Shown here: piece after piece, positions 1 through 64,000 of the stretch
How the letters are laid out: each line of letters begins with the position of its first letter
How positions within the stretch are numbered: position 1 is the first letter of the stretch
NCBI GenBank assembly: GCA_005239865.1
Contig: SBBC01000013.1
Coordinates: 36,759-100,758 of the forward strand
DNA length: 64,000 nucleotides
DNA from: Candidatus Microgenomatus auricola
GTDB lineage: Bacteria > Patescibacteriota > Patescibacteriia > SBBC01
Direction of reading: 5' to 3'
Program-made: the position numbers and the translations under genes
Notes under the pieces: model-generated
Told to the model about the DNA's origin: nothing
Seen by the model: only the letters and a program-made list of their open reading frames with translations
Databases searched by the model: none

Positions 1-2011
1 TCGTCAGCAATTTTTTCGAAGACTCGGCATTCAGCCGAAGGACGTGGTCATGGCGGAACAGGTGCACGGGCGGTGGGTTCGACGTGTCTCAGTGGGTGAC
101 CGTCGGGCGGGCTTCAGGCCTGACACTCGCTTGGCGAGAACCGACGGCCTGGTGACGACTGACCGCGGAATCATGTTGGCGGTCTTTGCGGCCGATTGCG
201 TGCCGGTCATGGCCGTTGATTTGCAACAGCGCGTGGTCGGGGTGGCCCACGCCGGGTGGCGCGGTATTCTGGCCGGGATCATTCCATCGTTCGTGCGTGA
301 ACTCCAACGCGCCGGCGCTAGTTCGCGCTCCCTCTTCCTGTGGCTCGGTCCAGCGGCGCATGCGTGTTGCTATGCGTTGCGACCGGCTGACGCGCCACGC
401 ACCCAAGACTTCATTCGCCGGTTCGGTCACACGAGTGTTCGCGTCGAAGGCAAGACCACCTATCTTGACCTCCCGCAAGCAATAGTGACCGACCTCATCA
501 AGGCGGGCGTACCGCGCCGACAGATTGACATTGATCCGGCCTGTACCATCCACGATTCCCGCGCCTGGCCGTCTCATCGCCGCCAAGGAAAAAAGCGGCA
601 ACACTCGCTCATGGGTATGATCGGTTTGCGCGACCCGCTCGATCATGTCAAAGGAAAGCACGTCCTGGTAATTGGTTTGGGACTCCATGGGGGAGGCGTG
701 GCCAGCATTCGCTGGCTCGTTCGACACGGTGCGCGCGTCACCGTGACGGATAAAAAAAACCGATCGGGACTCGCCACCTCTCTTCGCCAGCTCAGTGAGC
801 TGCCCGTGACCTATATTCTCGGACGTCACCGATCAAGCGACGTTCGGCAAGCTGATCTCGTTATAGCCAATCCGGGCGTCCCCCGGGAATCACCGTTGAT
901 CCAAACCGCTCTCCGCCTTCGGATTCCAGTCGAGAGCGACGCGGCAATTTTTTTTCGTCACTGTCGTTCACCAATCATCGGAGTGACCGGGACGAAGGGG
1001 AAAACCACCACGACGGTACTCATCGAAGCGATGTTGCGAGCCAACCATCGCCCCGTCGTTTCAGTTGGCCACAATCAAGTGCCCCTGCTGCATGTCCTTG
1101 ATCGACTTTCCGCGCGCCAGCTGGTGGTCGCTGAATTGTCCAGTTGGCGACTTGAGGGTTTAGCCGCTCGCGGCATGAGTCCCCACATCGCGGTGATCAC
1201 GAACATCATGCCAGATCATCTCAATCGCTATCGGAACTTCGCGGCGTACGTCCGGGCTAAACAAACGATCGTCAACTGGCAACGACATAATGACAACGCC
1301 GTGCTGAATCGCGACAATCCGGTGACGAGAACTATCGGTCAACGTGTCGTGGCGCGTCGGTGGTGGTTCTCCCGTCGGTATTTTCGCGGCGAAAACGGCG
1401 CTTTCATCCGTCACGACCAAGCCTACATCCGTGAGGATGGCCAAGAACACCAGTTGTTTCGATTGGCGGATGTTCGGCGGCCGGCCGGTCATGAAATATC
1501 CAATCTGCTGGCCGCCGCGGTGGTGGCGCGAATCTGCGGCGTAAAACTCCAAGCCATCCGCCGAATTGTCCGCACGTTTCAAGGCATTCCTCATCGCCTG
1601 GAGACGCTTGGTGCGGTTGACGGCGTCCGGTACATCAACGACTCAAGCGCCACTACGCCCGAAGCGGCGCTGGCCGGTCTCGAGAGCGTTACCGGCAACC
1701 TGATCCTGATCGCCGGTGGAACTGACAAACGACTCGATTACCGCGCCTTTGGCCAGACCATCAGTGCACGGTGCAAATCTGTCATTCTTTTTGACGGATC
1801 GGCCACCCGGAAACTCCTCCGACACGTCATCAATGTGCCGGTGACGGTCGTCCGCGACATGCACCAAGCAGTTCGATTGGCAAACCTGCTGGCTGACCGC
1901 GGAGACACCGTCCTACTTTCGCCAGGAGCCGCTAGTTTTGGTGTATTCCAGCACGAGTTCGATCGAGGCGATCAATTCCGGCAGGCTGTCACGGAGTTAC
2001 GACAAGCATGA
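1..2011 (+). CDS. murD: 5'-partial ORF fusing a PgeF/YfiH (DUF152) peptidoglycan-editing domain (approx. nt 1-610) in frame to MurD, UDP-N-acetylmuramoyl-L-alanine--D-glutamate ligase (approx. nt 611-2011).
   Basis: N-terminal part carries the DUF152 motifs 'EQVHG', 'DCVPV' and 'HAGWRG'. It is followed with no stop by the MurD NAD-like fold 'KHVLVIGLGLHGGG' and the Mur ligase P-loop 'GVTGTKGKTTT'. The frame is open back to nt 2, so the 5' end lies outside the window. Confidence 0.8.
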   Translation, partial: RQQFFRRLGIQPKDVVMAEQVHGRWVRRVSVGDRRAGFRPDTRLARTDGLVTTDRGIMLAVFAADCVPVMAVDLQQRVVGVAHAGWRGILAGIIPSFVRELQRAGASSRSLFLWLGPAAHACCYALRPADAPRTQDFIRRFGHTSVRVEGKTTYLDLPQAIVTDLIKAGVPRRQIDIDPACTIHDSRAWPSHRRQGKKRQHSLMGMIGLRDPLDHVKGKHVLVIGLGLHGGGVASIRWLVRHGARVTVTDKKNRSGLATSLRQLSELPVTYILGRHRSSDVRQADLVIANPGVPRESPLIQTALRLRIPVESDAAIFFRHCRSPIIGVTGTKGKTTTTVLIEAMLRANHRPVVSVGHNQVPLLHVLDRLSARQLVVAELSSWRLEGLAARGMSPHIAVITNIMPDHLNRYRNFAAYVRAKQTIVNWQRHNDNAVLNRDNPVTRTIGQRVVARRWWFSRRYFRGENGAFIRHDQAYIREDGQEHQLFRLADVRRPAGHEISNLLAAAVVARICGVKLQAIRRIVRTFQGIPHRLETLGAVDGVRYINDSSATTPEAALAGLESVTGNLILIAGGTDKRLDYRAFGQTISARCKSVILFDGSATRKLLRHVINVPVTVVRDMHQAVRLANLLADRGDTVLLSPGAASFGVFQHEFDRGDQFRQAVTELRQA

Positions 2012-3108
2012 ACGTTCATCGCGCCGATTCCATCTTTCTCCTGATTGTTTTTTCGCTCGTCGTCTTCGGTTTAATCGTTCTCTCTAGCGCCAGCACGGTG
2101 ATTGGCCATCAAGAGTTCGGTGACAGCGCGTATTTCTTGAAACGCCAATTCCTTAGCGTGCTGATCGGGGTGCTCCTCTTCGCCATCACCTACCGTCTCG
2201 ATTATCGTGTCTGGCGGAAGTTTGCGTTCCCGTTTCTCATCATTTCGATGGCGTTGCTGGTGGCGGTATTCGTTCCCGGTATCGGTTTGAAACTCCTCGG
2301 TGCTCAACGGTGGATCAACGTCGGACTCTTCACCTTTCAGCCAGCCGAAATTGTCAAACTGACCTTCCTCGTCTACTTGGCACGTTGGCTGGAGGATCGC
2401 GGTCGGGTAATGACTGATCGGGCCTACGGATTGTGGCCGTTTCTGCTCCTAGTTGGGGCTATTGCTTTTCTCGTGATGAAACAGCCGGACGTCGGAACGA
2501 TGGTGATTATTGGGATCATCGCCCTGTCGTCGTACTGGGTGGCCGGGGCGCCGTTCAAAGATATTGCGTTGATCCTTCTCTTAGCGGCCGGATTCTTTGC
2601 ACTCGTCGTCCAAACTGCCTCGTACCGGGCAGCTCGATTTCTCGTTTTTCTCAATCCGCAATACGATCCACAGGGCGTTGGCTACCACATCAACCAGGCG
2701 TTACTCGCGATCGGGTCGGGCGGGCTGTTCGGTCTCGGCCTCGGCCACTCACGACAAAAATTCAACTATTTACCCGAGGCGCAGGGCGACTCCATTTTTG
2801 CAGTGGTGGCCGAAGAGCTCGGGTTTTTCATTGTCCTCGCCCTCCTGGTGCTGTTTGTCGCGTTTATGCTTCGTGGCTACCGCATCGCTCGTCAGGCGCC
2901 GGACAGTTTCGGCAAGGTCTTGGCCGCCGGTATCACCACCTGGCTCGGTTTCCAGGCCCTGATCAACGTCGCTGCCTTGAGCGGGATAATCCCGCTGACC
3001 GGCGTTCCACTTCCATTTATTAGTTACGGCGGAACGGCCATGATGAGTTCGCTGGCCGCCGTCGGCATCCTGGCCAATATTTCCCGGGCCGGAAACTTAC
3101 GCCCATAA
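2008..3108 (+). CDS. ftsW: SEDS-family peptidoglycan glycosyltransferase (FtsW/RodA/SpoVE)
   Basis: About 10 predicted TM segments and conserved SEDS motifs ('PAEIVKL', 'DSIFAVVAEELG', 'PLPFISYGG'). Sits between murD and murG as in a dcw cluster. Confidence 0.85.
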   Translation: MNVHRADSIFLLIVFSLVVFGLIVLSSASTVIGHQEFGDSAYFLKRQFLSVLIGVLLFAITYRLDYRVWRKFAFPFLIISMALLVAVFVPGIGLKLLGAQRWINVGLFTFQPAEIVKLTFLVYLARWLEDRGRVMTDRAYGLWPFLLLVGAIAFLVMKQPDVGTMVIIGIIALSSYWVAGAPFKDIALILLLAAGFFALVVQTASYRAARFLVFLNPQYDPQGVGYHINQALLAIGSGGLFGLGLGHSRQKFNYLPEAQGDSIFAVVAEELGFFIVLALLVLFVAFMLRGYRIARQAPDSFGKVLAAGITTWLGFQALINVAALSGIIPLTGVPLPFISYGGTAMMSSLAAVGILANISRAGNLRP

Positions 3109-3111
3109 TCT

Positions 3112-5133
3112 ATGCGCGTTCTACTCGCTGGTGGGGGAACCGGTGGATCAGTCACACCACTGTTAGCCATTGCGGCTGAACTCCGTTCGTCGTTTCCGAG
3201 CGTCGAGTTTTTGTTCATCGGTGGGAAACGCGGGCCGGAACAATCGCTCGTGGCCGCAAAAAACATTCCGTTTGTCTCAATCACGGCTGGTAAGCTCCGT
3301 CGCTATTTCTCTTTTCAGAATGTGCTTGATCTCTTTCGTGTCGCAGTCGGTTTCCTGCAGACTTTTTTTCTCCTCGGAACATTTCGACCGGATGTTATCG
3401 TCAGCGTTGGAAGCTTCGTGGCAGTACCAGTGGTCTGGGCCGGCTGGGTCCGGGGGATCCCGTGTCTCATCCATCAGCAGGATATCAGGCCGGGTTTGTC
3501 AAACAAGCTCAGCGCTCCCTTTGCAACCAAGATCACCGTCTCTTTTGAGCAGTCGCTCCGCGATTTCCCGCCAAGCAAGAGCGTCTGGGTGGGAAATCCG
3601 ATTCGGTTAGAACTTCTCCGCGGCGACCGGGAGCGAGCGCGCACACGACTCGGCCTGCGTGACGATCTCCCGGTGGTCCTCGCCTTCGGCGGCGGCACCG
3701 GCGCGTTGCATCTCAATCAACTGGTGGCGGAAGCTGGACTCAATCTCGTTCGACGATGTCAAATCGTCCTGTTGACGGGCAGCCGTGAACACCGTTTTCA
3801 CGTGGAGCATCCAAATTTTCACACCTATGAATTCCTGACCGACGACATGGCCGACGCCTACGCCGTTGCCGATCTCGTGGTTTGCCGGGCCGGCTTGTCT
3901 ACCCTGTCGGAAATCGCCGCGCTCGGTAAGCCGGCGATCGTCGTGCCGCTCCCAGGGACGCACCAGGAAGAAAACGCCAAACACTTCGAACGTAATCAGG
4001 CCGCTGTCATCCTTCACGAAAAAAACCTGCGGCGGGAAATTCTTGAGCAGACCGTTCTCAATCTTCTATCCGACCACGACCGACGATCGACCCTCGGGCA
4101 CAACATCAAAAGACTTACCCGCCTCGATGCTGGCCAGCGATTAGTTAAAGAAATTGCCGAGATCGCCCACCAGCCGGAACTTCGCCGGATTGAACGTCAA
4201 TTGTCCGGTCGTGCGGAGCGGCTGCTGCGAAACGAACCCTTGTCGCGTCACACCAATTTTCGACTTGGTGGACCAGCCGATCTGTTCGTAGTCTGCCGTT
4301 CGCGTCGGTCAGTCATTGAAACGTTCCGCTATCTCCATCAGGCCGAGGTTCCGTACCTTATTCTTGGTGGCGGTGCCAATGTCGTCTGCGCTGATCGCGG
4401 CTATCGTGGCGTGGTCGTCCAAATCAAAAACCAGGAGTTTCTAGTTCACGGCCATGAAGTCGAGGTCGGCGCCGGCATGAATACCGGACAGGTAGCCAGC
4501 CGCTGTCTTCAGGCCGGTCTGGTCGGAATGGAATTTGTGGTCGGCATTTACGGAACGATTGGCGGCGCGCTCCGCGGCAATGCCGGATCCTTTGGGACCG
4601 AGATGAAAGACGTAGTCGTGTCGTGTCAAGTCGTTACTCCGTCGGGAGTGGTCGAGACCTGGACCAACCAACAATTGAAATTCGGGTATCGCCACAGCCT
4701 TTTGAAGACCGTCAGTGCCGCGGTCGTCACCGTACGCCTGCGACTCCGACCTGGCAATGTTCAACAAGCCCATCAAAAAATTGTCGAGTATGCAACGTAC
4801 AAGCGGACGCATCAGCCGCTGAAGTATCCAAGCGCCGGTTGCCTATTCAAGAATTACGAACTCGGGCCGGATGATCTTGAGTTGCGCCAACGGTTTGCCT
4901 CGGTCCTGAAAGATAATCGGATCCCGGCCTGGGCACTGATTGCCGAAGCTGGATGTGCTGGAATGCGGATTGGTGACATCCAGGTGAGCGACCAACACGC
5001 GAACTTTTTTCTTAATCTTGGACGCGGCCGATCTGATGACGTGATCATTTTAGCGAGTCTCGTCAAGCAGAAAGTCCGCGATCTCTTTGGCGTCCAGTTG
5101 CACGAAGAGGTCCAATTTTTGGGATTCCAGTAA
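3112..5133 (+). CDS. murG-murB: MurG (UDP-GlcNAc:lipid I transferase) fused in frame to MurB (UDP-N-acetylenolpyruvoylglucosamine reductase)
   Basis: N-terminal ~355 aa is MurG ('MRVLLAGGGTGGSVTPLLAIA', the C-terminal UDP-GlcNAc binding region 'GGGTGAL' and 'VCRAGLSTLSEIAALGKPAIVVP'). C-terminal ~315 aa is MurB (FAD-binding 'NFRLGGPADLFVV', 'LGGGANVV'). Domain junction near nt 4177. Confidence 0.8.
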   Translation: MRVLLAGGGTGGSVTPLLAIAAELRSSFPSVEFLFIGGKRGPEQSLVAAKNIPFVSITAGKLRRYFSFQNVLDLFRVAVGFLQTFFLLGTFRPDVIVSVGSFVAVPVVWAGWVRGIPCLIHQQDIRPGLSNKLSAPFATKITVSFEQSLRDFPPSKSVWVGNPIRLELLRGDRERARTRLGLRDDLPVVLAFGGGTGALHLNQLVAEAGLNLVRRCQIVLLTGSREHRFHVEHPNFHTYEFLTDDMADAYAVADLVVCRAGLSTLSEIAALGKPAIVVPLPGTHQEENAKHFERNQAAVILHEKNLRREILEQTVLNLLSDHDRRSTLGHNIKRLTRLDAGQRLVKEIAEIAHQPELRRIERQLSGRAERLLRNEPLSRHTNFRLGGPADLFVVCRSRRSVIETFRYLHQAEVPYLILGGGANVVCADRGYRGVVVQIKNQEFLVHGHEVEVGAGMNTGQVASRCLQAGLVGMEFVVGIYGTIGGALRGNAGSFGTEMKDVVVSCQVVTPSGVVETWTNQQLKFGYRHSLLKTVSAAVVTVRLRLRPGNVQQAHQKIVEYATYKRTHQPLKYPSAGCLFKNYELGPDDLELRQRFASVLKDNRIPAWALIAEAGCAGMRIGDIQVSDQHANFFLNLGRGRSDDVIILASLVKQKVRDLFGVQLHEEVQFLGFQ

Positions 5134-5144
5134 AGCCGAAGGGT

Positions 5145-5441
5145 ATGGATACGAGCGTCAGTGCAAAAAACTTTGTTCTCACGCCGAGCCTCAAGACTTT
5201 CGCCGAAGAAAAGATGGAGCGGCTGCGGCGCTATTCGCCGCGCATCATCCGTGCCCATGTCGAGTTGAGCATGAACCGGCATCACCTGCACGGTGATATT
5301 TTTGTGGCCTACGTCTGGTTGGAAATCCCCGGTCAAGACATCCATGCGACTGCCGAGGCTTCAGACATTCGCACGGCCATCGACGCGGTCTACCCGAAGC
5401 TTGAACGTCAGGTCCTTCGTGGCAAAGTACGCCATCGCTGA
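5145..5441 (+). CDS. hpf: Ribosome hibernation promoting factor / RaiA (short form)
   Basis: 98 aa. Matches the HPF pattern 'AKNFVLTPSLKTFAEEKMERL...' and 'AIDAVYPKLERQVLRGKVRHR' (cf. the 'DLYAAID...LERQLRKHK' pattern). Confidence 0.8.
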   Translation: MDTSVSAKNFVLTPSLKTFAEEKMERLRRYSPRIIRAHVELSMNRHHLHGDIFVAYVWLEIPGQDIHATAEASDIRTAIDAVYPKLERQVLRGKVRHR

Positions 5442-5523
5442 CCGTCGGCGGCAACGCTCGGCTTGTGCGCTTTGTCGTTTTATGACATGCTGCTTGCAGC
5501 CAGGAGATTTTTGACTTGCCGGT

Positions 5524-8247
5524 ATGTCGATTTTGAACAAACTTTTCGGCGATGCAAACGCACGCGTCGTTCGATCATACCAGCCGATGGTCGAGGCCAT
5601 CAACCGACTTGAGCACAACGTTTCCTCGCTCGGCGATGAAAACATCCGCCAACGGCTGCTCGAGCTACGGTCAATTGTTGACGGATCGTCGGCCAAACTC
5701 GATGACGTTCTGCCGGAGGTTTTTGCCATGACACGAGAAGCGTCGCGACGGGCGCTTCAGCTTCGACATTTTGACGTCCAGCTGATTGGCGGAATCGTCT
5801 TGCATCAAGGAAAAATTGCAGAAATGAAAACCGGCGAGGGAAAAACTTTGGTCGCGACCCTGCCCGTCGTTCTCAACGCCTTGACCGGCCAGGGAGTCCA
5901 CATCGTGACCGTCAACGATTACCTGGCCAAACGCGACGCCGGATGGATGGGACCGATCTACGCCCGACTTGGACTGACCTGTGCGGCTATCGTGCATGAG
6001 GCCTCATGGATTTTCGACGAGACGTTCACGAACGAACCGACGACCGATCCGTTGCTTAAGCATCTTCGCCCGATCAGCCGTCGTGAAGCGTACGCCGCTG
6101 ACATTACGTACGGCACGAACAATGAGTTCGGATTCGATTACCTGCGCGACAACATGGTCCCATCACCGGATCACCTCGGGCAGCGCCAACTTCACTACGC
6201 CATCGTTGACGAAGTTGATTCGATCCTGATTGACGAAGCGCGGACGCCGCTCATCATTTCGGCTCCGGTCGAACGTTCGGCCGATGACTATCGCAAAATT
6301 GACCAGCTCGTCAAACGACTGACGGCCGAGCGTGACTTCAAAATTGATGAGAAAATGCGCTCGGTTTTCCTGACCGAGGCTGGCATTACCAGCATGGAAC
6401 GGATGCTCGGTGTGCCGAACATCTATTCGGCCGCGGACAGCGACCTCTTGAACATCATCAATCAAGCGCTCCGCGCGAACTCCAACTTATTCGAGCGCGA
6501 CAAACAGTACGTTGTTCGGAATGGCGAAATCGTGATAGTTGACGAATTCACCGGCCGCTTAATGTTCGGACGAAGATACTCCGACGGTCTCCATCAGGCG
6601 ATTGAGGCCAAGGAAGGAGTCGAGATCAAGCAGGAAAGCCAAACCTTGGCCACGATTACCTTTCAGAATCTCTTTCGGATGTATGAAAAGCTGGCCGGGA
6701 TGACCGGAACGGCGGTGACTGAAGCCGAGGAATTTCACAAAATTTACCAACTCGACGTGGTGGTAATTCCGACCCATCAACCGATGATCCGGGTTGATTT
6801 CGAGGATTCGGTCTACAAAAACGAGCAGGGAAAGTTCACGGCCGTGGTGCGGGAAATCAAAAAGCGTCACGCTCAAGGACAACCTATTCTGGCCGGAACG
6901 ATTTCGATCGCCAAAAACGAACTCCTCTCCGCCCTCCTCCAACGCGAGGGCATTCGCCATGAAGTACTCAACGCGAAAAACCATGAACGGGAGGCCCAGA
7001 TCATCGCCCAGGCCGGTCGGCTAGGAGCGGTCACCATCGCCACGAACATGGCCGGTCGCGGCGTAGACATCATTCTTGGCGGCAACCCACCCAATCCTCA
7101 AGAACATGCGGCCGTGAAAGAACGCGGCGGTCTTCACGTCATTGGGACGGAACGACACGAGGCCCGACGCATTGATTTGCAGCTGCGTGGCCGATCCGGG
7201 CGACAGGGCGATCCGGGCTCCTCGCAATTCTTCGTTTCGATGGAAGACGACTTGATGCGGATCTTCGGCAGTGATCGAATGAAAAATCTCATGGATCGCC
7301 TCGGGATTCCCGATGACATGCCGATTGAGAATAGAATGGTCAGCAAATCGATTGAAGCCGCGCAGAAGAAAGTTGAGGGTCACAACTTCGATATTCGAAA
7401 ACATCTCGTCGAATACGACGACGTCATGAACAAACATCGCGAGGTGATCTACCGGAAGCGAAAGGAAATTCTTCTGGCCGAACCGGTCCGGCTGCGAGAG
7501 ATGGCAAATAAGATGATTGAACAGGAACTCGAAACGCTCGTTGTCTTTCACACCACCGAAGAAAGCCCGGAGCAGTGGAAACTCGATAAAGTCTACGATT
7601 CGGTCAACGCCATTTTCGCTCTGCGATCAGACGAACGGAAACTCCTGCCGGAGCTCGTCAGCCAGTCAGGGAGCGTTCCGCCGGCGTCGTCGTTCCGTCA
7701 CGATCTAACAACGTATCTGGTCGAATTGGCGACCGTCAAATTTTCTACTTTGCTGGCAGCTTCGGCCGAGCCTGATCAGGCCCTCCACATCGTCCGGAGC
7801 ATCATGCTGCGAACAATTGATGTGATGTGGATTGAACATCTGGATTTAATGGAACATTTGCGGGAGGGAATTGGTCTGCGTGGGTACGGACAACGCGATC
7901 CACTCATCGAATACAAGCGCGAGGCGTATCAACTTTTCACCCAACTTCTGAATTCAATTAATGAGCAGACCGCGATTGCGATTTTTAAACTCGAACACGC
8001 TCACACACCGGAACAAACGCCGATGGCGCGTCGGAAATTGATCGAATCAGCACCGGCCAAAACCATGGCTGACGAGCTGGCGCATCCGGTTACCGTGTCC
8101 GGCGTTCCGTCACATGCCCAACCCACCTCGCCGAAAGCGACGTTCCGGAAGGTCGGAAGAAACGACCCGTGTCCATGTGGCTCTGGAAAAAAATTCAAAA
8201 AATGCTACCTAGCCAATGATCCGGGCTGCAAATTACGGACTCAGTAG
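5524..8247 (+). CDS. secA: Preprotein translocase ATPase SecA
   Basis: 907 aa. Has the DEAD motor (Walker A 'MKTGEGKT'), SecA motifs throughout, and the C-terminal zinc-binding tail 'CPCGSGKKFKKC'. Confidence 0.95.
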   Translation: MSILNKLFGDANARVVRSYQPMVEAINRLEHNVSSLGDENIRQRLLELRSIVDGSSAKLDDVLPEVFAMTREASRRALQLRHFDVQLIGGIVLHQGKIAEMKTGEGKTLVATLPVVLNALTGQGVHIVTVNDYLAKRDAGWMGPIYARLGLTCAAIVHEASWIFDETFTNEPTTDPLLKHLRPISRREAYAADITYGTNNEFGFDYLRDNMVPSPDHLGQRQLHYAIVDEVDSILIDEARTPLIISAPVERSADDYRKIDQLVKRLTAERDFKIDEKMRSVFLTEAGITSMERMLGVPNIYSAADSDLLNIINQALRANSNLFERDKQYVVRNGEIVIVDEFTGRLMFGRRYSDGLHQAIEAKEGVEIKQESQTLATITFQNLFRMYEKLAGMTGTAVTEAEEFHKIYQLDVVVIPTHQPMIRVDFEDSVYKNEQGKFTAVVREIKKRHAQGQPILAGTISIAKNELLSALLQREGIRHEVLNAKNHEREAQIIAQAGRLGAVTIATNMAGRGVDIILGGNPPNPQEHAAVKERGGLHVIGTERHEARRIDLQLRGRSGRQGDPGSSQFFVSMEDDLMRIFGSDRMKNLMDRLGIPDDMPIENRMVSKSIEAAQKKVEGHNFDIRKHLVEYDDVMNKHREVIYRKRKEILLAEPVRLREMANKMIEQELETLVVFHTTEESPEQWKLDKVYDSVNAIFALRSDERKLLPELVSQSGSVPPASSFRHDLTTYLVELATVKFSTLLAASAEPDQALHIVRSIMLRTIDVMWIEHLDLMEHLREGIGLRGYGQRDPLIEYKREAYQLFTQLLNSINEQTAIAIFKLEHAHTPEQTPMARRKLIESAPAKTMADELAHPVTVSGVPSHAQPTSPKATFRKVGRNDPCPCGSGKKFKKCYLANDPGCKLRTQ

Positions 8248-8261
8248 GTCCTCAATAGCTG

Positions 8262-8290
8262 TTGACAGGCAGAATTTTTTCTGCTATGCT
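8262..8290 (+). promoter_or_regulatory. Sigma70-type promoter, TTGACA-N17-TATGCT
   Basis: Perfect -35 hexamer with a 17-nt spacer and a near-consensus -10, in the secA/LDT intergenic region. Confidence 0.6.
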
Positions 8291-8449
8291 GGTAATAGTT
8301 CGTTGTTTCCAACATAAAAACAAAGAGCAAAGATGAAGGCCAGAGGTCTTCATCTACACAGATGACGATAAAACGTCTTCTCGGTAGTGGGCCTCTGGCC
8401 ATTCTCCATTTCCATCGGGGAATGCGCTTGTAGAGCCACCGCGTTTTGC

Positions 8450-9853
8450 ATGTCACACTTACGCCATCCGGTCATCCTCGTGTCCATCGTCGTTGGCGCT
8501 TTTTGTCTATTGATGAACCCGGCAGCAGCGAAGGAGGTTGGGGTGATGGCTCCAGAGGTCCGGGTCCTCAACCACAACGGCGCGGTCCAAACAACCTTTC
8601 AAGCCAACCATCAGAATTTTCACGGGGGCGTTCACGTGGCTGTCGGCGACATGGACAGCGACGGCGCAACGGAGCTTGTGACTGGACCGGGCGCCGGGAC
8701 GACACCGACGGTTCGCGTTTTTGAATTAGACGGTACGCTCATCAGGAGTTTTCTGGCTTACGGCGAAGGATTCCGCGGCGGCGTCAATGTGGCGGTCTAT
8801 GATCTTGACAGAGATGGAACCGCGGAGATCATTACCGGTCCCGGCCTCGGCGGCGGCCCCGAGGTTCGCGTCTTTCGGGCGGATGGCACACGCCTCGCCG
8901 CCTTTTTTGCTTTTGATCCAACATTCCGCGGCGGCGTCAATGTCGCCGCCGGCCGATTCGGCACCAACCGACAACCATTGATCGCGGCCGCCTCTGGATA
9001 CGGCGGCGCGCACGTCCGATTGTTTACACCAGCCGGGAAATACGCGGGTGTCAATCTTCGTCCCTTCGGTCAGGTTAGGCATGGCGTGGTGGTGGCCGAA
9101 CTTCCCGTCAACACTCACCGCTCAAAATTGGTGGCCATCCCCGAGCGATCGGCCGCGGCAAAAGTCGAGATCTACAATCTCGATTCGCCAACTAAACCGG
9201 AGCGCAGCTTTCACGGCGTACCGAAACGTTACGAAGCCGGTGCTCGACTCGCGATCAGTGACGTTGATCTCGATGGCGAACATGAGATCGTCGTCGGCAC
9301 CGGTCCCGGCAGCGCACCGCGCGTTCGCATCTTCAACACCGGCGGCAGACTGGAAAAAGACGTGGCGGCTTTTCGAAGCAATTTTCGTGGCGGACTGGCG
9401 GTGGCGGCTGGTCCGGGTATGGTCGTGGTTGGACCAGGCGCGGTTGATCTGGATGGTCGTCCAGACCTCTACAAGTACATCCAGATTGACCTTTCGAGGC
9501 AGACCTTAAAGTATTTTCAAAATGGTCGTCTCCTCAACACCCACCAGGTCTCGACCGGCAAGTGGGATACACCGACACCGATCGGCACGTTCGCCATCAA
9601 GAATCACATCGCGAATGCTTACTCGAAACGCTACGACCTGTATATGGAGTGGTGGATGGCGTTCAGTCCGGACGGGTCGTACGGCATTCACGCACTCCCG
9701 TATTGGAAAACGAAGAATGGCGGAAAACGTTACGAGGGGCAAGGACATCTCGGAACACCGGTGTCGCATGGCTGTATTCGTCAAACTTTGGCTGAAGCGA
9801 AGCGCCTGTACGCCTGGGCAGAAAACGGGACACCCGTGATCGTCAAGAAGTAA
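8450..9853 (+). CDS. Secreted FG-GAP-like beta-propeller protein with a C-terminal L,D-transpeptidase (YkuD) domain
   Basis: Signal-peptide-like N-terminus. About six repeats of 'RGGVNVAVxDxDxDGxxEIxxGPGxGxxPxVRVF'. C-terminal YkuD catalytic motif with 'HGCIR'. The ORF track starts at a GTG at 8387; an ATG at 8450 precedes the signal peptide. Confidence 0.75.
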   Translation: MSHLRHPVILVSIVVGAFCLLMNPAAAKEVGVMAPEVRVLNHNGAVQTTFQANHQNFHGGVHVAVGDMDSDGATELVTGPGAGTTPTVRVFELDGTLIRSFLAYGEGFRGGVNVAVYDLDRDGTAEIITGPGLGGGPEVRVFRADGTRLAAFFAFDPTFRGGVNVAAGRFGTNRQPLIAAASGYGGAHVRLFTPAGKYAGVNLRPFGQVRHGVVVAELPVNTHRSKLVAIPERSAAAKVEIYNLDSPTKPERSFHGVPKRYEAGARLAISDVDLDGEHEIVVGTGPGSAPRVRIFNTGGRLEKDVAAFRSNFRGGLAVAAGPGMVVVGPGAVDLDGRPDLYKYIQIDLSRQTLKYFQNGRLLNTHQVSTGKWDTPTPIGTFAIKNHIANAYSKRYDLYMEWWMAFSPDGSYGIHALPYWKTKNGGKRYEGQGHLGTPVSHGCIRQTLAEAKRLYAWAENGTPVIVKK

Positions 9854-9899
9854 GGCGTTTGACCGCCGAAAAAAATCCGTGATACGATGATGACGTCAC

Positions 9900-11546
9900 A
9901 TGCGAAAAAACCCCTGGTTGAGCTTAGCGCTAATTCTCGTTCTGACCGTCGTCGTCGGTACGATCGATTACCCCCGTGGTCCTGATCTTCGAATCGGTCG
10001 CTATTTTAAAGAACTGAAAGTTCACCTGGGATTGGACCTCCAGGGCGGGACGCGTCTGATTTACGACGCTGATACCTCCACCATCCCGGAGCGAGACCGT
10101 GAAGACGCGCTCCAGGGCGTGCGTGACGTGGTTGAACGTCGCGTCAACGCCTTTGGCGTTTCCGAGCCGGTGGTCCAGACTAACCGTGTCGGTAGCCAGT
10201 GGCGGGTGTCAGTTGAGTTGGCCGGCGTGCGCGATATCAACGAAGCCATTCGCTTGATCGGGGAAACGCCATTTCTCGAATTCCGGGAAGAAACGCCACC
10301 AGTTCAACTTCGCACTGACGAGGAAGCCAAGGCCCGCGCTCAAGACGTCTTGCAGAAGATCGGTGCTCCCAACGCGGATTTTGCCGCTTTGGCAAAGGAA
10401 TTTTCCGACGACCCCGGATCGAAAGATCTAGGCGGCGATTTGGGCTTTGCTCGCCGCGGTCAATTCGTCAACGAATTTGAAGTCGCTCTCTTTGACGAAT
10501 TGCAAGACGGTGAGATTGTCAACCAGCCGATCAAAACGCAATTCGGCTACCACCTCATCAAACGGATTGAATCGCGAGCAATCGACGATGGGAGTGGAAA
10601 TCAGACAGCGGAAGTTCATGGCCAGCACATTCTCGTCGCCACCACCCAGCCACCGCCTGAAGGTAACTTTACCCCGACTAAACTGTCTGGAAAAAACCTC
10701 CGCCATGCAACTGTCCAGTTCGATCCAAATACCGGCGAACCGGAAGTCGGACTCCAATTTGATGACGAGGGAACGCAGCTCTTCGCCGACATCACCAAAC
10801 GGAACGTCGGAAAAAGCGTGGCCATTTACCTCGACGGTAGTCCGATCTCGATCCCCGTTGTCCAGCAGGAAATTACGGCTGGCACGGCCGTCATCACCGG
10901 TAACTTCTCACTGGCGGAAGCGAAGGTTTTAGCTCGGCGTCTCAATGCCGGCGCTTTACCCGTACCGATTATGCTCGTCAATCAGCAGACTGTCGGACCG
11001 AGCTTAGGAAAGGAATCGGTAGCGCGGAGTGTCTTCGCTGGCCTGGTTGGGATCTTGGCGGTGGCTGCCTTTATGGTGGCCTACTATCGTCTTCCCGGAC
11101 TCTTGGCGACCTTCGCCTTGGGACTGTATGCGCTCATCGTGTTGGCAGTTTTCAAGCTCTGGCCAATTACCTTGACGCTAGCTGGGGTGGCTGGATTTAT
11201 TCTTTCAATTGGCATGGCGGTTGACGCGAACGTTCTCATCTTCGAACGCTTTCGTGAAGAACTTCGGAGCGGACGCCCACTCCAGAGTGCGCTGGACGAA
11301 GGATTCCGGCGGGCCTGGCTCTCGATTCGCGATTCAAACGTCTCGACGCTCATCACCGCTCTTATTCTGGCCTGGTTCGGAACAAGTATTATCAAGGGTT
11401 TTGCCATCACGCTAGCCATTGGCATCATCGTCAGCATGTTTACTGCCATTTCCGTCTCGCGGACTCTCTTACGGGTGGTCGGAACGCAGTGGCTCGACCG
11501 TCGCCGAGGATTAATCGGCGCAAACATTCCGCCGGCATCATCCTAA
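9900..11546 (+). CDS. secD: Protein-export membrane protein SecD with a parvulin-type PPIase domain inserted in the periplasmic P1 region
   Basis: SecD start 'LGLDLQGG', P1 head and 6 C-terminal TM segments. Residues ~131-255 carry parvulin motifs ('GGDLGFARRGQFVNEFEVALF', 'GEIVNQPIKTQFGYHLIK'). Confidence 0.85.
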   Translation: MRKNPWLSLALILVLTVVVGTIDYPRGPDLRIGRYFKELKVHLGLDLQGGTRLIYDADTSTIPERDREDALQGVRDVVERRVNAFGVSEPVVQTNRVGSQWRVSVELAGVRDINEAIRLIGETPFLEFREETPPVQLRTDEEAKARAQDVLQKIGAPNADFAALAKEFSDDPGSKDLGGDLGFARRGQFVNEFEVALFDELQDGEIVNQPIKTQFGYHLIKRIESRAIDDGSGNQTAEVHGQHILVATTQPPPEGNFTPTKLSGKNLRHATVQFDPNTGEPEVGLQFDDEGTQLFADITKRNVGKSVAIYLDGSPISIPVVQQEITAGTAVITGNFSLAEAKVLARRLNAGALPVPIMLVNQQTVGPSLGKESVARSVFAGLVGILAVAAFMVAYYRLPGLLATFALGLYALIVLAVFKLWPITLTLAGVAGFILSIGMAVDANVLIFERFREELRSGRPLQSALDEGFRRAWLSIRDSNVSTLITALILAWFGTSIIKGFAITLAIGIIVSMFTAISVSRTLLRVVGTQWLDRRRGLIGANIPPASS

Positions 11547-11550
11547 ACCA

Positions 11551-12444
11551 ATGTATCGGATCATTCAAAAACGCAACTATCTGTTTGCCTTGTCGCTGGC
11601 GCTGTTGGTGCCTGGCATGATCGGCTGGTGGCTGTGGGGACTGCGACTGGGTATCGATTTTACTGGCGGGACGGTCATGACCGTCGTCATTCCCTCGGCC
11701 CCGACACCCGAAGAGGTAAAGACTGCCCTGAGCGCGACCGCATTTGGAAATGCCGTCATCGAACGCGCCGATAAAGATGAATATCTCCTCCGGCTTCCCC
11801 AGCTCTCCAACGAACAGCATGCATCATTAAATGCGACATTGACCAGCGCATTCACCGATGCCACAGAATTGGCATTCGAAACGGTTGGCCCGACGATCGG
11901 ACGTGAATTGAAACAGCGCGCGGTCGTAGCCGTGGTGACCGTCCTGGTTGCAATCATTCTTTACATCACCTGGGCTTTTCGAAAGGTTTCGTCCGGGCCA
12001 GTCCCGTCGTGGGTTTACGGATTGTCGGCTTTTGTCGCACTCCTTCACGATGTCTTCATGGTAGTCGGCGTCTTTGCTATTCTTGGCCATGTCTTTAAGC
12101 TCGAGGTCAATTCCTTGTTCGTCACGGCTCTGCTCACAGTTCTCGGTTTCTCCGTTCACGATACGATTGTGGTCTTTGATCGGATTCGTGAGCGTCTGCG
12201 CTTGAGTGCCGCGCGAACATTCGAGGACGTGGTCAACGAAAGCTTGAATCAAACCCTGGTTCGATCTCTGAATACATCCATCACCACCCTCCTCGTCCTG
12301 GTTGCGTTATTCATCTTCGGAGGAAGCTCAATTCGCTTCTTCGTTTTAGCCCTCATTATCGGGATTACGCTGGGTACGTACTCCTCGATTTTTGTCGCCT
12401 CACCGCTCTTGGTCGTTTACGAGCGGTTGCGGTCGCGACCGTAG
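11551..12444 (+). CDS. secF: Protein-export membrane protein SecF
   Basis: 297 aa. SecF topology and motifs ('GIDFTGGT', 'HDTIVVFDRIRE'). Confidence 0.9.
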   Translation: MYRIIQKRNYLFALSLALLVPGMIGWWLWGLRLGIDFTGGTVMTVVIPSAPTPEEVKTALSATAFGNAVIERADKDEYLLRLPQLSNEQHASLNATLTSAFTDATELAFETVGPTIGRELKQRAVVAVVTVLVAIILYITWAFRKVSSGPVPSWVYGLSAFVALLHDVFMVVGVFAILGHVFKLEVNSLFVTALLTVLGFSVHDTIVVFDRIRERLRLSAARTFEDVVNESLNQTLVRSLNTSITTLLVLVALFIFGGSSIRFFVLALIIGITLGTYSSIFVASPLLVVYERLRSRP

Positions 12445-12486
12445 ATCACACCATCTTAAGGTTCAGGCCCGCGCCGAGTCATCCAT

Positions 12487-12521
12487 CATTCGCCTGAAAG
12501 ACTCATGTGCGAATGTTTTTG
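12487..12521 (+). terminator. Rho-independent terminator candidate after secF
   Basis: Inverted repeat cattcgc...gcgaatg (7 bp) followed by TTTTTG. Confidence 0.45.
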
Positions 12522-12543
12522 TCAACTTTGCAGCGGTTTGTTC

Positions 12544-12572
12544 TTGACAGAAAATGGATGATATGCTATATT
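12544..12572 (+). promoter_or_regulatory. Sigma70-type promoter, TTGACA-N17-TATATT with extended -10 (TGC)
   Basis: Consensus -35 and 17-nt spacer. The 'tgctatatt' forms an extended -10. About 30 nt upstream of the 12605 ATG. Confidence 0.6.
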
Positions 12573-12604
12573 ATACTTAGCTAAACCCATACAGTTCAAA
12601 CCAG

Positions 12605-13753
12605 ATGGAATCAAACGAAACGCAAGAAACGCGAAAAGTTTCCAACTCGATCCTTGATCGGGTGCTTTCGAGTCAGCAAGCCGCCGCGATTGAGCATTTT
12701 GTTCCGAGCGAGACGTTTTCTTCATTAGCACGATCGTTATTGGAAAAAGAGCATGATGTGCTCCGCCGGAGATTCGGCCTCCACGGTCAGGATCCGGAAA
12801 CACTCGAGGAAATCGGAAAATTATACGCCGTCACCCGCGAACGTATTCGTCAGATTGAAAATACGGGTGTTTTGAAAATGCTCCACGCGAAACACTACCG
12901 TGAGACGATCACCCCGGTCGAGCGGCTGCTCATGAACGTTTTTAACACCTACGGCGGCATCATCGAGGAGCAACTGTTTTTTCAAGAAACGTTGAGCCAC
13001 GGCGGTAACTCTCCGTCGGAACAACGGGCCCTGACCTTCCTGCTGACGAAACTCTTGACCCATCGTTTTAGCTACCATCCACCGGATCAGGAACTCCGTG
13101 CTAGCTGGAAACTCAAGGCCCAGTCACTGGAACTCGTACGTCAGGTGATCAGCGACCTCATGACCATCGTCCAAGAACGCCGCCAGCCGCTCTTGCGGGC
13201 GGAGCTCCTAGAAGCGTTCCGTGCCCGTCCGCTCTTCCAACGGCATGCTTCATTGTTGAACGACGAGGTTGTCAGTTCATACCTCAATCTGTCCGTCGCC
13301 ATCAGTCATAATCCCTTCGGCGAGTACGGCCTCACGACCTGGGGCACCATCATTCCGAAACGAATGAACGATAAAATCTACCTGGTTCTCAAGAAGGCCG
13401 GTCGGCCGCTCCACTTCACCGAGATTGCCAGACAGATTAATCAGACCGGATTCGACCATCGCCGGGCCTATCCGCCGACCGTACATAACGAATTAATTCT
13501 CAATCCCCAGTACGTCCTCGTCGGACGGGGGATTTACGCCCTGGCTGAATGGGGCTACAAACCCGGCGTCGTGGCCGAGGTCCTGGTCGACATTCTCAAA
13601 CAGGAAAATCGAGCCATGACGCGCGACGAACTGATCGATCGAGTAGCCAAACAACGACTGGTCAAGCGGAACACCATTCTCCTAGCCCTGACGAACAAGC
13701 AACTTTTTCGACGGCTAGCTTCGGGCGCGTATGAACTGGTCAAACAAACCTAA
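12605..13753 (+). CDS. DNA-binding protein with an N-terminal sigma-70 region-4-like HTH and a C-terminal HARE-HTH domain
   Basis: Region 4 signature 'LRRRFGLHGQDPETLEEIGKLYAVTRERIRQIENTGVLKM'. C-terminal 'YLVLKKAGRPLHFTEIARQI...VLVGRGIYALAEWG' resembles HARE-HTH. No sigma region 2 is present. Confidence 0.6.
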   Translation: MESNETQETRKVSNSILDRVLSSQQAAAIEHFVPSETFSSLARSLLEKEHDVLRRRFGLHGQDPETLEEIGKLYAVTRERIRQIENTGVLKMLHAKHYRETITPVERLLMNVFNTYGGIIEEQLFFQETLSHGGNSPSEQRALTFLLTKLLTHRFSYHPPDQELRASWKLKAQSLELVRQVISDLMTIVQERRQPLLRAELLEAFRARPLFQRHASLLNDEVVSSYLNLSVAISHNPFGEYGLTTWGTIIPKRMNDKIYLVLKKAGRPLHFTEIARQINQTGFDHRRAYPPTVHNELILNPQYVLVGRGIYALAEWGYKPGVVAEVLVDILKQENRAMTRDELIDRVAKQRLVKRNTILLALTNKQLFRRLASGAYELVKQT

Positions 13754-13763
13754 ATCTTGAACC

Positions 13764-15233
13764 ATGGAAATCATTCTCGATTTAAGCGGCGTCAGCGGTG
13801 CGCAGGGGATTCCGAACCCCCTGGCGGTCATGTGGACGCTCTTGACCCACGGTGGCTGGATCGCGCTCATTCCCGTTTTTTTGTGGGGTGGATTCGCCAT
13901 TTGGCTCAACTATATCCAGGGGGTCTACGCCATGCGACAAAAGTACGTACTGCTGGCGATCGATGTACCGAAAGAAAATGAATTAAGTCCTAAAGCCGTT
14001 GAGCAAGTTTTTGCGCACCTCTCGGGAATTTACAAGAGTGGGAATAAAAAAGAGCGGTACCTGCGGGGTTACCTCATGCCATCGCTGTCACTCGAACTGG
14101 TTAGTATTGAGGGATATGTCCAGTTTCTCATTCGTACTCCGGCAAAATTCCGCGACCTAGTCGAAGCGACCATCTACGCACAATATCCGAATGCCGAAAT
14201 TTCTGAAGTCGGGGATTATGCCACGGAATTCAAAGCCGAGTTCCCGAACGAGGAGTACGACATCTGGGGGACGGAGCTCAAACTGACGAATAAACAGCAC
14301 TACCCGATTCGGACCTACCCCATGTTCGAGCACTCACTGTCACAGACCTTCTATGATCCAATGGCTAGCATTCTTGAATTTTTTTCGCGGATGCAGCGGG
14401 GTGAACAAGTGTGGTTACAAATTGTTATCACACCGCCGCGGACCGATGATTGGCGCAAGGACGGAATGCGGCTTGTCAAAAAGCTGATTGGCGCACGCGG
14501 GGCGCCGTCTGGCATGCCCGGCTACGTCAACATCCCGTCACAAGTTCTCCGCGGGATCTATGAAACTGCGGCCGCCTCGGTGATTGCTCCAGGCACGTCG
14601 GAAGAACGCCGGAACGAAGAGAATCAACCACCGAGCTTAATGCTCCATCTCCCGCCAAACGAGCGAGCGGTGGTTGAACAGGTTGGCATGAAAATCTCTA
14701 AAATTGGTTGGTTAACGAAAATGCGGCTTATCTACATCGGTAAACACGGCGTCTTCACAAAAGACCGAATTTCGCCGCTCATGGGCGCACTGCGACAATT
14801 CAACACCCTCGACATGAACGGATTCACGCTCGACTCGAAGACCAAAACGAACATTGATTATTTTGTCAATCCACGGGTCAACTGGCGCAAACGTCGCCTG
14901 ATGCTCGGCTACAAGTATCGCAGCAACTGGCGTGGTCGCAATCTGTTCATCATGAACGTTGAAGAACTCGCCACAATTTTCCACTTCCCCGTGACGACGG
15001 TAGTCAAAGCACCGCGAGTTCAAAAGACCGAAGCCAAGCGCGGTGAGCCGCCGGCCGCGCTGCCAGTCGAATCGGAGTTTCAACGCGTCCGCCCGTTTAC
15101 GCCCGGCCAATCGGCCTTTCCGCCGCCAGCCGAGCGACCAGCGGTTGAACTGCCAACGATTGTCACCCCGCCAGAACTCAAACCGACTCCACCCCGCAAG
15201 GGTGGCCATGCCCCCGGTAATCTTCCGGTCTAG
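13764..15233 (+). CDS. Membrane-anchored hypothetical protein (one N-terminal TM segment and a Pro-rich C-terminal tail)
   Basis: TM segment 'GGWIALIPVFLWGGFAIWL'. No family recognised. Pro-rich tail 'PPAERPAVELPTIVTPPELKPTPP'. Sits 10 nt after the HTH gene and 12 nt before the ATPase gene. Confidence 0.45.
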   Translation: MEIILDLSGVSGAQGIPNPLAVMWTLLTHGGWIALIPVFLWGGFAIWLNYIQGVYAMRQKYVLLAIDVPKENELSPKAVEQVFAHLSGIYKSGNKKERYLRGYLMPSLSLELVSIEGYVQFLIRTPAKFRDLVEATIYAQYPNAEISEVGDYATEFKAEFPNEEYDIWGTELKLTNKQHYPIRTYPMFEHSLSQTFYDPMASILEFFSRMQRGEQVWLQIVITPPRTDDWRKDGMRLVKKLIGARGAPSGMPGYVNIPSQVLRGIYETAAASVIAPGTSEERRNEENQPPSLMLHLPPNERAVVEQVGMKISKIGWLTKMRLIYIGKHGVFTKDRISPLMGALRQFNTLDMNGFTLDSKTKTNIDYFVNPRVNWRKRRLMLGYKYRSNWRGRNLFIMNVEELATIFHFPVTTVVKAPRVQKTEAKRGEPPAALPVESEFQRVRPFTPGQSAFPPPAERPAVELPTIVTPPELKPTPPRKGGHAPGNLPV

Positions 15234-15245
15234 CCGCACGGTGCC

Positions 15246-16964
15246 ATGAAGCCCATTCAACCTTCACTCTCAACCGTCCCGACCGTCCTCCCACCGCTGC
15301 AGACGCAGCCGTCACATGAGGATCGGATTACCTACTTCGCGGAAACGAACTTTCACAACGTTCGCCGTAAGTTTGGCATTAAGACTGATGATCGTCGGCG
15401 TCACATGTATCTCATTGGCAAAACCGGCATGGGCAAGTCGACCGCATTGGAAAACATGGTCATGGCGGACATCAATGCCGGCAACGGGCTGGTGGTCATT
15501 GATCCGCTGGGCGACTTGGTGGAAAAAGTGATTGATTTCATCCCGTCGCACCGCGTCAACGACATCATTTACTTCAATCCAGCCGACTTCGATCATCCGG
15601 TCGCCTTCAACGTGCTCGAAGCTATTGATCCGAATCACCATCACCTCGTCGCCTCCGGACTGATCGCGGTCTTTAAGAAAATCTGGGTTGATTCCTGGGG
15701 ACCGCGCTTGGAATACGTTTTGCGCAACTGCATTCTGTCATTGCTCGAATATCCTGGCTCAACCTTGCTTGGCGTCACCCGCCTGCTGGTCGACAAGAGG
15801 TATCGCGCCAAGATCGTAGCGCGGGTGTCTGATCCGATTGTCAAGGCCTTCTGGGTCGACGAATTCGCCGCCTACTCCAACCAGTTTCGGACCGAAGCGA
15901 TTAGCCCGATTCAGAACAAGGTCGGTCAATTCCTGTCCTCATCGGTCATTCGAAATATCGTCGGTCAGCCCAAGTCCTCATTTGATCTCCGCTGGCTGAT
16001 GGACGAAGGCAAGATTCTCCTCATGAATCTCTCCAAGGGGCGCATCGGCGAAGACAACAGCTCGCTGCTCGGCGCGATGATGATTACAAAACTTCAGTTG
16101 GCGGCCATGAGTCGGATTGACATTCCCGAGTCCCAACGGCGAGACTTCTACATGTACGTTGACGAATTCCAAAACTTCGCGACCGAATCTTTCGCTACAA
16201 TCCTGTCTGAAGCGCGCAAATACCACCTCAACCTGATTATTGCCCACCAGTACATCGAGCAGCTCTCGGAAACTGTTCAGGCGTCGGTCTTCGGGAATGT
16301 TGGCACGATTGCCTGTTTCCGCATTGGTGCGGCCGACGCCGAATTCCTGGAGAAAGAGTTTGCTCCGATTTTTACGGAAACTGATCTCGTCAATCTGGCG
16401 AAATACGATATTTACCTCAAGCTCATGATCGACGGTATCGCATCTGATCCTTTTTCAGCCACCGGACTTCCGCCGATCGATCAGACCTACCAAAAAGAAG
16501 ACAACCGCGATAAAATCATTCGTGTTTCTCGTGAACGGTATGCCACACCCCGCACCGTGGTCGAGGAAAAAATAATGCGCTGGAGTGGCGTTGGCGAAAT
16601 CTTCCGAGGCAGCGCCGACGAAGAAAATACGGCTGCCCAACGCGAGCAACGTAGAGCCGCGGCCGTCAACGAACCACCAGCTAAACCAAAGCTTGATCTT
16701 GCTCGCGATGAGATTGTGGAAGAACCCACGGTCGTCGCCACACCACCGCCCATCTCGCTCAACGAAGCACTGAAGAAACCACCAGTCACGTTTGGACAGC
16801 CGAAATCACCAGCCCGGCCAGCCCTCCGTTTACCCGATCAGCGACCCACGCCGCCGACCAGACAATTTCGGGGTGAGCACCTGCGTCGACGACCGCCGCC
16901 TCCCATCCGCCCGGAACGACCGGCCCCAATTCCGCTACAACCAGGCAGAACCGTCCGACCGTGA
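15246..16964 (+). CDS. TraD/TrwB/VirD4-like (coupling-protein / HerA-FtsK superfamily) P-loop ATPase with a Pro/Arg-rich C-terminal tail
   Basis: Walker A 'GKTGMGKST'. An inserted all-alpha-like region. Walker B 'YMYVDEFQNF', then 'LIIAHQYIEQL' (the QS..QL-like motif of coupling proteins). No N-terminal TM domain. Confidence 0.55.
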   Translation: MKPIQPSLSTVPTVLPPLQTQPSHEDRITYFAETNFHNVRRKFGIKTDDRRRHMYLIGKTGMGKSTALENMVMADINAGNGLVVIDPLGDLVEKVIDFIPSHRVNDIIYFNPADFDHPVAFNVLEAIDPNHHHLVASGLIAVFKKIWVDSWGPRLEYVLRNCILSLLEYPGSTLLGVTRLLVDKRYRAKIVARVSDPIVKAFWVDEFAAYSNQFRTEAISPIQNKVGQFLSSSVIRNIVGQPKSSFDLRWLMDEGKILLMNLSKGRIGEDNSSLLGAMMITKLQLAAMSRIDIPESQRRDFYMYVDEFQNFATESFATILSEARKYHLNLIIAHQYIEQLSETVQASVFGNVGTIACFRIGAADAEFLEKEFAPIFTETDLVNLAKYDIYLKLMIDGIASDPFSATGLPPIDQTYQKEDNRDKIIRVSRERYATPRTVVEEKIMRWSGVGEIFRGSADEENTAAQREQRRAAAVNEPPAKPKLDLARDEIVEEPTVVATPPPISLNEALKKPPVTFGQPKSPARPALRLPDQRPTPPTRQFRGEHLRRRPPPPIRPERPAPIPLQPGRTVRP

Positions 16965-17761
16965 GGTGGCTGTGGGTTCTTTTCGCCGTCTGCCTGCTCA
17001 ACGTTCAGGCGCTGGATGTCGGTGAAGCGAAGACAAGTCCACGCCCATATTTGCCAACCATCACTCATTCCAGGGTGCTTGGTAGCGTCAGCTTCAGATT
17101 GCCAGTATTGCTCTATCACTATGTCCGGGAAATCCCTGACGATGACCCGCTCGGTGCCTCGCTCTCGATCACGCCATTGAATTTCCGCCGGCAACTTAAT
17201 TTCTTGCTCGAGAACGGCTACACGCCAGTCTCAATCAAGACGCTTGTCCGGGCCCTCGACGGCAGCGAAACTTTACCACCACGCCCAATCATCTTGACCT
17301 TTGACGATAGCACGGCTGATTTCGCTCAAACCGTTTTTCCGCTGCTATCCGCCTATGGTATCCCGGCCGTGGTCTTTGTGGTGACTGGATTTGTCGGAAC
17401 ACCCAACTATCTTTCGTGGAGCGAGATCAGAAAAATCTCGCGCTCGCCGTTAATCTCCATCGGTTCGCATGGACTGAATCATGTCAGTTTTACGCAACTT
17501 CCCGATCCAATCGCCGACCGTCAAATCCTCCTCTCCCGAAACATCCTGGCCGCCACCACCAACCAACCGATTGATTCCCTGGCGTATCCAAACGGAGCCT
17601 TCAACCAACGTACCACGACAAGCGTCAACCAAGCTGGGTATGACGTCGCCTTCACCGCCCGTCGCGGCGTGGTGCATGCGTCCGATCGCCGCTTCGAACT
17701 TCCACGCATCCGTCCCGGCGGTTCGGTTGATTCACTCGATCAGGCCCTAACGCCGCCGTGA
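16961..17761 (+). CDS. Secreted polysaccharide deacetylase (NodB homology domain)
   Basis: GTG start overlaps the preceding stop. Signal peptide present. Motifs 'ILTFDDS' and 'SHGLNH'. Confidence 0.75.
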   Translation: MRWLWVLFAVCLLNVQALDVGEAKTSPRPYLPTITHSRVLGSVSFRLPVLLYHYVREIPDDDPLGASLSITPLNFRRQLNFLLENGYTPVSIKTLVRALDGSETLPPRPIILTFDDSTADFAQTVFPLLSAYGIPAVVFVVTGFVGTPNYLSWSEIRKISRSPLISIGSHGLNHVSFTQLPDPIADRQILLSRNILAATTNQPIDSLAYPNGAFNQRTTTSVNQAGYDVAFTARRGVVHASDRRFELPRIRPGGSVDSLDQALTPP

Positions 17762-17766
17762 CTTGA

Positions 17767-18921
17767 ATGGGCAGTGGATATATGCTAAACTCCGGCGGTA
17801 TGCAGCCGAAGCGAATTTTTGTCGCACTCTCAGGCGGCGTTGATTCAGCCGTCGCCGCAGCACTCCTTCAACGCGACGGTTATGAGGTTCAGGGTGTCTA
17901 CCTAAAATATGCCTCGGAGATCGTCCACGGGTTGGTCAATACTAGGTCATGTTCATGGGAACAAGATCTTGAATCAGTTCGCGCTGTAGGGAAACAACTG
18001 AATATCCCGGTCCAGTCACTCAACGTCGAGCGCCAGTACAACCAGGCCGTGGTTGCGGCGTTCCTCCGAGAATACGCGACGGGTCGGACACCGAACCCCG
18101 ATATCCTGTGCAATCGAGATATCAAATTTGGGCTTTTTTTACGTTGGGCAAAAGAGCGCGGGGCAGACGCGATCGCAACTGGACACTACGCCCGGATTGG
18201 GATTTGGGAAGGACGGTCGGTGCTGCTGGCCGGCGCTGATCACGACAAAGACCAATCGTATTTTCTCTATGCGCTGCCGGCCGACCATCTGCCGAACGTT
18301 AGATTTCCGATCGGACATCTCACCAAGCCACAGGTTCGCCAACTGGCGAAAAAGTTTAGACTGCCGAATGCCGACCGCCCGGACAGCCAGGGTATCTGCT
18401 TCGTCGGTAACCTAAACGTTCGAAAATTTCTCGAGCGCTTTATTCCCTCACATCCCGGACCAATCATCACAACCGACGGTCAACTCGTTGGCCAGCATCC
18501 TAGTCTGTCATACTTTACGATTGGTCAACGTCACGGCCTGGGCCTCGGCGGCGGAGCTCCGTACTATATCGTGGGAAAAGATCTCAAACGAAATACGTTG
18601 TTGGTCAGTCGCGGCGCAAACGATTCAGCCCTCTATCAACGGGTGCTCCTGACGGGCGAAATTTCCTGGACGGCCGGACCGCCAGTCGACCACACCTTGC
18701 TGTGTCAAGCGCGAATTAGGTACCGTCAGCCTCTTGAGACTGCTCTTGTGGAGCGTCGCCGTGACGGAACGGCGGTCGTAACGTTTGCCCATCGGCAGCG
18801 CGCCATTACCCCCGGGCAGGCGATTGTGTTCTACCACGACGACCTCGTTCTCGGTGGCGCCGTCATCGACCGGGTGCTGGCGGTAGCACAACCGTCAAGC
18901 CGCCTGGCCCAATTCTCATGA
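17767..18921 (+). CDS. mnmA: tRNA-specific 2-thiouridylase MnmA
   Basis: PP-loop 'ALSGGVDSAVAA'. Catalytic Cys motifs match MnmA. An alternative start at 17800 is possible. Confidence 0.85.
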   Translation: MGSGYMLNSGGMQPKRIFVALSGGVDSAVAAALLQRDGYEVQGVYLKYASEIVHGLVNTRSCSWEQDLESVRAVGKQLNIPVQSLNVERQYNQAVVAAFLREYATGRTPNPDILCNRDIKFGLFLRWAKERGADAIATGHYARIGIWEGRSVLLAGADHDKDQSYFLYALPADHLPNVRFPIGHLTKPQVRQLAKKFRLPNADRPDSQGICFVGNLNVRKFLERFIPSHPGPIITTDGQLVGQHPSLSYFTIGQRHGLGLGGGAPYYIVGKDLKRNTLLVSRGANDSALYQRVLLTGEISWTAGPPVDHTLLCQARIRYRQPLETALVERRRDGTAVVTFAHRQRAITPGQAIVFYHDDLVLGGAVIDRVLAVAQPSSRLAQFS

Positions 18922-20747
18922 AAGCCCTAGCCTTACGAAAAAAATTTCTTGCCTATTTCCAAAAACAAGAACACGTCGCTGTTTCTTCCGCGTCACTGAT
19001 TCCGGACAACGACCCGTCAGTCCTTCTGACGGCGGCCGGGATGCAGCAGTTTAAGCCATATTTCCTTGGCCAACGTCGACCGGAGGAGGACTTCAAGAGT
19101 CGCCGATTAACTACAGTCCAGCGTTGTTTTCGAACGTCCGACATTGACACGGTAGGCGACGATTCACATTTGACGTTTTTCGAAATGCTCGGCAACTTCG
19201 CCTTCGGTGACTACGGCAAAGACGCGGCTATTCGTTTCGCCTGGCAATGTCTCACCCGCACGTTTCGAGTACCGGCCGGCCGCTTGTGGGCGACTATTTT
19301 TAGTGGTGACGAGCATTCCGTCAAGGATTTCGAGGCGTTCAAGGTTTGGCAGGCGATTATCCCACCCGAGCGAATTCGTGAATTCGGACGCCACGAGAAT
19401 TGGTGGGGGCCGGCCGGCCGTTCCGGTCCCTGCGGACCGTCGTCAGAAATCCACATCGACCTGCGAGAAACGCCTTGCGAGCGAAAGGAGCGGTGCGCAC
19501 CAAACTGCCCGTGCGGCCGGTTCCTCGAGCTCTGGAATCTTGTCTTCATGGAACATTTCCAGGATGAGGCCGGAAATTTTCGTTCACTCCCAGCAAAAAA
19601 TATCGATACCGGCATGGGACTTGAACGACTGGCGATGGTCACGCAAAAACGTTCGTCGGTCTTCGCGACTGACCTGTTTGTTCCAATTATTAACGCCATC
19701 GAGCAGGAACCTGGTTTTGGCAACGGACTCAGCCAAGCCGAGCGCAATCGTCGGTTGCGAATTATCGCTGACCACATCAAGGGAGCCGTCTTTCTGGTGG
19801 CTGACGGTGTTCGTTTTTCGAACAAGGAACAAGGCTACGTCCTTCGACGCGTCTGGCGTCGGGCACTCGACCAGTTTTCCACTCCATTAGCATCGTACCC
19901 AGGAGTGGTTGATGCAATCATCAATCTCTATCACCATCCTTACAACGAGTTGGGACGGCAGCGATCCGCCATCCACACGATCCTGCGGGCGGAAACCGAG
20001 GAGTACCTCAAGCACTTAAAAACGATTGTCGAACGCGTCAAAACCAAGCTACGCAAACGGCGCCCGCCGGCAGGGGACAATCAAGCACCGGTCACGGCGA
20101 CACTCAGTCCCAACGAGGCCTTCGAATTATTCACCACCTACGGAATTTCGCTTGACCGTCTGCGGCGCGAAGGATTCACCTTCGACGAGTCGGCGGTCGA
20201 GAAAAAATTTGCCGAGCACCGAAAGAAATCTCGAGCCGGGGCAGTCAAGAAATTCGGCGGACACGGACTCGGGTACACCCTTGATACCACAAAATACACA
20301 CCTGCTGAAACGGCACGCGCGACCCGCCTGCACTCGGCCACCCACCTGTTGCATCAAGCGCTTCGCCTCGTCTTGGGAAACCATGTTCGCCAAAACGGAT
20401 CAGACATTTCTCCAGAACGTTTGCGCTTTGACTTCCAGCACCCGACAAAACTTCGGCCGGATGAACTCCGAAAAATTGAAGACCTCGTCAACGAACAAAT
20501 CCGAAGAAACCTTTCGGTCACGCGGGTGGACATGGACCTTGAACAAGCACTCCAGTCCGGCGCCCTGTCTTTCTTCAAAGAACGCTATCCCCAACGAGTC
20601 ACGGTATATTCAATCGGCGAATTTTCAAAAGAAATTTGCGGCGGTCCGCATGTCCGGCAGGCCAGCGAGATCGGTCGACTGAAAATCATTTCGGAAAAAT
20701 CAAGCGCCGCCGGTGTCCGGCGAATCAAAGCAATCGTCGAGCCCTAA
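18918..20747 (+). CDS. alaS: Alanine--tRNA ligase, compact form lacking the C-Ala domain
   Basis: AlaS catalytic N-terminus and the editing HxxxH motif '[11 protein letters not shown]'. Only 609 aa. Confidence 0.85.
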
Positions 20748-20782
20748 AACGTGTGTTCAAGTGAACGACGCGGGACAGGGGG

Positions 20783-20811
20783 TTGACAGTTATATCACCC
20801 GCCTGTATACT
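20783..20811 (+). promoter_or_regulatory. Sigma70-type promoter, TTGACA-N17-TATACT
   Basis: Consensus hexamers upstream of infA. Confidence 0.6.
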
Positions 20812-20922
20812 TCACCCCGAACCGCAAGAATCTGTGTCAGAAGCGCATTATCTCAATCGTCTGAAGGCACAAGTATCCCTCGATCAGGGATTCGACTTGC
20901 GATCACGCGCAGGCATTTTGTT

Positions 20923-21207
20923 ATGACACGACGACCGTTTTTCCGGTCGAAGAAGCTCCAGAAACAACGGCGACAACTGGCTCCGCCAACGCCAAAAAAC
21001 AAAGGGTTTCTTGAACTCATTGGGACTGTTCATGAGATGCTTCCAAACGCCTCATTCCGGGTTCATCTCGAGAATGGCCATCAAATTCTCGCCCATCTCT
21101 CTGGCCGTATGCGCCTGAATAAAATCAGTGTTCTGCCTGGCGACAAAGTGACGGTCGAGATGACGCCGTACGATTTGACGAAAGGCCGGATCATCTATCG
21201 CCATTAA
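20923..21207 (+). CDS. infA: Translation initiation factor IF-1 with a ~25-aa basic N-terminal extension
   Basis: S1-like IF-1 core '[60 protein letters not shown]'. The ATG at 20923 is the first in-frame start codon upstream of the core. The longer ORF from 20713 is likely spurious. Confidence 0.85.
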
Positions 21208-21214
21208 TCATCGC

Positions 21215-21331
21215 ATGAAGGTTCGCGCAAGCATAAAGCCAATCTGTGATCGCTGTCGCGTGATCCGACGAAAGGGTCGGCTGTATGTCACCTGTCCAGC
21301 GAACCCGAAACATAAGCAACGTCAAGGATAA
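21215..21331 (+). CDS. rpmJ: 50S ribosomal protein L36
   Basis: 38-aa ORF, absent from the ORF track: [38 protein letters not shown]. Has the C-x2-C...C-x5-H zinc ribbon and sits between infA and rpsM as usual. Confidence 0.9.
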
Positions 21332-21338
21332 TTAGGAT

Positions 21339-21731
21339 ATGGCTGTCCGCATCGCCGGCGTTCTCTTGCCTGGTCGCAAACGTATCGAATTCGCACTGCC
21401 GTATATTTACGGCGTCGGGTTGTCTTTAAGCCGGAAAATTTTGTCGGAGGCGAAGGTTGACCGGGCCCGAAAAACCGACGAACTGACCGAAGAGGAACTT
21501 GGGCGAATTCGCAAGCTATTGGAAAACAAAACTCGTGTCGAGGGTGACTTGCGCCGAGAAATATTCATGCATGTCAAGCGCTTGAAAGACATCGGCGCAT
21601 ATCGCGGGACCCGGCATGTGAAAAACCTTCCGGTTCGCGGGCAGCGGACGCGAACGAACTCGCGGACAGTCCGCGGCAACGTCCGCCGGACGATGGGATC
21701 GGGACGACGACCGGCGGCTGAGAAAACCTAG
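21339..21731 (+). CDS. rpsM: 30S ribosomal protein S13
   Basis: 'ARIAGV.LP..KRIEFALPYIYGVG' S13 signature. Confidence 0.9.
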   Translation: MAVRIAGVLLPGRKRIEFALPYIYGVGLSLSRKILSEAKVDRARKTDELTEEELGRIRKLLENKTRVEGDLRREIFMHVKRLKDIGAYRGTRHVKNLPVRGQRTRTNSRTVRGNVRRTMGSGRRPAAEKT

Positions 21732-21739
21732 TCCTAAAA

Positions 21740-22195
21740 ATGACCAAAGACGTCAACAAACCAACGACCCAAGACCCGCCGCCCAGCACGCAACCAGTTG
21801 CGGAGACGGGTACGCGCACGCTGCGCAAAAAGACGAAGAAAAAGAAATTCGTCTCAGCCGGCAAAGTCTACATTCAAGCCACCTACAACAACACGATGGT
21901 CACCATGACCGATCAATCTGGTGCGGTCTTGGCCTGGTCGTCAGCAGGGAAAATGGGATTTAAGGGACCAAAAAAATCGACGCCGTTCGCCGCCGGCATC
22001 ACCGTTCGCGATGTGGTTGACCGAATTCGGGACGTGGGGTTAAAAAACGTCGAAGTTTTCGTCCGAGGCGTCGGCCCTGGTCGGGAAGCCGCGGTACGGG
22101 CACTTGGCGCGCAGGGATTGAACATCACCACCATCAAGGACATCACGCCGATCCCTCACAACGGTGCCCGACCGCCAAAAGTTCGACGAGTATAA
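21740..22195 (+). CDS. rpsK: 30S ribosomal protein S11 with an N-terminal extension
   Basis: 'GKVYIQATYNNTMVTMTD' and 'TPFAAGI' S11 core. About 25 extra N-terminal residues. Confidence 0.9.
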   Translation: MTKDVNKPTTQDPPPSTQPVAETGTRTLRKKTKKKKFVSAGKVYIQATYNNTMVTMTDQSGAVLAWSSAGKMGFKGPKKSTPFAAGITVRDVVDRIRDVGLKNVEVFVRGVGPGREAAVRALGAQGLNITTIKDITPIPHNGARPPKVRRV

Positions 22196-22211
22196 TTTTT
22201 CTTTCTCACCC

Positions 22212-22823
22212 ATGGCTCGCAATCTCAATCCGCGCACAAAACGAATTCGACGGATCGGCGAAAAGCTCATTGTACACGGCGAAAAGGCGTTCAGTCGTCG
22301 TCCCTACCCACCGGGCGTGCATGGTCCGAAAGGACAAGCGCGACTGTCGGAGTACGGCATTCGACTGCGAGAAAAACAAAAAGCCCAGCTCGTCTACGGG
22401 ATCCTCGAACGTCAATTCCGCCGTTACGTCGAAAGAGCCAAACGCCAAACCGGCAACACGGGCGAAGTTCTCCTCCAGTTACTCGAGCTGCGTCTCGACA
22501 ATGTTGTCTATCGCGCCGGCTTGACGCCCACCCGCGAAGCCGCCCGTCAACTCGTGCGACACGGTCATGTGACCATCAACGGAAAACGGGTGACGATTCC
22601 TTCCTGCAGCGTCCGCGTTGGTGCGACGGTGGCCCTGGCCAAACGCACGATGGCAAAACCTTTCGTTCAAACCCTCCTGAAACAATTGGAAAATTATCAG
22701 CCACCCGCGTGGATCACCTTAACGAAACAGCAGTTAACCGCGACCGTGTCCGCCGCGCCGACGCTTGAAGAGGCAGCGGCTGGCATCAATCCTCAATTCG
22801 TCGTGGAATTTTACTCACGCTAG
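22212..22823 (+). CDS. rpsD: 30S ribosomal protein S4
   Basis: 'MARNLNPRTKRIRR' S4 N-terminus and an S4 RNA-binding domain. The ATG at 22212 is preferred over the ORF-track start at 22164. Confidence 0.9.
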   Translation: MARNLNPRTKRIRRIGEKLIVHGEKAFSRRPYPPGVHGPKGQARLSEYGIRLREKQKAQLVYGILERQFRRYVERAKRQTGNTGEVLLQLLELRLDNVVYRAGLTPTREAARQLVRHGHVTINGKRVTIPSCSVRVGATVALAKRTMAKPFVQTLLKQLENYQPPAWITLTKQQLTATVSAAPTLEEAAAGINPQFVVEFYSR

Positions 22824-22842
22824 TCAAAGGAGGACACCGGCA

Positions 22843-23652
22843 ATGGAATCAATACCGCTGCCAACCAGCATCGAAGTCAACGAAGCCACCAAGGATCGCG
22901 CCCGCTTCGTCATTGAACCGTGCTACCCCGGATATGGAACTACGATCGGTAACGCCCTTCGTCGTGTCCTGCTCTCGTCGTTATCCGGAGCCGCGGTTAC
23001 AGCGGTAAAAATTGAAGGTGTTGACCATGAATTTTCCACGCTTCCCTTTGTCAAAGAAGACGTCGTCGGCATTCTTCTCAACGTCAAACTTCTTCGCTTC
23101 AAACTTCACGGTGACGAACCGGCCACACTTCGCTTAAACGTCAAGGGTGAGAAAGTGGTGACCGCTGGCGACCTCGATGGTCCAAGTACGGTTGACGTCA
23201 TCAACCCGAAACAACTGATTGCCACCCTGACCGACAAGGCCGCCTCCCTCAACATGGAAATGGTGGTTCAACGCGGGCGCGGATACGTGCCCGTCGAAAA
23301 CCGCGAAAAGGAAAAACTTGATATCGGCTGGATTGCCGTTGACGCCGTCTACACACCGATGAAGGTCGTCAGCTTTACCGTCGAGAACGTCCGCGTCGGC
23401 CAGATTACGAACTTCGATCGGCTCATCCTCCAGGTTGAAACCGACGGGACGATGCGCGCCGAGGACGCGCTGGCCCAAGCCGCAAAAATTCTCGTCGATC
23501 ACTTCGCCCAGTATACTTCCCTGGGTGCAAGCCCGGCGCCAGAAGCACCGAAAAAAAAGCGTGGTCGGACCAAGAAAGAAGAAAAAACCGAGACCGTTGA
23601 CCCATCGCCAAAAGCAGAAGATAAAGACGAGGCGGGCCATGCGGCACCGTAA
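22843..23652 (+). CDS. rpoA: DNA-directed RNA polymerase alpha subunit, apparently lacking the alpha C-terminal domain
   Basis: SD 'aaggagga' before the ATG at 22843. Alpha-NTD motifs ('EPCYPGYGTTIGNALRRVLLSSL'). Ends after ~235 aa of NTD in a Lys/Glu-rich tail with no helix-hairpin-helix CTD. Confidence 0.85.
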   Translation: MESIPLPTSIEVNEATKDRARFVIEPCYPGYGTTIGNALRRVLLSSLSGAAVTAVKIEGVDHEFSTLPFVKEDVVGILLNVKLLRFKLHGDEPATLRLNVKGEKVVTAGDLDGPSTVDVINPKQLIATLTDKAASLNMEMVVQRGRGYVPVENREKEKLDIGWIAVDAVYTPMKVVSFTVENVRVGQITNFDRLILQVETDGTMRAEDALAQAAKILVDHFAQYTSLGASPAPEAPKKKRGRTKKEEKTETVDPSPKAEDKDEAGHAAP

Positions 23653-24001
23653 GACCGGCGTCATCCTCGGCCGTCAGCGCGCTCCCCGGCGAGCTCTTTT
23701 CCGGCAGCTCGCTATCAGTCTGATTGACAACGGTCGCATCACGACGACCACGGCCAAAGCGAAAGCCCTGCGTCCGTTCATCGAAAGACTGATCACACGA
23801 GCTCGCGGGACGAAGTCGCTCGCTGGCCAGCGACAGCTCCTCAAAGTTCTCGACAACCACCAGGCAGTCACAAAACTCATCAAGACCATCGCCCCGCAGT
23901 ATGCCAAACGAAGCGGCGGCTATACCCGCATCATCAAACTTGGGCGACACCGCGGCGACAGCAGTCCGGTCGCGCTCATCGAGTTGATCAAAGAATCATG
24001 A
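23639..24001 (+). CDS. rplQ: 50S ribosomal protein L17
   Basis: 'MRHRKTGVILGR' L17 start at the internal ATG (23639). Overlaps the rpoA 3' end by 14 nt. Confidence 0.85.
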   Translation: MRHRKTGVILGRQRAPRRALFRQLAISLIDNGRITTTTAKAKALRPFIERLITRARGTKSLAGQRQLLKVLDNHQAVTKLIKTIAPQYAKRSGGYTRIIKLGRHRGDSSPVALIELIKES

Positions 24002-24348
24002 AACTTCACTACGAGCGCATCGACGCGACCAATCAATCGCTTGGACGTCTCGCCAGCCGTGTCGCCACGCTTCTGCGTGGCAAAACGCGCGCCGATTTCG
24101 ACCCGACCAAGATCCCGCCGATGGCGGTCCATGTCGAACATGCCCGGCGGGTTCGCCTGACTGGTAAAAAGCCTGCCCAATCCTTCGTCTATCGTTTTTC
24201 CGGCTACCCTGGCGGATTGAAGAAAACTTCGCTCGAAGATGTCTGGAAGAAATCGCCGGAGACCGTCATCCGGCGAGCAGTGACGAACATGCTCCCAAAC
24301 AACAAACTCCGGCCGCGACTGTTACGACGTCTCATGATTAGTCCTTAA
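23998..24348 (+). CDS. rplM: 50S ribosomal protein L13
   Basis: 116 aa. 'GRLASRVATLLRGK' L13 signature. Confidence 0.85.
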   Translation: MKLHYERIDATNQSLGRLASRVATLLRGKTRADFDPTKIPPMAVHVEHARRVRLTGKKPAQSFVYRFSGYPGGLKKTSLEDVWKKSPETVIRRAVTNMLPNNKLRPRLLRRLMISP

Positions 24349-24352
24349 GGCC

Positions 24353-24892
24353 ATGACGACCGCGAAGTCAGCCAGCACGAAAAAACCCGGCGCCAGACCG
24401 ACTAAACCATTGAAGAAAAAAGTGGTCGCCGCGCCGCGTCGAGCCAAGAAAACCGCGGTTGCTCCACCCGCCCCACCGCGCGTCGTCAGCAAACCGAAAC
24501 GCCGAACATATACCTTTGCGGTCGGACGTCGGAAGTCAGCGATTGCCAGGGTTCGCTTCGTGGCGGAAGGAACGGCCAGGTTTTTGGTCAACGGAAAACC
24601 GCCGGACGCATACTTTCCGACGTTCGAAATGCGAACGCTCGTCCGGGCACCGCTCGCTCTGACCGGCTTCAGTTCGCCTGGTGATTTTGCCGTAAAAGTC
24701 ACCGGTGGCGGGCTGCACGGCCAGGCCGAAGCCGTTCGCCTCGGCCTGGCTCGGGTTTTAGTAAAACTTAATCCTGAATTCCGGACCACCCTGAAGCGCG
24801 CCGGTCTCCTGACGCGCGATCCACGGGTCAAAGAACGAAAGAAGTACGGATTGAAGCGTGCCCGCCGCGCGCCGCAGTGGCAGAAGCGCTGA
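24353..24892 (+). CDS. rpsI: 30S ribosomal protein S9 with a ~48-aa Lys/Pro/Ala-rich N-terminal extension
   Basis: C-terminal S9 core 'GRRKSAIARVRF...GGGLHGQAEAVRLGLARVL...KKYGLKRARRAPQWQKR'. Confidence 0.9.
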   Translation: MTTAKSASTKKPGARPTKPLKKKVVAAPRRAKKTAVAPPAPPRVVSKPKRRTYTFAVGRRKSAIARVRFVAEGTARFLVNGKPPDAYFPTFEMRTLVRAPLALTGFSSPGDFAVKVTGGGLHGQAEAVRLGLARVLVKLNPEFRTTLKRAGLLTRDPRVKERKKYGLKRARRAPQWQKR

Positions 24893-24926
24893 TCATAATC
24901 TTTCGCCAACCGGGTCGGACGTCAGA

Positions 24927-24954
24927 TTGACGTTTTGAGTTCTTGTGGTATGAA
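24927..24954 (+). promoter_or_regulatory. Promoter candidate TTGACG-N16-TATGAA with extended -10 (TGG), 9 nt before the 24964 ATG
   Basis: The hexamer spacing implies a near-leaderless transcript for the glycan-locus flippase gene. Confidence 0.4.
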
Positions 24955-24963
24955 TGAAAGAGC

Positions 24964-26430
24964 ATGAAAAACGACGAGCGCGTCGTGCGTGGTCAGGCGC
25001 GGATCCTGACGAATACGACGTATCTGCTGGCCGCGTCAATTATCCAAAAGTTCATCTCTTTTGGCTACTTCATTTACTACGCCCGGACGATTGGACCGAA
25101 GAGCGTCGGTTTGTTCGAACCGATTCGTTCGGTCATCCCGATCGCGCTGGTCATCATCGACTTTGCGCTGTCCGTTGTTCTAACCAGGGAAATCGCGCGC
25201 AACCAGGAAAAGGCCAAGCACTATCTGAATACCGTCCTGTCGCTGAAACTCCTGTTCGCGGTGGCGACGCTACTCATCACCTTCGCCGTCACGGCTTTTA
25301 CGAATTTTGATCAGCCGACACGAACCCTCCTCTTCATCGCCGGGATGATCGTCGCCTTTGACATGTTCACGATGACCTACGCTGCGACCCTGCGCGGGAT
25401 CCAGATTTTTCGATATGAAGCGATTGGTATCATCCTGACGCAGCTCACGACCGTCCTGGTTGGTGTGATCGCGCTCAACTTAAAACTTGGGCTGCCAGCG
25501 CTGATGATTGCACTTCTCGGCGGCAGCGTTGTGAACTTCTTCTTTCTCCTTCGGATGGTGCGTCGACGGCTCGGCGCCTTCCCGAAACTCGCCTGGGACG
25601 CTGAACTGGTCAAAAGGTTTCTACTGATCGCGGTGCCGATCCTCGGGGCGCAACTGATTGCTCGACTTTTCACTTATGCCGATCGCTATCTCTTGCTGTC
25701 GCTGGCCGACAAAACGACCACGGGCATTTACCTGGCGGCTCACCGTATTCCGTTTGCACTCGAATTTATTCCGGCCGCCTTTGCCGCGAGTTTACTTCCG
25801 GCGATGAGTAATTACTTTCTGCATTCCCGCGAACAACTGGCTCGCGCTTTTCACCAAGCCTTCCGCTACCTCATCCTCTTAAGCGTCCCGCTGGTCGTCG
25901 GCATTTTCGTTCTGGCACAACCTTTCGTCATCAAACTCTTGAAACAGGCGTATAGTGATTCAATCACACCACTACGGATTATGATCATCGCCCTGCCGCT
26001 CATTTTTTTGAATTTCCCGGCCGGACATTTTCTGATCGCCACGAACCGTCAGATCTGGAACACGATCAACATGGGCTTGGCGGTGGTCACGAACATCGTT
26101 CTGAATCTGGCGCTCATTCCTCGGCTCGGTGCCAACGGCGCCGCCCTTTCGGTGGTGGTGAGCTACGTCATGCTTTTCACCCTCAACATGATTCAAGTCC
26201 GCCGAGTGATGCCACTTCGGTCGCGCGACCTCATCGCCGTGATCATTCAATCGCTGGCGGCGGCCGCCATCATGGGGGTGGCGATCGGTTTTCTCCAACG
26301 GATGTTTTCCCCTTATTTCCTCATTCTTCCTGGCGCCGTCATATATGTCGCCGCACTCTTCATCCTCGGTACGGTGAAATTCAGTGACGTCCGGCTTTTG
26401 CTCGAGGCGCTGGGAAGAAAAACGTCCTGA
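24964..26430 (+). CDS. MOP-superfamily oligosaccharide flippase (Wzx/polysaccharide biosynthesis protein)
   Basis: 488 aa with about 14 TM segments. Polysaccharide biosynthesis protein topology. Confidence 0.7.
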   Translation: MKNDERVVRGQARILTNTTYLLAASIIQKFISFGYFIYYARTIGPKSVGLFEPIRSVIPIALVIIDFALSVVLTREIARNQEKAKHYLNTVLSLKLLFAVATLLITFAVTAFTNFDQPTRTLLFIAGMIVAFDMFTMTYAATLRGIQIFRYEAIGIILTQLTTVLVGVIALNLKLGLPALMIALLGGSVVNFFFLLRMVRRRLGAFPKLAWDAELVKRFLLIAVPILGAQLIARLFTYADRYLLLSLADKTTTGIYLAAHRIPFALEFIPAAFAASLLPAMSNYFLHSREQLARAFHQAFRYLILLSVPLVVGIFVLAQPFVIKLLKQAYSDSITPLRIMIIALPLIFLNFPAGHFLIATNRQIWNTINMGLAVVTNIVLNLALIPRLGANGAALSVVVSYVMLFTLNMIQVRRVMPLRSRDLIAVIIQSLAAAAIMGVAIGFLQRMFSPYFLILPGAVIYVAALFILGTVKFSDVRLLLEALGRKTS

Positions 26431-28226
26431 TGCACCGCACCTTGCTCATCACGCACTTCTTTCCACCGCAGGTGGGCGGGGCAGAGCGCTATTGTGAAGT
26501 CCTGGCGCGACGACTACCGGCTTCTGATCTGGTTGTCGTTGCATCGCCGACGGTCGGTGATCATGATTTTGACCGTACCCTGCCGGTCCCAGTCATCCGG
26601 AAGAACTTCCTTAAACCAGGCTTGCTCCAACCAAGCTGGCTTTTGACGTTGTCGTGGCTGGTCCGGACGATCAAACAGGAAAGGGTCACACGCGTCGTCT
26701 TTGGACATTATGCCGGCTTCGTCACCCTCGGTCTCCTTGTAAAACTCGTCCTCGGCATTCCGTTCGTCATCTCGGTCTTCGGCTTGGATTTCATCGCTTA
26801 CCGACGGTCGTTTTGGCGTCGTCTCCTACTCCGCTGGAACCTCCGCGCAGCGGAATGGGTCATCACGATCAGCTCGTACACCGCCGGTCTCCTCCGTAAC
26901 TTCGGGGTGCCGCAGGGCAAAATGCTCATCGCCGCGCCCGGCACTGATCCGCATGAACCGCCGGATCAACAATCAATTGAGCGTTTCCGGAGTACTTACG
27001 GACTAGGGCAGTCAACCATCCTCTTGACTGTTGGCCGCCTCGTCCAGCGCAAGGGCCACGCCCGCGTCCTGCACGCACTGCCGGCTGTCATCCAGACATT
27101 ACCGGATCTACGCTATGTGATGGTTGGCGATGGACCGGAACTGACCAATCTCGAACGCCTGGTCCGTGAGCTCAACCTCCAGCACCATGTCACATTTCTT
27201 GGCCAACTCTCTGATCACGACGTCCGCCTGGCCTTCCACGCCAGCCACGCCTTCATCATGCTCCCCAGCACTAGCCAAAAAGATGCCGAGGGATTCGGCA
27301 TCGTCTACATCGAGGCATTGATCGCGAAGAAGCCGATTATCGCTACGCGAAGTGGGGGAGTGGTCGATATTATTCGCGACGGCGAAAATGGGGTGGCTTT
27401 GAATGAAGACGCTTCCGCTCGTGATATCGCGCAGGCGATCGTTTCCCTGATGCGCAACCGGCCCCGGATGCAGGCCCTTGGGCAGCAGGGATTCGCCTTC
27501 GTGCAAAAACATTTCTCGCTTGACCAACAGGTCGCTCCGTTCCGCCGCGTTCTGGCAACCCCGCCGCGCGAGGCCGGGCATGTTCCGACCGTCAGCATCA
27601 TCATTCCGGTCTGGAATTCGAGCGACACCGTGGCCCGGACCCTCCAAAGCGTGGCCGTGCAAACCTATAAAGACCTGGAGGTCATACTCGTCGATGATGG
27701 TTCAACTGACAACCCAGCGATCATCGCCCAGCGCTTTCCTAAAGTCCGTCTCATTCGACAAGACCACCGCGGGGCAGCGATCGCGCGTAACCACGGATTT
27801 CGGGAAAGCCGTGGACGGTATGTTCTCTTTTGCGACGCCGACGTCATTCTTCACCCGCGCATGCTCGAACGGATGGTCACGACGCTCGATCTCAAGCCGG
27901 AGGCGGCGTACGCGTATGCGAGCTTCCGCTTTGGCTGGCGGACTTTCGACCTCTTCGATTTTGATCGGAAGCGACTACAGCACGCGAATTACATTAGCAC
28001 GATGTCCATGATCCGACGGGAAGCGTTTCCTGGTTTTGACGAGACACTCCCGCGACTTCAGGATTGGGACCTCTGGCTGACCATGCTCGAACAGGGGAAA
28101 ACCGGCACCTGGGTGCCAGCCCGGTTGTTTAGCGCCTCCGTCGCCAAGCGTGGCATCAGCCAACGCATCAGCGTTCCGCCGCTCGACGTGGTTAACCGCA
28201 TCCGACAAAAACACCGCCTGGCATAG
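26430..28226 (+). CDS. Bifunctional glycosyltransferase: GT4 (GT-B) N-terminal domain fused to a GT2 (GT-A) C-terminal domain
   Basis: GT4 motif 'RSGGVVDIIRDGENGVAL'. GT2 start 'VSIIIPVWNSSDTVARTLQSVAVQTYKDLEVILVDDGSTD' and the DAD/'CDADV' motif. Confidence 0.75.
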   Translation: MHRTLLITHFFPPQVGGAERYCEVLARRLPASDLVVVASPTVGDHDFDRTLPVPVIRKNFLKPGLLQPSWLLTLSWLVRTIKQERVTRVVFGHYAGFVTLGLLVKLVLGIPFVISVFGLDFIAYRRSFWRRLLLRWNLRAAEWVITISSYTAGLLRNFGVPQGKMLIAAPGTDPHEPPDQQSIERFRSTYGLGQSTILLTVGRLVQRKGHARVLHALPAVIQTLPDLRYVMVGDGPELTNLERLVRELNLQHHVTFLGQLSDHDVRLAFHASHAFIMLPSTSQKDAEGFGIVYIEALIAKKPIIATRSGGVVDIIRDGENGVALNEDASARDIAQAIVSLMRNRPRMQALGQQGFAFVQKHFSLDQQVAPFRRVLATPPREAGHVPTVSIIIPVWNSSDTVARTLQSVAVQTYKDLEVILVDDGSTDNPAIIAQRFPKVRLIRQDHRGAAIARNHGFRESRGRYVLFCDADVILHPRMLERMVTTLDLKPEAAYAYASFRFGWRTFDLFDFDRKRLQHANYISTMSMIRREAFPGFDETLPRLQDWDLWLTMLEQGKTGTWVPARLFSASVAKRGISQRISVPPLDVVNRIRQKHRLA

Positions 28227-28274
28227 CCGCGTACCAATGCCGGTGGTTGCCCCACATCCCAGCTGCAGCATTCT

Positions 28275-28814
28275 CTACCTCAAGAGTCGAGCAAACTTCT
28301 TCCTGAATTTCGCCAGCTTCGGACCAATCACCGCCTGACAGTACGGCTGTTCCGGGTTCTTCGCGAAAAAGTCCTGATGCTCGTTCTCAGCCGGATAGAA
28401 GTTCTTGAGCGGCACAATCGCCGTCACCACCGGCTCGTCAAAAATTTGTTTGCGCTCAATCCGCTGCCTGACCGCTTCTGCAATCCTCCGCTGGTGTTCA
28501 TCGTGATAGAAAATCACCGACCGGTACTGTTCGCCAATGTCGTTTCCTTGACGATTCATTTGCGTCGGGTCGTGCGTCAAGAAAAAGACTTCCACCAGTT
28601 GTTGATACGTAATCACCGCCGGATTGAACCTGATCTGGACGGCTTCAGCATGTCCGGTGGCGTGACTGCAAACCTGTTCATAGGTCGGATTCGGCATCCG
28701 ACCGCCGCTATATCCGGATGTCACACGCTCAACGCCGCGCAATTGTTTGAAAAGTGCTTCGGTGCACCAAAAACACCCGGCGCCGAATGTAGCAAGTTCT
28801 GAAGTCGCGACCAT
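28275..28814 (-). CDS. msrA: Peptide methionine sulfoxide reductase MsrA
   Basis: Catalytic 'GAGCFWCTEALF' motif. Start taken at the internal Met 'MVATSELATF' rather than the long ORF-track start at 28910. Confidence 0.85.
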   Translation of the reverse strand: MVATSELATFGAGCFWCTEALFKQLRGVERVTSGYSGGRMPNPTYEQVCSHATGHAEAVQIRFNPAVITYQQLVEVFFLTHDPTQMNRQGNDIGEQYRSVIFYHDEHQRRIAEAVRQRIERKQIFDEPVVTAIVPLKNFYPAENEHQDFFAKNPEQPYCQAVIGPKLAKFRKKFARLLR

Positions 28815-28820
28815 AAAAAC

Positions 28821-28829
28821 AGTATACCA
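28821..28829 (-). promoter_or_regulatory. Extended -10 (TGG-TATACT) lying 6 nt upstream of the msrA ATG; a leaderless-transcript candidate
   Basis: The reverse complement reads tggtatact-gttttt-ATG. Confidence 0.4.
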
Positions 28830-28929
28830 CGTCAGTAGCGAGCGTTTTACGTAATTTGAAAATGAGCCGGACGCAGACCATGCTGTACTCTGTCTCCACC
28901 TGACGCTCAACCCCGCCGCGACGAAAAGG

Positions 28930-28959
28930 TTGACAGGTCTTGAGGCCCTGACGTAGGAT
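28930..28959 (+). promoter_or_regulatory. Promoter TTGACA-N18-TAGGAT
   Basis: Lies in the divergent msrA/small-ORF intergenic region. Confidence 0.45.
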
Positions 28960-29018
28960 GAAGCCGCTCAATTGTCGGTCGCGTTCATTCTCGTTCCTAA
29001 AAGGAGGGTGATCAGGAA

Positions 29019-29288
29019 ATGCCGCAGCGCCAACTACCACAGCTACCGGTGGGAACACGCGTCCGGCTGGCCGAAACCCGTCGCTGGGGCGAGATCGCTC
29101 CCTGGCCAGAGGGCCTGCCAGAAGTCGTCAAAGCACTTCAGAAAACCCATGTCTGTGTCCGTCCTGACGTCCGAGACGCGGGCGAGGAACTCCTTCAGTA
29201 CTGGCCAAAAAACAAACTGTTGCAGGCGGGAGAGTCAGAACCTCCGAGCGATCCACCGCGCTTCTCGGCTACACCGGAGCAAGCGTAG
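29019..29288 (+). CDS. Small hypothetical protein (89 aa)
   Basis: Strong SD 'aaaggaggg' 9 nt before the ATG. Has its own promoter upstream and a terminator-like hairpin downstream. No recognisable domain. Confidence 0.5.
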   Translation: MPQRQLPQLPVGTRVRLAETRRWGEIAPWPEGLPEVVKALQKTHVCVRPDVRDAGEELLQYWPKNKLLQAGESEPPSDPPRFSATPEQA

Positions 29289-29330
29289 CACGTGGCCACC
29301 GACGAAAAGGCGACCACGTTTTATTGTTTG
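29289..29330 (+). terminator. Terminator-like hairpin (acgtgg...ccacgt) followed by TTTTATTGTTTG
   Basis: The imperfect stem plus T-rich tract sits immediately after the small-ORF stop. Confidence 0.4.
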
Positions 29331-29504
29331 ACTGCTATCAAACCAACAAAGAAAGCTCGCTTTAACCCCCTAGGACACGGGGACGGAGCCGTTTTTTATT
29401 TGACCTTGCGAATTTTCCGTAGAAACGCTACACTTGGTGAGGTCCATGATCCAGAAAATTTTTCTCCCAGTGTTGACCGACTGTGAGGATGGTTGAATTT
29501 CAAC

Positions 29505-30377
29505 ATGCCGCCACCGACCATGACTGCCATTATCGTCAGTTACAATGCCAGCCCGGAACTCCGACGATGCCTCCGGAGCGCGGCGACCTCGCGCGGCGTT
29601 TCCCTCAAGATCGTTGTCGTCGACAATGCCTCTACCGACGACAACGTCAATATGATCCGAGACGAGTTCCCTCAAGTTGACCTGATCGTCAATATGACCA
29701 ACCGCGGGTTTGCGGCCGCTGTAAATCAAGGACTGACGCGGGCGACGGGCAATATTGTCCTCCTCAACCCCGACCTTGAGCTCGAACCGGATACCCTGAC
29801 GGCGCTCGAAGCCGCATTGAAACGCCACCCACACGTCGGGATCGTCGGACCAGCGCTCAAGTACCCTGACGGCTCGCTCCAGCCCTCGGTCAAAAAATTT
29901 CCGCGCTGGATAGACCTCCTCCTCATCTTGACGAAGCTGCCGAACCTCTGGCCCGGTTTAGCGCGCTCATACAACGGCCTTGACGTTGACTATAAACGGG
30001 AACAGGTCGTTGATCAGGTCATGGGATCGTGCTTCATGATTCGACAATCCTGCCTGGACGACGTCGGGAAGTTTGACGAAGGTTTTTACATCTGGTTTGA
30101 GGAGGTTGATTTCTGTAAACGAGCCAGAGACCGGGGCTGGTCAACGCTTTTCACCCCGTCAGCGCGGGCGCGGCACAGCCGCGGAGCGAGCTTCAGGCAA
30201 TTACCGGCCAGGAGGAGACAGCGCATCCTGCGCCGGAGCGTGGTACATTACTGCCGAAAACATTTTGGATGGTTGGTCACATGGCTACTGCTTCCTGGTC
30301 TGTTCGTCAGTTGGCTTTCCGCCCTCATGATTGATGCCTTCCGGCTGGCCAAACCGCAACGGGCAAAAAATTTCTAA
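29505..30377 (+). CDS. GT2-family glycosyltransferase
   Basis: 'MTAIIVSYNASPELRRCLRS...VVVDNASTDD' GT-A fold start. The ATG at 29505 is preferred over the TTG at 29493. Confidence 0.75.
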   Translation: MPPPTMTAIIVSYNASPELRRCLRSAATSRGVSLKIVVVDNASTDDNVNMIRDEFPQVDLIVNMTNRGFAAAVNQGLTRATGNIVLLNPDLELEPDTLTALEAALKRHPHVGIVGPALKYPDGSLQPSVKKFPRWIDLLLILTKLPNLWPGLARSYNGLDVDYKREQVVDQVMGSCFMIRQSCLDDVGKFDEGFYIWFEEVDFCKRARDRGWSTLFTPSARARHSRGASFRQLPARRRQRILRRSVVHYCRKHFGWLVTWLLLPGLFVSWLSALMIDAFRLAKPQRAKNF

Positions 30378-30379
30378 GC

Positions 30380-31333
30380 ATGCCCCATCCATCGTACCGT
30401 TGCCCTAACTGCCACGCCCAGCTGCCTGACGCGAACCAGGCCACGCTGGCCTGCTCGCATTGCCAGGAAAGATACGTAATCCTTCATGGGATTCCCCAAT
30501 TCATCGCCAGGAGATTTCTCGACCCCTTCAAACAGACCGAGCAACATTTCCACGACGAACTGTCGTGCGCGGCCACCGCTGCCGGCGTGGCGGCACGCGA
30601 TTCAACTTTCCATCTCCACTTCAAGCAGCCGATGATGAATCTGTCGCCGGGCTCGACCGTTCTCGAAGTGGCCGGCGGAACGCGCGCCGATGGCATTGAG
30701 ATCGCCCTGGCCGGTCAATTCGTCACCATGCTCGATCTGGCACCGCAAGCAGTCGAGCGTGCGCGTCAGCTTGCTCAAGACGCTGGCGTCAGAGAGCGAA
30801 TGCGATTCTGCGTGGCTGACAGTGAACATCTTCCGTTTGCCGATCGAAGTTTCGATGCCACCTTTGTGGCCGCGTCGTTTCATCACTTTCCAAACCAGCT
30901 GGCTGCGCTCCAAGAGATGAAACGGGTGACCAAACCTGGCGGGTATGTCATCTGGGGGGTTGAACCGGCGGCCTGGCCGTATACAACGGTGTTCAAGATT
31001 CTCGGTCCGCTCAAACGCTTCATCCGCCGCCGACGAATCCGGGCCTTCAATTCCATCGCCGACGATACGACCAGCGGCTTCACGAAATCGCAGATCAAGG
31101 AGTTGTTTAACCGCGCCGGACTCCAGGTCCAAACCATCAAACCGGTAAAATTCCTCACGGAATTCTATGATTCTTGCGTGCGGATGCTCGGGAAACTCGC
31201 CCGACGCAACTTCGTGCCAATCGCAAGTATTGATCACCACTTAAGCAAAGTTGACGCATTGCTTGAACGCCTGCCACTCGTCACCAAACTCTATTGGCAC
31301 TGGAACGTCATTAGCCGGGTCCCTCGAGCATGA
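30380..31333 (+). CDS. Trm112-like zinc-ribbon domain fused to a class I SAM-dependent methyltransferase
   Basis: 'CPNCHAQL...CSHCQERYVILHGIPQF' zinc ribbon. Methyltransferase motif I 'VLEVAGGTRADGIEIA' and motif 'VAASFHHF'. Confidence 0.65.
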   Translation: MPHPSYRCPNCHAQLPDANQATLACSHCQERYVILHGIPQFIARRFLDPFKQTEQHFHDELSCAATAAGVAARDSTFHLHFKQPMMNLSPGSTVLEVAGGTRADGIEIALAGQFVTMLDLAPQAVERARQLAQDAGVRERMRFCVADSEHLPFADRSFDATFVAASFHHFPNQLAALQEMKRVTKPGGYVIWGVEPAAWPYTTVFKILGPLKRFIRRRRIRAFNSIADDTTSGFTKSQIKELFNRAGLQVQTIKPVKFLTEFYDSCVRMLGKLARRNFVPIASIDHHLSKVDALLERLPLVTKLYWHWNVISRVPRA

Positions 31334-32805
31334 TCGTCGAGCGACCAAAATTCACGATCTACCTCTGGCTGACCCTGGCCCTGGCCGCAAACGAAGGACT
31401 GTCATTCCTCGGGTATATCCATCCCGCCATCGGCACCGCGCTCTTCATCGCCATGGTGATTGGCGCCGGACTGGCGAGTTTTCGTTCGCTCGAAACTGGC
31501 CTCCTGATACTTTTTACCGAACTCTTCGTCGGCGGTAAAGGCTACCTCTACAGTCTTGAGATTGACTCGACGCGAATCTCCATCCGGATGGCGTTCTTTG
31601 TCATCGTCATGCTGGCCTGGGCATTCCGCTTCGCCCGGCATCGTGACCTCCGGCCTCGACTCGCCAGCGGGCTCCGACCATGGCTGTGGGCGTTCGCGGT
31701 CGTCGTCGTTCTCGGCGTTTTTGTTGGTCTCATCAAGGGCCACGGTCTGAAAGCTGTCTTCTTCGACGCCAATGCTTACTTCTTCTTTGCCCTGGCGCTA
31801 GTGTTGCTTTCGACCGCGATCAACCTCCAACGACTATTCTCGAATCTCATCGTCCTCATCGCCGCTGCTGCCACACTGATTGGCCTCAAGAGTCTGATCG
31901 CCCTCGGACTGTTCGTCGAGCTGCAGGTCAATTCCCTCCGCACGCTCTACACCTGGATCCGCAACACCGGCAGTGGCGAAGTCGCGCCGATTTTCGGTGG
32001 AACCTACCGCGTTTTCTTCCAGAGCCAAGTTTACGGGCTCTTGGGCGTTAGCCTCCTCGCCCCCTTCCTTGTTCCTAAAATCATTCGAGAGAAAAAGCCG
32101 TGGTGGCTTCTCCTCCCGATCACGCTCGGCGTGACTGCGGTCATCGTCTCCCTGTCCCGGAGTTTTTGGCTCGGTGGCGCAGCCGCCTTCTTCATCGCAC
32201 TCATTATCGGGATCCGCTGGTTCCGTTGGCGGATGGGCGACGTCGTTCGCATCGGCTCTGTCTCGATGGCTGTCATCGGAGTGGCCCTGACCCTCAACTC
32301 CTGGGCTTTAAACTTTCCGTATCCCTTTCCGCCACCTGGACAAGAAGGAAAAACGAATATCATCAGCCAACGACTTTCCGAGTTCGGGAGCGAGGCCGCG
32401 GCTACCAGCCGAATCACCTTAGCGCGTGCGCTCTTACCGGTCATCGCTCAAAGTCCGATTATTGGCTATGGCTTCGGCAAAACAGTCACGTACCAGAGCG
32501 ACGACCCGCGACAGGTTCAGTCACCAACCCAGGGGCGCTTCACGACCTATGCCTTTGAGCTCGGCTATCTCGATGTGGCTCTCAAAGTCGGACTGCTCGG
32601 ACTGCTGGTTCTCCTTGGCGTACTTTTCCAAACACTCCGCGTGCTCATCGCCCGTCCATCGCTTGTCAACTTCGGCTTGGCGGTCGGCCTGGTCACGCTC
32701 GCCACCGTCCACGTCACAACGCCGTATCTCAACCACCCCCTCGGAATCGGCTTCCTCCTGCTCGCCTTGGCCGCGGCTAATCAGCCGGAACCGAACGCTC
32801 CATGA
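31330..32805 (+). CDS. O-antigen ligase / Wzy-like polytopic membrane protein
   Basis: About 11 TM segments. Wzy_C-like motif 'SLSRSFWLGGAAAFFIALIIG'. Confidence 0.6.
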   Translation: MIVERPKFTIYLWLTLALAANEGLSFLGYIHPAIGTALFIAMVIGAGLASFRSLETGLLILFTELFVGGKGYLYSLEIDSTRISIRMAFFVIVMLAWAFRFARHRDLRPRLASGLRPWLWAFAVVVVLGVFVGLIKGHGLKAVFFDANAYFFFALALVLLSTAINLQRLFSNLIVLIAAAATLIGLKSLIALGLFVELQVNSLRTLYTWIRNTGSGEVAPIFGGTYRVFFQSQVYGLLGVSLLAPFLVPKIIREKKPWWLLLPITLGVTAVIVSLSRSFWLGGAAAFFIALIIGIRWFRWRMGDVVRIGSVSMAVIGVALTLNSWALNFPYPFPPPGQEGKTNIISQRLSEFGSEAAATSRITLARALLPVIAQSPIIGYGFGKTVTYQSDDPRQVQSPTQGRFTTYAFELGYLDVALKVGLLGLLVLLGVLFQTLRVLIARPSLVNFGLAVGLVTLATVHVTTPYLNHPLGIGFLLLALAAANQPEPNAP

Positions 32806-33806
32806 CCGTCTCACTTCACCTTGTTACCTGGAACAGTCACGCGTTCGTGCCGACGTTTCTCCGGAGCCTCGAGCAGCAAACCCGCAAACCGGATCGCGTT
32901 CTCGTCGTGGACAACAATTCACTGGACGGCACACTCGACCTCCTCAAGGAATTTCCAACGGTTCATGTCTTACGAAACACGCGCAATCTCGGTTTCGCCC
33001 GCGCCCATAACCAGGCCATTCGCCTGAGCACATCGGACGCCATTCTGATTGCCAACCCCGATCTTCTGCTTGAACCAACCTGCCTGGCTGAACTTGTCCA
33101 GACGCTTGAACGTCAACCAGCCCTCAGCAGCGTCTGCCCGAAACTCCTGCGATTCTCCTTCAGTCCGGATGACTTGAGGGAACCACAATTATCTGCTACC
33201 ATCGATAGCGCCGGCATGATCGTCAGACGCTCGCGTCAGGCCATAAATCGTGGCGAGGGCGAGCCTGATCATGGCCAATACGACCAGCCGGCGGATGTGT
33301 TCGGGGCGCCCGGTGTTTTAGCGCTCTACCGACGCCAGGCTCTCAACGACGTGGCGGACGACGAAGAATACTTCGACGAGGATTTCTTCGCATACAAAGA
33401 AGACGTTGACTTGGCGTGGCGACTCCAATCGGCCGGCTGGCGATGCCGTTACGTTCCTACCGCCCGGGCGTTTCACTACCGAACGTTAAGTCACCACGGC
33501 GACCAACTTACCGCCCTCATGAAAACTCGTCCACAACGGTCATCGTCGCTCCGCCGACTTTCATACCGAAATCACCTTCTGCTGCTCATTAAGAACGAAA
33601 CGCTCGGAACTTTCCTTCCGCACCTGCCATTCATCCTGTGGTACGAACTTCAAAAGCTGCTTTACCTCCTCCTCCGGGAGTGGCCAACACTCCCTGCGCT
33701 CGTCCAAGCGATTCAACGCATCCCAGCGATGCTCCGAAAGCGTCGCGCCTTCCGCGATCGCCGGCGCGTCGCCTCCGCGACGCTGCGTCAACTCTTCCGA
33801 CCATAG
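32802..33806 (+). CDS. GT2-family glycosyltransferase
   Basis: 'VSLHLVTWNS...VLVVDNNSLDGT' GT-A motifs and a DXD motif. Confidence 0.7.
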   Translation: MTVSLHLVTWNSHAFVPTFLRSLEQQTRKPDRVLVVDNNSLDGTLDLLKEFPTVHVLRNTRNLGFARAHNQAIRLSTSDAILIANPDLLLEPTCLAELVQTLERQPALSSVCPKLLRFSFSPDDLREPQLSATIDSAGMIVRRSRQAINRGEGEPDHGQYDQPADVFGAPGVLALYRRQALNDVADDEEYFDEDFFAYKEDVDLAWRLQSAGWRCRYVPTARAFHYRTLSHHGDQLTALMKTRPQRSSSLRRLSYRNHLLLLIKNETLGTFLPHLPFILWYELQKLLYLLLREWPTLPALVQAIQRIPAMLRKRRAFRDRRRVASATLRQLFRP

Positions 33807-33809
33807 ACC

Positions 33810-34628
33810 ATGGATCTCTCGATCATCATTGTCAACTACAAAGAGCCGGGTTTCCTGAAGCAATGCCTGAAGGGTATCCGCCAGGCCCAACCGCAGTTGA
33901 CCTATGAGGTGATCGTCGTTGATAACGCTTCCGGCGATCGCAGCCTCCCGATGGTGCGTGAACATTTCCCCGAAGTCATCCTTTTGCCGCAGAAAAAAAA
34001 CCTTGGTTTCCCCGTCGGAAACAATGTCGGAGTCCGCCGCTCGCGCGGGCGCTACGTCCTCCTGCTGAATCCGGACATCGCCGTTTTCAAAGGGGTACTC
34101 GAACAGCTGGTCGCCTATTTGGATGAGCATCCTGACGTCGGTATCGTGGCGCCAAAACTACTGAATCCCGATCAATCGGTCCAAACATCGTGTTACCGTT
34201 TCCCCACGCCGATGGTGCCGATTCTCCGACGAACGCCGTTAGGCCGACTCCCATTCGCGAAAAAGATCCTCCGGCACTACTTGATGCTCGACTGGGATCA
34301 CAACGATGACCGTTTAGTCGGGTGGGTCCTCGGTTCGTGCATGCTGGTACGACGCACAGCGTTCGAGCAGGTCGGGCTGATGGATGAACGATTCTTCATG
34401 TACTTTGAAGATGTTGACTGGTGCCGACGATTCTGGGAGCACGGCTGGAAAGTCGTCTATCGGTCATCGACGAGTATGGTTCACTACCACCAACGGATGT
34501 CGGCCGAGAGTCCGGGACTGAATGGCGTTTTTCAGAAATTAACGCGAATTCATATTCAAAGCGGCCTCAAGTACTTTCGGAAATACTTCCGTAAACCGTT
34601 ACCAGTGATCCCTCCCTCGCATGCTTAG
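33810..34628 (+). CDS. GT2-family glycosyltransferase
   Basis: 'LSIIIVNYKEPGFLKQCL...VIVVDNASGD' and 'FEDVDWC'. Confidence 0.75.
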   Translation: MDLSIIIVNYKEPGFLKQCLKGIRQAQPQLTYEVIVVDNASGDRSLPMVREHFPEVILLPQKKNLGFPVGNNVGVRRSRGRYVLLLNPDIAVFKGVLEQLVAYLDEHPDVGIVAPKLLNPDQSVQTSCYRFPTPMVPILRRTPLGRLPFAKKILRHYLMLDWDHNDDRLVGWVLGSCMLVRRTAFEQVGLMDERFFMYFEDVDWCRRFWEHGWKVVYRSSTSMVHYHQRMSAESPGLNGVFQKLTRIHIQSGLKYFRKYFRKPLPVIPPSHA

Positions 34629-36528
34629 ATACCACCGATCGTCACGAACAAACCGGCGGTGGTATCGCGACCAAAAAATCGTGGTCCGCGCAGCCGCACT
34701 GCTCGGAGCGCTGATGATTTTTAGCGCCGCCGTAGTGATCCCCGGGCTCTCGACGAAACGACACGGGGCCAAAGCCAAGACGGAACTCCTCCGCGCCCAA
34801 ACCCTCCTAGAAGATCAAGAGTTTTCCGCCGCGCGGCAAAGCTTAGCGCAAGCCCGGACCGACCTCCAGCGTGCCCAGCAGTCGTTTGCTCCGTTGCACG
34901 CCTTTCAAGGCGCGCCATTTCTCGGGACGCAAGTCCGTGCCCTCCGCGTCATTCTCGATGTCGGGATTAATCTCACCGAGGCGCTCGGGGACGGCGTCCG
35001 TGCGGCGGAACAAATCTTCGGACCGCTCCAGCAGGGGAGAGGCGAGATCAGTTTGGCCACCCTGACACCCGCGGATAAACAACACATTCTCGAGCGCTTC
35101 GGCCAAGCCAGTCCGCTGCTCGAATCGGTCAACCAACATATCGCCGGGGCCGTACGTCGTTTCCGCGACCTTCCCGAACGCGGCCTCCTACCGCCGCTCA
35201 ACGCCCTCGCCGCCCCAGTCAAGGAACAGCTGCCGTTCCTCGAAGACACCGTTGCCAAACTCATCCCCGCCACCCAAATCATTCCGGCGATCGTCGGATT
35301 TCCGGAACCAAAAACCTACCTCTTCCTCCTCCAGAATAATTCTGAACTTCGACCAACTGGCGGATTCATCGGCACCTACGGTATTTTGAAGGTAAACGCC
35401 GGCGAAATTGTCAGCTTTTCAACCCAGGACGTCTACACCCTTGATCGACCAGTCCGGAACACGCTCTTTGTAGAACCACCCGCCCCGCTCCGCAGATACA
35501 ACGCTACCACCCAGTGGTTCTTCCGCGACTCGAACTGGTCACCCGATTTCCCGACCGCTGCCGCGAAGGCGCTCGAATTCTACCGACTGGAGCGAGGTCC
35601 GGAACGGAATATCGATGGCGTCATCGCGGTCACACCGACCTTCATCTCCTCACTCCTCCGCTTAAGCGGTCAGATTACCGTCGACGGCATCACGTTTACG
35701 CCCGACAACCTCGTTGACCGACTTCAACCACTGGCGTCCCGGAAAGAACTGATCGGTGAAATGTCAAAAATTCTTCTCAACCGAATCTTGGCGCTGCCGC
35801 AACGCCGGTGGCAGGAGCTGGTCAGAACGCTCGTCGTTGCCCTCGAAGAAAAACACATGCTTCTGTACGCTCAAGAGCATGAGCTCGAACAAAAAATTCT
35901 GGCCCAACACTGGGGGGGAGAACTTCAAGCCCTCAAAGGCGATGGTCTCATGGTGGTCGACGCCAACCTGGCCAGTTTGAAAACCGATACCGTCGTCAAC
36001 CGTTCACTCACCTACGACCTCGAGGTGACGAGCCAAGCGGCGACTGCGACCCTCATGATTTCCTACACCAACAGCGGGGCTTTCACCAAAACGACGACGC
36101 GCTATCGGACCTACGTACGGATCTACGTCCCGCGCGGCAGTTCACTCATCAGTTCAACCGGAGCCATGGCAAATGATAAACTCCACGGCGGCCGATCGGG
36201 AACCATCGATGTCAGCGAAGAACTTGGACGGACGGTCTTCGGCGGATTCATCTCGATCGAACCAGGCGAAACACAGCACCTCAATTTTACCTATGCCTTA
36301 CCGGCCGATCTCCACCGTCGCCTCCAAACCAACGATTATACACTGACCGTTCAGAAACAACCGGGCACCCAGGCCCATGCCTTGACGGCCAAGGTAAAGT
36401 TCGACCGTCCGGTCAAACTCTTCACCGGCGTTGACGAGATGGAGAGAATTGGACATACTGGTGTCGCTTTGACCACTGACCTCCGGAGGGATCGCCACCT
36501 GACGGTGACGTTCTCATCAACGCAATAA
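34621..36528 (+). CDS. N-terminally anchored extracytoplasmic protein, possibly DUF4012-like
   Basis: N-terminal TM segment. Large extracellular domain with 'ELRPTGGFIGTYGILKV'. Family assignment is from memory only. Confidence 0.35.
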   Translation: MLRYHRSSRTNRRWYRDQKIVVRAAALLGALMIFSAAVVIPGLSTKRHGAKAKTELLRAQTLLEDQEFSAARQSLAQARTDLQRAQQSFAPLHAFQGAPFLGTQVRALRVILDVGINLTEALGDGVRAAEQIFGPLQQGRGEISLATLTPADKQHILERFGQASPLLESVNQHIAGAVRRFRDLPERGLLPPLNALAAPVKEQLPFLEDTVAKLIPATQIIPAIVGFPEPKTYLFLLQNNSELRPTGGFIGTYGILKVNAGEIVSFSTQDVYTLDRPVRNTLFVEPPAPLRRYNATTQWFFRDSNWSPDFPTAAAKALEFYRLERGPERNIDGVIAVTPTFISSLLRLSGQITVDGITFTPDNLVDRLQPLASRKELIGEMSKILLNRILALPQRRWQELVRTLVVALEEKHMLLYAQEHELEQKILAQHWGGELQALKGDGLMVVDANLASLKTDTVVNRSLTYDLEVTSQAATATLMISYTNSGAFTKTTTRYRTYVRIYVPRGSSLISSTGAMANDKLHGGRSGTIDVSEELGRTVFGGFISIEPGETQHLNFTYALPADLHRRLQTNDYTLTVQKQPGTQAHALTAKVKFDRPVKLFTGVDEMERIGHTGVALTTDLRRDRHLTVTFSSTQ

Positions 36529-36535
36529 TGTCGCC

Positions 36536-37543
36536 ATGTTCATCAAGCGCATCGGCATTGATCTCGGCACCACCAACACTCTCGTTCACCTCCCGGGCAA
36601 GGGGATTGTCTTGAATGAACCGTCAGTAGTCGCGATCTCACTCACCGATCGCAAGATCCTAGCGGTCGGCAACGAGGCCAAGGAGATGATCGGCCGGACA
36701 CCCGATTCAATTGTCGCCTTGCGACCGCTGAAAGATGGCGTGATTGCCGATTATCGCACGACCGAAGCGATGCTCCGTTACTTTATCAATAAAGCCACGG
36801 GCGGCATTCACATTTTTCGGCCAGAGGTTATGATTGCTGTGCCGGCCGGTATCACCTCGACCGAACGACGAGCAGTCATCGACGCGACGATCGCTGCCGG
36901 AGCTAGAGCCGCCTACATCATCAAAGAACCGATTGCCGCTGCTATCGGTTCGAACATTCCGATCGGCTCGGCGTCCGGACACATGATCATTGACGTCGGC
37001 GGCGGGACGACCGAGATCGCTGTCATTAGTTTGGGCGGCATTGTGGCCAATACCAGCGTCCGGATTGGTGGCAACAAGCTCGACGCCGCGATCCAAGAGT
37101 TTATCCGTAAAAAGTATGGGCTGGCGATCGGCGAGCGGACGGCTGAAGAAATGAAAATCTCGATCGGCTCAGCCACACCACTTGAACCGAAACTCTCGAT
37201 GGAAATCCGCGGCCGGGACGTCGTCAGCGGTCTGCCGCGGACGATGACCGTGATGTCGGACGATGTGACGGAAGCAATCGAGGATGAGCTCAGCGGCGTC
37301 ATTCAAGCAGTCAAACAAGTGCTTCAGGAGACGCCGCCCGAACTTTCAGCCGACGTCATTGACAAAGGCATGGTCCTGTCTGGCGGGTCGGCCCAACTCC
37401 GACAACTCGACCGTCTCCTCGCCACCGCGACCGGCGTCCCAACCTACGTAGCTGAAGAACCCCTTCTGTCGGTCGCGCGCGGGACCGGCATCGCACTCGA
37501 CAACCTCGAATCGTATAAACGTAGCATCCTGGCGGCGAAGTAA
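36536..37543 (+). CDS. mreB: Actin-like rod-shape protein MreB (paralog 1)
   Basis: 'IGIDLGTTNTLVH', 'DVGGGTTEIAVISLGG' and other actin-fold motifs. Confidence 0.85.
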   Translation: MFIKRIGIDLGTTNTLVHLPGKGIVLNEPSVVAISLTDRKILAVGNEAKEMIGRTPDSIVALRPLKDGVIADYRTTEAMLRYFINKATGGIHIFRPEVMIAVPAGITSTERRAVIDATIAAGARAAYIIKEPIAAAIGSNIPIGSASGHMIIDVGGGTTEIAVISLGGIVANTSVRIGGNKLDAAIQEFIRKKYGLAIGERTAEEMKISIGSATPLEPKLSMEIRGRDVVSGLPRTMTVMSDDVTEAIEDELSGVIQAVKQVLQETPPELSADVIDKGMVLSGGSAQLRQLDRLLATATGVPTYVAEEPLLSVARGTGIALDNLESYKRSILAAK

Positions 37544-37547
37544 AGGC

Positions 37548-38735
37548 ATGGTCATTGGTATCGACGCTTCGCGAGCCAACGTCCGTCAACGGACCGGGAC
37601 CGAGTGGTATTCCCTTCAGATTATCCGAGGACTGGTTGAGCAAGACCGAAGCCAACGTTTCGTTCTCTACCTCAAAGAAGAACCACGACCAGAGCTTCAA
37701 CATCTCGGACCGCATATCGAGCTGCGAATTCTTCGCTGGCCGCCTCGTTTCCTTTGGAACATCATCCGCTTATCGTGGGAGATGATCCGCCGCCCACCCG
37801 ATGTCCTGTTTGTGCCCGCTCACACAATTCCGCTCATCCATCCGCAAAAAACAGTTGTCACGCTCCATGATATCGGCTTCGAGCGGTTTCCCAACCTGTA
37901 TAGCCAAACCCGGATCGGCGGACAAACCATAGTCGGGTCGATCCTTCATCTCCTAGCCCGTCTCTTCACGCTCGGGCGGTACGGCAACAGCGAGCTCGAT
38001 TACCATCGCTGGTCGGCCCGTTTTGCCCTCAGCCACGCCCGCACCATCATCACGGTTTCCGAGTTTTCAAAGCGCGAAATCGCCGACGTCTATGGTGTCC
38101 CAAAAAACCAGATTGCCGTCGTCTACCATGGATTCGACCAGGCCCTGTATCGGCGGCCGTCTGATAAGCGAATCACCGAGATTCAACGACATTTTCACTT
38201 GCGTCGTCCGTATATCGTCTTTACTGGGCGCCTGGAAAAAAAGAAAAACATCGTCGGACTTCTCCAGGCGTTTGCTCACGCTCGTCATCATCTTCCCGAA
38301 CTTGAGCTCGTCCTCATCGGTCACGAAGGTCTCGGCTGGGACGAGGCCCGTATCGAACTCCGTCAACATGGCCTATCGAACGCCGCTCACGTGCTGGGTT
38401 GGCAACCGCCAGAGATTGCCATCCCGCTCCTGGCCGGGGCCGCCGCGCTCGTGTTCCTCTCGCAGTATGAAGGATTCGGAATGCCGTTGCTTGAGGCCTT
38501 TGCCCTGGGCGTACCGGTCGTCGCCTCCGCCTCAAGCGCGCTACCAGAAATCGGCGGGGCCGCTCCGTTGTTCGTTCAGCCCAACGTCCCGGCCGAAGCC
38601 GGACGCGCAATTGTGAAGATCATCACGAGCCGATCGCTGCGTCAACACCGGATTGCGCTCGGCTACGAGCAGGTCGCGTCGTTCACCTGGGAACGGGCTG
38701 CCCGGACGACACTCGAGATTCTCCGCCGAACGTAG
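37548..38735 (+). CDS. GT4-family (GT-B) glycosyltransferase
   Basis: 'SQYEGFGMPLLEAFALGVPVVAS' GT4 E-x7-E region. Confidence 0.75.
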   Translation: MVIGIDASRANVRQRTGTEWYSLQIIRGLVEQDRSQRFVLYLKEEPRPELQHLGPHIELRILRWPPRFLWNIIRLSWEMIRRPPDVLFVPAHTIPLIHPQKTVVTLHDIGFERFPNLYSQTRIGGQTIVGSILHLLARLFTLGRYGNSELDYHRWSARFALSHARTIITVSEFSKREIADVYGVPKNQIAVVYHGFDQALYRRPSDKRITEIQRHFHLRRPYIVFTGRLEKKKNIVGLLQAFAHARHHLPELELVLIGHEGLGWDEARIELRQHGLSNAAHVLGWQPPEIAIPLLAGAAALVFLSQYEGFGMPLLEAFALGVPVVASASSALPEIGGAAPLFVQPNVPAEAGRAIVKIITSRSLRQHRIALGYEQVASFTWERAARTTLEILRRT

Positions 38736-38813
38736 GACTTGCCGGTTCTTCGTGTTTCTGCTACAGTAGCAGTCACGAAAAACTCCTCGGCCAGTTCAAG
38801 CCTGCGCAAATCC

Positions 38814-39839
38814 ATGACATTAGGAAAGCGAGCGACCGCGCCTTCTGTTCTTCGGCCTGACGAACGGTGGGGCGTAATTGGTAACCGCGATCGCCTAGAA
38901 CGATTACAACGCCTGGTCCACCAGGGGCTCGACAGCCACGCTTTTTTGTTTATCGGTCCGCGCGGCATTGGAAAAACGACTATGGCTCGAGCCTTTGCCA
39001 GCGCCTTGCTCTGCGAACGACCGCAGGCGGGAACGGCTTGCGGCGATTGCGTACAATGTGCAGCCCTTAGTCAAGAACGACACCCAGACATCATCGAATT
39101 CACGACGGCGGGTAAACGACTTGGCATCGCCGACGTTCGCCTGGTGCTTCGAACCCTAGAACGACGTCCGACGCTGGCCGCTCGGCGGATCGCGATCCTC
39201 GACCGGGCCGAATTCATGACCGAGGAAGCGGCCAACGCCCTCCTCAAAGTCCTCGAGGAGCCGCGTGGTGACACCGTCCTCCTCCTGACCGCAACCAGTA
39301 CGAGCCGTCTGCCAGCCACCGTGGTCTCCCGCTGCTCACTCCAACACCTGACGGTCGTGGCGAATGAGCTGATTCGCCAGCGCCTAGTCGAACAAGGGGT
39401 CAAAAAAGCCGAGGCCACCGATCTGGCCGTCTTCTCTGACGGACGGCCGGCCTTCGCGATCTTCCTGGCGGAACAACGCGGGGCCTACGAACAGGCGCTG
39501 GGGGACACTCGGCAGTTCCTCGACCTCTTTCAGACCTCACTCCATGAACGGTTCGCCTTCGCCGAAACACTCGGGCCGCGATGTGCGGAAATCCAGTCAA
39601 GCGAAACCCTGATCGAACGGTGGGAATCAATTTGTCGACGTCTGCTCCATCTGACGCTTGGTCGCAATGATCGGGGGCCGCTCGCCGAACAGCTGCGGGT
39701 ACTGACTCGACGCCTAACGCTCCCAGCGCTCCTCACAACCTTTGATCATCTGCGCAGGCTCCGCGAACAGCTTCATCCCTCGGGCAACGCCCGACTCCTC
39801 CTCGAATCGCTGTTTCTTCATCTTCCGCGACTGGTATGA
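38814..39839 (+). CDS. holB: DNA polymerase III delta' subunit
   Basis: 'HAFLFIGPRGIGKTTMARAFASALLC' and the zinc module 'CGDCVQCAAL'. The ORF track starts at a TTG at 38739; the ATG at 38814 is preferred. Confidence 0.75.
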   Translation: MTLGKRATAPSVLRPDERWGVIGNRDRLERLQRLVHQGLDSHAFLFIGPRGIGKTTMARAFASALLCERPQAGTACGDCVQCAALSQERHPDIIEFTTAGKRLGIADVRLVLRTLERRPTLAARRIAILDRAEFMTEEAANALLKVLEEPRGDTVLLLTATSTSRLPATVVSRCSLQHLTVVANELIRQRLVEQGVKKAEATDLAVFSDGRPAFAIFLAEQRGAYEQALGDTRQFLDLFQTSLHERFAFAETLGPRCAEIQSSETLIERWESICRRLLHLTLGRNDRGPLAEQLRVLTRRLTLPALLTTFDHLRRLREQLHPSGNARLLLESLFLHLPRLV

Positions 39840-40909
39840 CCGAGTCCCTGCAACGCATCCTGGTTGTCCCCGCCCTGCTCTTTCTTGTCGCCGCCGGCTG
39901 TTCCATCAACATCCGAACAGTCAAACAGGCCGACGGCGGAGTCTTTCGTTCCGACGATGCCGGTCTAACCTGGCGGCAAGTCGTCCAAGCCGGCACGACG
40001 GAGAAAGGAAAGCCGATCACACTTGACAACGTGGACGTCGCTTTCACGAAATTCGATCCGAACGATGCCGCCATCATCTACCTGGCCACCCGTGGCAGCG
40101 GCTTGTACCGATCGGACGACGCTGGCGAACAATGGGTCAAGACCGGACTGGGAATGAGCACTCCAGCGGCGCTGGCCATTGACCCGCAGACGACCTCCAT
40201 CCTCTACGCTGCCAGCGGCGGAACGATTGCAAAAACGACCGACGGCGGAGCCCACTGGTCGCCGATCTATTTTGAGACGAAACCTGACCGATTGATTACT
40301 GACCTGGTGGTTCGACCGACACGTCCCAACGAAGTCCTGGCTGCGACAAGCACCGCTGAAGTTCTGCTGAGCAAGGACTACGGTAATACCTGGCAACTCT
40401 ACTCCTCGCTCAACGTTGCCGACCGGATTGTCCAGCTCGTGTTCGCGACCGGCGATGTGACCACGCTCTACGCTCAAACTTCGGCCAACGCCTTGCTCAA
40501 GTCGGCGGACGGCGGCACCACCTGGACATCACTGAAACCATCCCTCAACGCCTATCCAAAAGCGGCATCAGTGGCGTCGTTCGCGATGATGCCTAACACA
40601 CCGGAAATCCTCTATATCGCCACTGGCTACGGCTTGTTGCAAACGACCGATGGCGGAACAACCTGGCGACCTATCCAGACGCTGGTGCCGTTCGCCAGCC
40701 AACCACTCCAATTCGTGGCGGTCAATCCGGAGAATCAGCGGGTCCTCTACGTAATTGTCGGCAACCGGCTGCGAAAGTCCGAGGATGGCGGCACGAACTG
40801 GGACGCGAAAATTACTATCCCCACCGGCCGACTCATTTCCTCACTGGCACTCAACCCAAAAAACCCGAATCAAGTATTTATTGGCACGGTCAAACCGAAG
40901 AAACGATAA
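39836..40909 (+). CDS. BNR/Asp-box repeat lipoprotein (Ycf48/sortilin-like beta-propeller)
   Basis: Lipobox 'LVAAGC'. Seven 'S-x-D-x-G-x-T-W' repeats (SDDAGLTW, SDDAGEQW, TTDGGAHW, SKDYGNTW, SADGGTTW, TTDGGTTW, SEDGGTNW). Confidence 0.8.
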   Translation: MTESLQRILVVPALLFLVAAGCSINIRTVKQADGGVFRSDDAGLTWRQVVQAGTTEKGKPITLDNVDVAFTKFDPNDAAIIYLATRGSGLYRSDDAGEQWVKTGLGMSTPAALAIDPQTTSILYAASGGTIAKTTDGGAHWSPIYFETKPDRLITDLVVRPTRPNEVLAATSTAEVLLSKDYGNTWQLYSSLNVADRIVQLVFATGDVTTLYAQTSANALLKSADGGTTWTSLKPSLNAYPKAASVASFAMMPNTPEILYIATGYGLLQTTDGGTTWRPIQTLVPFASQPLQFVAVNPENQRVLYVIVGNRLRKSEDGGTNWDAKITIPTGRLISSLALNPKNPNQVFIGTVKPKKR

Positions 40910-40915
40910 TTTCAT

Positions 40916-41458
40916 ATGACGACTTCGCAAGCCCAATTTGAGAGCGTCATTGCGCGACTCCGCCAAGACCTCCAGAACATTCGCGCCGGCCGAGCTAACC
41001 CGGCGATGGTTGAGCACCTTAATGTCGCCGCCTACAATGCCGCGGTGCCACTCGTTCAACTCGCCAGTCTCACCTTGACTGACAGCCGGACGCTCGTCAT
41101 CCAACCATGGGACAAAAACGTACTGAAAGACATCGAGCAGGCAGTCACCCAGGCGAACATCGGGATCACGCCGATCAACGACGGGACCGTCATTCGCCTC
41201 GTCATGCCGCAACTAACTGAAGAACGGCGCCGCGAATACCTGAAACTCCTCAACCAAAAGCTCGAGCACGCGCGGATTGCGGTTCGGAAAGTGCGAGAAG
41301 CACAATTACAGGAACTCCGGGAAAAGAAAAATGACGGAAAAATTTCGGAAGATGCCTTTTTTGCCCAACACAAAGAGCTCCAAAAAGACGTAGACGCCTG
41401 GATGGAAAAAATTCATGACCTCGGCCAGCGCAAAGAGCAAGAATTACTAACGGTCTAA
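40916..41458 (+). CDS. frr: Ribosome recycling factor
   Basis: 180 aa. 'RAGRANPAMVEHLNV' and 'VRKVR' RRF motifs. Confidence 0.9.
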   Translation: MTTSQAQFESVIARLRQDLQNIRAGRANPAMVEHLNVAAYNAAVPLVQLASLTLTDSRTLVIQPWDKNVLKDIEQAVTQANIGITPINDGTVIRLVMPQLTEERRREYLKLLNQKLEHARIAVRKVREAQLQELREKKNDGKISEDAFFAQHKELQKDVDAWMEKIHDLGQRKEQELLTV

Positions 41459-41464
41459 CCACCG

Positions 41465-42577
41465 ATGCTAACGCTTCTCATTTTCATCATCGTCATATCA
41501 ATTCTGGTGTTTGTCCATGAGCTCGGACACTTTCTGAGCGCCCGGCGGCTGGGCGTGGCCGTCGAGGAATTCGGTTTCGGCTTCCCGCCCCGGCTCATCG
41601 GGCTGCGCCGAAAAGACACAATCTACTCCATCAACTGGATTCCGTTCGGTGGCTTTGTAAAACTTAAAGGCGAAACGGCCGATCGAACCAGCGACCAGGA
41701 CAGCTTTGCCGCCCAGTCAAAAACCCGGCGGTTCTTAATTTTGAGCGCCGGTGTCATCATGAATTACCTCCTGACCATTGTGCTCTTCACGATCGGTTAC
41801 TCCGTCGGGCTGCCAGCGGCCCATGATCCGACCGCTCCGAATCCAGCGCTCCAAGACATCCGTCCACAAGTGATTCGGGTCGAAGCCGGAAGCCCCGCCG
41901 CCCAAGCCGGACTACGGGTCGGTGACGTCATCATCAGCGCGGCCGACACCCCGGTCAGTAACCCCGAATCGTTAAAAGCCATTCAGGAGCAATATCGCGA
42001 CCGCGATCTACCGCTGGTCATCCGCCACGGCTCGAGCGAACGAACCGTGATCGTCCGTCCCACCCCGACCGAGAACGACGAAATTCGGATCGGCATCGCC
42101 CTCCTCAACATCGGACACCTCCAGTACCCCTTCCCGCAATCACTGCTCGAGGGCACCAAAACCACCCTCAATGTAACCGGGCAAATCTTCGTCTCCTTCG
42201 GTCATCTCCTGCGCGATCTAGTGGTCGACCGTAAAGTCAGCCAAGACGTCTCCGGTCCGGTCGGGATTATAGTTCTAACGCGAGAGGCGTTCAATCTCGG
42301 CTTTCCCTATCTCCTGCAGTTCGTCGCCCTCCTCTCGGCGACGCTGGCGGTCATCAACTTTTTGCCGTTTCCTGGTCTCGACGGTGGACGAGCATTGTTC
42401 GTCACGATTGAGGCCTTTCGCGGTCGGGCCGTCGACCAACGCATCGAATCGCTCGTCCACGTCGTTGGTTTTTACCTTCTGATCGCCCTCGTTCTCCTCG
42501 TGAGTGTCCGCGACGTCCAAAAATTTGGCGTTGGTGAACGGTTGCTCGACGGATTGAAAAACGTCCTCGGGAGATAA
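41465..42577 (+). CDS. rseP: RseP-family site-2 zinc metalloprotease (M50) with a PDZ domain
   Basis: 'HELGHF' motif in TM1. PDZ domain 'AGLRVGDVIIS'. C-terminal 'LNFLPFPGLDGG'. Confidence 0.85.
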   Translation: MLTLLIFIIVISILVFVHELGHFLSARRLGVAVEEFGFGFPPRLIGLRRKDTIYSINWIPFGGFVKLKGETADRTSDQDSFAAQSKTRRFLILSAGVIMNYLLTIVLFTIGYSVGLPAAHDPTAPNPALQDIRPQVIRVEAGSPAAQAGLRVGDVIISAADTPVSNPESLKAIQEQYRDRDLPLVIRHGSSERTVIVRPTPTENDEIRIGIALLNIGHLQYPFPQSLLEGTKTTLNVTGQIFVSFGHLLRDLVVDRKVSQDVSGPVGIIVLTREAFNLGFPYLLQFVALLSATLAVINFLPFPGLDGGRALFVTIEAFRGRAVDQRIESLVHVVGFYLLIALVLLVSVRDVQKFGVGERLLDGLKNVLGR

Positions 42578-42582
42578 ACTCA

Positions 42583-43638
42583 ATGTTTGGAAAATTCTTA
42601 AGTAAATTCTCGCGGGACATGGGGATTGATCTGGGCACGAAGAATACCCTCGTCTACGTCAAGGACAAGGGCATCATCATCAATGAACCCTCGGTCGTCG
42701 CCGTCAACAACAAAACTAACCAGATCCTCGCAGTCGGCGAGGAGGCCCGCCGGATGGTCGGAAAAACACCGAGCCACATCGTCGCCATTCGACCGCTGAT
42801 GAGCGGCGTCATCTCCGATTTCGAAGTAACCGAACGAATGTTGAAACACTTCATCGAAAAGGTCAACCGCGAAAGTGCCTCACTCCTTTCCCGGCCGCGC
42901 GTCGTGATCGGGATCCCACTCGGCGTCACCGAGGTCGAGCGCAAAGCGGTGGAAGACGCGACGCTCCACGCCGGCGCCCGGGAAGTATTCCTGATCGAGG
43001 AACCGATGGCGGCGGCCATCGGCGCCCGCCTACCCATTCAGGAGGCCTCCGGAAATATGGTCGTTGACATGGGCGGCGGAACCACCGAAATTGCCATTAT
43101 CTCACTCGGCGGGATTGTTAGTTGGCGATCACTCCGGATCGCCGGCAACGAACTTGACCAGAACATCATTCAGTATGCCCGTGAACACTTCAATCTCCTC
43201 CTCGGTGAACGGACCGCCGAAGAATTGAAAATCAAGATTGGTGGCGTAACCGAGGACGTTGAACTTCTCGAGACGCCGATGCGCGGACGCGACCTCCTGA
43301 CCGGCTTGCCGAAAGAGGTGATCATTTCAACCGCCCACCTCCGTGAGGCCATGAGCCGTTCCATCAACCTGATCATCGAAAACATCAAGGCCACCATCGA
43401 GGCGACGCCGCCCGAACTAGTCGCCGACATTTACTCCCGGGGAATCGTGTTGACTGGCGGGGGAGCACTGCTGCGAGGGTTCGCCCAGGCAATCCAGAAC
43501 GAAACCCATATTCCGGTCCATATCGTTGACGATCCCTTGACCGCGGTGGTCCGCGGCACCGGGATCGTCCTCGATGATCTTGACAATCTTCGCGACATCC
43601 TCGTCCTCTCGACCAACGAATCATCAATAACTAAATAA
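42583..43638 (+). CDS. mreB: Rod-shape protein MreB (paralog 2, in the mreBCD-mrdA operon)
   Basis: 'MGIDLGTKNTLVYV' and 'DMGGGTTEIAIISLGG'. Confidence 0.9.
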   Translation: MFGKFLSKFSRDMGIDLGTKNTLVYVKDKGIIINEPSVVAVNNKTNQILAVGEEARRMVGKTPSHIVAIRPLMSGVISDFEVTERMLKHFIEKVNRESASLLSRPRVVIGIPLGVTEVERKAVEDATLHAGAREVFLIEEPMAAAIGARLPIQEASGNMVVDMGGGTTEIAIISLGGIVSWRSLRIAGNELDQNIIQYAREHFNLLLGERTAEELKIKIGGVTEDVELLETPMRGRDLLTGLPKEVIISTAHLREAMSRSINLIIENIKATIEATPPELVADIYSRGIVLTGGGALLRGFAQAIQNETHIPVHIVDDPLTAVVRGTGIVLDDLDNLRDILVLSTNESSITK

Positions 43639-43639
43639 C

Positions 43640-44443
43640 GTGCCAGAACCGCGGTTTCATCAGAGCCCGATGGTGCACATGACCGTGGTTGTGGTCGGCA
43701 TTCTTGTCCTCCACTACCTCGGTGCGCTGACCGGCCTTGAACGACTCCTGCTCGCAGGTCTCCGTCCAGTCGGTCGAACCTTAACGTTCTGGTTGACCCA
43801 ACCACCGTCCGATGCCGGTTCAATCGACGAAAAGGAACGGCAGCAACCCGATCTTGAACAGCGACTGGCCGACTTGAGCGTGGAAAATATTGAACTTCGG
43901 TCGGCACTCGAGGCCTTAGGCGAGATCGCGGTGCAGCAAAAATTTTTGGAAGAGCGAAGGTTGAGCGGTGTCACCGGTCGGATTTTTGCCCGGAGTGCCG
44001 ACCCGACGTCGGAATATGTCATGATTGACGCCGGACTGAACGATGGTCTCGAAGTTGGCGCCCCGGCAATCGTCGGACGGGCGATGATCATCGGTCGGGT
44101 AGTGTCGGTCAGTCCTGACACCGCCCGCGTTCTCCTGACCACCGACAACCGCAGCAGTTTCGCCGGCGTGGTAGCAGACAACCCGGCGGCCGAGGGGGTC
44201 GTCAGCGGCAATCGAGGATTATCGCTCCGAATGGAACTCATTCCGCAATCGGAAATTATTCAGCCCCACCAAATTGTCGTTTCTTCGGGCACCGACGCGC
44301 GGGTCCCGCGTGGTCTGATTCTGGGCGAAATTGAGCGGGTCGAAAAACAGCAGGGCGCGCTCTTTCAGTCCGCTACTCTCCGGACGCTCTACCAAACGTC
44401 GCGCCTCGACGCCGTCACGATCTTGCGAATTCAACTCCAATGA
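43640..44443 (+). CDS. mreC: Rod-shape protein MreC
   Basis: N-terminal TM segment, a coiled coil and an MreC beta-domain. GTG start at 43640; alternative ATG at 43670. Confidence 0.75.
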   Translation: MPEPRFHQSPMVHMTVVVVGILVLHYLGALTGLERLLLAGLRPVGRTLTFWLTQPPSDAGSIDEKERQQPDLEQRLADLSVENIELRSALEALGEIAVQQKFLEERRLSGVTGRIFARSADPTSEYVMIDAGLNDGLEVGAPAIVGRAMIIGRVVSVSPDTARVLLTTDNRSSFAGVVADNPAAEGVVSGNRGLSLRMELIPQSEIIQPHQIVVSSGTDARVPRGLILGEIERVEKQQGALFQSATLRTLYQTSRLDAVTILRIQLQ

Positions 44444-44961
44444 AAAAACGCTTGATCATCACTTTGATCGTTTTGGCCGCATTGCTCTTGTCACTCTTCG
44501 CCACACCGTCGATCAATGGACTGACGTACAATCTCTTCGCCGCGGTGCTCATCCTGACGCTCCTCGGCGGAGAAACCCGCCTGGCGTACATCGCCGCTCT
44601 AAGCGGGGGATTCATGGTTGACGTTGTCGCCGCCCACCCATTCGGCACGGCCTTGATTACCTATCCGCTTGGACTCGCGATCACGCGGTGGCTACTTAGA
44701 ACACGTTTCACCAACCGCTCGCTGCTGGCGTATCTGACGCTCACTGTCAGCGGAACGCTAGTCATCGAAACCCTCCTCGTGCTGATCAGCACGATCGGAC
44801 AGATCGCTGACCCGCGTGCGCTCTCGATCACGCTCAATCAAACGTGGTTGATTAGTGTGGCCATCGCCTTGACGCGGAATTTCGTTGTCAGTGTCATTGT
44901 CCACAGCACTTTCCGATTGAGCGGTCAGAGATATGCGACCCTCGCCCAACGGGAATTTTAA
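44440..44961 (+). CDS. mreD: Rod-shape protein MreD
   Basis: 173-aa polytopic membrane protein directly after mreC. Confidence 0.65.
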   Translation: MKKRLIITLIVLAALLLSLFATPSINGLTYNLFAAVLILTLLGGETRLAYIAALSGGFMVDVVAAHPFGTALITYPLGLAITRWLLRTRFTNRSLLAYLTLTVSGTLVIETLLVLISTIGQIADPRALSITLNQTWLISVAIALTRNFVVSVIVHSTFRLSGQRYATLAQREF

Positions 44962-44964
44962 ACG

Positions 44965-46878
44965 ATGAAACGGATTGATCCTTTTTCTCCGGTTCCGCTG
45001 TCCCGCGGCTTACGCCCGATCGTACTCCGACGCGATCAGCGTGGCCATGATCTCGATGAACACCTCACGCCCGCGAAAACCGAGGCCCACATCGGAAGCA
45101 TCGAACTCTTGCAACTTCGAATCATCGTTGTGCTGGTCGCGCTATTTTTCGTTATTTTCGCCCGCGTGACGTACCTTCAAATCGCCCAAGGCGATATCTA
45201 TCGCCTCGCCTCGGAACGAAACCGCGTCCGGTTAGAAACGATCATCGCACCACGCGGGATTATCCTCGACCGTCATGAACAACCTCTCCTCAACAACACC
45301 CCGAACTTCACGCTGGTCGCTATACCAGCCGACCTTCCCGCCGCGGCCGACGAACGACGCGCGATTGTTGATGAACTCGCCGCGACCTTACCGTCGCTCA
45401 ATCGCGACGTTGTGCGCACTGCCCTGCTTGACGCTCCGACCGGTTCGATCCAACCAATCACGCTGTCTGAACACGTGGACTACCACAGCGCCATCCGCCT
45501 CTCGACCACGATCGCCCGAATGCCCGGCGTCTCGCTCGAAACCCTGAGTACACGTTCCTATCCCTATGGGACGGCCTTCGCCCATGTCATAGGCTATCTT
45601 GGCAAACCATCATCCGAAGAACTGGCTGATGATTCGTACCTCTCGCCGCTCTCGGTCATTGGCCGGATGGGGATCGAGCAGTACTACGACGTCGAACTTC
45701 GCGGACGCGACGGCATCCGCGAGGTCGAACGCGATCACCTCAACAAACAGCTGAGCGTGATTGCCAATCGCGATTCGGTGCCGGGTCAGAACCTCGTCCT
45801 GGCGCTCGACCGACCACTCCAGGAAACGCTGAGCGCCGGATTGCACGGCATGGTAAAACGCCTCGGCGTTCCGGGTGGGGCGGCGATCGCACTTGATCCT
45901 CGAAACGGTGAGATCTTGGCAATCGTTTCGGAACCATCGTTTGATCCCAACCTCTTTACCCAGGGCGGCGATTCAACCGCGTTTGATACCATCTTTCAAG
46001 ATCCGGACCACCCCCTCTTCTTCCGCGCTATCAGTGGAGCCTATCCGTCGGGTTCGACCATCAAGCCGGTGATCGCCGCCGCCGGTCTGGCCGAAGGACT
46101 AATCAATGAACGGACAACGGTCAACAGCGTCGGCGGCATCAAAGTCGGTCCGAATTTCTTTCCCGATTGGAAACAAGGCGGACACGGTCTAACCGACGTT
46201 CGCAAAGCGTTGGCCGAATCGGTCAACACTTTTTTCTATATTCTCGGCGGTGGCTTTGAGGATCGTCTCGGATTAGGAGTTGATCGAATCGTTCATTACC
46301 TCGAGCGCTTTGGCCTCGGGAAAAAACTCGGGGTTGATCTGCCAAACGAAACCGGCGGCTTTCTGCCAACTAAGGACTGGCGAAAACGCCCCGGCGCCCA
46401 AGTCTGGTACCTCGGCGACACCTACCATCTCGCAATTGGGCAGGGCTACATCAATCTCACTCCGCTCCAGGTCGCCAGTTACACAGCCGCAATTGCCAAC
46501 GGCGGAACACTCTTCCGGCCGCACCTGCTGAAAAAAATCCTAAGCGCCGATGGCACGGTCGAGCAAGAAACCACGCCAACGGCAATTGGAAAAACTGTTG
46601 ACCCTCAATCGCTCGCTATCGTCCGCTCCGGCATGCGAGAAGCGGTCGTCACCGGTAGCGCCCGCGCGCTCGGCGATCTCCCCGTGCCGGTCGCGGCCAA
46701 GACCGGAACCGCGCAGTTTGGTAGCGGCGGCCGCACGCACGCCTGGCTGACGAGCTTTGCCCCGTATGACCGCCCGGAAATCGTCGTGACCGTCGTCATT
46801 GAAGAGGGTGGCGAGGGGACAATCGCCGCGCTGCCAGTGGCGAAACAAGCGCTGGCGCACTACTTCGGCCGTCGTTAG
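44965..46878 (+). CDS. mrdA: Penicillin-binding protein 2 (elongasome transpeptidase)
   Basis: PBP dimerisation domain plus transpeptidase domain with the 'SGSTIKP', 'SVN' and 'KTGTAQ' motifs. Confidence 0.9.
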   Translation: MKRIDPFSPVPLSRGLRPIVLRRDQRGHDLDEHLTPAKTEAHIGSIELLQLRIIVVLVALFFVIFARVTYLQIAQGDIYRLASERNRVRLETIIAPRGIILDRHEQPLLNNTPNFTLVAIPADLPAAADERRAIVDELAATLPSLNRDVVRTALLDAPTGSIQPITLSEHVDYHSAIRLSTTIARMPGVSLETLSTRSYPYGTAFAHVIGYLGKPSSEELADDSYLSPLSVIGRMGIEQYYDVELRGRDGIREVERDHLNKQLSVIANRDSVPGQNLVLALDRPLQETLSAGLHGMVKRLGVPGGAAIALDPRNGEILAIVSEPSFDPNLFTQGGDSTAFDTIFQDPDHPLFFRAISGAYPSGSTIKPVIAAAGLAEGLINERTTVNSVGGIKVGPNFFPDWKQGGHGLTDVRKALAESVNTFFYILGGGFEDRLGLGVDRIVHYLERFGLGKKLGVDLPNETGGFLPTKDWRKRPGAQVWYLGDTYHLAIGQGYINLTPLQVASYTAAIANGGTLFRPHLLKKILSADGTVEQETTPTAIGKTVDPQSLAIVRSGMREAVVTGSARALGDLPVPVAAKTGTAQFGSGGRTHAWLTSFAPYDRPEIVVTVVIEEGGEGTIAALPVAKQALAHYFGRR

Positions 46879-46918
46879 CCAGACACCAGGCCCAAAGAAA
46901 CGAATCCGGAGTGTGGGG

Positions 46919-46947
46919 TTGACAGTCGTGAGAAAACGTCCTATGCT
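46919..46947 (+). promoter_or_regulatory. Sigma70-type promoter, TTGACA-N17-TATGCT
   Basis: Consensus hexamers. A 52-nt leader with SD 'gagggag' lies before the greA ATG. Confidence 0.6.
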
Positions 46948-46999
46948 ACCTCCTGGTCACTACGCTGACCGCCAATTTACGCATTGAGGGAGCTCCACC

Positions 47000-47464
47000 A
47001 TGACCGAGCGACAAACTTTTATCACCGCCGACGGTTTAGAAAAACTGACTGAAGAATTGAAGCAGCTGAAGACTGTCAAACGGCGCGAAATCGCACAACG
47101 TATTCAAGAAGCCAAGGAGCTCGGCGACCTCTCGGAAAACGCCGAATACGTCGAAGCCAAAAACGAACAGGCCTTCGTCGAGGGTCGAATTGCCGAGCTC
47201 GAAGCGATCGTCAAAAACGCCGTCATCATTCAATCAGAAAAGAACTCCGAAATGGTGCGTGTCGGATCGAAAGTCAGGGTCAAAGCCGAAGGCAAGACTG
47301 AATCGTACTCGATCGTCGGTTCGAACGAAGCAGATCCAAAAAACGGGCGGATTTCCAACGAGTCACCGCTCGGTCAAGCGTTCCTCGGAAGACGCATCGG
47401 CGAGACCGTCGAGGTGAGCGTGCCAAGCGGAAAACGACTGTTCCGCATCCTGGCGATCACCTAA
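47000..47464 (+). CDS. greA: Transcription elongation factor GreA
   Basis: 154 aa. N-terminal coiled coil with 'DLSENAEY' and a C-terminal FKBP-like domain. Confidence 0.9.
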   Translation: MTERQTFITADGLEKLTEELKQLKTVKRREIAQRIQEAKELGDLSENAEYVEAKNEQAFVEGRIAELEAIVKNAVIIQSEKNSEMVRVGSKVRVKAEGKTESYSIVGSNEADPKNGRISNESPLGQAFLGRRIGETVEVSVPSGKRLFRILAIT

Positions 47465-47566
47465 CGGTCCGCGCGGCCACAACTCATGCCCGGCTCAAGC
47501 CAAGAGTCCATTCGATAAGCTGGCATGACCTCGAGGCTGCCCGAAGCAACCGGAAGAGTTTTTTCG

Positions 47567-47596
47567 TTGGACGAAAACCGTTCGACCGGCTATACT
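47567..47596 (+). promoter_or_regulatory. Promoter TTGGAC-N18-TATACT ending 7 nt before the lysS ATG; a leaderless candidate
   Basis: There is no SD between the -10 and the ATG (the sequence is 'acctccc'). Confidence 0.45.
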
Positions 47597-47603
47597 ACCT
47601 CCC

Positions 47604-49070
47604 ATGCGGCAGCGAAGCGATCAGGAGGAGGCGCGAAGAGAAAAACTCGAGCGCTACCGAACCGCCGGGAACGATCCGTACCCCGCCCGCAGCGGACAGA
47701 CGGTTCGTCTCGTCGACGTTCGTCAGCAGTTCGACAAACTGGTGCGATCATCGACCACCGTCAACGTCGCCGGTCGTATTCGCGCACTTCGCCTCCATGG
47801 CGGATCAATGTTCGTCGACCTGGATGACGGCAGCGGCAGCTTCCAGTGCTTTCTAACCAACGAACAGCTCGGATCATCCTATGCGGATCTGACGGCGGTT
47901 CTCGACCTCGGCGACTTTCTCGACGTCACTGGCGTGCCTTTCAAAACACAGAGGGGAGAAGCGACCATCCAAGCAGCAACCGCCCGTCTCATCGCCAAGT
48001 CGCTTCGCCCGCTGCCGGAAAAACGGCACGGTCTGGCCGACGTTGAACTCCGCTATCGTCATCGTGAGCTCGACCTGATTGCGAGTCAACGGAGCCGCGC
48101 GCTGCTCCAGCTCCGTGGGAAGCTGCTGGCCGCAGTCAGGGACGTCCTCCAGCAGGAACGATTTCTGGAGGTCGAAACCCCCGTCCTCCAACCAATCCCC
48201 GGCGGCGCCAATGCGAGACCATTCGTCACTCACCACCAAGCGCTCGACATCGACCTCTATCTCCGGATCGCTCCAGAACTCTATTTGAAACGTCTCATCA
48301 TCGGTGGGCTCGAACGTGTCTTCGAAATTGCTCGCTGCTTCCGCAACGAAGGGATAGATCATGAACACAACCCCGAATTCACGCAGGTCGAGATCTACGC
48401 TGCCTACGCCGACTACGCCTGGATGATGAAATTCACGGAACAGCTGCTCGTCAAAGTGACGAAGGCGGTCCTCGGCGCGACCACGCTCACGATCGGCGAT
48501 CACCAGGTCAAACTGACTCCGCCGTTTCCCCAGCAAACGTTCCGTCAAGCGATTAAGGAACAGACTGGCATCGACATCGAACAGCATCTCGAGGCGAAAT
48601 CGCTGGCCGCCATCGCGAAAAAGGCAGGGGCCAACGTAACGATCACCGATCATCGCCCGGCCATCCTGGATGAGCTCTACAAGACCTTTGTCCGACCGCA
48701 GCTCGTCGCGCCGACGTTCATCATCGATCACCCAGTTGAGCTCTCGCCGTTGGCAAAGAAAAAGGCGGATGATCCACGCTACGTGGAGCGCTTTCAGCTC
48801 ATCGTCGGCGGCACCGAACTAGCGAATGCCTTCTCCGAACTGAACGATCCCGACGATCAGCGACAGCGGTTCGTGGCCCAAGAAAAACTCCGCCAGACTG
48901 GAGACGAAGAAGCCCAGCGCATCGATGAAGAATTCCTGGAAGCGTTGGAGTACGGCATGCCACCGACGGCCGGTCTCGGTCTCGGCATTGATCGTTTGGT
49001 CATGCTGTTAGCCAACGAGCATTCCATTAAAGAGGTGATTGCCTTCCCCACCCTCAAACCGAAAGTATGA
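47604..49070 (+). CDS. lysS: Lysine--tRNA ligase (class II)
   Basis: Anticodon-binding OB fold and class II motifs ('FRNEG', 'GGTELANAFSELNDP', 'GLGLGIDRLVM'). Confidence 0.9.
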   Translation: MRQRSDQEEARREKLERYRTAGNDPYPARSGQTVRLVDVRQQFDKLVRSSTTVNVAGRIRALRLHGGSMFVDLDDGSGSFQCFLTNEQLGSSYADLTAVLDLGDFLDVTGVPFKTQRGEATIQAATARLIAKSLRPLPEKRHGLADVELRYRHRELDLIASQRSRALLQLRGKLLAAVRDVLQQERFLEVETPVLQPIPGGANARPFVTHHQALDIDLYLRIAPELYLKRLIIGGLERVFEIARCFRNEGIDHEHNPEFTQVEIYAAYADYAWMMKFTEQLLVKVTKAVLGATTLTIGDHQVKLTPPFPQQTFRQAIKEQTGIDIEQHLEAKSLAAIAKKAGANVTITDHRPAILDELYKTFVRPQLVAPTFIIDHPVELSPLAKKKADDPRYVERFQLIVGGTELANAFSELNDPDDQRQRFVAQEKLRQTGDEEAQRIDEEFLEALEYGMPPTAGLGLGIDRLVMLLANEHSIKEVIAFPTLKPKV

Positions 49071-49150
49071 TCCTGTTAGAGAGCCCGCCATTCATCCATT
49101 CTCAATGAAATGTTTATTACGAATGCTTTACAAGCTAACTCTCTAACGGG

Positions 49151-49702
49151 ATGACCCGCGCCGACGCCCTGGTAATTCTCGATGCGTACATCAAAAATCC
49201 CAACCTTAGAAAGCACATGCTGGCGGTCGAGGCCGCCATGCGGACCTACGCCGGGGTTTTCGGAGACAATCCCGAGGAGTGGGGGATCGTCGGGTTGCTC
49301 CATGACTTTGACTACGAAATCCACCCGACCATTGACGAACATCCCATGAAAGGCCAGCCCATCCTCGAACGGCGCGGCGTTCCTGCCCATATCCGGCGCG
49401 CGATCCTGGCTCACGCCAAGCATACCGGCGTGCTGCCGGAAACACCCATGGAGCGGGCGGTCTTCGCCTGCGATGAGCTCTGCGGTTTCATTATTGCCGT
49501 CGCCCTGGTCATGCCCAGCAAGCAACTGGCCGAAGTCACGGTCGAGAGCATCGAAAAGAAACTCAAACAGAAATCATTCGCGGCCAAAGTCAACCGCCAG
49601 GAAATTGAAGAGGGAATCAGCGTCTTGGGCATGCCGCGGACAGAGCATTTCCGCACCGTCCTTGAAGCGCTCCAGGGTATTCACGACGATCTCGGATTGT
49701 AA
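49151..49702 (+). CDS. HD/HDIG-domain phosphohydrolase
   Basis: 'VGLLHDFDY' HD motif. 183 aa. Confidence 0.6.
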   Translation: MTRADALVILDAYIKNPNLRKHMLAVEAAMRTYAGVFGDNPEEWGIVGLLHDFDYEIHPTIDEHPMKGQPILERRGVPAHIRRAILAHAKHTGVLPETPMERAVFACDELCGFIIAVALVMPSKQLAEVTVESIEKKLKQKSFAAKVNRQEIEEGISVLGMPRTEHFRTVLEALQGIHDDLGL

Positions 49703-49705
49703 GCC

Positions 49706-50302
49706 ATGGCCAAGTTGCTGATTGCATCGAGAAACCCCGGTAAAATCAGAGAACTCAAAGCGGTCGTGTCGCGCTATGTCGATGAGGTAGTCACGCTCGA
49801 TGACCTGGGCGTGAGTGAGGAACCCGTTGAAGACGGTGAGACCTTCGAAGAAAACTCACTCATCAAGGCGAATTTCTACTGGCAGCGCGCACACATTCCG
49901 ACCCTAGCCGATGACAGCGGTCTCGAGATCGACGCCCTCCAGGGTCAGCCCGGAGTGCACTCGCGGGTCTGGCATGGTCAACGCCTGACCGATGAGGAAC
50001 TGCGGAATGAAATTCTCAAACTGCTCCAGGGCATTCCAGAACAAGAACGAACCGCCCGACTGCGAACAGTCGTCACACTCCGGATCAATCAAGACATGAA
50101 CTTTCAATCCGAACTCGCCCACCCAGGCATCATCCGTGACAGCCGCCTGCCGATTGACCCGGGGTACCCGTATCGTTCAATCTTCTGGCTACCTGAACTG
50201 AAAAAATTCTACTGCGAATTGACGCCAGAGGAGCACGAAAAAATCAATCATCGCCGAAAAGCCGTTGAAAAGCTCCTGCCCTATATTCAGCAATACGTAT
50301 GA
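49706..50302 (+). CDS. rdgB: Non-canonical purine NTP pyrophosphatase (RdgB/HAM1)
   Basis: 'LLIASRNPGKIREL' and 'ADDSGLEIDAL' motifs. Confidence 0.85.
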   Translation: MAKLLIASRNPGKIRELKAVVSRYVDEVVTLDDLGVSEEPVEDGETFEENSLIKANFYWQRAHIPTLADDSGLEIDALQGQPGVHSRVWHGQRLTDEELRNEILKLLQGIPEQERTARLRTVVTLRINQDMNFQSELAHPGIIRDSRLPIDPGYPYRSIFWLPELKKFYCELTPEEHEKINHRRKAVEKLLPYIQQYV

Positions 50303-51573
50303 TCGACGCTAAGGATTTCCAACAACGAACTGATTACTACATCCAAGCCATTGGCCGACGTGGCAAGAGGTTTGCTCGGGAAGCCCAGTCCCTGACCTCA
50401 CTCCTGTTACACCGTGATACCACCAAGCAACAAGAGTTAGAAAAACTCCGCGCCGAAATCAACACCGCCTCACGCCTGATCCCGACACTTCCGGCTGTTG
50501 AGAAAAAGAAAAAAATCTCCGAGTTGAAAAAAACTTCTGATCGGATTACTGCCCTTGAATCCGACGTCGTACAGGCTTCCAAAACCATCGACCTTCAGAT
50601 CCGAAATCTTCCGAACCCCCCAAAAGAAGACGTACCCGACGGTGATGACGCAAGCCACAATAAAGTATTGCGTGAGTGGGGAAAGAAATCAGATCTCAAA
50701 AAACCCCTCGATTATCTCACAGTCGCCGAGGACTTAGGAATCATCGACATCAAACGGGCAGCCAAAGTTTCGGGTTCACGCTTCGGCTACCTCCTCGGTC
50801 CAGCCGCTCAACTCGAGTTCGCACTGATTCAATATGCGCAATCAATCTTGCTGCGAGAAAATTTCACGATGGTGATACCACCGGTGATGATTACATCCCA
50901 GAACATGGCAGCCATGGGCTACCTCGCCGGCGCTGGAGGAAACGAGGTCTACCACCTCACCGAGGACGATCTCTATCTTGTCGGCACCTCGGAACAATCC
51001 ATTGGGCCTATGCACCGGGGTGAAACGTTTGACGAACAAGCATTACCAAAACGTTACCTTGGTTTTTCCACGTGTTTCCGCCGTGAGGCCGGCTCATACG
51101 GAAAAGACACCAAAGGCATTCTCCGCGTTCACCAATTCGACAAACTGGAAATGTTTTCGTTCGCGCTGCCGGAAAAATCTGACGAGGAACAGGAGTTCCT
51201 TCTGGCTATGCAGGAAAAGCTCTGGCAGGGACTCGATATCCCGTACCGTGTGGTCAAACTTTGCTCCGGCGACCTCGGTTTCCCCAGTGCCAGAACCTAC
51301 GATATCGAGGCCTGGCTCCCGGGACAGGGGGTATACCGTGAAATGGGATCAACGTCAACCACCACGGACTATCAGTCGCGCGAACTGGCCATTCGCGTGC
51401 AGCGCCAAGAGAAAAAAGAACTCGTTCACATGCTCAACGGCACAGCATTCGCCATCGGCCGCACACTCATCGCCATCATCGAAAATTACCAGCAAGCCGA
51501 CGGCTCTGTCGCCATTCCCAAAGTCCTCCAAACGTACCTCAATGGCCAAAGGGTGATTGCCAAGCCAGACTAG
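50299..51573 (+). CDS. serS: Serine--tRNA ligase
   Basis: N-terminal coiled coil. Class II core ('FRREAGS', 'GSRFGYLLG'). Confidence 0.9.
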   Translation: MIDAKDFQQRTDYYIQAIGRRGKRFAREAQSLTSLLLHRDTTKQQELEKLRAEINTASRLIPTLPAVEKKKKISELKKTSDRITALESDVVQASKTIDLQIRNLPNPPKEDVPDGDDASHNKVLREWGKKSDLKKPLDYLTVAEDLGIIDIKRAAKVSGSRFGYLLGPAAQLEFALIQYAQSILLRENFTMVIPPVMITSQNMAAMGYLAGAGGNEVYHLTEDDLYLVGTSEQSIGPMHRGETFDEQALPKRYLGFSTCFRREAGSYGKDTKGILRVHQFDKLEMFSFALPEKSDEEQEFLLAMQEKLWQGLDIPYRVVKLCSGDLGFPSARTYDIEAWLPGQGVYREMGSTSTTTDYQSRELAIRVQRQEKKELVHMLNGTAFAIGRTLIAIIENYQQADGSVAIPKVLQTYLNGQRVIAKPD

Positions 51574-51575
51574 CC

Positions 51576-52676
51576 ATGCCCAACCCGCAGCACCGCACCT
51601 GGGTCGAGGTTTCCCGTAGTGCTTTGCTGTGGAATTTTGGCCAATTTCAGCGCTTTTTCCGTCATCAAGCCCTAATTGCCCCAGTAGTAAAAGCGAATGC
51701 GTATGGGCACGGAGACCGCTGGGTCGTCCAAAACCTTCAGCAGAGCCCAATTTGGGGCTTTTGTGTGGCTTACGACACCGAGGCTCAAGAACTTCGGCCC
51801 AGCACTTCAAAGCCGATCCTCGTGCTAAGTGCCTGGCAAGAAGCCAATCTACCACAACTCATTCGCCAGGGTATTCGACTGGTGGTCTGGGATATTGACG
51901 CGGCCACAACCGTAGCCCGGGTGGCGCAGCGCCTTGGCCGCAAGGCGATTGTCCACCTGAAAATTGACACCGGCACCACCCGCATCGGCACCCGACCGGA
52001 AGAACTTCGTCAACTGCAAGCTCAACTCCACCGAGCCAGGCACCTTGTGGTCGAAGGGGTTTTCTCCCACTATGCAGATTCAGAAAACGAGCGGCTAACA
52101 TTTGCTCGACATCAACGGCAAACCTTTCTCGATCAGGCGGCTCGCTTCAAGGCGCCGTTCTCTCACCTCGCCTGCACCGCCGCCAGCTTACGACTGCCGC
52201 TGACTGGTACCAACCTCGTCCGGCTTGGCCTCGGGCTCTATGGTTTATGGCCATCGACGGCGACGAAAAAATTCAACCGCCTCATCATCCGTCCAGTCCT
52301 GTCGTGGAAAACGCGACTGTTGCAAACCAAGCGCGTCCCCGCTGGCACGACCGTTGGCTACGACCGCACCCACCGCGTCCGATCAGCCACGACCGTCGGC
52401 ATCCTGCCGATCGGCTACGCCGACGGGTACGACCGTCGCGGCTCCAACCGGAGTTTTGTCGTGATCGCGGGACGACGGTATCCGATCGTTGGCCGCGTCA
52501 GCATGAACCTCGTGATGGTCGACCTGGGACCACGAGCTCGCCCGCGCCCAGGAACCGCAGTCACGCTCATCGGGCAAGGCATCAGCGCCGATGACCTGGC
52601 GGCCGGCTGGAACACAATCAACTACGAGGTGGTGGCGCGGATTGACCGGCGTATTCCCCGCATTGCGATGCCCTAA
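51576..52676 (+). CDS. alr: Alanine racemase
   Basis: PLP lysine motif 'VKANAYGHG'. C-terminal beta domain. Confidence 0.85.
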   Translation: MPNPQHRTWVEVSRSALLWNFGQFQRFFRHQALIAPVVKANAYGHGDRWVVQNLQQSPIWGFCVAYDTEAQELRPSTSKPILVLSAWQEANLPQLIRQGIRLVVWDIDAATTVARVAQRLGRKAIVHLKIDTGTTRIGTRPEELRQLQAQLHRARHLVVEGVFSHYADSENERLTFARHQRQTFLDQAARFKAPFSHLACTAASLRLPLTGTNLVRLGLGLYGLWPSTATKKFNRLIIRPVLSWKTRLLQTKRVPAGTTVGYDRTHRVRSATTVGILPIGYADGYDRRGSNRSFVVIAGRRYPIVGRVSMNLVMVDLGPRARPRPGTAVTLIGQGISADDLAAGWNTINYEVVARIDRRIPRIAMP

Positions 52677-52693
52677 CGCGTGATGCGCCAACC

Positions 52694-53716
52694 ATGTTCA
52701 ACCCCTTTCGACTCATCTTCCGTCCACGATCAATCCGCCGTGACTTCGCTGGTTCGCCGAGCCGAGCGGCCAACCCTTTCTTTCGTGCTTCGCCGCCCCG
52801 TTGGTCGGGGTGGTTAGCCGCTTTCCTCCTGGCTCTGGTCGGCGCCAGTGCGTACATAATGTGGTCGCCGAAATTCCGTATCAGCGTGGTCAACGTCGAG
52901 GGAACCGAGAAACTGAACCCCGAGAGTATTCAGCGTTTCGTCACCGCCCGCCTCGATGAAACGTTTCTCGGAGTCACATGGAAGCGCGTCAGCTACCTCG
53001 TTCCGCTGACCGCGCTCACGAAAGAATTGCAGATGGCAATTACGAAACTCATGAGCGTTGAGACCCTCTCGATCGAACGGCAGGGACGGAATGCGCTGAT
53101 CGTTCGTTTGCAGGAACGATCGCCGAACCTGGTCTGGCAAAGCGGAGAGCAAACCTTCTATACGCTCGACGAAAACGGTGTGATCGTCGAGCGCCTCCAC
53201 GGCAATATCCCGGAGGGATTTCCCACCGTGGTTGATGCCAACGACCTCGTCCCGGTGATCGGATCGACCGTTCTCAAATCGCGAACGATTTCCGCCCTCT
53301 ACCTCCTGCGGGAACGGTTGCCGACTCTGGGTCTCGAGGTGGCGTCATACGCCACCTGGCCGGTCGAGTGCCCGGTTCGCCTGCCTGACCAACGCGAAAC
53401 ACCTACCAACGCGTCCGTGCCGACGAACAACGCCAACACAAACTCCGCGAACACCAACCGGCGAACGGAAAACGTGAACGCCCGAAAAAGCACTGTCGAT
53501 ATTGATACGCCGATATGCGATCGTCGGGCGCTCGCCATCAATGAACCGACCTTGGTCGTCCGGACGAGCGAGGGCTGGGATATTCGTTTTGATGCTTCCT
53601 TTGACCTTGAACTCCAAATGCAAAAACTCTCCCTGACGCTCAAGGAACGCCTCCAGCAACGAAAAAACCTCAAGTATATCGACGTCCGTTTCGGCGATCG
53701 CGTGTTTTTCCAGTAA
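52694..53716 (+). CDS. ftsQ: FtsQ/DivIB-like cell-division protein (TM segment plus POTRA domain)
   Basis: N-terminal TM segment then 'FRISVVNVEGTEKLNPESIQ' POTRA start. A Thr/Asn-rich low-complexity insert is present. Confidence 0.55.
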   Translation: MFNPFRLIFRPRSIRRDFAGSPSRAANPFFRASPPRWSGWLAAFLLALVGASAYIMWSPKFRISVVNVEGTEKLNPESIQRFVTARLDETFLGVTWKRVSYLVPLTALTKELQMAITKLMSVETLSIERQGRNALIVRLQERSPNLVWQSGEQTFYTLDENGVIVERLHGNIPEGFPTVVDANDLVPVIGSTVLKSRTISALYLLRERLPTLGLEVASYATWPVECPVRLPDQRETPTNASVPTNNANTNSANTNRRTENVNARKSTVDIDTPICDRRALAINEPTLVVRTSEGWDIRFDASFDLELQMQKLSLTLKERLQQRKNLKYIDVRFGDRVFFQ

Positions 53717-53723
53717 CCACCAG

Positions 53724-56312
53724 ATGACACAACCACCACCGACAGTTCCACTCTCGCACCAAACGGTGCAAACCCAGACACCGACCGATGTCCTGCGAGT
53801 CCTTGGCACGCCAGCCGACGGCCTCTCATCTGGACAGTCCACTGAACGACGACTCCGCGACGGTCCCAATATCATCCAGGAAAGAGAGCGGGGATGGATC
53901 GCGATTTTCTGCCGGCAGTTTGCCAGCCCGCTCATCGGACTCCTGGCGGCGGCTGGAATCGTCTCGTTCATCCTCGGCGAAACGACTGACGGTTTAACGA
54001 TCGTCCTCATCCTGATCATCAACGGTTTTCTGGGTTTCGTCCAGGAGTTCCGTTCGGCGCACTCGCTGCGTTCCCTCAAAAAATTTTTAAAAACGACGAC
54101 CGCGGTTCGACGAAGCGGTTCGATCAGGATCGTTCCGCGGGAAGAACTGGTGGTTGGCGATGTCGTTGTCATGAGAGCCGGTGATGAGGTACCGGCTGAC
54201 CTGCGCCTGATTGACGCGAGCGATTTCCGGAGTGATGAGTCAACGCTGACCGGTGAATCCACTGACGTCTTCAAGACCGCGAGCCCGCTCGACCGACCGG
54301 CGACCACACTGTACCAATGCCACAACCTCGTTTTTTCCGGCAGTACCGTCCGCCGCGGAGAAGGGGAGGGGATCGTCATCGCGACGGGCGGCCGGACCAT
54401 CCTCGGCTCGATCGCGCACCTGGTCGCCGAGACCCAACACGTCAGCACATTCGAAGCAAACCTCAAACGCTTTAGCCGATTCCTTCTCAACGTCGTGGCG
54501 GTCTCGCTCGGCTTGGTCGTCATCGTCAACCTCCTGACAAAAGGGGAGAGCGTCCACCTGACCGAGCAGCTCCTCTTCGCGCTGGCTTTAGCCGTCTCCG
54601 TCATTCCTGAAGCCCTACCGGCAGTCACAACGATTACCCTCTCCCGCGGAGCGTTGGAGTTAGCCCGGCGCCATGTCGTGGTAAAACGTCTAACCGCCAT
54701 CGAGGACCTGGGACAGATTGACATTCTGTGTACGGACAAAACCGGAACGTTGACGGAAAACGCGCCGGCCGTGGCCCAGCTGATCGCCGATGACCGGGGT
54801 GAGCTTGTCCACGCACTCCTGGAAGGAATTCCGCCGACGGTCCGGGCCGGCGGTCGCGAATCTGGCGACCCTTTCGACCACGCCCTGCTCGTCTTGGCCG
54901 GCCAGCAAGGACTCCCTTTACCGACCGCTGCGTTGTTGCGTGAAATACCGTTCGAACCAACCCGACGCCGTTCCGGGGTCATCGTCCGAAGGGCGCTTGG
55001 CCAGCGCCTGATTCTACGCGGAGCACCGGAGACGATTTTACCACTATGCACCCATGGCTTTGATCGGTTGACCCCGGCCACCCTGCTGAAGAAAACCGAA
55101 TCGCTCGGGAGAGTAGGGGAGCGCGTCATCGCCGTCGCGGTTCGTGACCTAGACGCGCCGATTTTCGAAAAGACGGCAACGCTCGAGCGCGACCTGACCT
55201 TCCTCGGACTGGTCTCATTTGTTGACCCATTGAAGCCGACCAGCCGGCGGGCGATCATCCAGGCCGAGCAACTCGGTGTGGAAGTAAAAATCGTCACCGG
55301 CGACAACCCGGCAGTGGCCGGTGCGGTTGCCCAGAAACTAGGGCTGATCCGCGCGCCCACCGAGGTCATCAGCGGCGACCACCTCGAACGGCTCTCACCA
55401 GCTGACTACGGCCAGGCAGCACGTCATTATCGAGTTTTCGCGCGCATGACGCCGGAGCAAAAATACCACCTCATCCGGACGCTCGAAAAGACGAACTCCG
55501 TCGGCTTCCTCGGTGAGGGAATGAATGACGCGCCGGCGTTGAAGCTCGCCTCGGTCTCGCTGGTCGTCAACACCGCCTCGGACGTCGCCCGTGGGGCGGC
55601 TGACATTGTCCTGCTCAATACCGGGCTGGACGTGATAGTTGAAGGCATTACTCAAGGACGCCTGATCTTCGCCAACGTTATCAAGTACATCAAGTACACG
55701 CTCATCGGCAACTTCGGAAATTTCTTCGCGATCGCCGGGATTTCCCTGATCGTTGATTTCTTGCCGATGCTGCCGGTCCAAATCCTGCTGACGAATCTCC
55801 TGACTGATTTCCCGCTGGTCGCGGTGGCAGGGGATCGAGTTGACCGCAGTGAACTCACCCGACCGCAGCACTTTCACCTGCGCGAACTCGGATTCTTGAC
55901 GTTGCTCCTCGGTTTAACAAGCGCCCTGTTCGACTTCATCTTCTTTGGCCTCTTCCGTTCACAGTCGCCGATCGTGATTCAATCGCTGTGGTTCACGGAA
56001 AGCATCTTAACCGAGCTTCTCCTGATCTATTCCATTCGCACGACCCTCCCGCTTGAACGCAGCCGGGGATCGTCACCCACCCTCATCTGGCTGACGCTCC
56101 TCGCTGGTCTGACTGCCATTGCTCTGCCGCTCACCCCGTTCGGATCACGAGTTTTTCACTTCGTGCCGCCGACCGCCAGCATGCTTTTCATCATCGGCGC
56201 CATCGTCGTCGCCTACTTTGTTGTTACCGAAAGTGTCAAACGTCTCTATTACCGCCGCTACCGATTCCACGCACAATCGAGGCGTATCAATAACACTGTT
56301 CTAGAGACATAA
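53724..56312 (+). CDS. Cation-transporting P-type ATPase (type II/III, Mg2+/Ca2+-like)
   Basis: 'CTDKTGTLTEN' phosphorylation site, 'VTGDNPAVA', 'GEGMNDAPAL', and 10 TM segments. Confidence 0.85.
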   Translation: MTQPPPTVPLSHQTVQTQTPTDVLRVLGTPADGLSSGQSTERRLRDGPNIIQERERGWIAIFCRQFASPLIGLLAAAGIVSFILGETTDGLTIVLILIINGFLGFVQEFRSAHSLRSLKKFLKTTTAVRRSGSIRIVPREELVVGDVVVMRAGDEVPADLRLIDASDFRSDESTLTGESTDVFKTASPLDRPATTLYQCHNLVFSGSTVRRGEGEGIVIATGGRTILGSIAHLVAETQHVSTFEANLKRFSRFLLNVVAVSLGLVVIVNLLTKGESVHLTEQLLFALALAVSVIPEALPAVTTITLSRGALELARRHVVVKRLTAIEDLGQIDILCTDKTGTLTENAPAVAQLIADDRGELVHALLEGIPPTVRAGGRESGDPFDHALLVLAGQQGLPLPTAALLREIPFEPTRRRSGVIVRRALGQRLILRGAPETILPLCTHGFDRLTPATLLKKTESLGRVGERVIAVAVRDLDAPIFEKTATLERDLTFLGLVSFVDPLKPTSRRAIIQAEQLGVEVKIVTGDNPAVAGAVAQKLGLIRAPTEVISGDHLERLSPADYGQAARHYRVFARMTPEQKYHLIRTLEKTNSVGFLGEGMNDAPALKLASVSLVVNTASDVARGAADIVLLNTGLDVIVEGITQGRLIFANVIKYIKYTLIGNFGNFFAIAGISLIVDFLPMLPVQILLTNLLTDFPLVAVAGDRVDRSELTRPQHFHLRELGFLTLLLGLTSALFDFIFFGLFRSQSPIVIQSLWFTESILTELLLIYSIRTTLPLERSRGSSPTLIWLTLLAGLTAIALPLTPFGSRVFHFVPPTASMLFIIGAIVVAYFVVTESVKRLYYRRYRFHAQSRRINNTVLET

Positions 56313-56372
56313 AAGGTATATTGTGCGACACATTAATATCTCTAAAACAAGCTGGTTTCTATCCATCCCCCA

Positions 56373-57719
56373 TCAGCCTGGCGGCAAGTACTTCAACGGA
56401 TCATCCGGTATACCGTTAACGCGTACTTCAAAATGCAGGTGCGGTCCAGTAGTCAACCGCCCGGCTCCGGCAGTGCCTGGCGTCCCGCCTGACTTGCCGA
56501 TTACCTGTCCTCGCTTAACCGTATCTCCTTCGCTGACGTTGACCTGACTCAAGTGTCCGTACACTGTCGCTAGGTCGCCGCCATGGACGATGGTGATGAA
56601 ATTGTAGGCGGACCACAGGATTTGTCCTTGGCTGTTCTTGACCCAGTCGACTTTCCGGGCAATCGCCACGACGCCATCAGCCGCGGCGGTCACGGTCGAA
56701 CCGTGCGCAGTGCGAATATCGATGGCCGGGTGCTCAAAGATTTTCCGAAACGGATAGGTCGGATCATGGAAATAGGCGCTTATCCCCTTGCTCGTGTCAA
56801 TCGGCCAGGAGAGCTGTCCGGGCTGGACAAACGAGACGCCCTCGCCACGCGCCGCCAGACGGTCGTTGACCTGCTGGATGAGCGTCTCGATCTCCTGATC
56901 GACGGACGCCGCCTGCTGCTTCAATTCCTGGAGCAGCGCTTGATACTTGGTTTCTGAATTCTTCGTCGCATCGAGCAGGTTGGTCTTGTAACTCTCCTGG
57001 TCTTCGAGGAGCGCCTGTTGGCCTTCCAGTTCTTGTCGCTTCTCATCGAGCGCGGTCTGCTTCGAGGTCAGATCCTCTTTACCCGCTTCGAGTTTTCGTT
57101 TTGTCTCGAGGACGCGATTGAGCGCCTCCTCGATCGAGGTGCTCAAGGCATGCAGATTTTGGACGCGCGAGAAGAAGCTCGAGAATGTTTGTTCTTGGAC
57201 GACGAGTTCGAGCTGGCTCGTCTGGTCGGTTTCGTAGAGACGGCGGAGCAGCGAGGCCAGTTCGTCGCGGTGTGCAGCAATGTCATATTCACGGGCCACG
57301 ATGTCGCGCTCGATTCTCCGGATTTCCAGCTGCAGCGACTCAATCTCGGCCTGGTTGAGTTTCAGCGCCACGGCGGTTTGCCCGATCGTATCCTCAAGGA
57401 TTCGCAGCTCTGATTGAAGCGAGGCCCGTTCATTCTGCTTGCCCTCGAGTTGCCGCTCGTAAATTTGGGTTTGGCGTTTCAGTTCGTCGATGTGTTGGCG
57501 CTTGGCTTCAATCTGCTGGTTAAGTTCATCGATCTCCGTGGTGATCGGTTCGACGGATGGTACAGCGTCGGGCGCGCTGTTGATGTTTGCATCAACGTTG
57601 ACGTTGAAATTCGTATCGGCGTTTGTCTGCGCCAACGCCAAACCGCTGGTCAAGACCAGGAACAGGGCGCTCATGACAGCCAAGAAAACGCGATAGATGA
57701 TTTTGGGTTTTTTGTCCAT
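56373..57719 (-). CDS. M23 peptidase with a long N-terminal coiled coil (EnvC-like murein hydrolase/activator)
   Basis: Signal anchor and about 270 aa of coiled coil. C-terminal LytM/M23 domain with 'HAIDI' and 'GPHLHFEV'. Start taken at 'MDKKPK' (57719); an extended -10 'tgctatact' lies 11 nt upstream. Confidence 0.8.
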   Translation of the reverse strand: MDKKPKIIYRVFLAVMSALFLVLTSGLALAQTNADTNFNVNVDANINSAPDAVPSVEPITTEIDELNQQIEAKRQHIDELKRQTQIYERQLEGKQNERASLQSELRILEDTIGQTAVALKLNQAEIESLQLEIRRIERDIVAREYDIAAHRDELASLLRRLYETDQTSQLELVVQEQTFSSFFSRVQNLHALSTSIEEALNRVLETKRKLEAGKEDLTSKQTALDEKRQELEGQQALLEDQESYKTNLLDATKNSETKYQALLQELKQQAASVDQEIETLIQQVNDRLAARGEGVSFVQPGQLSWPIDTSKGISAYFHDPTYPFRKIFEHPAIDIRTAHGSTVTAAADGVVAIARKVDWVKNSQGQILWSAYNFITIVHGGDLATVYGHLSQVNVSEGDTVKRGQVIGKSGGTPGTAGAGRLTTGPHLHFEVRVNGIPDDPLKYLPPG

Positions 57720-57772
57720 GCGACAAGAAGAGTATAGCACAAAGAAGCCGAGGATTTCAAGCGCCCTGACGA

Positions 57773-59236
57773 CTATAAAAAATGCTCAATCCGACGAAGG
57801 CTTTCCGCGCGGCCGAGCAGTGCGAGAACGGCGAACACGTCCGGGCTGGCTGCCCGCAACGTCAACGCCACCCGCAGCGGCCACAGCACGTTGATGTTTT
57901 TCTTTTCGGCCTTCGCGATGGCAGCCAACATCGCCGCTTTCAACGTTTGATCATCCCAGGGCTCGACCTGACCTTCCAGCCATGTTTTCGCCCAGCGAAG
58001 ATTATCTGGCACGTTCTCTTTCCTCCCCGGCTTCGGCGTGAGCAGCGCTCGATCGAATGCTTTCGCTTCCTCGTTCCAGCCGGTCGTGAACACAAAGTTG
58101 ATGAGCTCGTTGATCTCGGACAACCGTTTCATGCGTTCTCGCACCAGTGCCAGCGCTTTCAGCGTCCACTCGCGGGCGGGCTTTTCACCACCCGGAATCT
58201 TCCACCAGACCGAAAGCCGTTCAAGCAATTGCTCGATCGGCAAATTGCGGATGTACACACCATTCATCCATTCGAGTTTTCGGCGGTCGAAGATCGCGCC
58301 GGCGGGATGGATGTCGGCCAGCCGGAATTCCGACAAAATCTCCTGGCGCGACAGCACCTCGTGATCGCCCTTCGGGTGCCAGCCCATGAGCGCCAGAAAG
58401 TTCTGCATCGCCTCGGGCAAAAATCCCTCATCGCGATACGCTAAGGCCGACGTGGCGCCGTGACGTTTCGACAATTTTGAGCGGTCCGGTCCTAAGAGGA
58501 GCGGCAGATGCGCAAACACGGGCGGGGTCCAACCAAAAGCATCGTAGAGAAAAAGATGCTTCGGCGCCGAAGGCAACCATTCCTCCGCCCGAATGATGTG
58601 TGAAATTTCCATCAGGTGATCATCAACGACGTTGGCTAGGTGGTAGGTTGGAAAACCATCAGCTTTCAGGAGGACGCTATCGTCAAGCTGGTCGAAACGG
58701 AAGGTCACCCGGCCGCGAATGACATCATCCAAGACGATCGTACCGTGAGGCGGGAGCTTAATTCGAATGACCGACGGTTCACCAGCTTCCACCCGCCGCT
58801 TGGCTTCCGTCGGCGGAATGGAAGCACAGCGTTTGTCATAACGCGGCGGCTGCTTGAGGGCCAGTTGCTGTTGCCGTAGTTCCGCCAGCCGCGCGGTCGT
58901 ACAAAAACAGTAATATCCCCTCCCCTGCTCAACGAGTTGCGCCACGTGCTGATGGTACATAGCCAGTCGCTGACTCTGGATATATGGCCCATGCGGTCCG
59001 CCTTGTTCCGGCCCTTCGTCTGGCAGGACGTCATACCAAGCCAGGGCTTCGTAAATCTTCTGGAGTGAGCCCGGGACGAAGCGCTGCTGATCAGTATCCT
59101 CGATCCGTAGAACGAACGTACCACGATGTTGACGGGCAAACATCCAGTTGAACTGCGCAGTCCAGAGACTGCCGACGTGGGGATCGCCGGTCGGCGACGG
59201 CGCGAAGCGGACGCGGACTGGCTTATGAAGCACCAT
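57773..59236 (-). CDS. gltX: Glutamate--tRNA ligase
   Basis: 'RFAPSPTGDPHVGSLWTA' HIGH region and the 'KLSKR' motif. The internal Met 'MVLHKPVRVRF' is preferred over the ORF-track start at 59263. Confidence 0.85.
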   Translation of the reverse strand: MVLHKPVRVRFAPSPTGDPHVGSLWTAQFNWMFARQHRGTFVLRIEDTDQQRFVPGSLQKIYEALAWYDVLPDEGPEQGGPHGPYIQSQRLAMYHQHVAQLVEQGRGYYCFCTTARLAELRQQQLALKQPPRYDKRCASIPPTEAKRRVEAGEPSVIRIKLPPHGTIVLDDVIRGRVTFRFDQLDDSVLLKADGFPTYHLANVVDDHLMEISHIIRAEEWLPSAPKHLFLYDAFGWTPPVFAHLPLLLGPDRSKLSKRHGATSALAYRDEGFLPEAMQNFLALMGWHPKGDHEVLSRQEILSEFRLADIHPAGAIFDRRKLEWMNGVYIRNLPIEQLLERLSVWWKIPGGEKPAREWTLKALALVRERMKRLSEINELINFVFTTGWNEEAKAFDRALLTPKPGRKENVPDNLRWAKTWLEGQVEPWDDQTLKAAMLAAIAKAEKKNINVLWPLRVALTLRAASPDVFAVLALLGRAESLRRIEHFL

Positions 59237-59978
59237 CTCGAAATTTCTCCTGGAGGATGGCAATCGGAAACTCGACGACCGCGGTCATGATCCGACGCCA
59301 GCGCCGTCGCGGCTGACGCACTAGCCGCCACAGCCACTCCAAGCCGAGCGTCCGCACCAGGCGCGGTGGCTCGGGGACAACCCCGCCGAGGTAGTCGAAC
59401 GCACCCCCGACGCCTATCGCCACCTGGACGTGTCCGAGGGCGTGACGATGACGATCGATCCAAAGTTCTTGCCGCGGCGCACCGAGCGCCACCAAGAGAA
59501 TCTCCGCTTTGGAGCGTCGAATCCGCCAGCAGACCAAGCGATCGGGCAGACGAAACCAACGGCGGAACCCACTTTCGACGCCCACCACACTCAAACCGCG
59601 GTACTCCTTCGCGATCCGCGCCGCTACCCGTTCGGCCACTCCGGGCATCGCACCGTAGAGGAAGATCCGCCAGCCCTCGCGGCCGGCTCGCGGAAAAAGT
59701 CTTCGCAACAGATCCATCCCGGTCACCCGTCGTAACCGTCCACGTCGCAAGAAATGCCCGGCCAGGACGACCCCGAAGCCGTCCGGGAGCGAAAGCTCGG
59801 CCCGTCGCAGAACATCGCGAAATAGTTGATTGGTCTTCGCCATCATGAGAAACTCCGGTCCGGCTGTCACCACTTGGCAAAACTTCTGGTGTTCGATGGC
59901 TTGGGCGATGCGTCGCAGGACGTCGTCGATCATGACGGCGTCGAACGGAATACCGAGAATGGTCGTCCGTGTATTCAT
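59223..59978 (-). CDS. tagA: WecB/TagA/CpsF-family glycosyltransferase
   Basis: 'ILGIPFDAVMIDDVL' N-terminus and family-specific motifs. 251 aa. Confidence 0.75.
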   Translation of the reverse strand: MNTRTTILGIPFDAVMIDDVLRRIAQAIEHQKFCQVVTAGPEFLMMAKTNQLFRDVLRRAELSLPDGFGVVLAGHFLRRGRLRRVTGMDLLRRLFPRAGREGWRIFLYGAMPGVAERVAARIAKEYRGLSVVGVESGFRRWFRLPDRLVCWRIRRSKAEILLVALGAPRQELWIDRHRHALGHVQVAIGVGGAFDYLGGVVPEPPRLVRTLGLEWLWRLVRQPRRRWRRIMTAVVEFPIAILQEKFRDGAS

Positions 59979-60007
59979 GTCAGGTCCAGTTCAATTTGTA
60001 GTATATC

Positions 60008-61477
60008 ATGAATTTCGCTATACTGAAGAGGTCCATGGATCGTCGAACCATCCGAACATTCTTACCGTTGAAATGCATCCTGATGGGAATGTCGGCGTTC
60101 GCGCTCGCAGCCGCGGGGCTGGTGCCCGCCACTCCAGTTCGCGCCGTGAGCAACGACTTTATCTTGAGCGACGCCGATTTCCTCGACGCCGAAGCGATGA
60201 GTGCTGACCGCATCCGGCGATTCCTTGAAGATCGCGGCAGTTTTCTGGCTGACTACTCGGTCGATGACGGAGGCACGACGAAAAAAGCGGCTCAACTCCT
60301 GGCTGAGGTATCGCGCGACTACGGTCTGAGCCCAAAATTTTTCCTGACCCTCCTCCAGAAAGAACAATCGCTCGTGACTGATCCAAATCCGACGCCGAAC
60401 CAACTCGATTACGCCCTCGGCTACGGCTGCCCGTCAACATGCAGCTCGGCTTACAAAGGATTTGCCACCCAGCTCCGTGCCGCCGGGGCGCGGATCCACG
60501 ACGATTACCTGCCAGCCCTCCGGGAACACGGACAGTTCAACGGTTGGGGTCCCGGCATCGCCAAACTGACGATTGACAACCTCCTGGTCACGCCGGCCAA
60601 CATTGCCACAGCCGTCCTCTATATCTACAATCCCTACGTCGGGAAGTACGGCGGCGGCGATCAGCGCTACGGCGCGAACTCCTTGTTCCAACAACTCTGG
60701 CTACGCTGGTTCGTGCGGAAACATCCGGACGGCTCGCTCCTTCGCGTGCGCGGCCAGCCGGGGATCTGGCTCATCCGCGATGGCCGTCGATCGGCCTTTC
60801 TCTCGCGCGCCGCTTTTGTCAGTAACTATGACCCCGAAAAGGTCGTTACTGTCGATCGTGACGAAATTGAAACCTATGAAGTCGGTTCGCCGATTCGTTA
60901 TCCAGAACCATCTCTTCTCCAACTGCGCACCGGCGGCGTGTATCTCCTGGTCAATGGCATGAAGCGCCCGCTGGCCTCGCACGAAACGCTGCGCCTTCTC
61001 GGCTATAACCCCGAAGAGATCATTCGCGGCGTTGACGCCGCCGAGCTCGAGATTTACCCGAAAGGTGATCCAATCACCGAACACGACACCTTTCCGACCG
61101 GGCGTCTCCTCCAATCCACGACCTCCGGCGGCGTGGCCTACATCGGCACCGATGACCTGCGTCATGCCATTTACTCAAAAGAGATCTATCGTTCACAATT
61201 CCGCAACCAGCGACCGCAACGCGCATCGGAAGAAGAGTTGTTATCGTACCCCGAAGGCGACCCGGTGAAATTCCGCGACGGTGAAATCGTCGCCTCCCGG
61301 ACCGAGCGAAAAATCTACTTTATCTCCAACGGCCAACGACGACCCATTCCCGATATCGAAACGTTCCGCGAGTTGGGCTTGAAGATAAAAAACCTCGTCT
61401 GGACGAACGATCGTTCGCTGGCCGCGCATCCGCTCGGCGAAGCTTTAAGCGATCTGTCAACCAACCCAGGGTCATAA
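60008..61477 (+). CDS. Secreted hypothetical protein with a conserved N-terminal domain and four ~55-aa C-terminal repeats
   Basis: Signal peptide present. N-terminal domain 'FLDAEAMSADRIRRFLEDRGSFLADY...LSPKFFLTLLQKEQSLV'. C-terminal repeats of the form 'G.vYL..NG.rRPi...E.f..LG........v...EL..YP.GdPi'. Confidence 0.5.
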   Translation: MNFAILKRSMDRRTIRTFLPLKCILMGMSAFALAAAGLVPATPVRAVSNDFILSDADFLDAEAMSADRIRRFLEDRGSFLADYSVDDGGTTKKAAQLLAEVSRDYGLSPKFFLTLLQKEQSLVTDPNPTPNQLDYALGYGCPSTCSSAYKGFATQLRAAGARIHDDYLPALREHGQFNGWGPGIAKLTIDNLLVTPANIATAVLYIYNPYVGKYGGGDQRYGANSLFQQLWLRWFVRKHPDGSLLRVRGQPGIWLIRDGRRSAFLSRAAFVSNYDPEKVVTVDRDEIETYEVGSPIRYPEPSLLQLRTGGVYLLVNGMKRPLASHETLRLLGYNPEEIIRGVDAAELEIYPKGDPITEHDTFPTGRLLQSTTSGGVAYIGTDDLRHAIYSKEIYRSQFRNQRPQRASEEELLSYPEGDPVKFRDGEIVASRTERKIYFISNGQRRPIPDIETFRELGLKIKNLVWTNDRSLAAHPLGEALSDLSTNPGS

Positions 61478-61479
61478 CC

Positions 61480-62277
61480 ATGCCCTTCATCGGCGCTGCA
61501 ATCGTCCCCCACTCACCCCTCCTCTTGCCGTCGATCGGCAAGGAGTACCACCGACAAACAAAAAAAACCCAGCGCGCGCTGGCCGCAGTCAGTCATGAAC
61601 TCTACGGACTCCAGCCCGATGTGCTCGTCATTCTCCATCCCCATGGTCAGCACCTCGAGGAGGCGTTTGGCGTCAACATCGCCGATCGCTTCACGATCGG
61701 ATTCACCGAATTCGGCGACCTCGTCACCACGACCACACGACCGGGTGCCGTCACCCTCGGTCAACTGATCAGGGAACGAGCCGAGGATAGCGGCTTCCCG
61801 GTAACGCTCATCCACGATCCTTCGCTCGGGTATGCGACCGGTGTGCCGCTGGTGCTCGTGGCCGATCATCTTCCGGCGGTCGGGTTGCTGCCGATCCGAC
61901 CGACCACGCTTGATCCCCAGACCCACGTCCATGCTGGTCGCCTCCTGGGAGAGGAATTTGACGCCGCCCGACAACGCATCGCGGTCATCGCCAGCGCCGA
62001 ACTCTCCCACCATCTCACGCCAGCCGCCCCGGGCGGTCAGCGCCCCGAGGGCAAAACCTTCGACGCCACGGTCCTTCGTTCGCTCCAAAAAAAATTCTGG
62101 GCAGAACACTTGCTTCGGATCGATGACGTGATTGTGGAACAAGCGGATGCCTGCGGCTATCGGCCACTCTTGATGCTGGCTGGCCTCGTGGCTCGAAAAA
62201 ATATCGCGATCCGAAAACTGGCGTACGAACATCCATTCGGGATTGGCTTGTTAACCGCCAATCTCACGTTAACCTAA
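61480..62277 (+). CDS. LigB-family (class III extradiol dioxygenase / DODA-like) protein
   Basis: 'GAAIVPHSPLLLP' N-terminus and 'HPHGQH', consistent with the LigB/AmmeMemo-like fold. 265 aa. Confidence 0.5.
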   Translation: MPFIGAAIVPHSPLLLPSIGKEYHRQTKKTQRALAAVSHELYGLQPDVLVILHPHGQHLEEAFGVNIADRFTIGFTEFGDLVTTTTRPGAVTLGQLIRERAEDSGFPVTLIHDPSLGYATGVPLVLVADHLPAVGLLPIRPTTLDPQTHVHAGRLLGEEFDAARQRIAVIASAELSHHLTPAAPGGQRPEGKTFDATVLRSLQKKFWAEHLLRIDDVIVEQADACGYRPLLMLAGLVARKNIAIRKLAYEHPFGIGLLTANLTLT

Positions 62278-62284
62278 ACCTACC

Positions 62285-64000
62285 ATGATTGCCCGCGTCG
62301 CCCCACTCCTGCGTCTGCCGCGGGCGCTTGGCGTCTTCGACTACCGTCTTCCGGAAACGATGACTGTTGTCGTCGGGAGTATCGTCCGAATCCCCTTTCG
62401 CCGCCGCTCACACATCGGCGTGGTTCTGGAACTCGCGTCAACTAGCTCCCTCGCTCCCGCAAACATCCTCGCCCTCAACGCAGTCATCAGTCAGTCTCCC
62501 CTCCTGCCCCTCCCCCAACTACAAGCGGCGCAACAGATCGCGCACGAGGGTTTTACCTCAATCGCCACGACCCTGCGAAGCATCATCCCGTCGCTCCGGC
62601 TCCGGACGGCCATCAGTCTTTTGCCACCGTCATCGCCAGCACCGGATCGAACCTGGCGGAATGAACTTGATAGTCTAACGGGCTCCCAACAGGACGTCGC
62701 ACTGATCTCGTACCTCAATGATCACTCTCGGACGACCTTCTACGAACATCTGGTGGCGCTCGCACAAAAACACCATCGTTCAACTCTACTCATCGTGCCA
62801 ACGATCGCCCGCCTGCGGGCCTACGCTCGCCTCTTTCCTCGCGCCTTCCTTCTCCACCACGGTCTGCCCGCGAGGCAATACCGCGAACTCTTTCTCAACA
62901 TCCGCAATGGACAGTCACTCATCGTCATCGGAACACGTTCGGCCATTTTCGCCCCGCTGACTGATCTCGGACTGGTCATCATTGACGACGAGGACGCCGA
63001 CGAACACGTCCAAGAAGAGCCGAGTCCGCGTTTCGACTGTCGAAGTGTGGCGGCCGCTCTGGTTACCCGGACCGGCGGAAAACTGGTGCTCATGAGTCGA
63101 CTCCCCTCGCTTCAATCTTTTCTCCAATATGGCGTTCACGAACATCTTGATGCCCCTCCACAAATCACAGTTGCGTTTGTTGACCTTGATGAACAGCGTG
63201 ACCAGCACGACTACCGAATAGTGCCTGATGTAACGCTGGCCGCGCTTCAGCGGGTTGCCGCGCAAGGGCGTCGCGCCGTCATCGTTCACCATCGCCGCTC
63301 GCTCTTCGGTTCGCTCGAATGCCGGGACTGCGGCTTCATCCCGACCTGCTCGATCTGCCGCGTCCCGCTGCGACAGGACGGGGCAGTTCTCGTCTGTCGT
63401 CACTGCGGGCAGACCGCCAACATTCCCTTGACCTGTCCGCGCTGCCGGGGTTACTCGCTGCGCGGACGCGGTCGTGGGATTGAGTATCTCGTCCTGGAAC
63501 TCCGCCGGGCTGGTCTCAAACCGGTCATCGCCGGGGCGACCGACTCCGATCGCGGGCTGATCCTCGTGACCACCCCGTCGCGCCTGGATGAACTTGATCT
63601 CTCGGAGGTCACCCTGGCCGTCATCACGCGTTACGATAGTTTGCTCTCCGTGCCCCGGATTGATGCCGAGGAACGCGCCCGACGGATCCTCCGCATGCTG
63701 GCGGCGAAAATTTCAGTTGGTGGAACGTTGTTGGTCCAGGGGTCGCGCGGTTACGAAGAACTTTCCCGAACGGTGTTCGACGATCGTGTGCTCGAGCAGG
63801 GGCGGGAGGAACGCGAACGCTTCGGCTACCCGCCCGCCTGGAACCTCCTGGCCTTACGCCGCCGCTTAGTGGCACGCGCGCCGGGCCTGACCGCGAACGA
63901 ACTCGTCCGCCGACTCAAACGACACGATCCGACCTTGCTCATCATTGGACCACAGCGTTCCCGCGGTCGGTCCCGCATCGATCCGGGTGGCGATCTCGTC
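62285..64000 (+). CDS. priA: Primosomal protein N' (PriA)-like, 3'-partial, with a degenerate Walker A
   Basis: The ORF is open to the end of the window and so is absent from the ORF track. PriA 3'-DNA-binding N-terminus ('VFDYRLPE...VRIPFRRRSHIGVV'). A helicase core where the P-loop 'GSGKT' is replaced by 'DHSRTT'. A DEEH-like 'DDEDADEH'. An intact Cys4 zinc module 'CRDCG...CSIC...CRHCG...CPRC'. Confidence 0.7.
   Translation, partial: MIARVAPLLRLPRALGVFDYRLPETMTVVVGSIVRIPFRRRSHIGVVLELASTSSLAPANILALNAVISQSPLLPLPQLQAAQQIAHEGFTSIATTLRSIIPSLRLRTAISLLPPSSPAPDRTWRNELDSLTGSQQDVALISYLNDHSRTTFYEHLVALAQKHHRSTLLIVPTIARLRAYARLFPRAFLLHHGLPARQYRELFLNIRNGQSLIVIGTRSAIFAPLTDLGLVIIDDEDADEHVQEEPSPRFDCRSVAAALVTRTGGKLVLMSRLPSLQSFLQYGVHEHLDAPPQITVAFVDLDEQRDQHDYRIVPDVTLAALQRVAAQGRRAVIVHHRRSLFGSLECRDCGFIPTCSICRVPLRQDGAVLVCRHCGQTANIPLTCPRCRGYSLRGRGRGIEYLVLELRRAGLKPVIAGATDSDRGLILVTTPSRLDELDLSEVTLAVITRYDSLLSVPRIDAEERARRILRMLAAKISVGGTLLVQGSRGYEELSRTVFDDRVLEQGREERERFGYPPAWNLLALRRRLVARAPGLTANELVRRLKRHDPTLLIIGPQRSRGRSRIDPGGDLV

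Follow-up and report, generated by a model that had tools for sequence, protein, structure and literature searches.

The role of PgeF (YfiH, YlmD; DUF152) as a conserved amidase for peptidoglycan proofreading was demonstrated only recently, in 2022-2025. E. coli YfiH has the catalytic triad Cys107-His124-Asp89 plus His71, and its contacts are assigned to the Ser hydroxyl (Gln69), UDP (Trp127/Arg128 and Arg228), MurNAc (Tyr227), and the carboxylate (Arg235); Q69A/M/T mutants lose the preference for Ser over Ala (PMC8844914). Since its activity on UDP-MurNAc-monopeptides exceeds that on dipeptides ~1000-fold (UMS, 274,084 vs. UMSE, 89 nmol/min/mg), the enzyme must act before MurD (PMC8844914). 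According to a 2025 study, PgeF homologues of several bacteria cleave the Ser and Gly monopeptides and not that of Ala, and the authors asked explicitly if PgeF works with MurC or MurD (PMC12280929). The same study reports that no PgeF-MurD interaction was detected in an E. coli pulldown; therefore, such coupling is not a general requirement. The other close precedents are natural Mur chimeras, i.e., MurE-MurF (Bordetella pertussis), MurC-Ddl, MurC-MurB, MurG-MurC, MurD-FtsW, and MraY-MurG, whose domains stay catalytically independent (PMC10214165). Neither PgeF-MurD nor MurG::MurB is among the chimera types of that survey, which excluded unidentified species, and its text has no occurrence of YfiH or laccase. 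A literature search for a PgeF-MurD chimera found no description, and the fusion is apparently undescribed so far.

The initial annotation of the window (the whole 64,000-nt stretch of DNA that was analyzed) proposed an in-frame fusion of PgeF to MurD, and this was borne out, the fusion being full-length and common to divergent relatives. Nucleotides 2-2011 (+) form a single unbroken frame that reads from PgeF into MurD, with 669 stop-free codons (nt 2-2008) followed by TGA at 2009-2011 (Table 1). The full fusion protein, P0001, comes from a 119-kb NCBI contig and has 712 aa. The window translation equals its residues 44-712 and is identical to the protein of the NCBI assembly; residues 1-43, known from the protein record, are encoded upstream of the window, in keeping with the annotation's placing of the 5' end outside it. 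The motifs cited there (EQVHG, DCVPV, HAGWRG, KHVLVIGLGLHGGG, and GVTGTKGKTTT) are all present in the translation. An alternative genetic code was ruled out, as the fusion frame lacks a stop of any kind. Rfam and ARAGORN scans of the 64-kb window gave no matches (no rRNA, no tRNA). We consider it probable (roughly 70%) that the fusion is a true bifunctional enzyme, in which PgeF-type editing of UDP-MurNAc-Ser/Gly would precede D-Glu addition by MurD; judged by sequence, both of its halves look active.

Table 1. Features of the fusion gene and its downstream neighbors (positions in window nucleotides; residues in P0001 numbering)
Feature	Position	Strand	Details
PgeF/YfiH-like domain (PF02578, DUF152)	2..634	+	Residues 44-254
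Codon Q63 (PgeF)	59-61		Position verified
Codon H65 (PgeF)	65-67		Position verified
Codon D91 (PgeF)	143-145		Position verified
Codon C109 (PgeF)	197-199		Position verified
Codon H126 (PgeF)	248-250		Position verified
Codons W129/R130 (PgeF)	257-262		Position verified
Codon R236 (PgeF)	578-580		Position verified
Codon R242 (PgeF)	596-598		Position verified
Fusion junction RDPLDHVKGK	629..658	+	Residues 253-262
MurD N-terminal domain (UDP-binding, Rossmann-like)	656..931	+	Pfam PF21799, E 2.9e-13
Mur ligase central ATP-binding domain	983..1528	+	Pfam PF08245, E 5.1e-27
Codon Lys377 (= E. coli Lys115) of P-loop GTKGKTT	1001-1003	+	Central domain
Mur ligase C-terminal domain (D-Glu-binding)	1592..1924	+	Pfam PF02875, E 2.5e-13
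ftsW	2008..3108	+	Pfam PF01098, E 7.5e-104
MurG::MurB chimera, 673 aa	3112..5133	+	Pfam GT28 N and C, FAD_binding_4, MurB_C

The MurD half is complete, as had been claimed: three Pfam Mur domains were matched in the window translation (MurD-like_N, aa 219-310; Mur_ligase_M, 328-509; Mur_ligase_C, 531-641), and Foldseek recovered the same three-domain architecture. The NCBIfam murD equivalog TIGR01087 (EC 6.3.2.9) scored 382.1 bits against a cut-off of 211.95, while the next-best Mur ligase model, murC, reached 124.6 bits against its cut-off of 335.1. Catalytic residues were compared in the E. coli literature numbering, with positions matched to the E. coli K-12 sequence. The equivalents of Lys115, Glu157, His183, Lys198, Asn271, Arg302, Asp317, Thr321, Lys348, and Ser415 are all identical in P0001. 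Eight of these (K115, E157, H183, K198, R302, T321, K348, and S415) are common to all fusions; D317 is kept in all but group g3, which has Ser or Asn, and N271 is Asp in two fusions (P0004 and P0006). In the N-terminal domain, the equivalents of E. coli Leu15, Asp35, and Gly73 are kept. The Leu416 equivalent of P0001 is Phe and that of Phe422 is Glu, the latter as in unfused Patescibacteria MurDs.

The window copy of the PgeF domain, which is truncated at its 5' end, matched Pfam PF02578 at window aa 1-198 (profile positions 32-229 of 238; E 4.5e-47) with 160.9 bits against a cut-off of 22.9. Searches with phmmer matched YfiH/YlmD chains of the PDB at E 1e-28 to 1e-11, and the alignment ran up to the final residues of the solved chains 6dzd, 6t0y, and 1t8h. 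The domain is divergent, being at most 41% identical to any of the best 120 stand-alone homologues. The triad and His71 equivalents (C109, H126, D91, and H65) are invariant in 17 of 17 fusions, and nine of the ten listed contact or catalytic residues of E. coli YfiH (Q69, H71, D89, C107, H124, W127, R128, R228, and R235) are identical in P0001, the exception being Tyr227, which is His235. Thus, the substrate-contact residues Q63, W129, R130, R236, and R242 are kept.

PgeF-MurD fusions in related genomes, a search for which had been suggested along with the annotation, numbered 16 besides P0001. These are 33-64% identical to it and come from NCBI, ENA, JGI, and Logan assemblies, giving at least 17 fusions (33-100% identity) from independent assemblies. 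The set includes P0001-P0010, P0241 (the L004 ORF), the L003 ORF, P0246, P0247, P0268, and P0293. Their hosts are a small group of uncultured, Kerfeldbacteria-like Patescibacteria from groundwater and soil, and two carriers are Candidatus Kerfeldbacteria MAGs. A profile search with 15 fusions scored the 8000 candidates that shared the most words with the query and missed the fusions of g3 and P0293; because scoring was confined to these word-richest candidates, the count of fusion clusters is a lower bound. Nearly all fusions lie in the order mraY-[pgeF::murD]-ftsW, and ftsW is also the neighbor in L001-L004, L083, L087, and L088. In the window, the ATG of ftsW overlaps the TGA of the fusion as ATGA (within nt 2001-2015), indicating an operon with translational coupling. 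Downstream of ftsW, the operon contains a second chimera, MurG::MurB, which passes both the murG and murB equivalogs of NCBIfam and is also kept in L001-L004. The idea that the lineage is missing MurC was rejected, as a fused relative (L088) carries murC in the same operon; murC was not found within the 64-kb window.

The unfused state is present in a related MAG (L005), in which mraY is followed by pgeF, a TAA, 12 nt, and murD in the same frame. These separate, adjacent genes explain how the fusion arose: stop codon and spacer would have been lost between neighboring pgeF and murD in an ancestor within the Patescibacteria. In an NJ point tree of the PgeF domain, all fusions group with the murD-adjacent pgeF of L005. 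Groups g1 and g2 were together monophyletic in 27 of 30 bootstraps, with weak support beyond them, and an NJ tree of the MurD domain did not place the fusion groups together. At the junction, the natural C-terminal tail of PgeF directly joins the natural N-terminal tail of MurD with no stop and no added linker, and the junction aligns across all fusions. A frameshift or two separate genes, which would have spoken against the annotation, are inapplicable to the fused lineage, in which the frame is kept across the aligned junctions. An internal start yielding free MurD was also rejected as unlikely, since no Met or start-type codon position is conserved at the junction across fusions. An AlphaFold2 model (pLDDT 95.2, pTM 0.92) predicts a structured junction (pLDDT 92-94) between strands 244-252 and 263-267. 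Its MurD part superimposes on closed, ligand-bound E. coli MurD (TM 0.90, rmsd 2.7-2.8 Å), and the Foldseek matches at TM 0.90 are E. coli MurD 1UAG/2UAG/4UAG.

We propose that the N-terminal domain acts as a Cys-His-Asp amidase of the PgeF type, which most likely returns the error products of MurC, UDP-MurNAc-L-Ser/Gly, to UDP-MurNAc by hydrolysis, and that the three C-terminal domains would act as a normal MurD, adding D-Glu to UDP-MurNAc-L-Ala. Because PgeF is efficient only on the monopeptide, editing must beat MurD in a kinetic race. The fusion would set editing and ligation at a 1:1 stoichiometry and place them together at the UDP-binding, substrate-entry domain of MurD; wrong monopeptides could therefore be destroyed at the very point where MurD would otherwise lock them in. 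The proposal that the fusion couples proofreading to stem-peptide elongation thus fits the published enzymology of YfiH, with error correction placed precisely at the step where PgeF needs to act. A stronger version, which we regard as possible but doubtful, is a "cis-editing ligase" in which the PgeF domain packs rigidly on the N-domain of MurD and each UDP-MurNAc-aminoacyl species is sampled in the editing site before ligation. If true, it would be the first evidence of peptidoglycan proofreading physically built into the Mur assembly line, like aminoacyl-tRNA synthetases with built-in editing but with the editor on the downstream consumer, and it would mean that PgeF meets MurD (or MurC) transiently in other bacteria, in an encounter that pulldowns have missed.

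The fusion could also be real, with both activities canonical, and yet be selectively neutral, a stop codon having been lost in a streamlined genome between neighboring genes with coupled translation, with no kinetic or physical coupling advantage. Since the gap in the L005 precursor is an in-frame TAA and 12 nt alone, a single event suffices for fusion. Moreover, the operon's MurG::MurB joins enzymes of non-consecutive steps, as do some published Mur chimeras (PMC10214165); unrelated domains (alpha/beta-hydrolase, GrpB, and lactonase-like) are also fused to Patescibacteria MurDs; and two close relatives with the same synteny (L085 and L084) do without a PgeF domain at the locus. However, lineages that have diverged to 33-50% identity have kept the fusion, and the linker-less junction is conserved and predicted to be rigid. 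In addition, PgeF shares its ligand with two enzymes: one is MurD, and pgeF of Levybacteria (L035) adjoins, and indeed overlaps, the gene for the other, murC. We therefore consider neutrality unlikely.

A further alternative is that the N-terminal domain has a role other than position-1 editing, for instance as a weak purine-nucleoside phosphorylase/deaminase, as a broader UDP-MurNAc-peptide amidase that regulates flux or recycling, or as a substrate-binding module with no catalytic function. E. coli YfiH is still listed in RefSeq and the PDB as a purine nucleoside phosphorylase, and vertebrate family members are without editing activity (PMC12280929). The domain of P0001 is also slightly under the cut-off of the PgeF equivalog, NCBIfam TIGR00726 (135.5 bits vs. 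141.15, i.e., 5.6 bits short); among fused relatives, P0004 falls below it (139.9 bits) and P0268 passes (143.6 bits). Because of this narrow miss, the sole named GenBank record, MBI4090104.1 (P0241), is annotated as MurD only, and the editing domain is consequently invisible there. Furthermore, the Gln69 equivalent is Leu in eight relatives (P0003-P0010), so that this contact is lost in that sub-clade. Against such a role, the window protein conserves the triad and the residues that contact UDP, MurNAc, and the carboxylate of the amino acid, and its gene lies within a mur operon and is fused to an enzyme that binds UDP-MurNAc-L-Ala. In addition, the bacterial purine nucleoside phosphorylase activity is described as weak and physiologically irrelevant (PMC12280929). 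Taken together, we find a non-editing role improbable. Lastly, an artefact that merged two genes near nt 600, through either an indel or a chimeric join, and for which one could cite the A6 run at nt 588-593 just 5' of the junction and the metagenome-type assembly, appears effectively refuted by the comparison of independent assemblies, since 16 other fusions from different projects and assemblers show homology in the same frame across the junction and the frame is free of stops under any genetic code.

As an editing ligase, the fusion would offer independent, Rosetta-stone-type genomic evidence that the MurC-to-MurD hand-off is the context of the PgeF family, and it is a ready-made natural construct for testing proximity against error rejection. 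Relative to stand-alone PgeF/YfiH/YlmD (E. coli P33644; 1Z9T, 7F3V, and 7W1G; Geobacillus/Bacillus 1T8H, 6T0Y, and 6DZD), the window protein has the same fold family over the whole domain and shares the equivalents of the triad, His71, Gln69, Trp127, Arg128, Arg228, and Arg235; like many Gram-positive ylmD genes, its gene lies in a cell-wall/division cluster. It differs in being covalently fused to MurD, whereas the best 120 stand-alone homologues are all 198-316 aa, and in having His for Tyr227 and, in the fusion sub-clade, Leu for Gln69. E. coli MurD has the same three domains, P-loop Lys, carbamylatable Lys198, and other catalytic residues, but the window protein carries a 255-residue N-terminal extension that appears to be a second enzyme, and its Lys319 and Phe422 equivalents are replaced, as in other Patescibacteria MurDs.

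As in the natural Mur chimeras, adjacent dcw/mur genes are joined head to tail without a linker (PMC10214165), and the result is a recurring single polypeptide of mur-cluster neighbors, as seen in the 17 fusions, the adjacency in L005, and the mraY-X-ftsW order. Unlike in the surveyed chimeras, the partner is a putative editing hydrolase and not a biosynthetic step, and the catalogue of Mur chimeras would thereby gain a quality-control enzyme. The nearest functional analogy, without homology, is the cis-editing domain of alanyl-tRNA synthetase and the free AlaXp, a likeness that the PgeF authors themselves draw (PMC12280929). In both cases, an ATP-dependent enzyme that adds Ala accepts Ser and Gly by mistake, and hydrolysis removes them. 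Editing modules of the alanyl-tRNA synthetase type likewise exist in free and fused forms. Unlike in alanyl-tRNA synthetase, however, PgeF is attached not to the enzyme that makes the error, MurC, but to the next enzyme of the pathway, MurD.

Near its left edge the window holds a single open frame of 669 codons, and all five sequence motifs quoted in the initial annotation were found in the translation. The frame is already open on entry at the window edge, as that annotation had stated, and its translation equals residues 44-712 of P0001 (a 712-aa database protein from a 119-kb NCBI contig); therefore just 43 N-terminal residues are absent. The claimed in-frame PgeF::MurD fusion stands, since PF02578 and three MurD domains share one stop-free frame and the arrangement recurs in relatives. 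The fusion's TGA and the ATG of ftsW overlap (ATGA), a typical operon arrangement. The PgeF part aligns to the penultimate residue of the solved YfiH/YlmD chains (residue 278 of 279 in 6dzd, matching P0001 residue 254), and by alignment with E. coli K-12 MurD, MurD Met1 falls at about P0001 residue 256, so the connector consists of the proteins' own natural ends without an extra linker. No conserved Met was found at the junction in an alignment of the fusions, which argues that an internal start yielding free MurD is unlikely. AlphaFold2, supplied with an alignment of 143 sequences that included ten fusions, modeled the 712-residue chain with a mean pLDDT of 95.2 and a pTM of 0.92. In the model the final strand of PgeF spans residues 244-252 and MurD's first strand 263-267, and the junction (residues 241-262; pLDDT 92-94) lies between the two. 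For a chain of four domains, so high a pTM suggests that the domains are arranged in a definite way relative to one another. Foldseek against the PDB matched the MurD half alone, the best hits being closed, ligand-bound E. coli MurD (1UAG, 2UAG, 4UAG; target TM 0.90-0.91, query TM 0.56), and returned no solved chain with the PgeF-MurD architecture.

Features of the window and of two loci from relatives
Feature	Location	Strand	Remarks
PgeF::MurD frame	window nt 2-2008	+	TGA stop at 2009-2011
PF02578 (Cu-oxidase_4 = DUF152/YfiH/PgeF)	window translation residues 1-198	+	Pfam, profile 32-229 of 238, E 4.5e-47
MurD-like_N, Mur_ligase_M, Mur_ligase_C	window translation residues 219-641	+	Pfam
MurG::MurB	window 3112-5133	+	673 aa; NCBIfam murG and murB equivalogs both passed
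SecD	window 9900-11546	+	PPIC-type peptidyl-prolyl isomerase (Rotamase) domain inserted at ~aa 136-225, between P1 N-terminal and P1 head subdomains
Peptidoglycan/rod-shape genes	window 8387-9853, 36536-37543, 42583-46878, 51576-52676, 56373-57740 (-)		L,D-transpeptidase with FG-GAP repeats, two MreB paralogues, MreC, PBP2-type transpeptidase, alanine racemase, M23 peptidase
Glycosyltransferase/Wzy/flippase cluster	window ~24964-38735		large
Unfused pgeF and murD, L005 (low-GC MAG, label Saccharibacteria)	3469-5673		mraY, pgeF 270 aa, TAA, 12 nt, murD 459 aa, same frame
pgeF, L035 (Levybacteria MAG)	4538-8817		murE-like-pgeF-murC-murB-murA; stops and starts overlap

PgeF-MurD fusions were found in relatives both in protein databases and among GTDB genomes. 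A search of 5.8 billion proteins gave nine further full-length fusions (P0002-P0010; 644-713 aa, 45-64% identical) from Logan, ENA, JGI, and NCBI assemblies, every one with four Pfam domains. Five more, P0241 (714 aa), P0246 (701), P0247 (699), P0268 (695), and P0293 (702), came from an exhaustive HMMER search of 1.84 billion cluster representatives; they are 33-43% identical, and Pfam verified their architecture. In a scan of GTDB species genomes, two groundwater MAGs of Candidatus Kerfeldbacteria (loci L003 and L004) proved to carry it, with stop-free frames of 731 and 727 codons, respectively, spanning the junction; the L003 gene encodes 714 aa from its first ATG, and the L004 product is P0241. 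P0241 (MBI4090104.1), the sole fusion with a GenBank name, is annotated as MurD alone, so its record gives no sign of the editing domain. The junction aligned in all fusions (...PSHRR(x5)R...IGLRDPLDxLKGKxVLVxGLG...). In independent assemblies homology runs in one frame across the join, which excludes an indel or a chimeric contig as the cause of the fusion, and since the frame lacks a stop of any kind, the genetic code is irrelevant. The fusion is rare, with at least about a dozen 90%-identity clusters, almost all singletons, and none of the best 120 stand-alone PgeF homologues is longer than 316 aa.

All fusion loci with enough flank have the gene order pilMN-T2SSF-T2SSE-PMT_2-mraY-[pgeF::murD]-ftsW-murG...hpf-secA, a Patescibacteria-type synteny. 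pgeF is a separate gene inside the mur cluster in other Patescibacteria (L005, L035), and stop loss plus a small deletion in an L005-like arrangement would yield the fusion. The closest unfused MurDs (loci L085 and L084) occur as mraY-murD-ftsW at loci without pgeF. By NJ, the fusions fell into g1 (the window clade, 10 sequences), g2 (Kerfeldbacteria), g3 (P0246, P0247, and P0268), and P0293 alone. In the MurD-domain NJ tree these groups are not sisters; the PgeF-domain NJ point tree unites all 17 fusions and the L005 pgeF in one clade, with g1 and g2 together in 27 of 30 bootstraps and deeper grouping weakly supported. The junction string GLRDPL(D/E)xLKGK, common to g1 and g2, suggests that both arose from one fusion event.

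The MurG::MurB chimera of the same operon is kept in the window's relatives L001-L004. Since L085 and L088 carry separate murG-murC-murB, murC was removed from between murG and murB; no murC was found within the 64-kb window. Patescibacteria-like database proteins (P0249, P0406, P0346, P0284, P0353) supplied other MurD chimeras: an alpha/beta-hydrolase (S33-like)-MurD of ~714 aa with the hydrolase at PgeF's N-terminal position, which may be analogous to the PgeF fusion without being homologous to it; a glutamate racemase (MurI)-MurD of 761 aa; and GrpB-MurD and MurD-lactonase-like chimeras. The window's peptidoglycan and rod-shape machinery is rich for a Patescibacteria-type genome. ARAGORN found no tRNA gene in window 1-64000, and an Rfam scan of both strands gave no hit at or above a family's gathering score.

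Residues were compared using E. coli K-12 sequences as reference and PgeF residue roles as published (PMC8844914). The Cys107-His124-Asp89 triad and His71 (E. coli numbering) are unchanged in 17/17 fusions. The window protein is also identical at Gln69, the residue that in E. coli YfiH hydrogen-bonds to the hydroxyl of Ser, at Trp127/Arg128 and Arg228 (UDP), and at Arg235 (amino-acid carboxylate; PMC8844914), and has His for Tyr227. Eight fusions (P0003-P0010) carry Leu at position 69 (P0001 residue 63), where the window protein, g3, the Kerfeldbacteria fusions, and unfused homologues all have Gln; editing specificity may be altered in this sub-clade. E. coli YfiH Q69A/M/T mutants lose a ~10-fold Ser-over-Ala preference (PMC8844914). 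Against the PgeF equivalog TIGR00726 (cut-off 141.15) the window protein (135.5 bits) and P0004 (139.9) fall just short and P0268 (143.6) passes; the NCBIfam murD equivalog (cut-off 212) is clearly passed by the window protein at 382 bits. The PgeF half is a divergent family member, and the MurD half is orthodox. Among the residues that we take to be catalytic in MurD (literature numbering, checked on the E. coli K-12 sequence), the equivalents of Lys115, Glu157, His183, Lys198, Arg302, Thr321, Lys348, and Ser415 are kept in every fusion, the exceptions being Asp317 (Ser/Asn in g3) and Asn271 (Asp in P0004 and P0006).

MurC ligates L-Ser and Gly in error, and PgeF homologues of several bacteria remove Ser or Gly, but not Ala, from UDP-MurNAc precursors, with the monopeptide as preferred substrate (PMC12280929). 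Addition of D-Glu lowers YfiH activity ~1000-fold (274,084 nmol/min/mg on UDP-MurNAc-Ser vs. 89 once it carries D-Glu; PMC8844914); therefore, editing must precede MurD. The PgeF domain and MurD would then compete for one ligand, and an editor joined to MurD's UDP-binding end would provide 1:1 stoichiometry and co-localization at the branch point. From the sequences, we infer such coupling because it accounts most economically for a fusion that lacks a linker and was kept across lineages at 33-50% identity, and the earlier proposal that proofreading is coupled to stem-peptide elongation is supported. A neutral fusion, in which joining the two activities brings no advantage, seems improbable to us, though it is supported by the adjoining MurG::MurB chimera, which unites non-consecutive steps, and by further odd MurD chimeras. 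A non-editing role for the PgeF domain is less likely, since ligand-contact residues are kept, the gene lies within the mur operon, and PMC12280929 describes PNP activity in this family as weak and non-physiological in bacteria.

The constituent parts of the PgeF-MurD fusion were already known and its host lineage is obscure; the fusion speaks directly to the explicitly posed question of where PgeF acts and lends itself to a simple fused-vs-split comparison. An in vivo pulldown published in 2025 found neither PgeF-MurC nor PgeF-MurD association, and the same paper does not mention fusions (PMC12280929). Mur chimeras are themselves established: a 2023 survey, which left out unidentified species, lists MurE-MurF, MurC-Ddl, MurC-MurB, MurG-MurC, MurD-FtsW, and MraY-MurG, and both PgeF-MurD and MurG-MurB are absent from it (PMC10214165). 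Full-text literature searches turned up no published description of a PgeF-MurD chimera. PgeF-MurD adds a new type to the known Mur chimeras and, within the literature searched, is the first to unite a proofreading hydrolase with a ligase.

Follow-up and report, generated by a model that had tools for sequence, protein, structure and literature searches.

Does the secD gene of this candidate bacterium encode an export subunit with an enzyme built into it and, if so, how is that enzyme arranged and what might it do? The original prediction, made from the DNA letters of a stretch of 64 000 nucleotides (hereafter called the window), was that about 125 residues (10290–10664) within the P1 domain of SecD form a parvulin domain, that this domain may be circularly permuted, and that a foldase coupled to translocation could substitute for a separate PrsA or SurA. 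It proposed an alignment to known SecD proteins, a comparison of the insert with the parvulin domains of PrsA and PpiD together with a structure prediction, and a survey of SecD homologues. The features of the locus are listed in Table 1, in which the coordinates are positions in the 64-kb window and not in the whole contig.

The host protein was compared with known SecD sequences and structures. In a scan with the NCBIfam models it reached 404.9 bits with the secD model TIGR01129 (cutoff 244.4), residues 43–524 covering profile positions 1–397. The proposed alignment to SecD was obtained with SecDF of Thermus thermophilus (3aqp; phmmer E-value 4e-83) and places the insert at the junction of P1-base and P1-head. 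The full-length AF2 model retrieved the SecDF structures 5xan, 5xap and 3aqp with Foldseek E-values of 1e-21 to 1e-23. According to the Pfam matches (SecD_1st, SecDF_P1_head, SecD_SecF_C) and the AF2 model, the protein has the architecture of SecD: TM1, a P1 domain with base and head, and five more transmembrane helices. P1-base aligns with residues 29–116 of T. thermophilus SecDF, and P1-head with the sequence from residue 155 on. Up to residue ~365 the protein is extracytoplasmic, as set by TM1 and with the topology assigned after that of 3aqp SecD.

Asp442 is found opposite D340 of T. thermophilus, the essential Asp of TM4 (alignment 'mavDanv'/'AAVDGNV'), and is invariant in 38 homologues with 58–85% identity, which served as the conservation set throughout. 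D340 of the T. thermophilus protein ('esAspIV') is part of the proton pathway (PMC5974789). The secF gene starts 5 nt past the secD stop codon. As the TM4 Asp is kept and SecF is adjacent, we judge the motor to be intact. By its sequence, the 548-residue protein is a genuine SecD of the proton-driven SecDF export motor, and stimulation of export dependent on the proton motive force is predicted for it.

Table 1. The secD–secF locus and the parts of the parvulin insert (positions in the window).
Feature	Position	Strand	Description and basis
secD, host gene of the insert	9900..11546	+	548 aa plus stop; ORF list, TIGR01129, 3aqp, Foldseek
TM1, N-terminal transmembrane helix	9912..9971	+	aa 5–24, hydrophobic, PWLSLALILVLTVVVGTIDY; AF2 helix aa 5–21
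P1-base module	10116..10292	+	Pfam SecD_1st PF21760, aa 73–131, E 2.2e-15; last strand FLEFRE
N-terminal linker into parvulin	10293..10313	+	aa 132–138, TPPVQLR; length and sequence variable, gapped in homologues
Parvulin core, α1 to β4	10314..10586	+	aa 139–229; canonical order; Pfam, AF2
Asp180 in GGDLG	10437..10439	+	counterpart of catalytic Cys113 in Pin1
His218 on β4, FGYH motif	10551..10553	+	one of two parvulin active-site histidines
Gly-rich loop DGSGN	10587..10601	+	aa 230–234; joins canonical parvulin C- and N-termini; variable in homologues
Relocated strand β1'	10602..10640	+	aa 235–247, QTAEVHGQHILVA; bears His243; canonical first strand, now after β4
His243 on β1'	10626..10628	+	second active-site-type histidine
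C-terminal linker to SecD	10641..10667	+	aa 248–256, TTQPPPEGN; variable, gapped; pLDDT falls here
P1-head subdomain	10668..10964	+	aa 257–355; SecDF_P1_head PF22599 at aa 261–355, E 7e-30
SecD transmembrane bundle	10977..11483	+	aa 360–528; PF02355, E 4e-16
secF, partner subunit	11551..12444	+	297 aa; PF02355 (SecD_SecF_C), E 1.3e-59; Sec_GG motif

The insert comprises residues ~132–256 (10293..10667), between the matches to SecD_1st and SecDF_P1_head, and in the 3aqp alignment it takes the place of residues 117–154 of T. thermophilus SecDF. It matches two parvulin families of Pfam: Rotamase_3 (PF13616) with 78.9 bits (cutoff 22.5, E 5.6e-22), residues 137–224 corresponding to profile positions 30–114 of 116, and Rotamase (PF00639) with 73.8 bits (cutoff 21.7, E 2.2e-20), residues 136–223 corresponding to positions 11–96 of 97. 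Parvulin structures of SurA and PrsA were found by phmmer with E-values of 1e-19 to 1e-11. All three parvulin motifs that had been noticed in the sequence are present: GGDLGFARRGQFVNEFEVALF (residues 178–198), GEIVNQPIKTQFGYHLIKRIE (residues 204–224) and EVHGQHILVATTQ (residues 238–250). Agreement in motifs and profiles to this extent lies far beyond chance. The insert, predicted originally at residues 131–255 of the ORF, is a complete parvulin (PpiC-type) domain in the extracytoplasmic P1 of SecD, at the base/head junction. Lying between TM1 and TM2, it is located beside the Sec exit.

The core of the domain consists of α1, α2, α3, β2 (GDLGFA), α4, β3 and β4 (GYHLIKRIE). Neither a SurA_N nor a trigger-factor-like domain was detected in the window SecD by the Pfam and NCBIfam scans, and the PrsA and SurA models of NCBIfam matched over the parvulin only (residues 136–242), with scores far under their cutoffs. 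The insert is not a member of the PrsA/SurA/PpiD-type chaperones, though it may act like them.

The native sequence is matched by Rotamase only from profile position 11 on, which means that the domain has no strand β1 at its N-terminus. A conserved strand, EVHGQHILV, is found after β4 instead, which confirms the order GYHLIK strand, HILV strand noted originally. When this strand (β1') was put before the core in silico, the match started from profile position 1 in all six family members tried, and the score rose by 2.6 to 7.8 bits (Rotamase) and by 6 to 10 bits (Rotamase_3). The native N-terminal flank TPPVQLR contributed ~1 bit and left the start of the match at position 11. The rearranged sequence could be aligned from end to end with SurA P2 (1m5y residues 263–364), β1' being paired with TEVHARHILL. 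The base/head linkers of 23 insert-less SecD proteins are short and variable and do not contain an HIL strand; therefore, the HILV strand is part of the inserted module and not of SecD.

The elements thus follow each other as α1-α2-α3-β2-α4-β3-β4-β1, as opposed to β1-α1-α2-α3-β2-α4-β3-β4 in the canonical fold, and this order marks the domain as a permuted variant of the parvulin family rather than a standard member. The Pfam offset, the in silico rearrangement, the SurA P2 alignment and the order of elements in the AF2 model support the predicted circular permutation, in which β1 (xxHILV) has moved behind β4.

AF2 modelling of the insert alone gave a pLDDT of 90.7 and a pTM of 0.80, with the order α1-α2-α3-β2-α4-(β3)-β4-β1'. 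In the core of the full-length model, helices are assigned to residues 140–154, 161–168, 174–177 and 191–200, and strands to residues 180–185, 211–213 and 216–229. The core has a block-mean pLDDT of about 84–90 in this model, and its pLDDT is 95–98 in the domain-only model. In both models β4 and β1' (residues 235–247) are predicted as adjacent long strands, and the Gly-rich loop comprises the non-strand residues between them. The predicted fold has the four-stranded antiparallel sheet packed on four helices that defines a parvulin. Profile comparison and structure prediction, both proposed at the outset, yielded parvulin matches above the gathering scores and a confident AF2 fold. The full-length model has a pTM of 0.40 and does not fix where the parvulin sits with respect to the P1-head cavity.

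Residues of the active-site type are strongly conserved among the 38 homologues. No substitution occurs at H218, H243 or L245. Conservation reaches at least 90% at I244, E192, F193 and F198 and also at D180, where a few sequences have Glu. In the alignment with SurA P2, D180 coincides with the GGDLG motif, H218 with FGWH and H243 with the HIL histidine. The position of Cys113 in Pin1 is occupied by Asp in PrsA and SurA (bioRxiv 10.1101/2024.09.05.611430). The domain therefore has the set expected of an active site, namely two histidines (on β1 and β4) and the Cys/Asp of the GGDLG loop. Conserved histidines are no proof of catalysis; PPIase activity is a prediction.

The survey of SecD homologues revealed that the insert is common in certain lineages of Patescibacteria, where the proteins are annotated merely as 'SecD'. 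The PF00639 domain was detected inside SecD in all 120 best database homologues. Of 80 species-representative SecD loci, 59 are without the insert; of the others, seven contain one parvulin unit and 14 contain two. Even close relatives vary between zero, one and two. SecD without the insert is found in many Patescibacteria (Saccharibacteria, Nomurabacteria and others), so the insert is not a general need of their lifestyle. It is a real, selected architecture that is common in some lineages. A chimeric ORF or an artefact of assembly or annotation was also considered and rejected, as the ORF is continuous and the architecture recurs in the best 120 clusters, which come from many sources, and in 21 of the 80 species-representative genomes. 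A second parvulin gene was not found within the 64-kb window. In a search of 1.84 billion representatives, 137 of the best 150 hits were lipoproteins with two to five tandem parvulins and not SecD proteins, because the summed scores of tandem parvulins outrank those of SecD.

Two-unit SecD proteins occur in Uhr-, Magasanik-, Parcu- and Peregrinibacteria (loci L009–L019, L021, L034 and L049). They share with the window SecD the insertion site, the entry by a helix and a β1-like strand after each β4, but in them the GYH histidine is missing from unit 1, and the middle HIL strand leads into a Cys..Cys loop. The single unit of the window SecD is similar to unit 2, in which the histidine is kept, and dissimilar to unit 1, which is degenerate. 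Either both units are permuted in the two-unit forms, or a canonical unit 2 is nested in unit 1. The base/head linker has also received unrelated insertions, ~150 residues rich in Ser, Thr, Pro and Ala in locus L061 and 80–110 residues in loci L070 and L076.

We consider it probable that the best explanation for this architecture is a SecD in which the permuted parvulin serves as a translocon-tethered foldase on the P1 arm. The short, variable base–head linker of SecD has been replaced by the complete permuted domain. The chain enters at α1, passes through β2, α4, β3 and β4 and the Gly-rich loop, and forms β1 last before continuing into P1-head. The outcome is a normal parvulin fold with H218, H243 and the GGDLG aspartate, in which both connections to SecD leave from the β1/α1 corner and not from the usual parvulin termini. 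P1-head alternates between forms, and its cavity touches precursor proteins (PMC5974789). The parvulin sits on this arm, which captures the emerging preprotein while swinging between membrane-facing and upright forms. Given its position outside the membrane on this preprotein-capturing arm, the domain is expected to bind unfolded chains; during hand-over by SecDF it could bind such a chain and catalyse Xaa-Pro isomerisation. Small-genome, wall-bound cells might thereby gain a foldase tethered to the translocon in 1:1 stoichiometry, with a role equal to that of the separate lipoprotein PrsA, the membrane-anchored PpiD or the PrsA-like 'dome' of Mycoplasma. The proposal made originally, that a foldase coupled to translocation might replace PrsA or SurA, is plausible on this basis. 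As to the origin, a segment running from α1 to β4 plus the following β1 was most likely excised from a tandem-parvulin array, as suggested by related lineages in which this site is occupied by two units. Tandem-parvulin lipoproteins are abundant as possible donors.

A more far-reaching version of this proposal can be put forward tentatively. In several lineages of Patescibacteria, SecDF might be a combined translocation and folding machine, with an active permuted parvulin on the proton-driven P1 arm whose active site is turned toward the SecD hinge. The power stroke would then feed the isomerase, stand-alone PrsA or PpiD would be replaced, and the one-unit and two-unit (degenerate plus active) forms would mirror the way in which P1 and P2 divide their labour in SurA. 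In Pin1, the β1/α1 corner lies beside the substrate cleft, and it is for this reason that the active site would face the hinge.

A parvulin that is real and permuted might, on the other hand, be non-catalytic. It might then offer substrates a surface for passive binding (a holdase), or adjust the swing of P1-head in the manner of a regulator or hinge, comparable to SurA P1 and the PpiD parvulin domain. SurA can do without its parvulin domains, which are not chaperones in their own right; only P2 is significantly active as a PPIase, this activity is itself dispensable, and P1 modulates the chaperone core (PMC3747590). Doubt has also been cast on how much the parvulin domain matters to the function of PpiD (PMC9643414). 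Unit 1 of the two-unit SecD, having lost its GYH histidine, indicates that SecD can accommodate a parvulin without catalysis at this position, and a domain at the base/head junction could influence head movement. However, the pattern of conservation in the single-unit family is that of an active site: at 58–85% identity both histidines are still invariant, the aspartate is nearly so, and the hydrophobic motif residues are kept. The window unit is like the histidine-retaining unit 2 and unlike the degenerate unit 1, and the solved domain to which it is closest in sequence, SurA P2, is catalytically active. We therefore regard a non-catalytic role as unlikely.

The conservation also bears on the idea that the insert, as part of a hypervariable surface loop, is an accessory module unrelated to SecDF substrates (serving the cell wall, the S-layer or host-cell contact in these probably episymbiotic bacteria), or a near-neutral, self-folding passenger. 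The base/head linker is indeed a hot spot for unrelated insertions, as seen in L061, L070 and L076, and the number of units differs among close relatives. But an invariant active-site pattern would not be expected of a passenger, with the best 120 clusters carrying the insert and conservation computed from 38 homologues, and parvulins have repeatedly been found in physical association with SecDF/SecYEG, so that a role related to export substrates is the more economical explanation. Such a module is very improbable. Practically no credence can be given to a canonical, non-permuted parvulin whose β1 has degenerated to TPPVQLR, the HILV strand being an ordinary SecD P1 strand. AF2 places a two-residue strand or bridge at residues 135–136, and 'VQLR' stands where the canonical β1 would precede α1. 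This flank, however, is variable and gapped, often gives way to an extra helix in homologues, and does not extend the profile coverage, for which reason a degenerate N-terminal strand was rejected. The HILV strand, in which His and Leu are invariant, restores the full-length Pfam match and aligns with β1 of SurA P2; as a native SecD strand it was rejected, since it is missing from SecD proteins without a parvulin.

The fusion of SecD with a parvulin bears on an open question of the field, namely how SecDF hands its substrates over to extracytoplasmic folding factors. The reported contacts of SecDF with PpiD, SurA and the PrsA-like dome of Mycoplasma are recent and all non-covalent; a conserved covalent fusion is independent 'Rosetta-stone' evidence for parvulin foldases at the SecDF P1 arm, and it offers a compact system in a single polypeptide for probing whether prolyl isomerisation is coupled to the P1-head cycle. 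Judged by the literature that was searched, no natural parvulin with a circular permutation would have been described before. That this fold tolerates a permutation, and that nature uses one, is useful for protein engineering and for domain-detection models, whose match on the permuted parvulin is at present truncated. In the Candidate Phyla Radiation, the number of units (zero, one or two) gives studies of the cell envelope a lineage marker. Full-text searches of the literature outside subscription-only papers found no description of a SecD–parvulin fusion or of a circularly permuted parvulin.

Compared with the SecDF proteins of T. thermophilus and Deinococcus radiodurans (3AQP, 5XAN, 5XAP, 5YHF) and with E. 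coli SecD, the window SecD has TM1, P1-base, P1-head, the six-helix half-bundle, the TM4 Asp and an adjacent SecF in common, and its AF2 model matches SecDF structures of both the I-form and the F-form. The difference is in the segment between base and head, which has 38 residues in T. thermophilus SecDF (117–154) and is a 125-residue parvulin module here. PDB alignments and Foldseek revealed no enzyme domain at this junction in any solved SecD or SecDF structure. In the parvulins of SurA P2 and PrsA/PpiC (1M5Y, 4G2P, 1ZK6, 2JZV, 6VJ6) β1 opens the domain, whereas it comes after β4 in the insert. The parvulin of SurA and PrsA is part of a chaperone module made of N- and C-terminal regions, while that of the window SecD resides in a membrane transporter. 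The PpiD parvulin domain is reported to be without PPIase activity. PpiD–YfgM at SecYEG and the contact of SurA with SecDF in E. coli (PMC9643414; PMC9987972) involve separate polypeptides and no permutation.

A further parallel is the dome of Mycoplasma pneumoniae, in which the PrsA-like lipoproteins Mpn444, Mpn436 and Mpn489 are positioned on SecDF–SecYEG–SecA and substrate density meets the active PPIC domain (bioRxiv 10.1101/2025.04.25.650208; 10.1101/2024.09.05.611430). As with the window SecD, a genome-reduced bacterium has a parvulin that contacts SecDF directly above the Sec exit. The combination of one active with degenerate parvulins in the dome parallels the two-unit SecD variants. 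The dome, however, is built non-covalently from separate lipoproteins with chaperone domains, whereas the window SecD carries the parvulin alone and in covalent linkage.

The parvulin domain inserted in SecD in the window is real and, by sequence comparison, far beyond chance. Nucleotides 10290..10664 encode residues 131–255 of a 548-residue ORF, and all parvulin motifs named in the original prediction were found in the translation, in the order described. Pfam places a PpiC/parvulin domain (Rotamase_3, E = 5.6e-22; Rotamase, E = 2.2e-20) between SecD_1st and the P1 head, in agreement with the proposed location within SecD P1. The alignments suggested earlier, to parvulins and to SecD, gave E-values of 1e-19 to 1e-11 against the parvulin domains of SurA and PrsA (phmmer) and of 4e-83 against Thermus thermophilus SecDF (3aqp). 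The host protein agreed with SecD in every respect tested, including TIGR01129 (404.9 bits; cutoff 244.4). In the 3aqp alignment, residues 37–129 and 257–526 correspond to Thermus residues 29–116 and 155–424; as these blocks flank a gap, 127 residues in the window's SecD stand in for 38 at the base/head junction. A PrsA/SurA/PpiD-type chaperone is ruled out as the identity of the protein because neither Pfam nor NCBIfam revealed a flanking chaperone module. The motor part looks intact, since Asp442 is invariant across homologs and pairs with D340, the essential aspartate in TM4 of the Thermus protein, and since the SecD domains and SecF are present. The YkuD-domain protein encoded between secA and secD represents a cell-wall cross-linking enzyme inside the sec gene cluster.

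Features of the sec region, domains of the window's SecD and SecD loci from other genomes
Feature	Position	Strand	Remarks
secA	5524..8247		upstream of secD
488-aa ORF	8387..9853	+	between secA and secD; FG-GAP repeats, C-terminal YkuD L,D-transpeptidase domain
secD ORF, 548 aa	9900..11546	+	host of the insert
secF ORF, 297 aa	11551..12444	+	five bases after secD; identity by Pfam
382-aa ORF	12605..13753	+	downstream of secF; Sigma-70 region 4 motif and HARE-HTH domain, without other sigma regions
489-aa ORF	13764..15233	+	after the 382-aa ORF; Pro-rich C-terminus, no Pfam match
SecD_1st	aa 73-131 of SecD		Pfam
SecDF_P1_head	aa 261-355 of SecD		Pfam
SecD_SecF_C	aa 360-528 of SecD		Pfam
Two-unit SecD loci	L009-L019, L021, L034, L049		e.g. 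L010:2219-4417, L012:2459-4492, L014:2444-4504
Parvulin-bearing SecD-SecF fusions in one ORF	L017:2189-5278, L034:865-4062, L049:2471-5917		1030-1149 aa
Double SecD-profile matches	L016:1558-3735, L040:662-2344, L065:2414-3925		overlapping, over the transmembrane region (profile positions ~395-459 repeated)
Unrelated long insertions at the base/head linker	L061:2411-4225, L070:2378-3949, L076:2306-3931		

The insert resembles parvulins in profile score, fold and residues and departs from them in the order of elements, and is thus a permuted variant of parvulin. Five lines agree on the circular permutation that had been raised as a possibility. The Rotamase profile (97 positions) is matched only from position 11 onward and Rotamase_3 (116 positions) only from position 30, so the first strand is absent from the N-terminal end. 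When residues 234–249 (NQTAEVHGQHILVATT) were placed in silico ahead of residues 138–226, the match began at position 1 and the scores rose from 77.4–78.7 to 82.5 bits (Rotamase) and from about 83 to 89.9 bits (Rotamase_3); retaining the native N-terminal flank (FLEFREETPPVQL) gained about 1 bit and did not extend the match. Rearrangement of five more homologs (59–61% identity) likewise brought all five matches to position 1 and raised the scores by 2.6 to 7.8 bits (Rotamase) and by 6 to 10 bits (Rotamase_3). SurA P2 (1m5y 263–364) aligned end to end with the rearranged insert, pairing AEVHGQHILV, GGDLGF and FGYHLI of the insert with TEVHARHILL, GGDLGW and FGWHLI. Among 38 homologs (58–85% identity), the relocated strand beta1' is the best-conserved stretch of the insert's C-terminal half (H243 and L245 invariant, I244 at least 90% conserved), and the linkers on either side, the N-terminal TPPVQLR among them, are gapped and variable.

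AlphaFold2, supplied for the SecD model with the alignment of these 38 homologs, gave the insert helices at 140–154, 161–168, 174–177 and 191–200 and strands at 180–185, 211–213, 216–229 and 235–247, the series of a canonical parvulin with beta1 at the end, immediately after beta4. The structure prediction proposed earlier, run on residues 124–262 alone, reached a pLDDT of 90.7 and a pTM of 0.80, with a block-mean pLDDT of 96–97 for beta1'; the full-length SecD model has a pTM of 0.40, and its relative domain positions are not reliable. Compact single-domain structures matched the insert model over 79–95 residues at 1.3–2.4 Å, which leaves roughly one strand of a complete domain uncovered, as is expected of a sequential aligner given a permuted query. 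That the HIL strand is a native SecD strand is ruled out: in insert-less SecD from 23 other genomes the base/head linker is short (about 25–50 residues) and unconserved, and no HIL strand was found there, so the strand belongs to the inserted module. From the five lines and this control, rather than from hydrogen bonds in coordinates, we infer that beta1' lies between beta4 and beta2.

The suggested survey of homologs showed that the architecture is common in certain Patescibacteria lineages. PF00639 and PF13616 lay within SecD in all of the 120 best clusters (57–100% identity) from a search of 5.8 billion proteins, which, where named, were called only 'protein translocase subunit SecD' of Candidatus Kerfeldbacteria or Patescibacteria group. 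The 80 best SecD loci from one genome per GTDB species were classified with profiles built here: seven carry one unit like that of the window (Kerfeld-, Buchanan- and Moranbacteria), 14 carry two units at the same site (Uhr-, Magasanik-, Parcu- and Peregrinibacteria) and 59 carry none (Saccharibacteria, Nomura-, Ryan- and Daviesbacteria, Chloroflexota, Cyanobacteria and others). Two-unit proteins are 670–1150 residues long, with a beta1-like strand after each beta4 and a Cys..Cys pair in the loop behind the middle SHILV strand. The GYH histidine is gone from unit 1 and retained in unit 2, to which the window's unit was closer in 10 of 10 comparisons. Some are fused to SecF (L017, L034 and L049), whereas secD and secF are separate genes in the window. 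The double profile matches suggest that the membrane domain of these SecD proteins contains an internal duplication or an insertion. Seven loci (L003, L010, L015, L018, L020, L021 and L024) encode Patescibacteria-like SecD, 50–59% identical to that of the window, on contigs whose titles read Lysobacteraceae, Candidatus Binatia or 'uncultured Gammaproteobacteria'; the bins concerned have probably been mislabelled or contaminated.

With respect to catalysis, H218 (beta4) and H243 (beta1') are invariant in the 38 homologs, and conservation is at least 90% at D180, E192, F193 and F198. The GGDLG loop contains D180, whose counterpart is Cys113 in Pin1 and an Asp in PrsA-type parvulins (bioRxiv 10.1101/2024.09.05.611430). 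Among solved structures, SurA P2 is the closest in sequence; no other SurA domain has significant PPIase activity (PMC3747590). The main rival reading, a non-catalytic insert with a binding or regulatory role, has precedents in SurA (PMC3747590), in PpiD (PMC9643414) and in the degenerate unit 1 of two-unit SecD. Catalytic competence is favoured, not proven, on the basis of the H218/H243/D180 pattern and the kinship with SurA P2.

A favoured origin of the insert is duplication and truncation, because a segment running from alpha1 of one tandem parvulin unit to beta1 of the next would have exactly the permuted order. Secreted or lipoprotein-type proteins with two to five tandem parvulin domains are very common. 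They account for 137 of the 150 representatives that scored best against the insert profile (P0121–P0270) and are possible donors of the segment alpha1 to beta4 plus beta1. The SecD base/head linker itself is, judging from the loci compared, a general insertion hot spot, which has taken up unrelated sequence in other phyla. An example is about 150 residues of low-complexity sequence rich in Ser, Thr, Pro and Ala in a Thermomicrobia MAG.

SecDF is a proton-driven motor in which the P1-head cavity contacts the precursor, and the head swings between membrane-facing (Super-F, F) and upright (I) positions as the chain is drawn out of SecYEG (PMC5974789). Given its extracytoplasmic position after TM1 and before TM2, where base and head join, the insert would be expected to bind the unfolded chain passed on by the P1 head and to isomerise its Xaa-Pro bonds, acting as a 1:1 translocon-tethered foldase. 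No parvulin besides the insert was found within the 64-kb window. The permutation would shift the SecD attachment points from the usual parvulin termini to the beta1/alpha1 corner. In Pin1 this corner borders the substrate cleft and, by analogy, the cleft of the insert may therefore face the SecD hinge.

In the openly accessible full-text literature, we found neither a description of a SecD-parvulin fusion nor a paper on a circularly permuted parvulin. As far as can be told, the architecture is latent in databases, being readable in precomputed Pfam annotations, and undescribed. Those who work on Sec or on chaperones would find it notably surprising, and it provides a tractable way into the coupling of translocation and folding. 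Parvulin-containing chaperones recur at the Sec exit and SecDF as separate proteins. PrsA-like lipoproteins of Mycoplasma pneumoniae build a dome above SecDF-SecYEG-SecA in which substrate density touches the one active PPIC domain (bioRxiv 10.1101/2025.04.25.650208), and crosslinks also connect them with this complex (bioRxiv 10.1101/2024.09.05.611430). The window's SecD with its permuted parvulin is a real feature and not a categorically new one, both parent kinds being known.

Follow-up and report, generated by a model that had tools for sequence, protein, structure and literature searches.

A DUF8128 membrane protein and a TrwB/VirD4-like ATPase of Patescibacteria as probable halves of one membrane-anchored translocation ATPase

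A three-gene module downstream of secF

The module lies in a window of 64 kb (the whole stretch of DNA that was analysed) from an ultra-small, Kerfeldbacteria-like patescibacterium and comprises three ORFs, here called g1, g2 and g3 (Table 1). ORF calls agreed with the sequence-only reading, which had described three tightly packed genes, and gave intergenic gaps of 10 nt (g1-g2) and 12 nt (g2-g3). The stop codon of g3 overlaps by 4 nt the start of a gene for a secreted polysaccharide deacetylase, after which mnmA and alaS follow in the order already read from the sequence. The proposed wiring of the module with the deacetylase found no support, however, as this gene lies 3' of g3 in only 2 of 84 loci and hence outside the conserved unit. 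The other ORFs scanned across the window represent recognisable housekeeping genes, and T4SS, relaxase or pilus domains were not found in any of them, in line with the earlier remark that relaxase, VirB4 and pilus genes are absent nearby.

Table 1. Coordinates of the genes and features of the module within the 64-kb window.
Feature	Position	Strand	Remarks
Putative secF terminator	12487-12520	+	7-bp stem CATTCGC/GCGAATG, 15-nt loop, TTTTT
Sigma-70-type promoter, extended -10	12544-12572	+	TTGACA-17-TG-n-TATATT; 11/12 consensus positions
g1	12605-13753	+	ORF, 382 aa
g2	13764-15233	+	ORF, 489 aa; DUF8128 protein, probable N-terminal half of a split ATPase
g2 single TM helix, aa ~30-52	13851-13919	+	Hydropathy scan; N-terminus out, C-terminus in
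g2 cytoplasmic alpha/beta domain, aa 61-409	13944-14990	+	VirB4 N-terminal-domain fold
g2 linear segment VKAPxVxKxEAKRxEPPxxLP, aa 410-436	14991-15071	+	Nearly invariant columns; pLDDT 56-65
g2 C-terminal tip PPxNLP[FIV], here APGNLPV	15210-15230	+	~70/82 loci; 18/20 diverse representatives
g3	15246-16964	+	ORF, 572 aa; soluble TrwB/VirD4-type P-loop ATPase, probable C-terminal half of a split ATPase
g3 Walker A GKTGMGKST, aa 58-66	15417-15443	+	G58, K59, T60, G61, G63, K64 invariant, n=109
g3 Walker B MYVDEFQN, aa 303-310	16152-16175	+	D306, E307 invariant, n=109 homologues
g3 tail helix ISLNEAL, aa 503-509	16752-16772	+	S504, L505, A508 nearly invariant; pLDDT 79
g3 C-terminal tip, PGQxIxF type, here PLQPGRTVRP	16932-16961	+	pLDDT 80

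The extended -10 promoter that had been placed at the head of the module is backed by its conservation: taken alone, such a match is at chance level (3 sites in the region vs 3.2 expected), but 15 of 16 relatives carry the motif TTGAC[AT]-17-TGnTAT... in the stretch that separates secF from g1, and a Doudnabacteria genome is among them. The postulated secF terminator fared less well. A hairpin at 12487-12515 is directly followed by TTTTT and its stem was predicted by RNA folding, but the z-score was only -1.3 and the terminator scan reported nothing; we consider this terminator plausible, albeit weak.

The first protein, g1, combines a sigma region 4 domain (Pfam Sigma70_r4, aa 44-92, E 1e-10) with a C-terminal HARE-HTH domain (aa ~253-316, E 9e-9, 36 bits vs a cut-off of 25.9), as had been read from the sequence, and a further probable winged helix follows at aa ~325-375. 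Sigma regions 2 and 3 gave no match at E <= 0.1 in Pfam and NCBIfam, and the NCBIfam sigma models meet g1 over their C-terminal ~60-90 positions only and far under their cut-offs. An assignment as sigma-70 family sigma factor was rejected, region 4 being present and region 2 missing. For the delta subunit of RNA polymerase (RpoE), which likewise has a HARE-HTH domain, the equivalog TIGR04567 scored 24.2 bits at a cut-off of 42. We regard g1 as a DNA-binding protein that is possibly associated with RNA polymerase. Its domain combination had been called unusual but turned out to be common in the phylum: the g1 family is widespread in Patescibacteria, both domains occur in all but one of the 120 best matches listed, and the protein of this build in Southlakia epibionticum, SEML1_0294, is essential and flagged as core and Patescibacteria-enriched (Wang et al. 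2023, Tables S1-S2; Tn-seq).

Domain structure of g2 and g3

The second protein had been described as a single-pass membrane protein of unknown family with a Pro-rich tail. The single TM segment and the tail stood, but a family can be named, as a database protein identical to g2 carries PF26449 / DUF8128, like nearly all of the 120 matches listed. This family comprises 2015 clusters at 50% identity, and 134 of 137 DUF8128 proteins obey the positive-inside rule, with more K+R on the C-terminal than on the N-terminal side of the TM helix (mean 2.1 vs 0.08). Nor is g2 a mere anchor: the TM helix is followed by a cytoplasmic domain of ~350 aa, which terminates in the invariant motif EELAxxxHFP. 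In a Foldseek search with g2 (AF2 model, pLDDT 84) the 13 best matches were all TrwK. The CTD-only VirB4 chain 4ag5, although present in the library, was not among the 60 matches listed, and the match is therefore to the VirB4 N-terminal domain. The TM-scores were low (~0.33), so the domain arrangement of g2 differs from that of VirB4. At the sequence level, neither hhalign nor hmmsearch gave a significant likeness to VirB4, and the resemblance, as judged from the predicted model, is structural only.

The third protein, g3, was recognised by the Pfam models TrwB_AAD_bind (50.0 bits, cut-off 20.5), T4SS-DNA_transf (36.2 bits, cut-off 20.1) and TraG-D_C (24.5 bits), and hhalign aligned it with TrwB over 265 columns (probability 94.7%). 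It lacks a TM segment, the maximum 19-aa hydropathy window reaching 1.27. These results agree with the description of a TraD/TrwB/VirD4-like ATPase that has no TM domain of its own, and the motifs named in it (GKTGMGKST, DEFQNF, IAHQYIEQL) are present, with key residues invariant in 109 homologues. Whether g2 supplies the all-alpha module of a coupling protein (T4CP) had also been put forward as a question; this module sits inside g3 itself (helices at aa 129-239). In fold, g3 is about equally close to the VirB4 C-terminal domain, DptH and TrwB, and at the sequence level only TrwB was matched. As to other families, an assignment to FtsK/SpoIIIE, which combines its motor domain with alpha and gamma domains and a 4-TM region, was rejected at 13.5 bits for PF01580 (cut-off 24). 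One to HerA was dropped as well, since the combination that defines it (a DUF87/HerA central domain above cut-off, an N-terminal HAS barrel and a partner such as NurA or another nuclease) was not found.

Both proteins end in Pro-rich tails (26% Pro in g2, 21% in g3) with conserved short elements. In g2, the nearly invariant segment at aa 410-436 is disordered in the monomer model and a candidate docking peptide, and a variable Pro-rich linker precedes the C-terminal tip. The Pro/Arg-rich tail of g3 is disordered around the ISLNEAL helix (pLDDT 40-56) and ends in a PGQxIxF-type tip in most lineages; ISLNEAL itself was present in 17 of 32 loci where g1 is a neighbour and in 2 of 24 where it is not.

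Among known systems, T4CPs such as TrwB of R388, VirD4 and TraD/TraG share with g3 the P-loop motor, Walker A/B and the all-alpha insertion, but carry their TM domain in the same polypeptide, whereas here the anchor resides on the separate g2 together with a VirB4-type N-domain; to our knowledge, such an N-domain has not been described in canonical T4CPs. T4CPs are, moreover, associated with a relaxase and mating-pair formation, neither of which was found for g2-g3 in the scanned ORFs of the window. The pair is chromosomal and widespread in Patescibacteria lineages at 58-85% identity, and plasmid T4CPs are expected to be conserved far below this range.

VirB4 (TrwK of R388 or VirB4 of T. pseudethanolicus) shares its N-domain fold with g2 and its C-terminal ATPase fold with g3. 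It is, however, one polypeptide, whereas g2-g3 are two genes with a TM helix of their own instead of a VirB3 partner, and no VirB3, VirB6 or VirB8 genes were found near them. Furthermore, the Pfam models CagE_TrbE_VirB, AAA_10 and P-loop_TraG matched neither g2 nor g3, NCBIfam VirB4_CagE (TIGR00929) reached 20.8 bits at a cut-off of 643, and hhalign to TrwK was not significant for either protein. The C-terminal ATPase domain of DptH/DndH belongs to phosphorothioation-dependent restriction, a defence system, while g2-g3 have no Dnd or defence neighbours and occur widespread in the phylum in a housekeeping context. A precedent for a separate N-piece is TrsD/TraD of pGO1/pSK41, a small VirB4-N-like protein encoded just before VirB4, and Patescibacteria carry many homologues of TrsD (PMC12102498). 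DUF8128 differs from TrsD by about double the length, a TM helix and a partner that is a T4CP-like ATPase instead of VirB4, and its profile fails to pick up pSK41 TrsD (hhalign probability 0.5%).

Conservation and one-piece relatives

In 62 of 80 related species g3 lies directly 3' of g2, with a median gap of ~3 nt and many overlaps of -4/-8; g2 without adjacent g3 was seen in ~14 of the 80 loci. With 58-75% identity to the window protein, g3 stands above the other neighbourhood genes compared, including those for SecD, SecF, MnmA and AlaRS. The expectation of a co-conserved trio in synteny with secDF was only partly borne out: it applies to g2-g3 and to secD-secF, which are directly upstream in 47 of the 80 species from several candidate phyla, but g1 is adjacent in only 40 of the 80 loci and at a median gap of ~76 nt, a looser linkage than that of g2 with g3.

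This neighbourhood, with secA and a YkuD transpeptidase farther upstream, would suit a role of g2-g3 in protein export or envelope biogenesis, acting with SecDF/SecA or envelope proteins and not on DNA; some T4CPs do recruit proteins, and the deacetylase joined to g3 in the window is secreted. However, the synteny with secDF may reflect inherited gene order only, the S. epibionticum pair is not beside secDF, the deacetylase is a rare neighbour (see above), and all relatives outside the Patescibacteria lie near DNA partition or relaxase-like genes. We therefore consider an export function very unlikely.

Relatives in mobile elements of Firmicutes combine both proteins. PHROG 5156 (phrog_5156) spans g2 and g3, and gp156 of Bacillus phage G (825 aa) matches g2 (3e-13) as well as g3 (2e-45). 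Both halves are also matched in WP_121549396.1, an 886-aa protein of a B. subtilis plasmid (A1 probability 97.8%, A3 99.9%); downstream of its gene, Replic_Relax, TcpC and TcpE are encoded. An ORF of Priestia pFDU301A consists of TM, DUF8128 and the start of the ATPase, and CP-51 gp91 has Replic_Relax downstream and an actin-like partition gene upstream. These one-piece DUF8128-ATPases are homologous in sequence to g2 and g3 in their two halves, with identical domain order, and from their existence we conclude that g2 and g3 represent a split gene. They differ in being single polypeptides, mostly without TM helix, on phages and plasmids, whereas g2-g3 are two chromosomal genes. Their neighbours differ as well and comprise Replic_Relax and genes for actin-like partition proteins, to which the plasmid adds the conjugation genes TcpC/TcpE. 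The earlier notion of a "split T4CP" is consequently only partly apt: it holds for the membrane partner and the split gene, but what g2 supplies besides the anchor is a VirB4-type N-domain and not an all-alpha one.

A counterpart appears to exist in S. epibionticum, where SEML1_0294 lies directly upstream of SEML1_0293 on the same strand, like g1 before the ATPase. SEML1_0293 is a core, Patescibacteria-enriched TrwB_AAD_bind ATPase of 921 aa with the P-loop domain at aa 361-795 (Wang et al. 2023). Judged from these domain coordinates alone, this single protein with its N-terminal extension of ~360 aa is probably the fused form of g2-g3, which are two genes in the window; its locus, unlike that of the window, is not next to secDF. 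SEML1_0293 is non-essential in co-culture, its normalised reads falling from 5817 to 1372 (Wang et al. 2023), and the essential role of g1 does not appear to depend on the motor. That the likely counterpart in Saccharibacteria can be dispensed with in co-culture is at odds with the extreme conservation. A few genes from SEML1_0293/0294 lie dprA and topA.

The same organism bears on the idea that g2-g3 replace FtsK/SpoIIIE as chromosome-segregation pump at the septum, for which the common superfamily, the membrane anchor and the actin-like partition genes near phage and plasmid relatives could be cited. S. epibionticum, however, has an essential FtsK of full length, which comprises the alpha, beta and gamma domains and is flagged as a core family, and g3 stays below the FtsK_SpoIIIE cut-off; such a replacement is highly improbable.

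A putative membrane-anchored motor and its possible partners

Taken together, we favour, with some reserve, the view that g2 and g3 each make up one half of a single translocation ATPase that is anchored in the membrane and belongs to the VirB4/VirD4 (type IV secretion) branch of the FtsK-HerA superfamily, the channel being encoded elsewhere; most likely, the pair acts as a domesticated DNA-translocation motor. Here, g2 would contribute its single TM helix (N out, C in) and the cytoplasmic VirB4-N-fold domain, and g3 a TrwB-like motor of the RecA type, in which the catalytic motifs are intact and an all-alpha insertion is present. Translation of both genes is probably coupled, and the proteins presumably form a ring, a hexamer by analogy, at the inner membrane face, which the conserved tail peptides of g2 and g3 may hold together. 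Driven by ATP, the ring would pull a polymer through, with DNA or a nucleoprotein as the most likely substrate. As each g2 subunit contributes only one TM helix, the complex cannot form a channel by itself, and the polymer would be passed to or from a channel encoded elsewhere, which would be either the T4SS of Patescibacteria or ComEC. No gene of the locus was identified as coding for a relaxase, a nuclease or a channel. By descent, g2-g3 would go back to the one-piece coupling ATPases that plasmids and phages of Firmicutes encode, or to an ancestor common to both, and in Patescibacteria they have become a chromosomal pair of core genes.

The orphan status of T4CPs in Patescibacteria has already been published, with the suggestion that they "may have been exapted" (PMC12102498); the present analysis adds the VirB4-type N-domain in the DUF8128 partner and the correspondence of g2 plus g3 to a single plasmid or phage protein of Firmicutes. 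It is conceivable, though on balance doubtful, that g2-g3 are the T4CP of the Patescibacteria T4SS, encoded apart from virB4 and recruiting protein or DNA for export to the host. The sequence homology of g3 to TrwB fits this option, as does the T4CP position of the fused B. subtilis plasmid relative before Replic_Relax, TcpC and TcpE; in addition, no coupling protein can be recognised in the T4SS cluster of S. epibionticum (PMC10633639), and T4CP genes are often located away from virB4 (PMC12102498). On the other hand, only 148 of 5,713 VirD4-like homologues in 2,918 Patescibacteria genomes are near virB4 (PMC12102498), and neither VirB4 nor TrsD was found within +/-7 kb in the 80 species. The T4SS of S. 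epibionticum is essential while SEML1_0293 is not, and a second T4CP-like paralogue, SEML1_0142, is essential and a better candidate. The VirB4-type N-domain likewise sets the pair apart from canonical T4CPs.

A bolder version of the favoured view, which we regard as unlikely, takes g2 plus g3 as an ancient third lineage of T4SS ATPases that unites a VirB4-type N-domain and a VirD4-type motor: the N-domain would be older than the VirB4/VirD4 split, and the protein would be present in most Patescibacteria as two tail-tethered polypeptides no longer serving a T4SS. It would then be the motor that is missing in the cytoplasm for DNA import, or for a different DNA transaction at the membrane, in nucleotide-auxotrophic cells, with g1 as DNA-side adaptor. 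The pair in any case bears on the divergence of VirB4 and VirD4.

Quite unlikely, in our estimation, is a DNA-uptake motor that stands in for ComFA and pulls DNA through ComEC in cells scavenging nucleotides. The annotation tables of S. epibionticum name ComEC and a ComFC-like protein and no ComFA, comEC and SEML1_0293 are both non-essential in co-culture, dprA and topA are close to the latter, and the mobile-element relatives adjoin DNA-processing genes. This case is, however, purely circumstantial, and the absence of ComFA is judged from names alone. Insertion reads of comEC stay flat whereas those of SEML1_0293 drop fourfold, so the phenotypes differ, and no linkage to comEC was seen across the 80 loci. 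If the uptake or the T4SS function applied, it would bear on how epibionts obtain or deliver macromolecules.

Patescibacteria account for a large share of bacterial diversity, and their "core, phylum-enriched" families, of which g2-g3 is one, are mostly unexplained. S. epibionticum is genetically tractable and appears to carry SEML1_0294 and the probably fused SEML1_0293; this, the N-domain fold of the DUF8128 partner and the correspondence to a single Firmicutes protein together make the pair a concrete, testable machine.

The trio and its chromosomal setting

The three genes that the sequence-only reading had placed behind a promoter are indeed plus-strand ORFs arranged head to tail, with gaps of 10 nt between g1 (sigma region 4 and HARE-HTH protein) and g2 (DUF8128 membrane protein) and of 12 nt between g2 and g3 (TrwB/VirD4-like ATPase). 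Promoter matches of such quality are no commoner in the region than in shuffled sequence, and the argument for a real promoter is its recurrence: 15 of 16 related genomes carry TTGAC[AT]-17-TGnTAT... in the interval separating secF from g1. The presumed terminator of secF is a modest hairpin with a 7-bp stem followed by TTTTT.

Features of the secDF-g1-g2-g3 region (window positions, or residues where marked aa)
Feature	Position	Strand	Remark
FG-GAP/YkuD protein gene	8387-9853		5' of secD
secD	9900-11546		5' of module
secF	11551-12444		5' of module
Promoter match	12544-12572		TTGACA-17-TGnTATATT, 11/12 positions agree
g1	12605-13753	+	382 aa ORF
g2	13764-15233	+	489 aa ORF
g2 near-invariant disordered segment	aa 410-436		ends EPPxxLP
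g2 C-terminal tip	15210-15230		PPxNLP[FIV], conserved, after Pro-rich linker
g3	15246-16964	+	572 aa ORF
g3 island in Pro/Arg-rich tail	aa 503-509		ISLxEAL, pLDDT ~80 vs 40-56 around
g3 C-terminal tip	16932-16961		type PGQxIxF, pLDDT ~80 vs 40-56 around
Polysaccharide deacetylase gene	16961-17761		4-nt overlap with g3 stop (GTGA)
Alanyl-tRNA synthetase gene	18918-20747		609 aa

Downstream of g3 follow genes for a polysaccharide deacetylase, mnmA, a short alaS, infA and ribosomal protein genes. Since the deacetylase gene lies 3' of g3 in just 2 of 84 loci, it was discarded as a member of the module and has joined the transcription unit in a lineage-specific manner. The alanyl-tRNA synthetase consists of the catalytic core and tRNA_SAD, with no Pfam domain beyond the latter; typical bacterial AlaRS is much longer, and relatives keep the short length (595-609 aa). 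On the 5' side, SecD carries a parvulin/PpiC-type peptidyl-prolyl isomerase insert at aa 136-224 (Rotamase_3, E 6e-22), located between SecD_1st and the P1 head and also present in four related Patescibacteria loci (L002, L003, L086 and L087). The preceding gene, encoding FG-GAP repeats and a YkuD L,D-transpeptidase domain, keeps its position in several relatives, in some of them after secA.

The remaining window is ordinary chromosome, including genes for murein synthesis, secA, ribosomal proteins, glycosyltransferases, mreB and aminoacyl-tRNA synthetases, and the scanned ORFs of the 64-kb window contain no T4SS, relaxase or pilus domains. A foreign island was ruled out by the even GC content (0.50-0.57 over 8-22 kb), and the nearest database proteins belong to Candidatus Kerfeldbacteria and other Patescibacteria.

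Co-conservation of the g2-g3 pair near secDF, with a looser link of g1, was borne out in a sample of 80 species-level genomes that encode DUF8128, among them Kerfeld-, Buchanan-, Magasanik-, Uhr-, Falkow- and Doudnabacteria as well as unclassified Parcubacteria. Here, g3 lies directly 3' of g2 in 62 species, secD-secF precede the pair in 47 and g1 is situated between secF and g2 in 40, while secF abuts g2 in loci lacking g1 at this place, e.g., in Uhrbacteria. Where g3 is not adjacent, at least four loci are truncated at a contig border, and in about 14 a different gene follows g2. The median gap is about 3 nt between g2 and g3, where overlaps of 4 or 8 nt are frequent, and about 76 nt between g1 and g2. 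Look-ups centered on g1 recover the order secDF-g1-g2-g3 as well, and neither VirB4 nor TrsD was found within 7 kb on either side across the 80 species.

A T4CP-type motor and its membrane-anchored partner

The g2-g3 pair is a split ATPase composed of a type IV coupling protein (T4CP) motor and a VirB4-N-domain partner, and most likely constitutes a domesticated core gene pair of Patescibacteria. Direct observations comprise a TM-anchored domain with the VirB4-N-domain fold, a separate TrwB-type motor, the tight coupling of their genes, co-inheritance and fusion homologues. For g3, TrwB_AAD_bind (50 bits), T4SS-DNA_transf (36 bits) and TraG-D_C (24.5 bits) all score over cut-off, and TrwB is the best PDB sequence match. 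A profile of 109 homologues aligned with R388 TrwB over 265 columns (probability 94.7%), and with TrwK, the VirB4 of R388, at the Walker A only (both from NC_028464). KaiC, RecA, HerA and FtsK ranked well under VirB4, DptH and TrwB, with Pfam scores below cut-off, and were rejected. An anti-phage defence system was likewise dismissed, as the PADLOC matches of g3 to mad8/HerA are only weak, the MzaA match of g1 is limited to sigma region 4, and both the housekeeping context and the wide conservation in the phylum oppose it.

The sequence-only reading of g2 and g3 as a split T4CP stands in part. The motor is of T4CP type and has no TM segment, and one-piece homologues exist; the all-alpha domain, however, for which g2 had been considered as a source, is placed in g3, as the stretch from Walker A to Walker B in its model includes a block made up of helices only (aa 129-239). 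The catalytic residues of g3 are invariant, and the family is very strongly conserved (60-85% identity among the matches listed). Across related loci (L002-L084), identity to the window protein amounts to 58-75%, above that of the other neighbourhood genes compared (SecD 46-63%, AlaRS 37-52%, MnmA 39-49%).

With regard to g2, a database-identical protein bears PF26449 (DUF8128), a name of which we found no mention in the literature, and g2 itself gave no match to local Pfam and NCBIfam copies. The family comprises 2015 clusters at 50% identity, the best 150 of which all measure 340-690 aa. A single TM helix is located at aa ~30-52, and lysine plus arginine are more frequent after than before the helix in 134 of 137 family members (2.1 vs. 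0.08), which places the large domain in the cytoplasm. Foldseek searches placed 13 TrwK chains at the top (E 2e-5 to 2e-3). The VirB4 C-domain-only chain 4ag5, top match of g3 and present in the fold library used, is missing among the 60 g2 matches listed, so g2 matches the N-terminal domain of VirB4. No sequence similarity to VirB4 was detectable, and this relationship is carried by the modelled fold only; homology to TrsD was ruled out on sequence (hhalign probability 0.5% against pSK41 TrsD). Past this domain, g2 continues with the near-invariant disordered segment, within which aa 428-434 represent an internal EPPxxLP copy of the tip, and then with a variable Pro-rich linker. In loci L002-L084, g2 and g3 alike end in a conserved short tip closing a long variable Pro-rich linker.

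One-piece homologues outside Patescibacteria

Both parts are found in a single protein in mobile elements of other bacteria. In the PHROG 5156 profile (824 positions), g2 aligns with positions 35-199 and g3 with 408-806. In gp156 of Bacillus phage G (825 aa), the first 310 residues match g2 (BLASTP 3e-13, profile 9e-19) and residues 380-794 match g3 (2e-45, profile 6e-55); in the phage locus (L085, 1196-5840), it is flanked by gp155, a VirB4-like ATPase, and the HNH endonuclease gp157. On a B. subtilis plasmid of 24.7 kb, a protein of 886 aa likewise matches the g2 and g3 profiles (hhalign 97.8% and 99.9%). The genes after it encode Replic_Relax, TcpC, TcpE and an ATP-binding protein, so that it takes the place of the coupling protein in a Gram-positive conjugation module. 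In phage CP-51 gp91, the profiles detected the ATPase half only; its neighbours are Replic_Relax on the 3' side and an actin-like partition gene on the 5' side. ORF23 of phage D6E also has an actin-like partition gene 5' of it.

A Priestia megaterium plasmid ORF combines TM, DUF8128 and the ATPase start in a single frame. This gene (pFDU301A, 4899-7214) is broken after about aa 525, and the ATPase picks up again in a second ORF ~230 nt downstream, suggesting gene decay to a pseudogene or the insertion of an element; ORFs resembling sigma factors are found in the vicinity. No natural g2-g3 fusion occurred in the 64 Patescibacteria loci examined. A viral origin of the Patescibacteria form was rejected, as 2.9 million viral contigs yielded just one weak match.

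Published essentiality data and possible role

The existence of such proteins as "orphan T4CP" is already known. Quinonero-Coronel et al. (2025; PMC12102498) counted 5,713 VirD4-like homologues across 2,918 Patescibacteria genomes, found just 148 of these homologues close to virB4, and considered that they may have been exapted; a partner protein and secDF were not discussed. No earlier description seems to exist of the partner's identity, of the relation between split and fused forms, or of the connection to mobile elements of Firmicutes.

Tables S1 and S2 of Wang et al. (2023) provide data for the Saccharibacterium Southlakia epibionticum. SEML1_0294 (349 aa; Sigma70_r4 aa 27-72, HARE-HTH aa 225-283) is essential and belongs to a core, Patescibacteria-enriched family. 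Directly 3' on the same strand, SEML1_0293 (921 aa; TrwB_AAD_bind aa 402-719, P-loop aa 361-795), also of a core, enriched family, was called non-essential, with normalised reads going from 5817 via 2940 to 1372 and flat neighbours (Wang et al., 2023). Judged by length alone, its ~360-aa N-terminal extension is as expected for TM plus DUF8128. A second T4CP-like paralogue, SEML1_0142 (1019 aa, P-loop aa 381-800), is essential, as is the small hypothetical gene 5' of it, SEML1_0141 (Wang et al., 2023); this paralogue may act as the actual coupling ATPase of the T4SS. FtsK is essential as well, which rules out g2-g3 as an FtsK replacement, whereas ComEC is non-essential, a ComFC-like protein is present and ComFA is not named in the tables (Wang et al., 2023).

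By analogy with TrwB and VirB4, g2 and g3 most likely form a single complex, a ring on the cytoplasmic membrane face, the parts of which would be tethered by disordered tails with conserved tips. Its substrate is most likely DNA or nucleoprotein, since every non-Patescibacteria relative has relaxase-like or partition genes beside it. As each g2 contributes a single TM helix, the complex would need a separate channel, for which the T4SS or ComEC are candidates. SEML1_0293 is non-essential although the T4SS and the paralogue are both essential, which tilts against a plain T4CP role.

In g1, sigma-70 region 4 (aa 44-92) is combined with HARE-HTH (36 bits in Pfam, with a sub-threshold score for the RNAP-delta model) and a third, weak signal for a winged helix; sigma region 4 and HARE-HTH occur together in all but one of the 120 best matches listed. 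As sigma region 2 is missing in g1, it is not a sigma factor; its essentiality independent of the ATPase makes it probably a general RNA-polymerase-associated or DNA-binding factor. The g3 helix ISLxEAL is present in 17 of 32 loci with adjacent g1 vs. 2 of 24 without (Fisher p = 5e-4, confounded by phylogeny), a hint at a link between g1 and g3. Despite the high conservation of the motor, the gene for its probable counterpart in Saccharibacteria is dispensable in co-culture.
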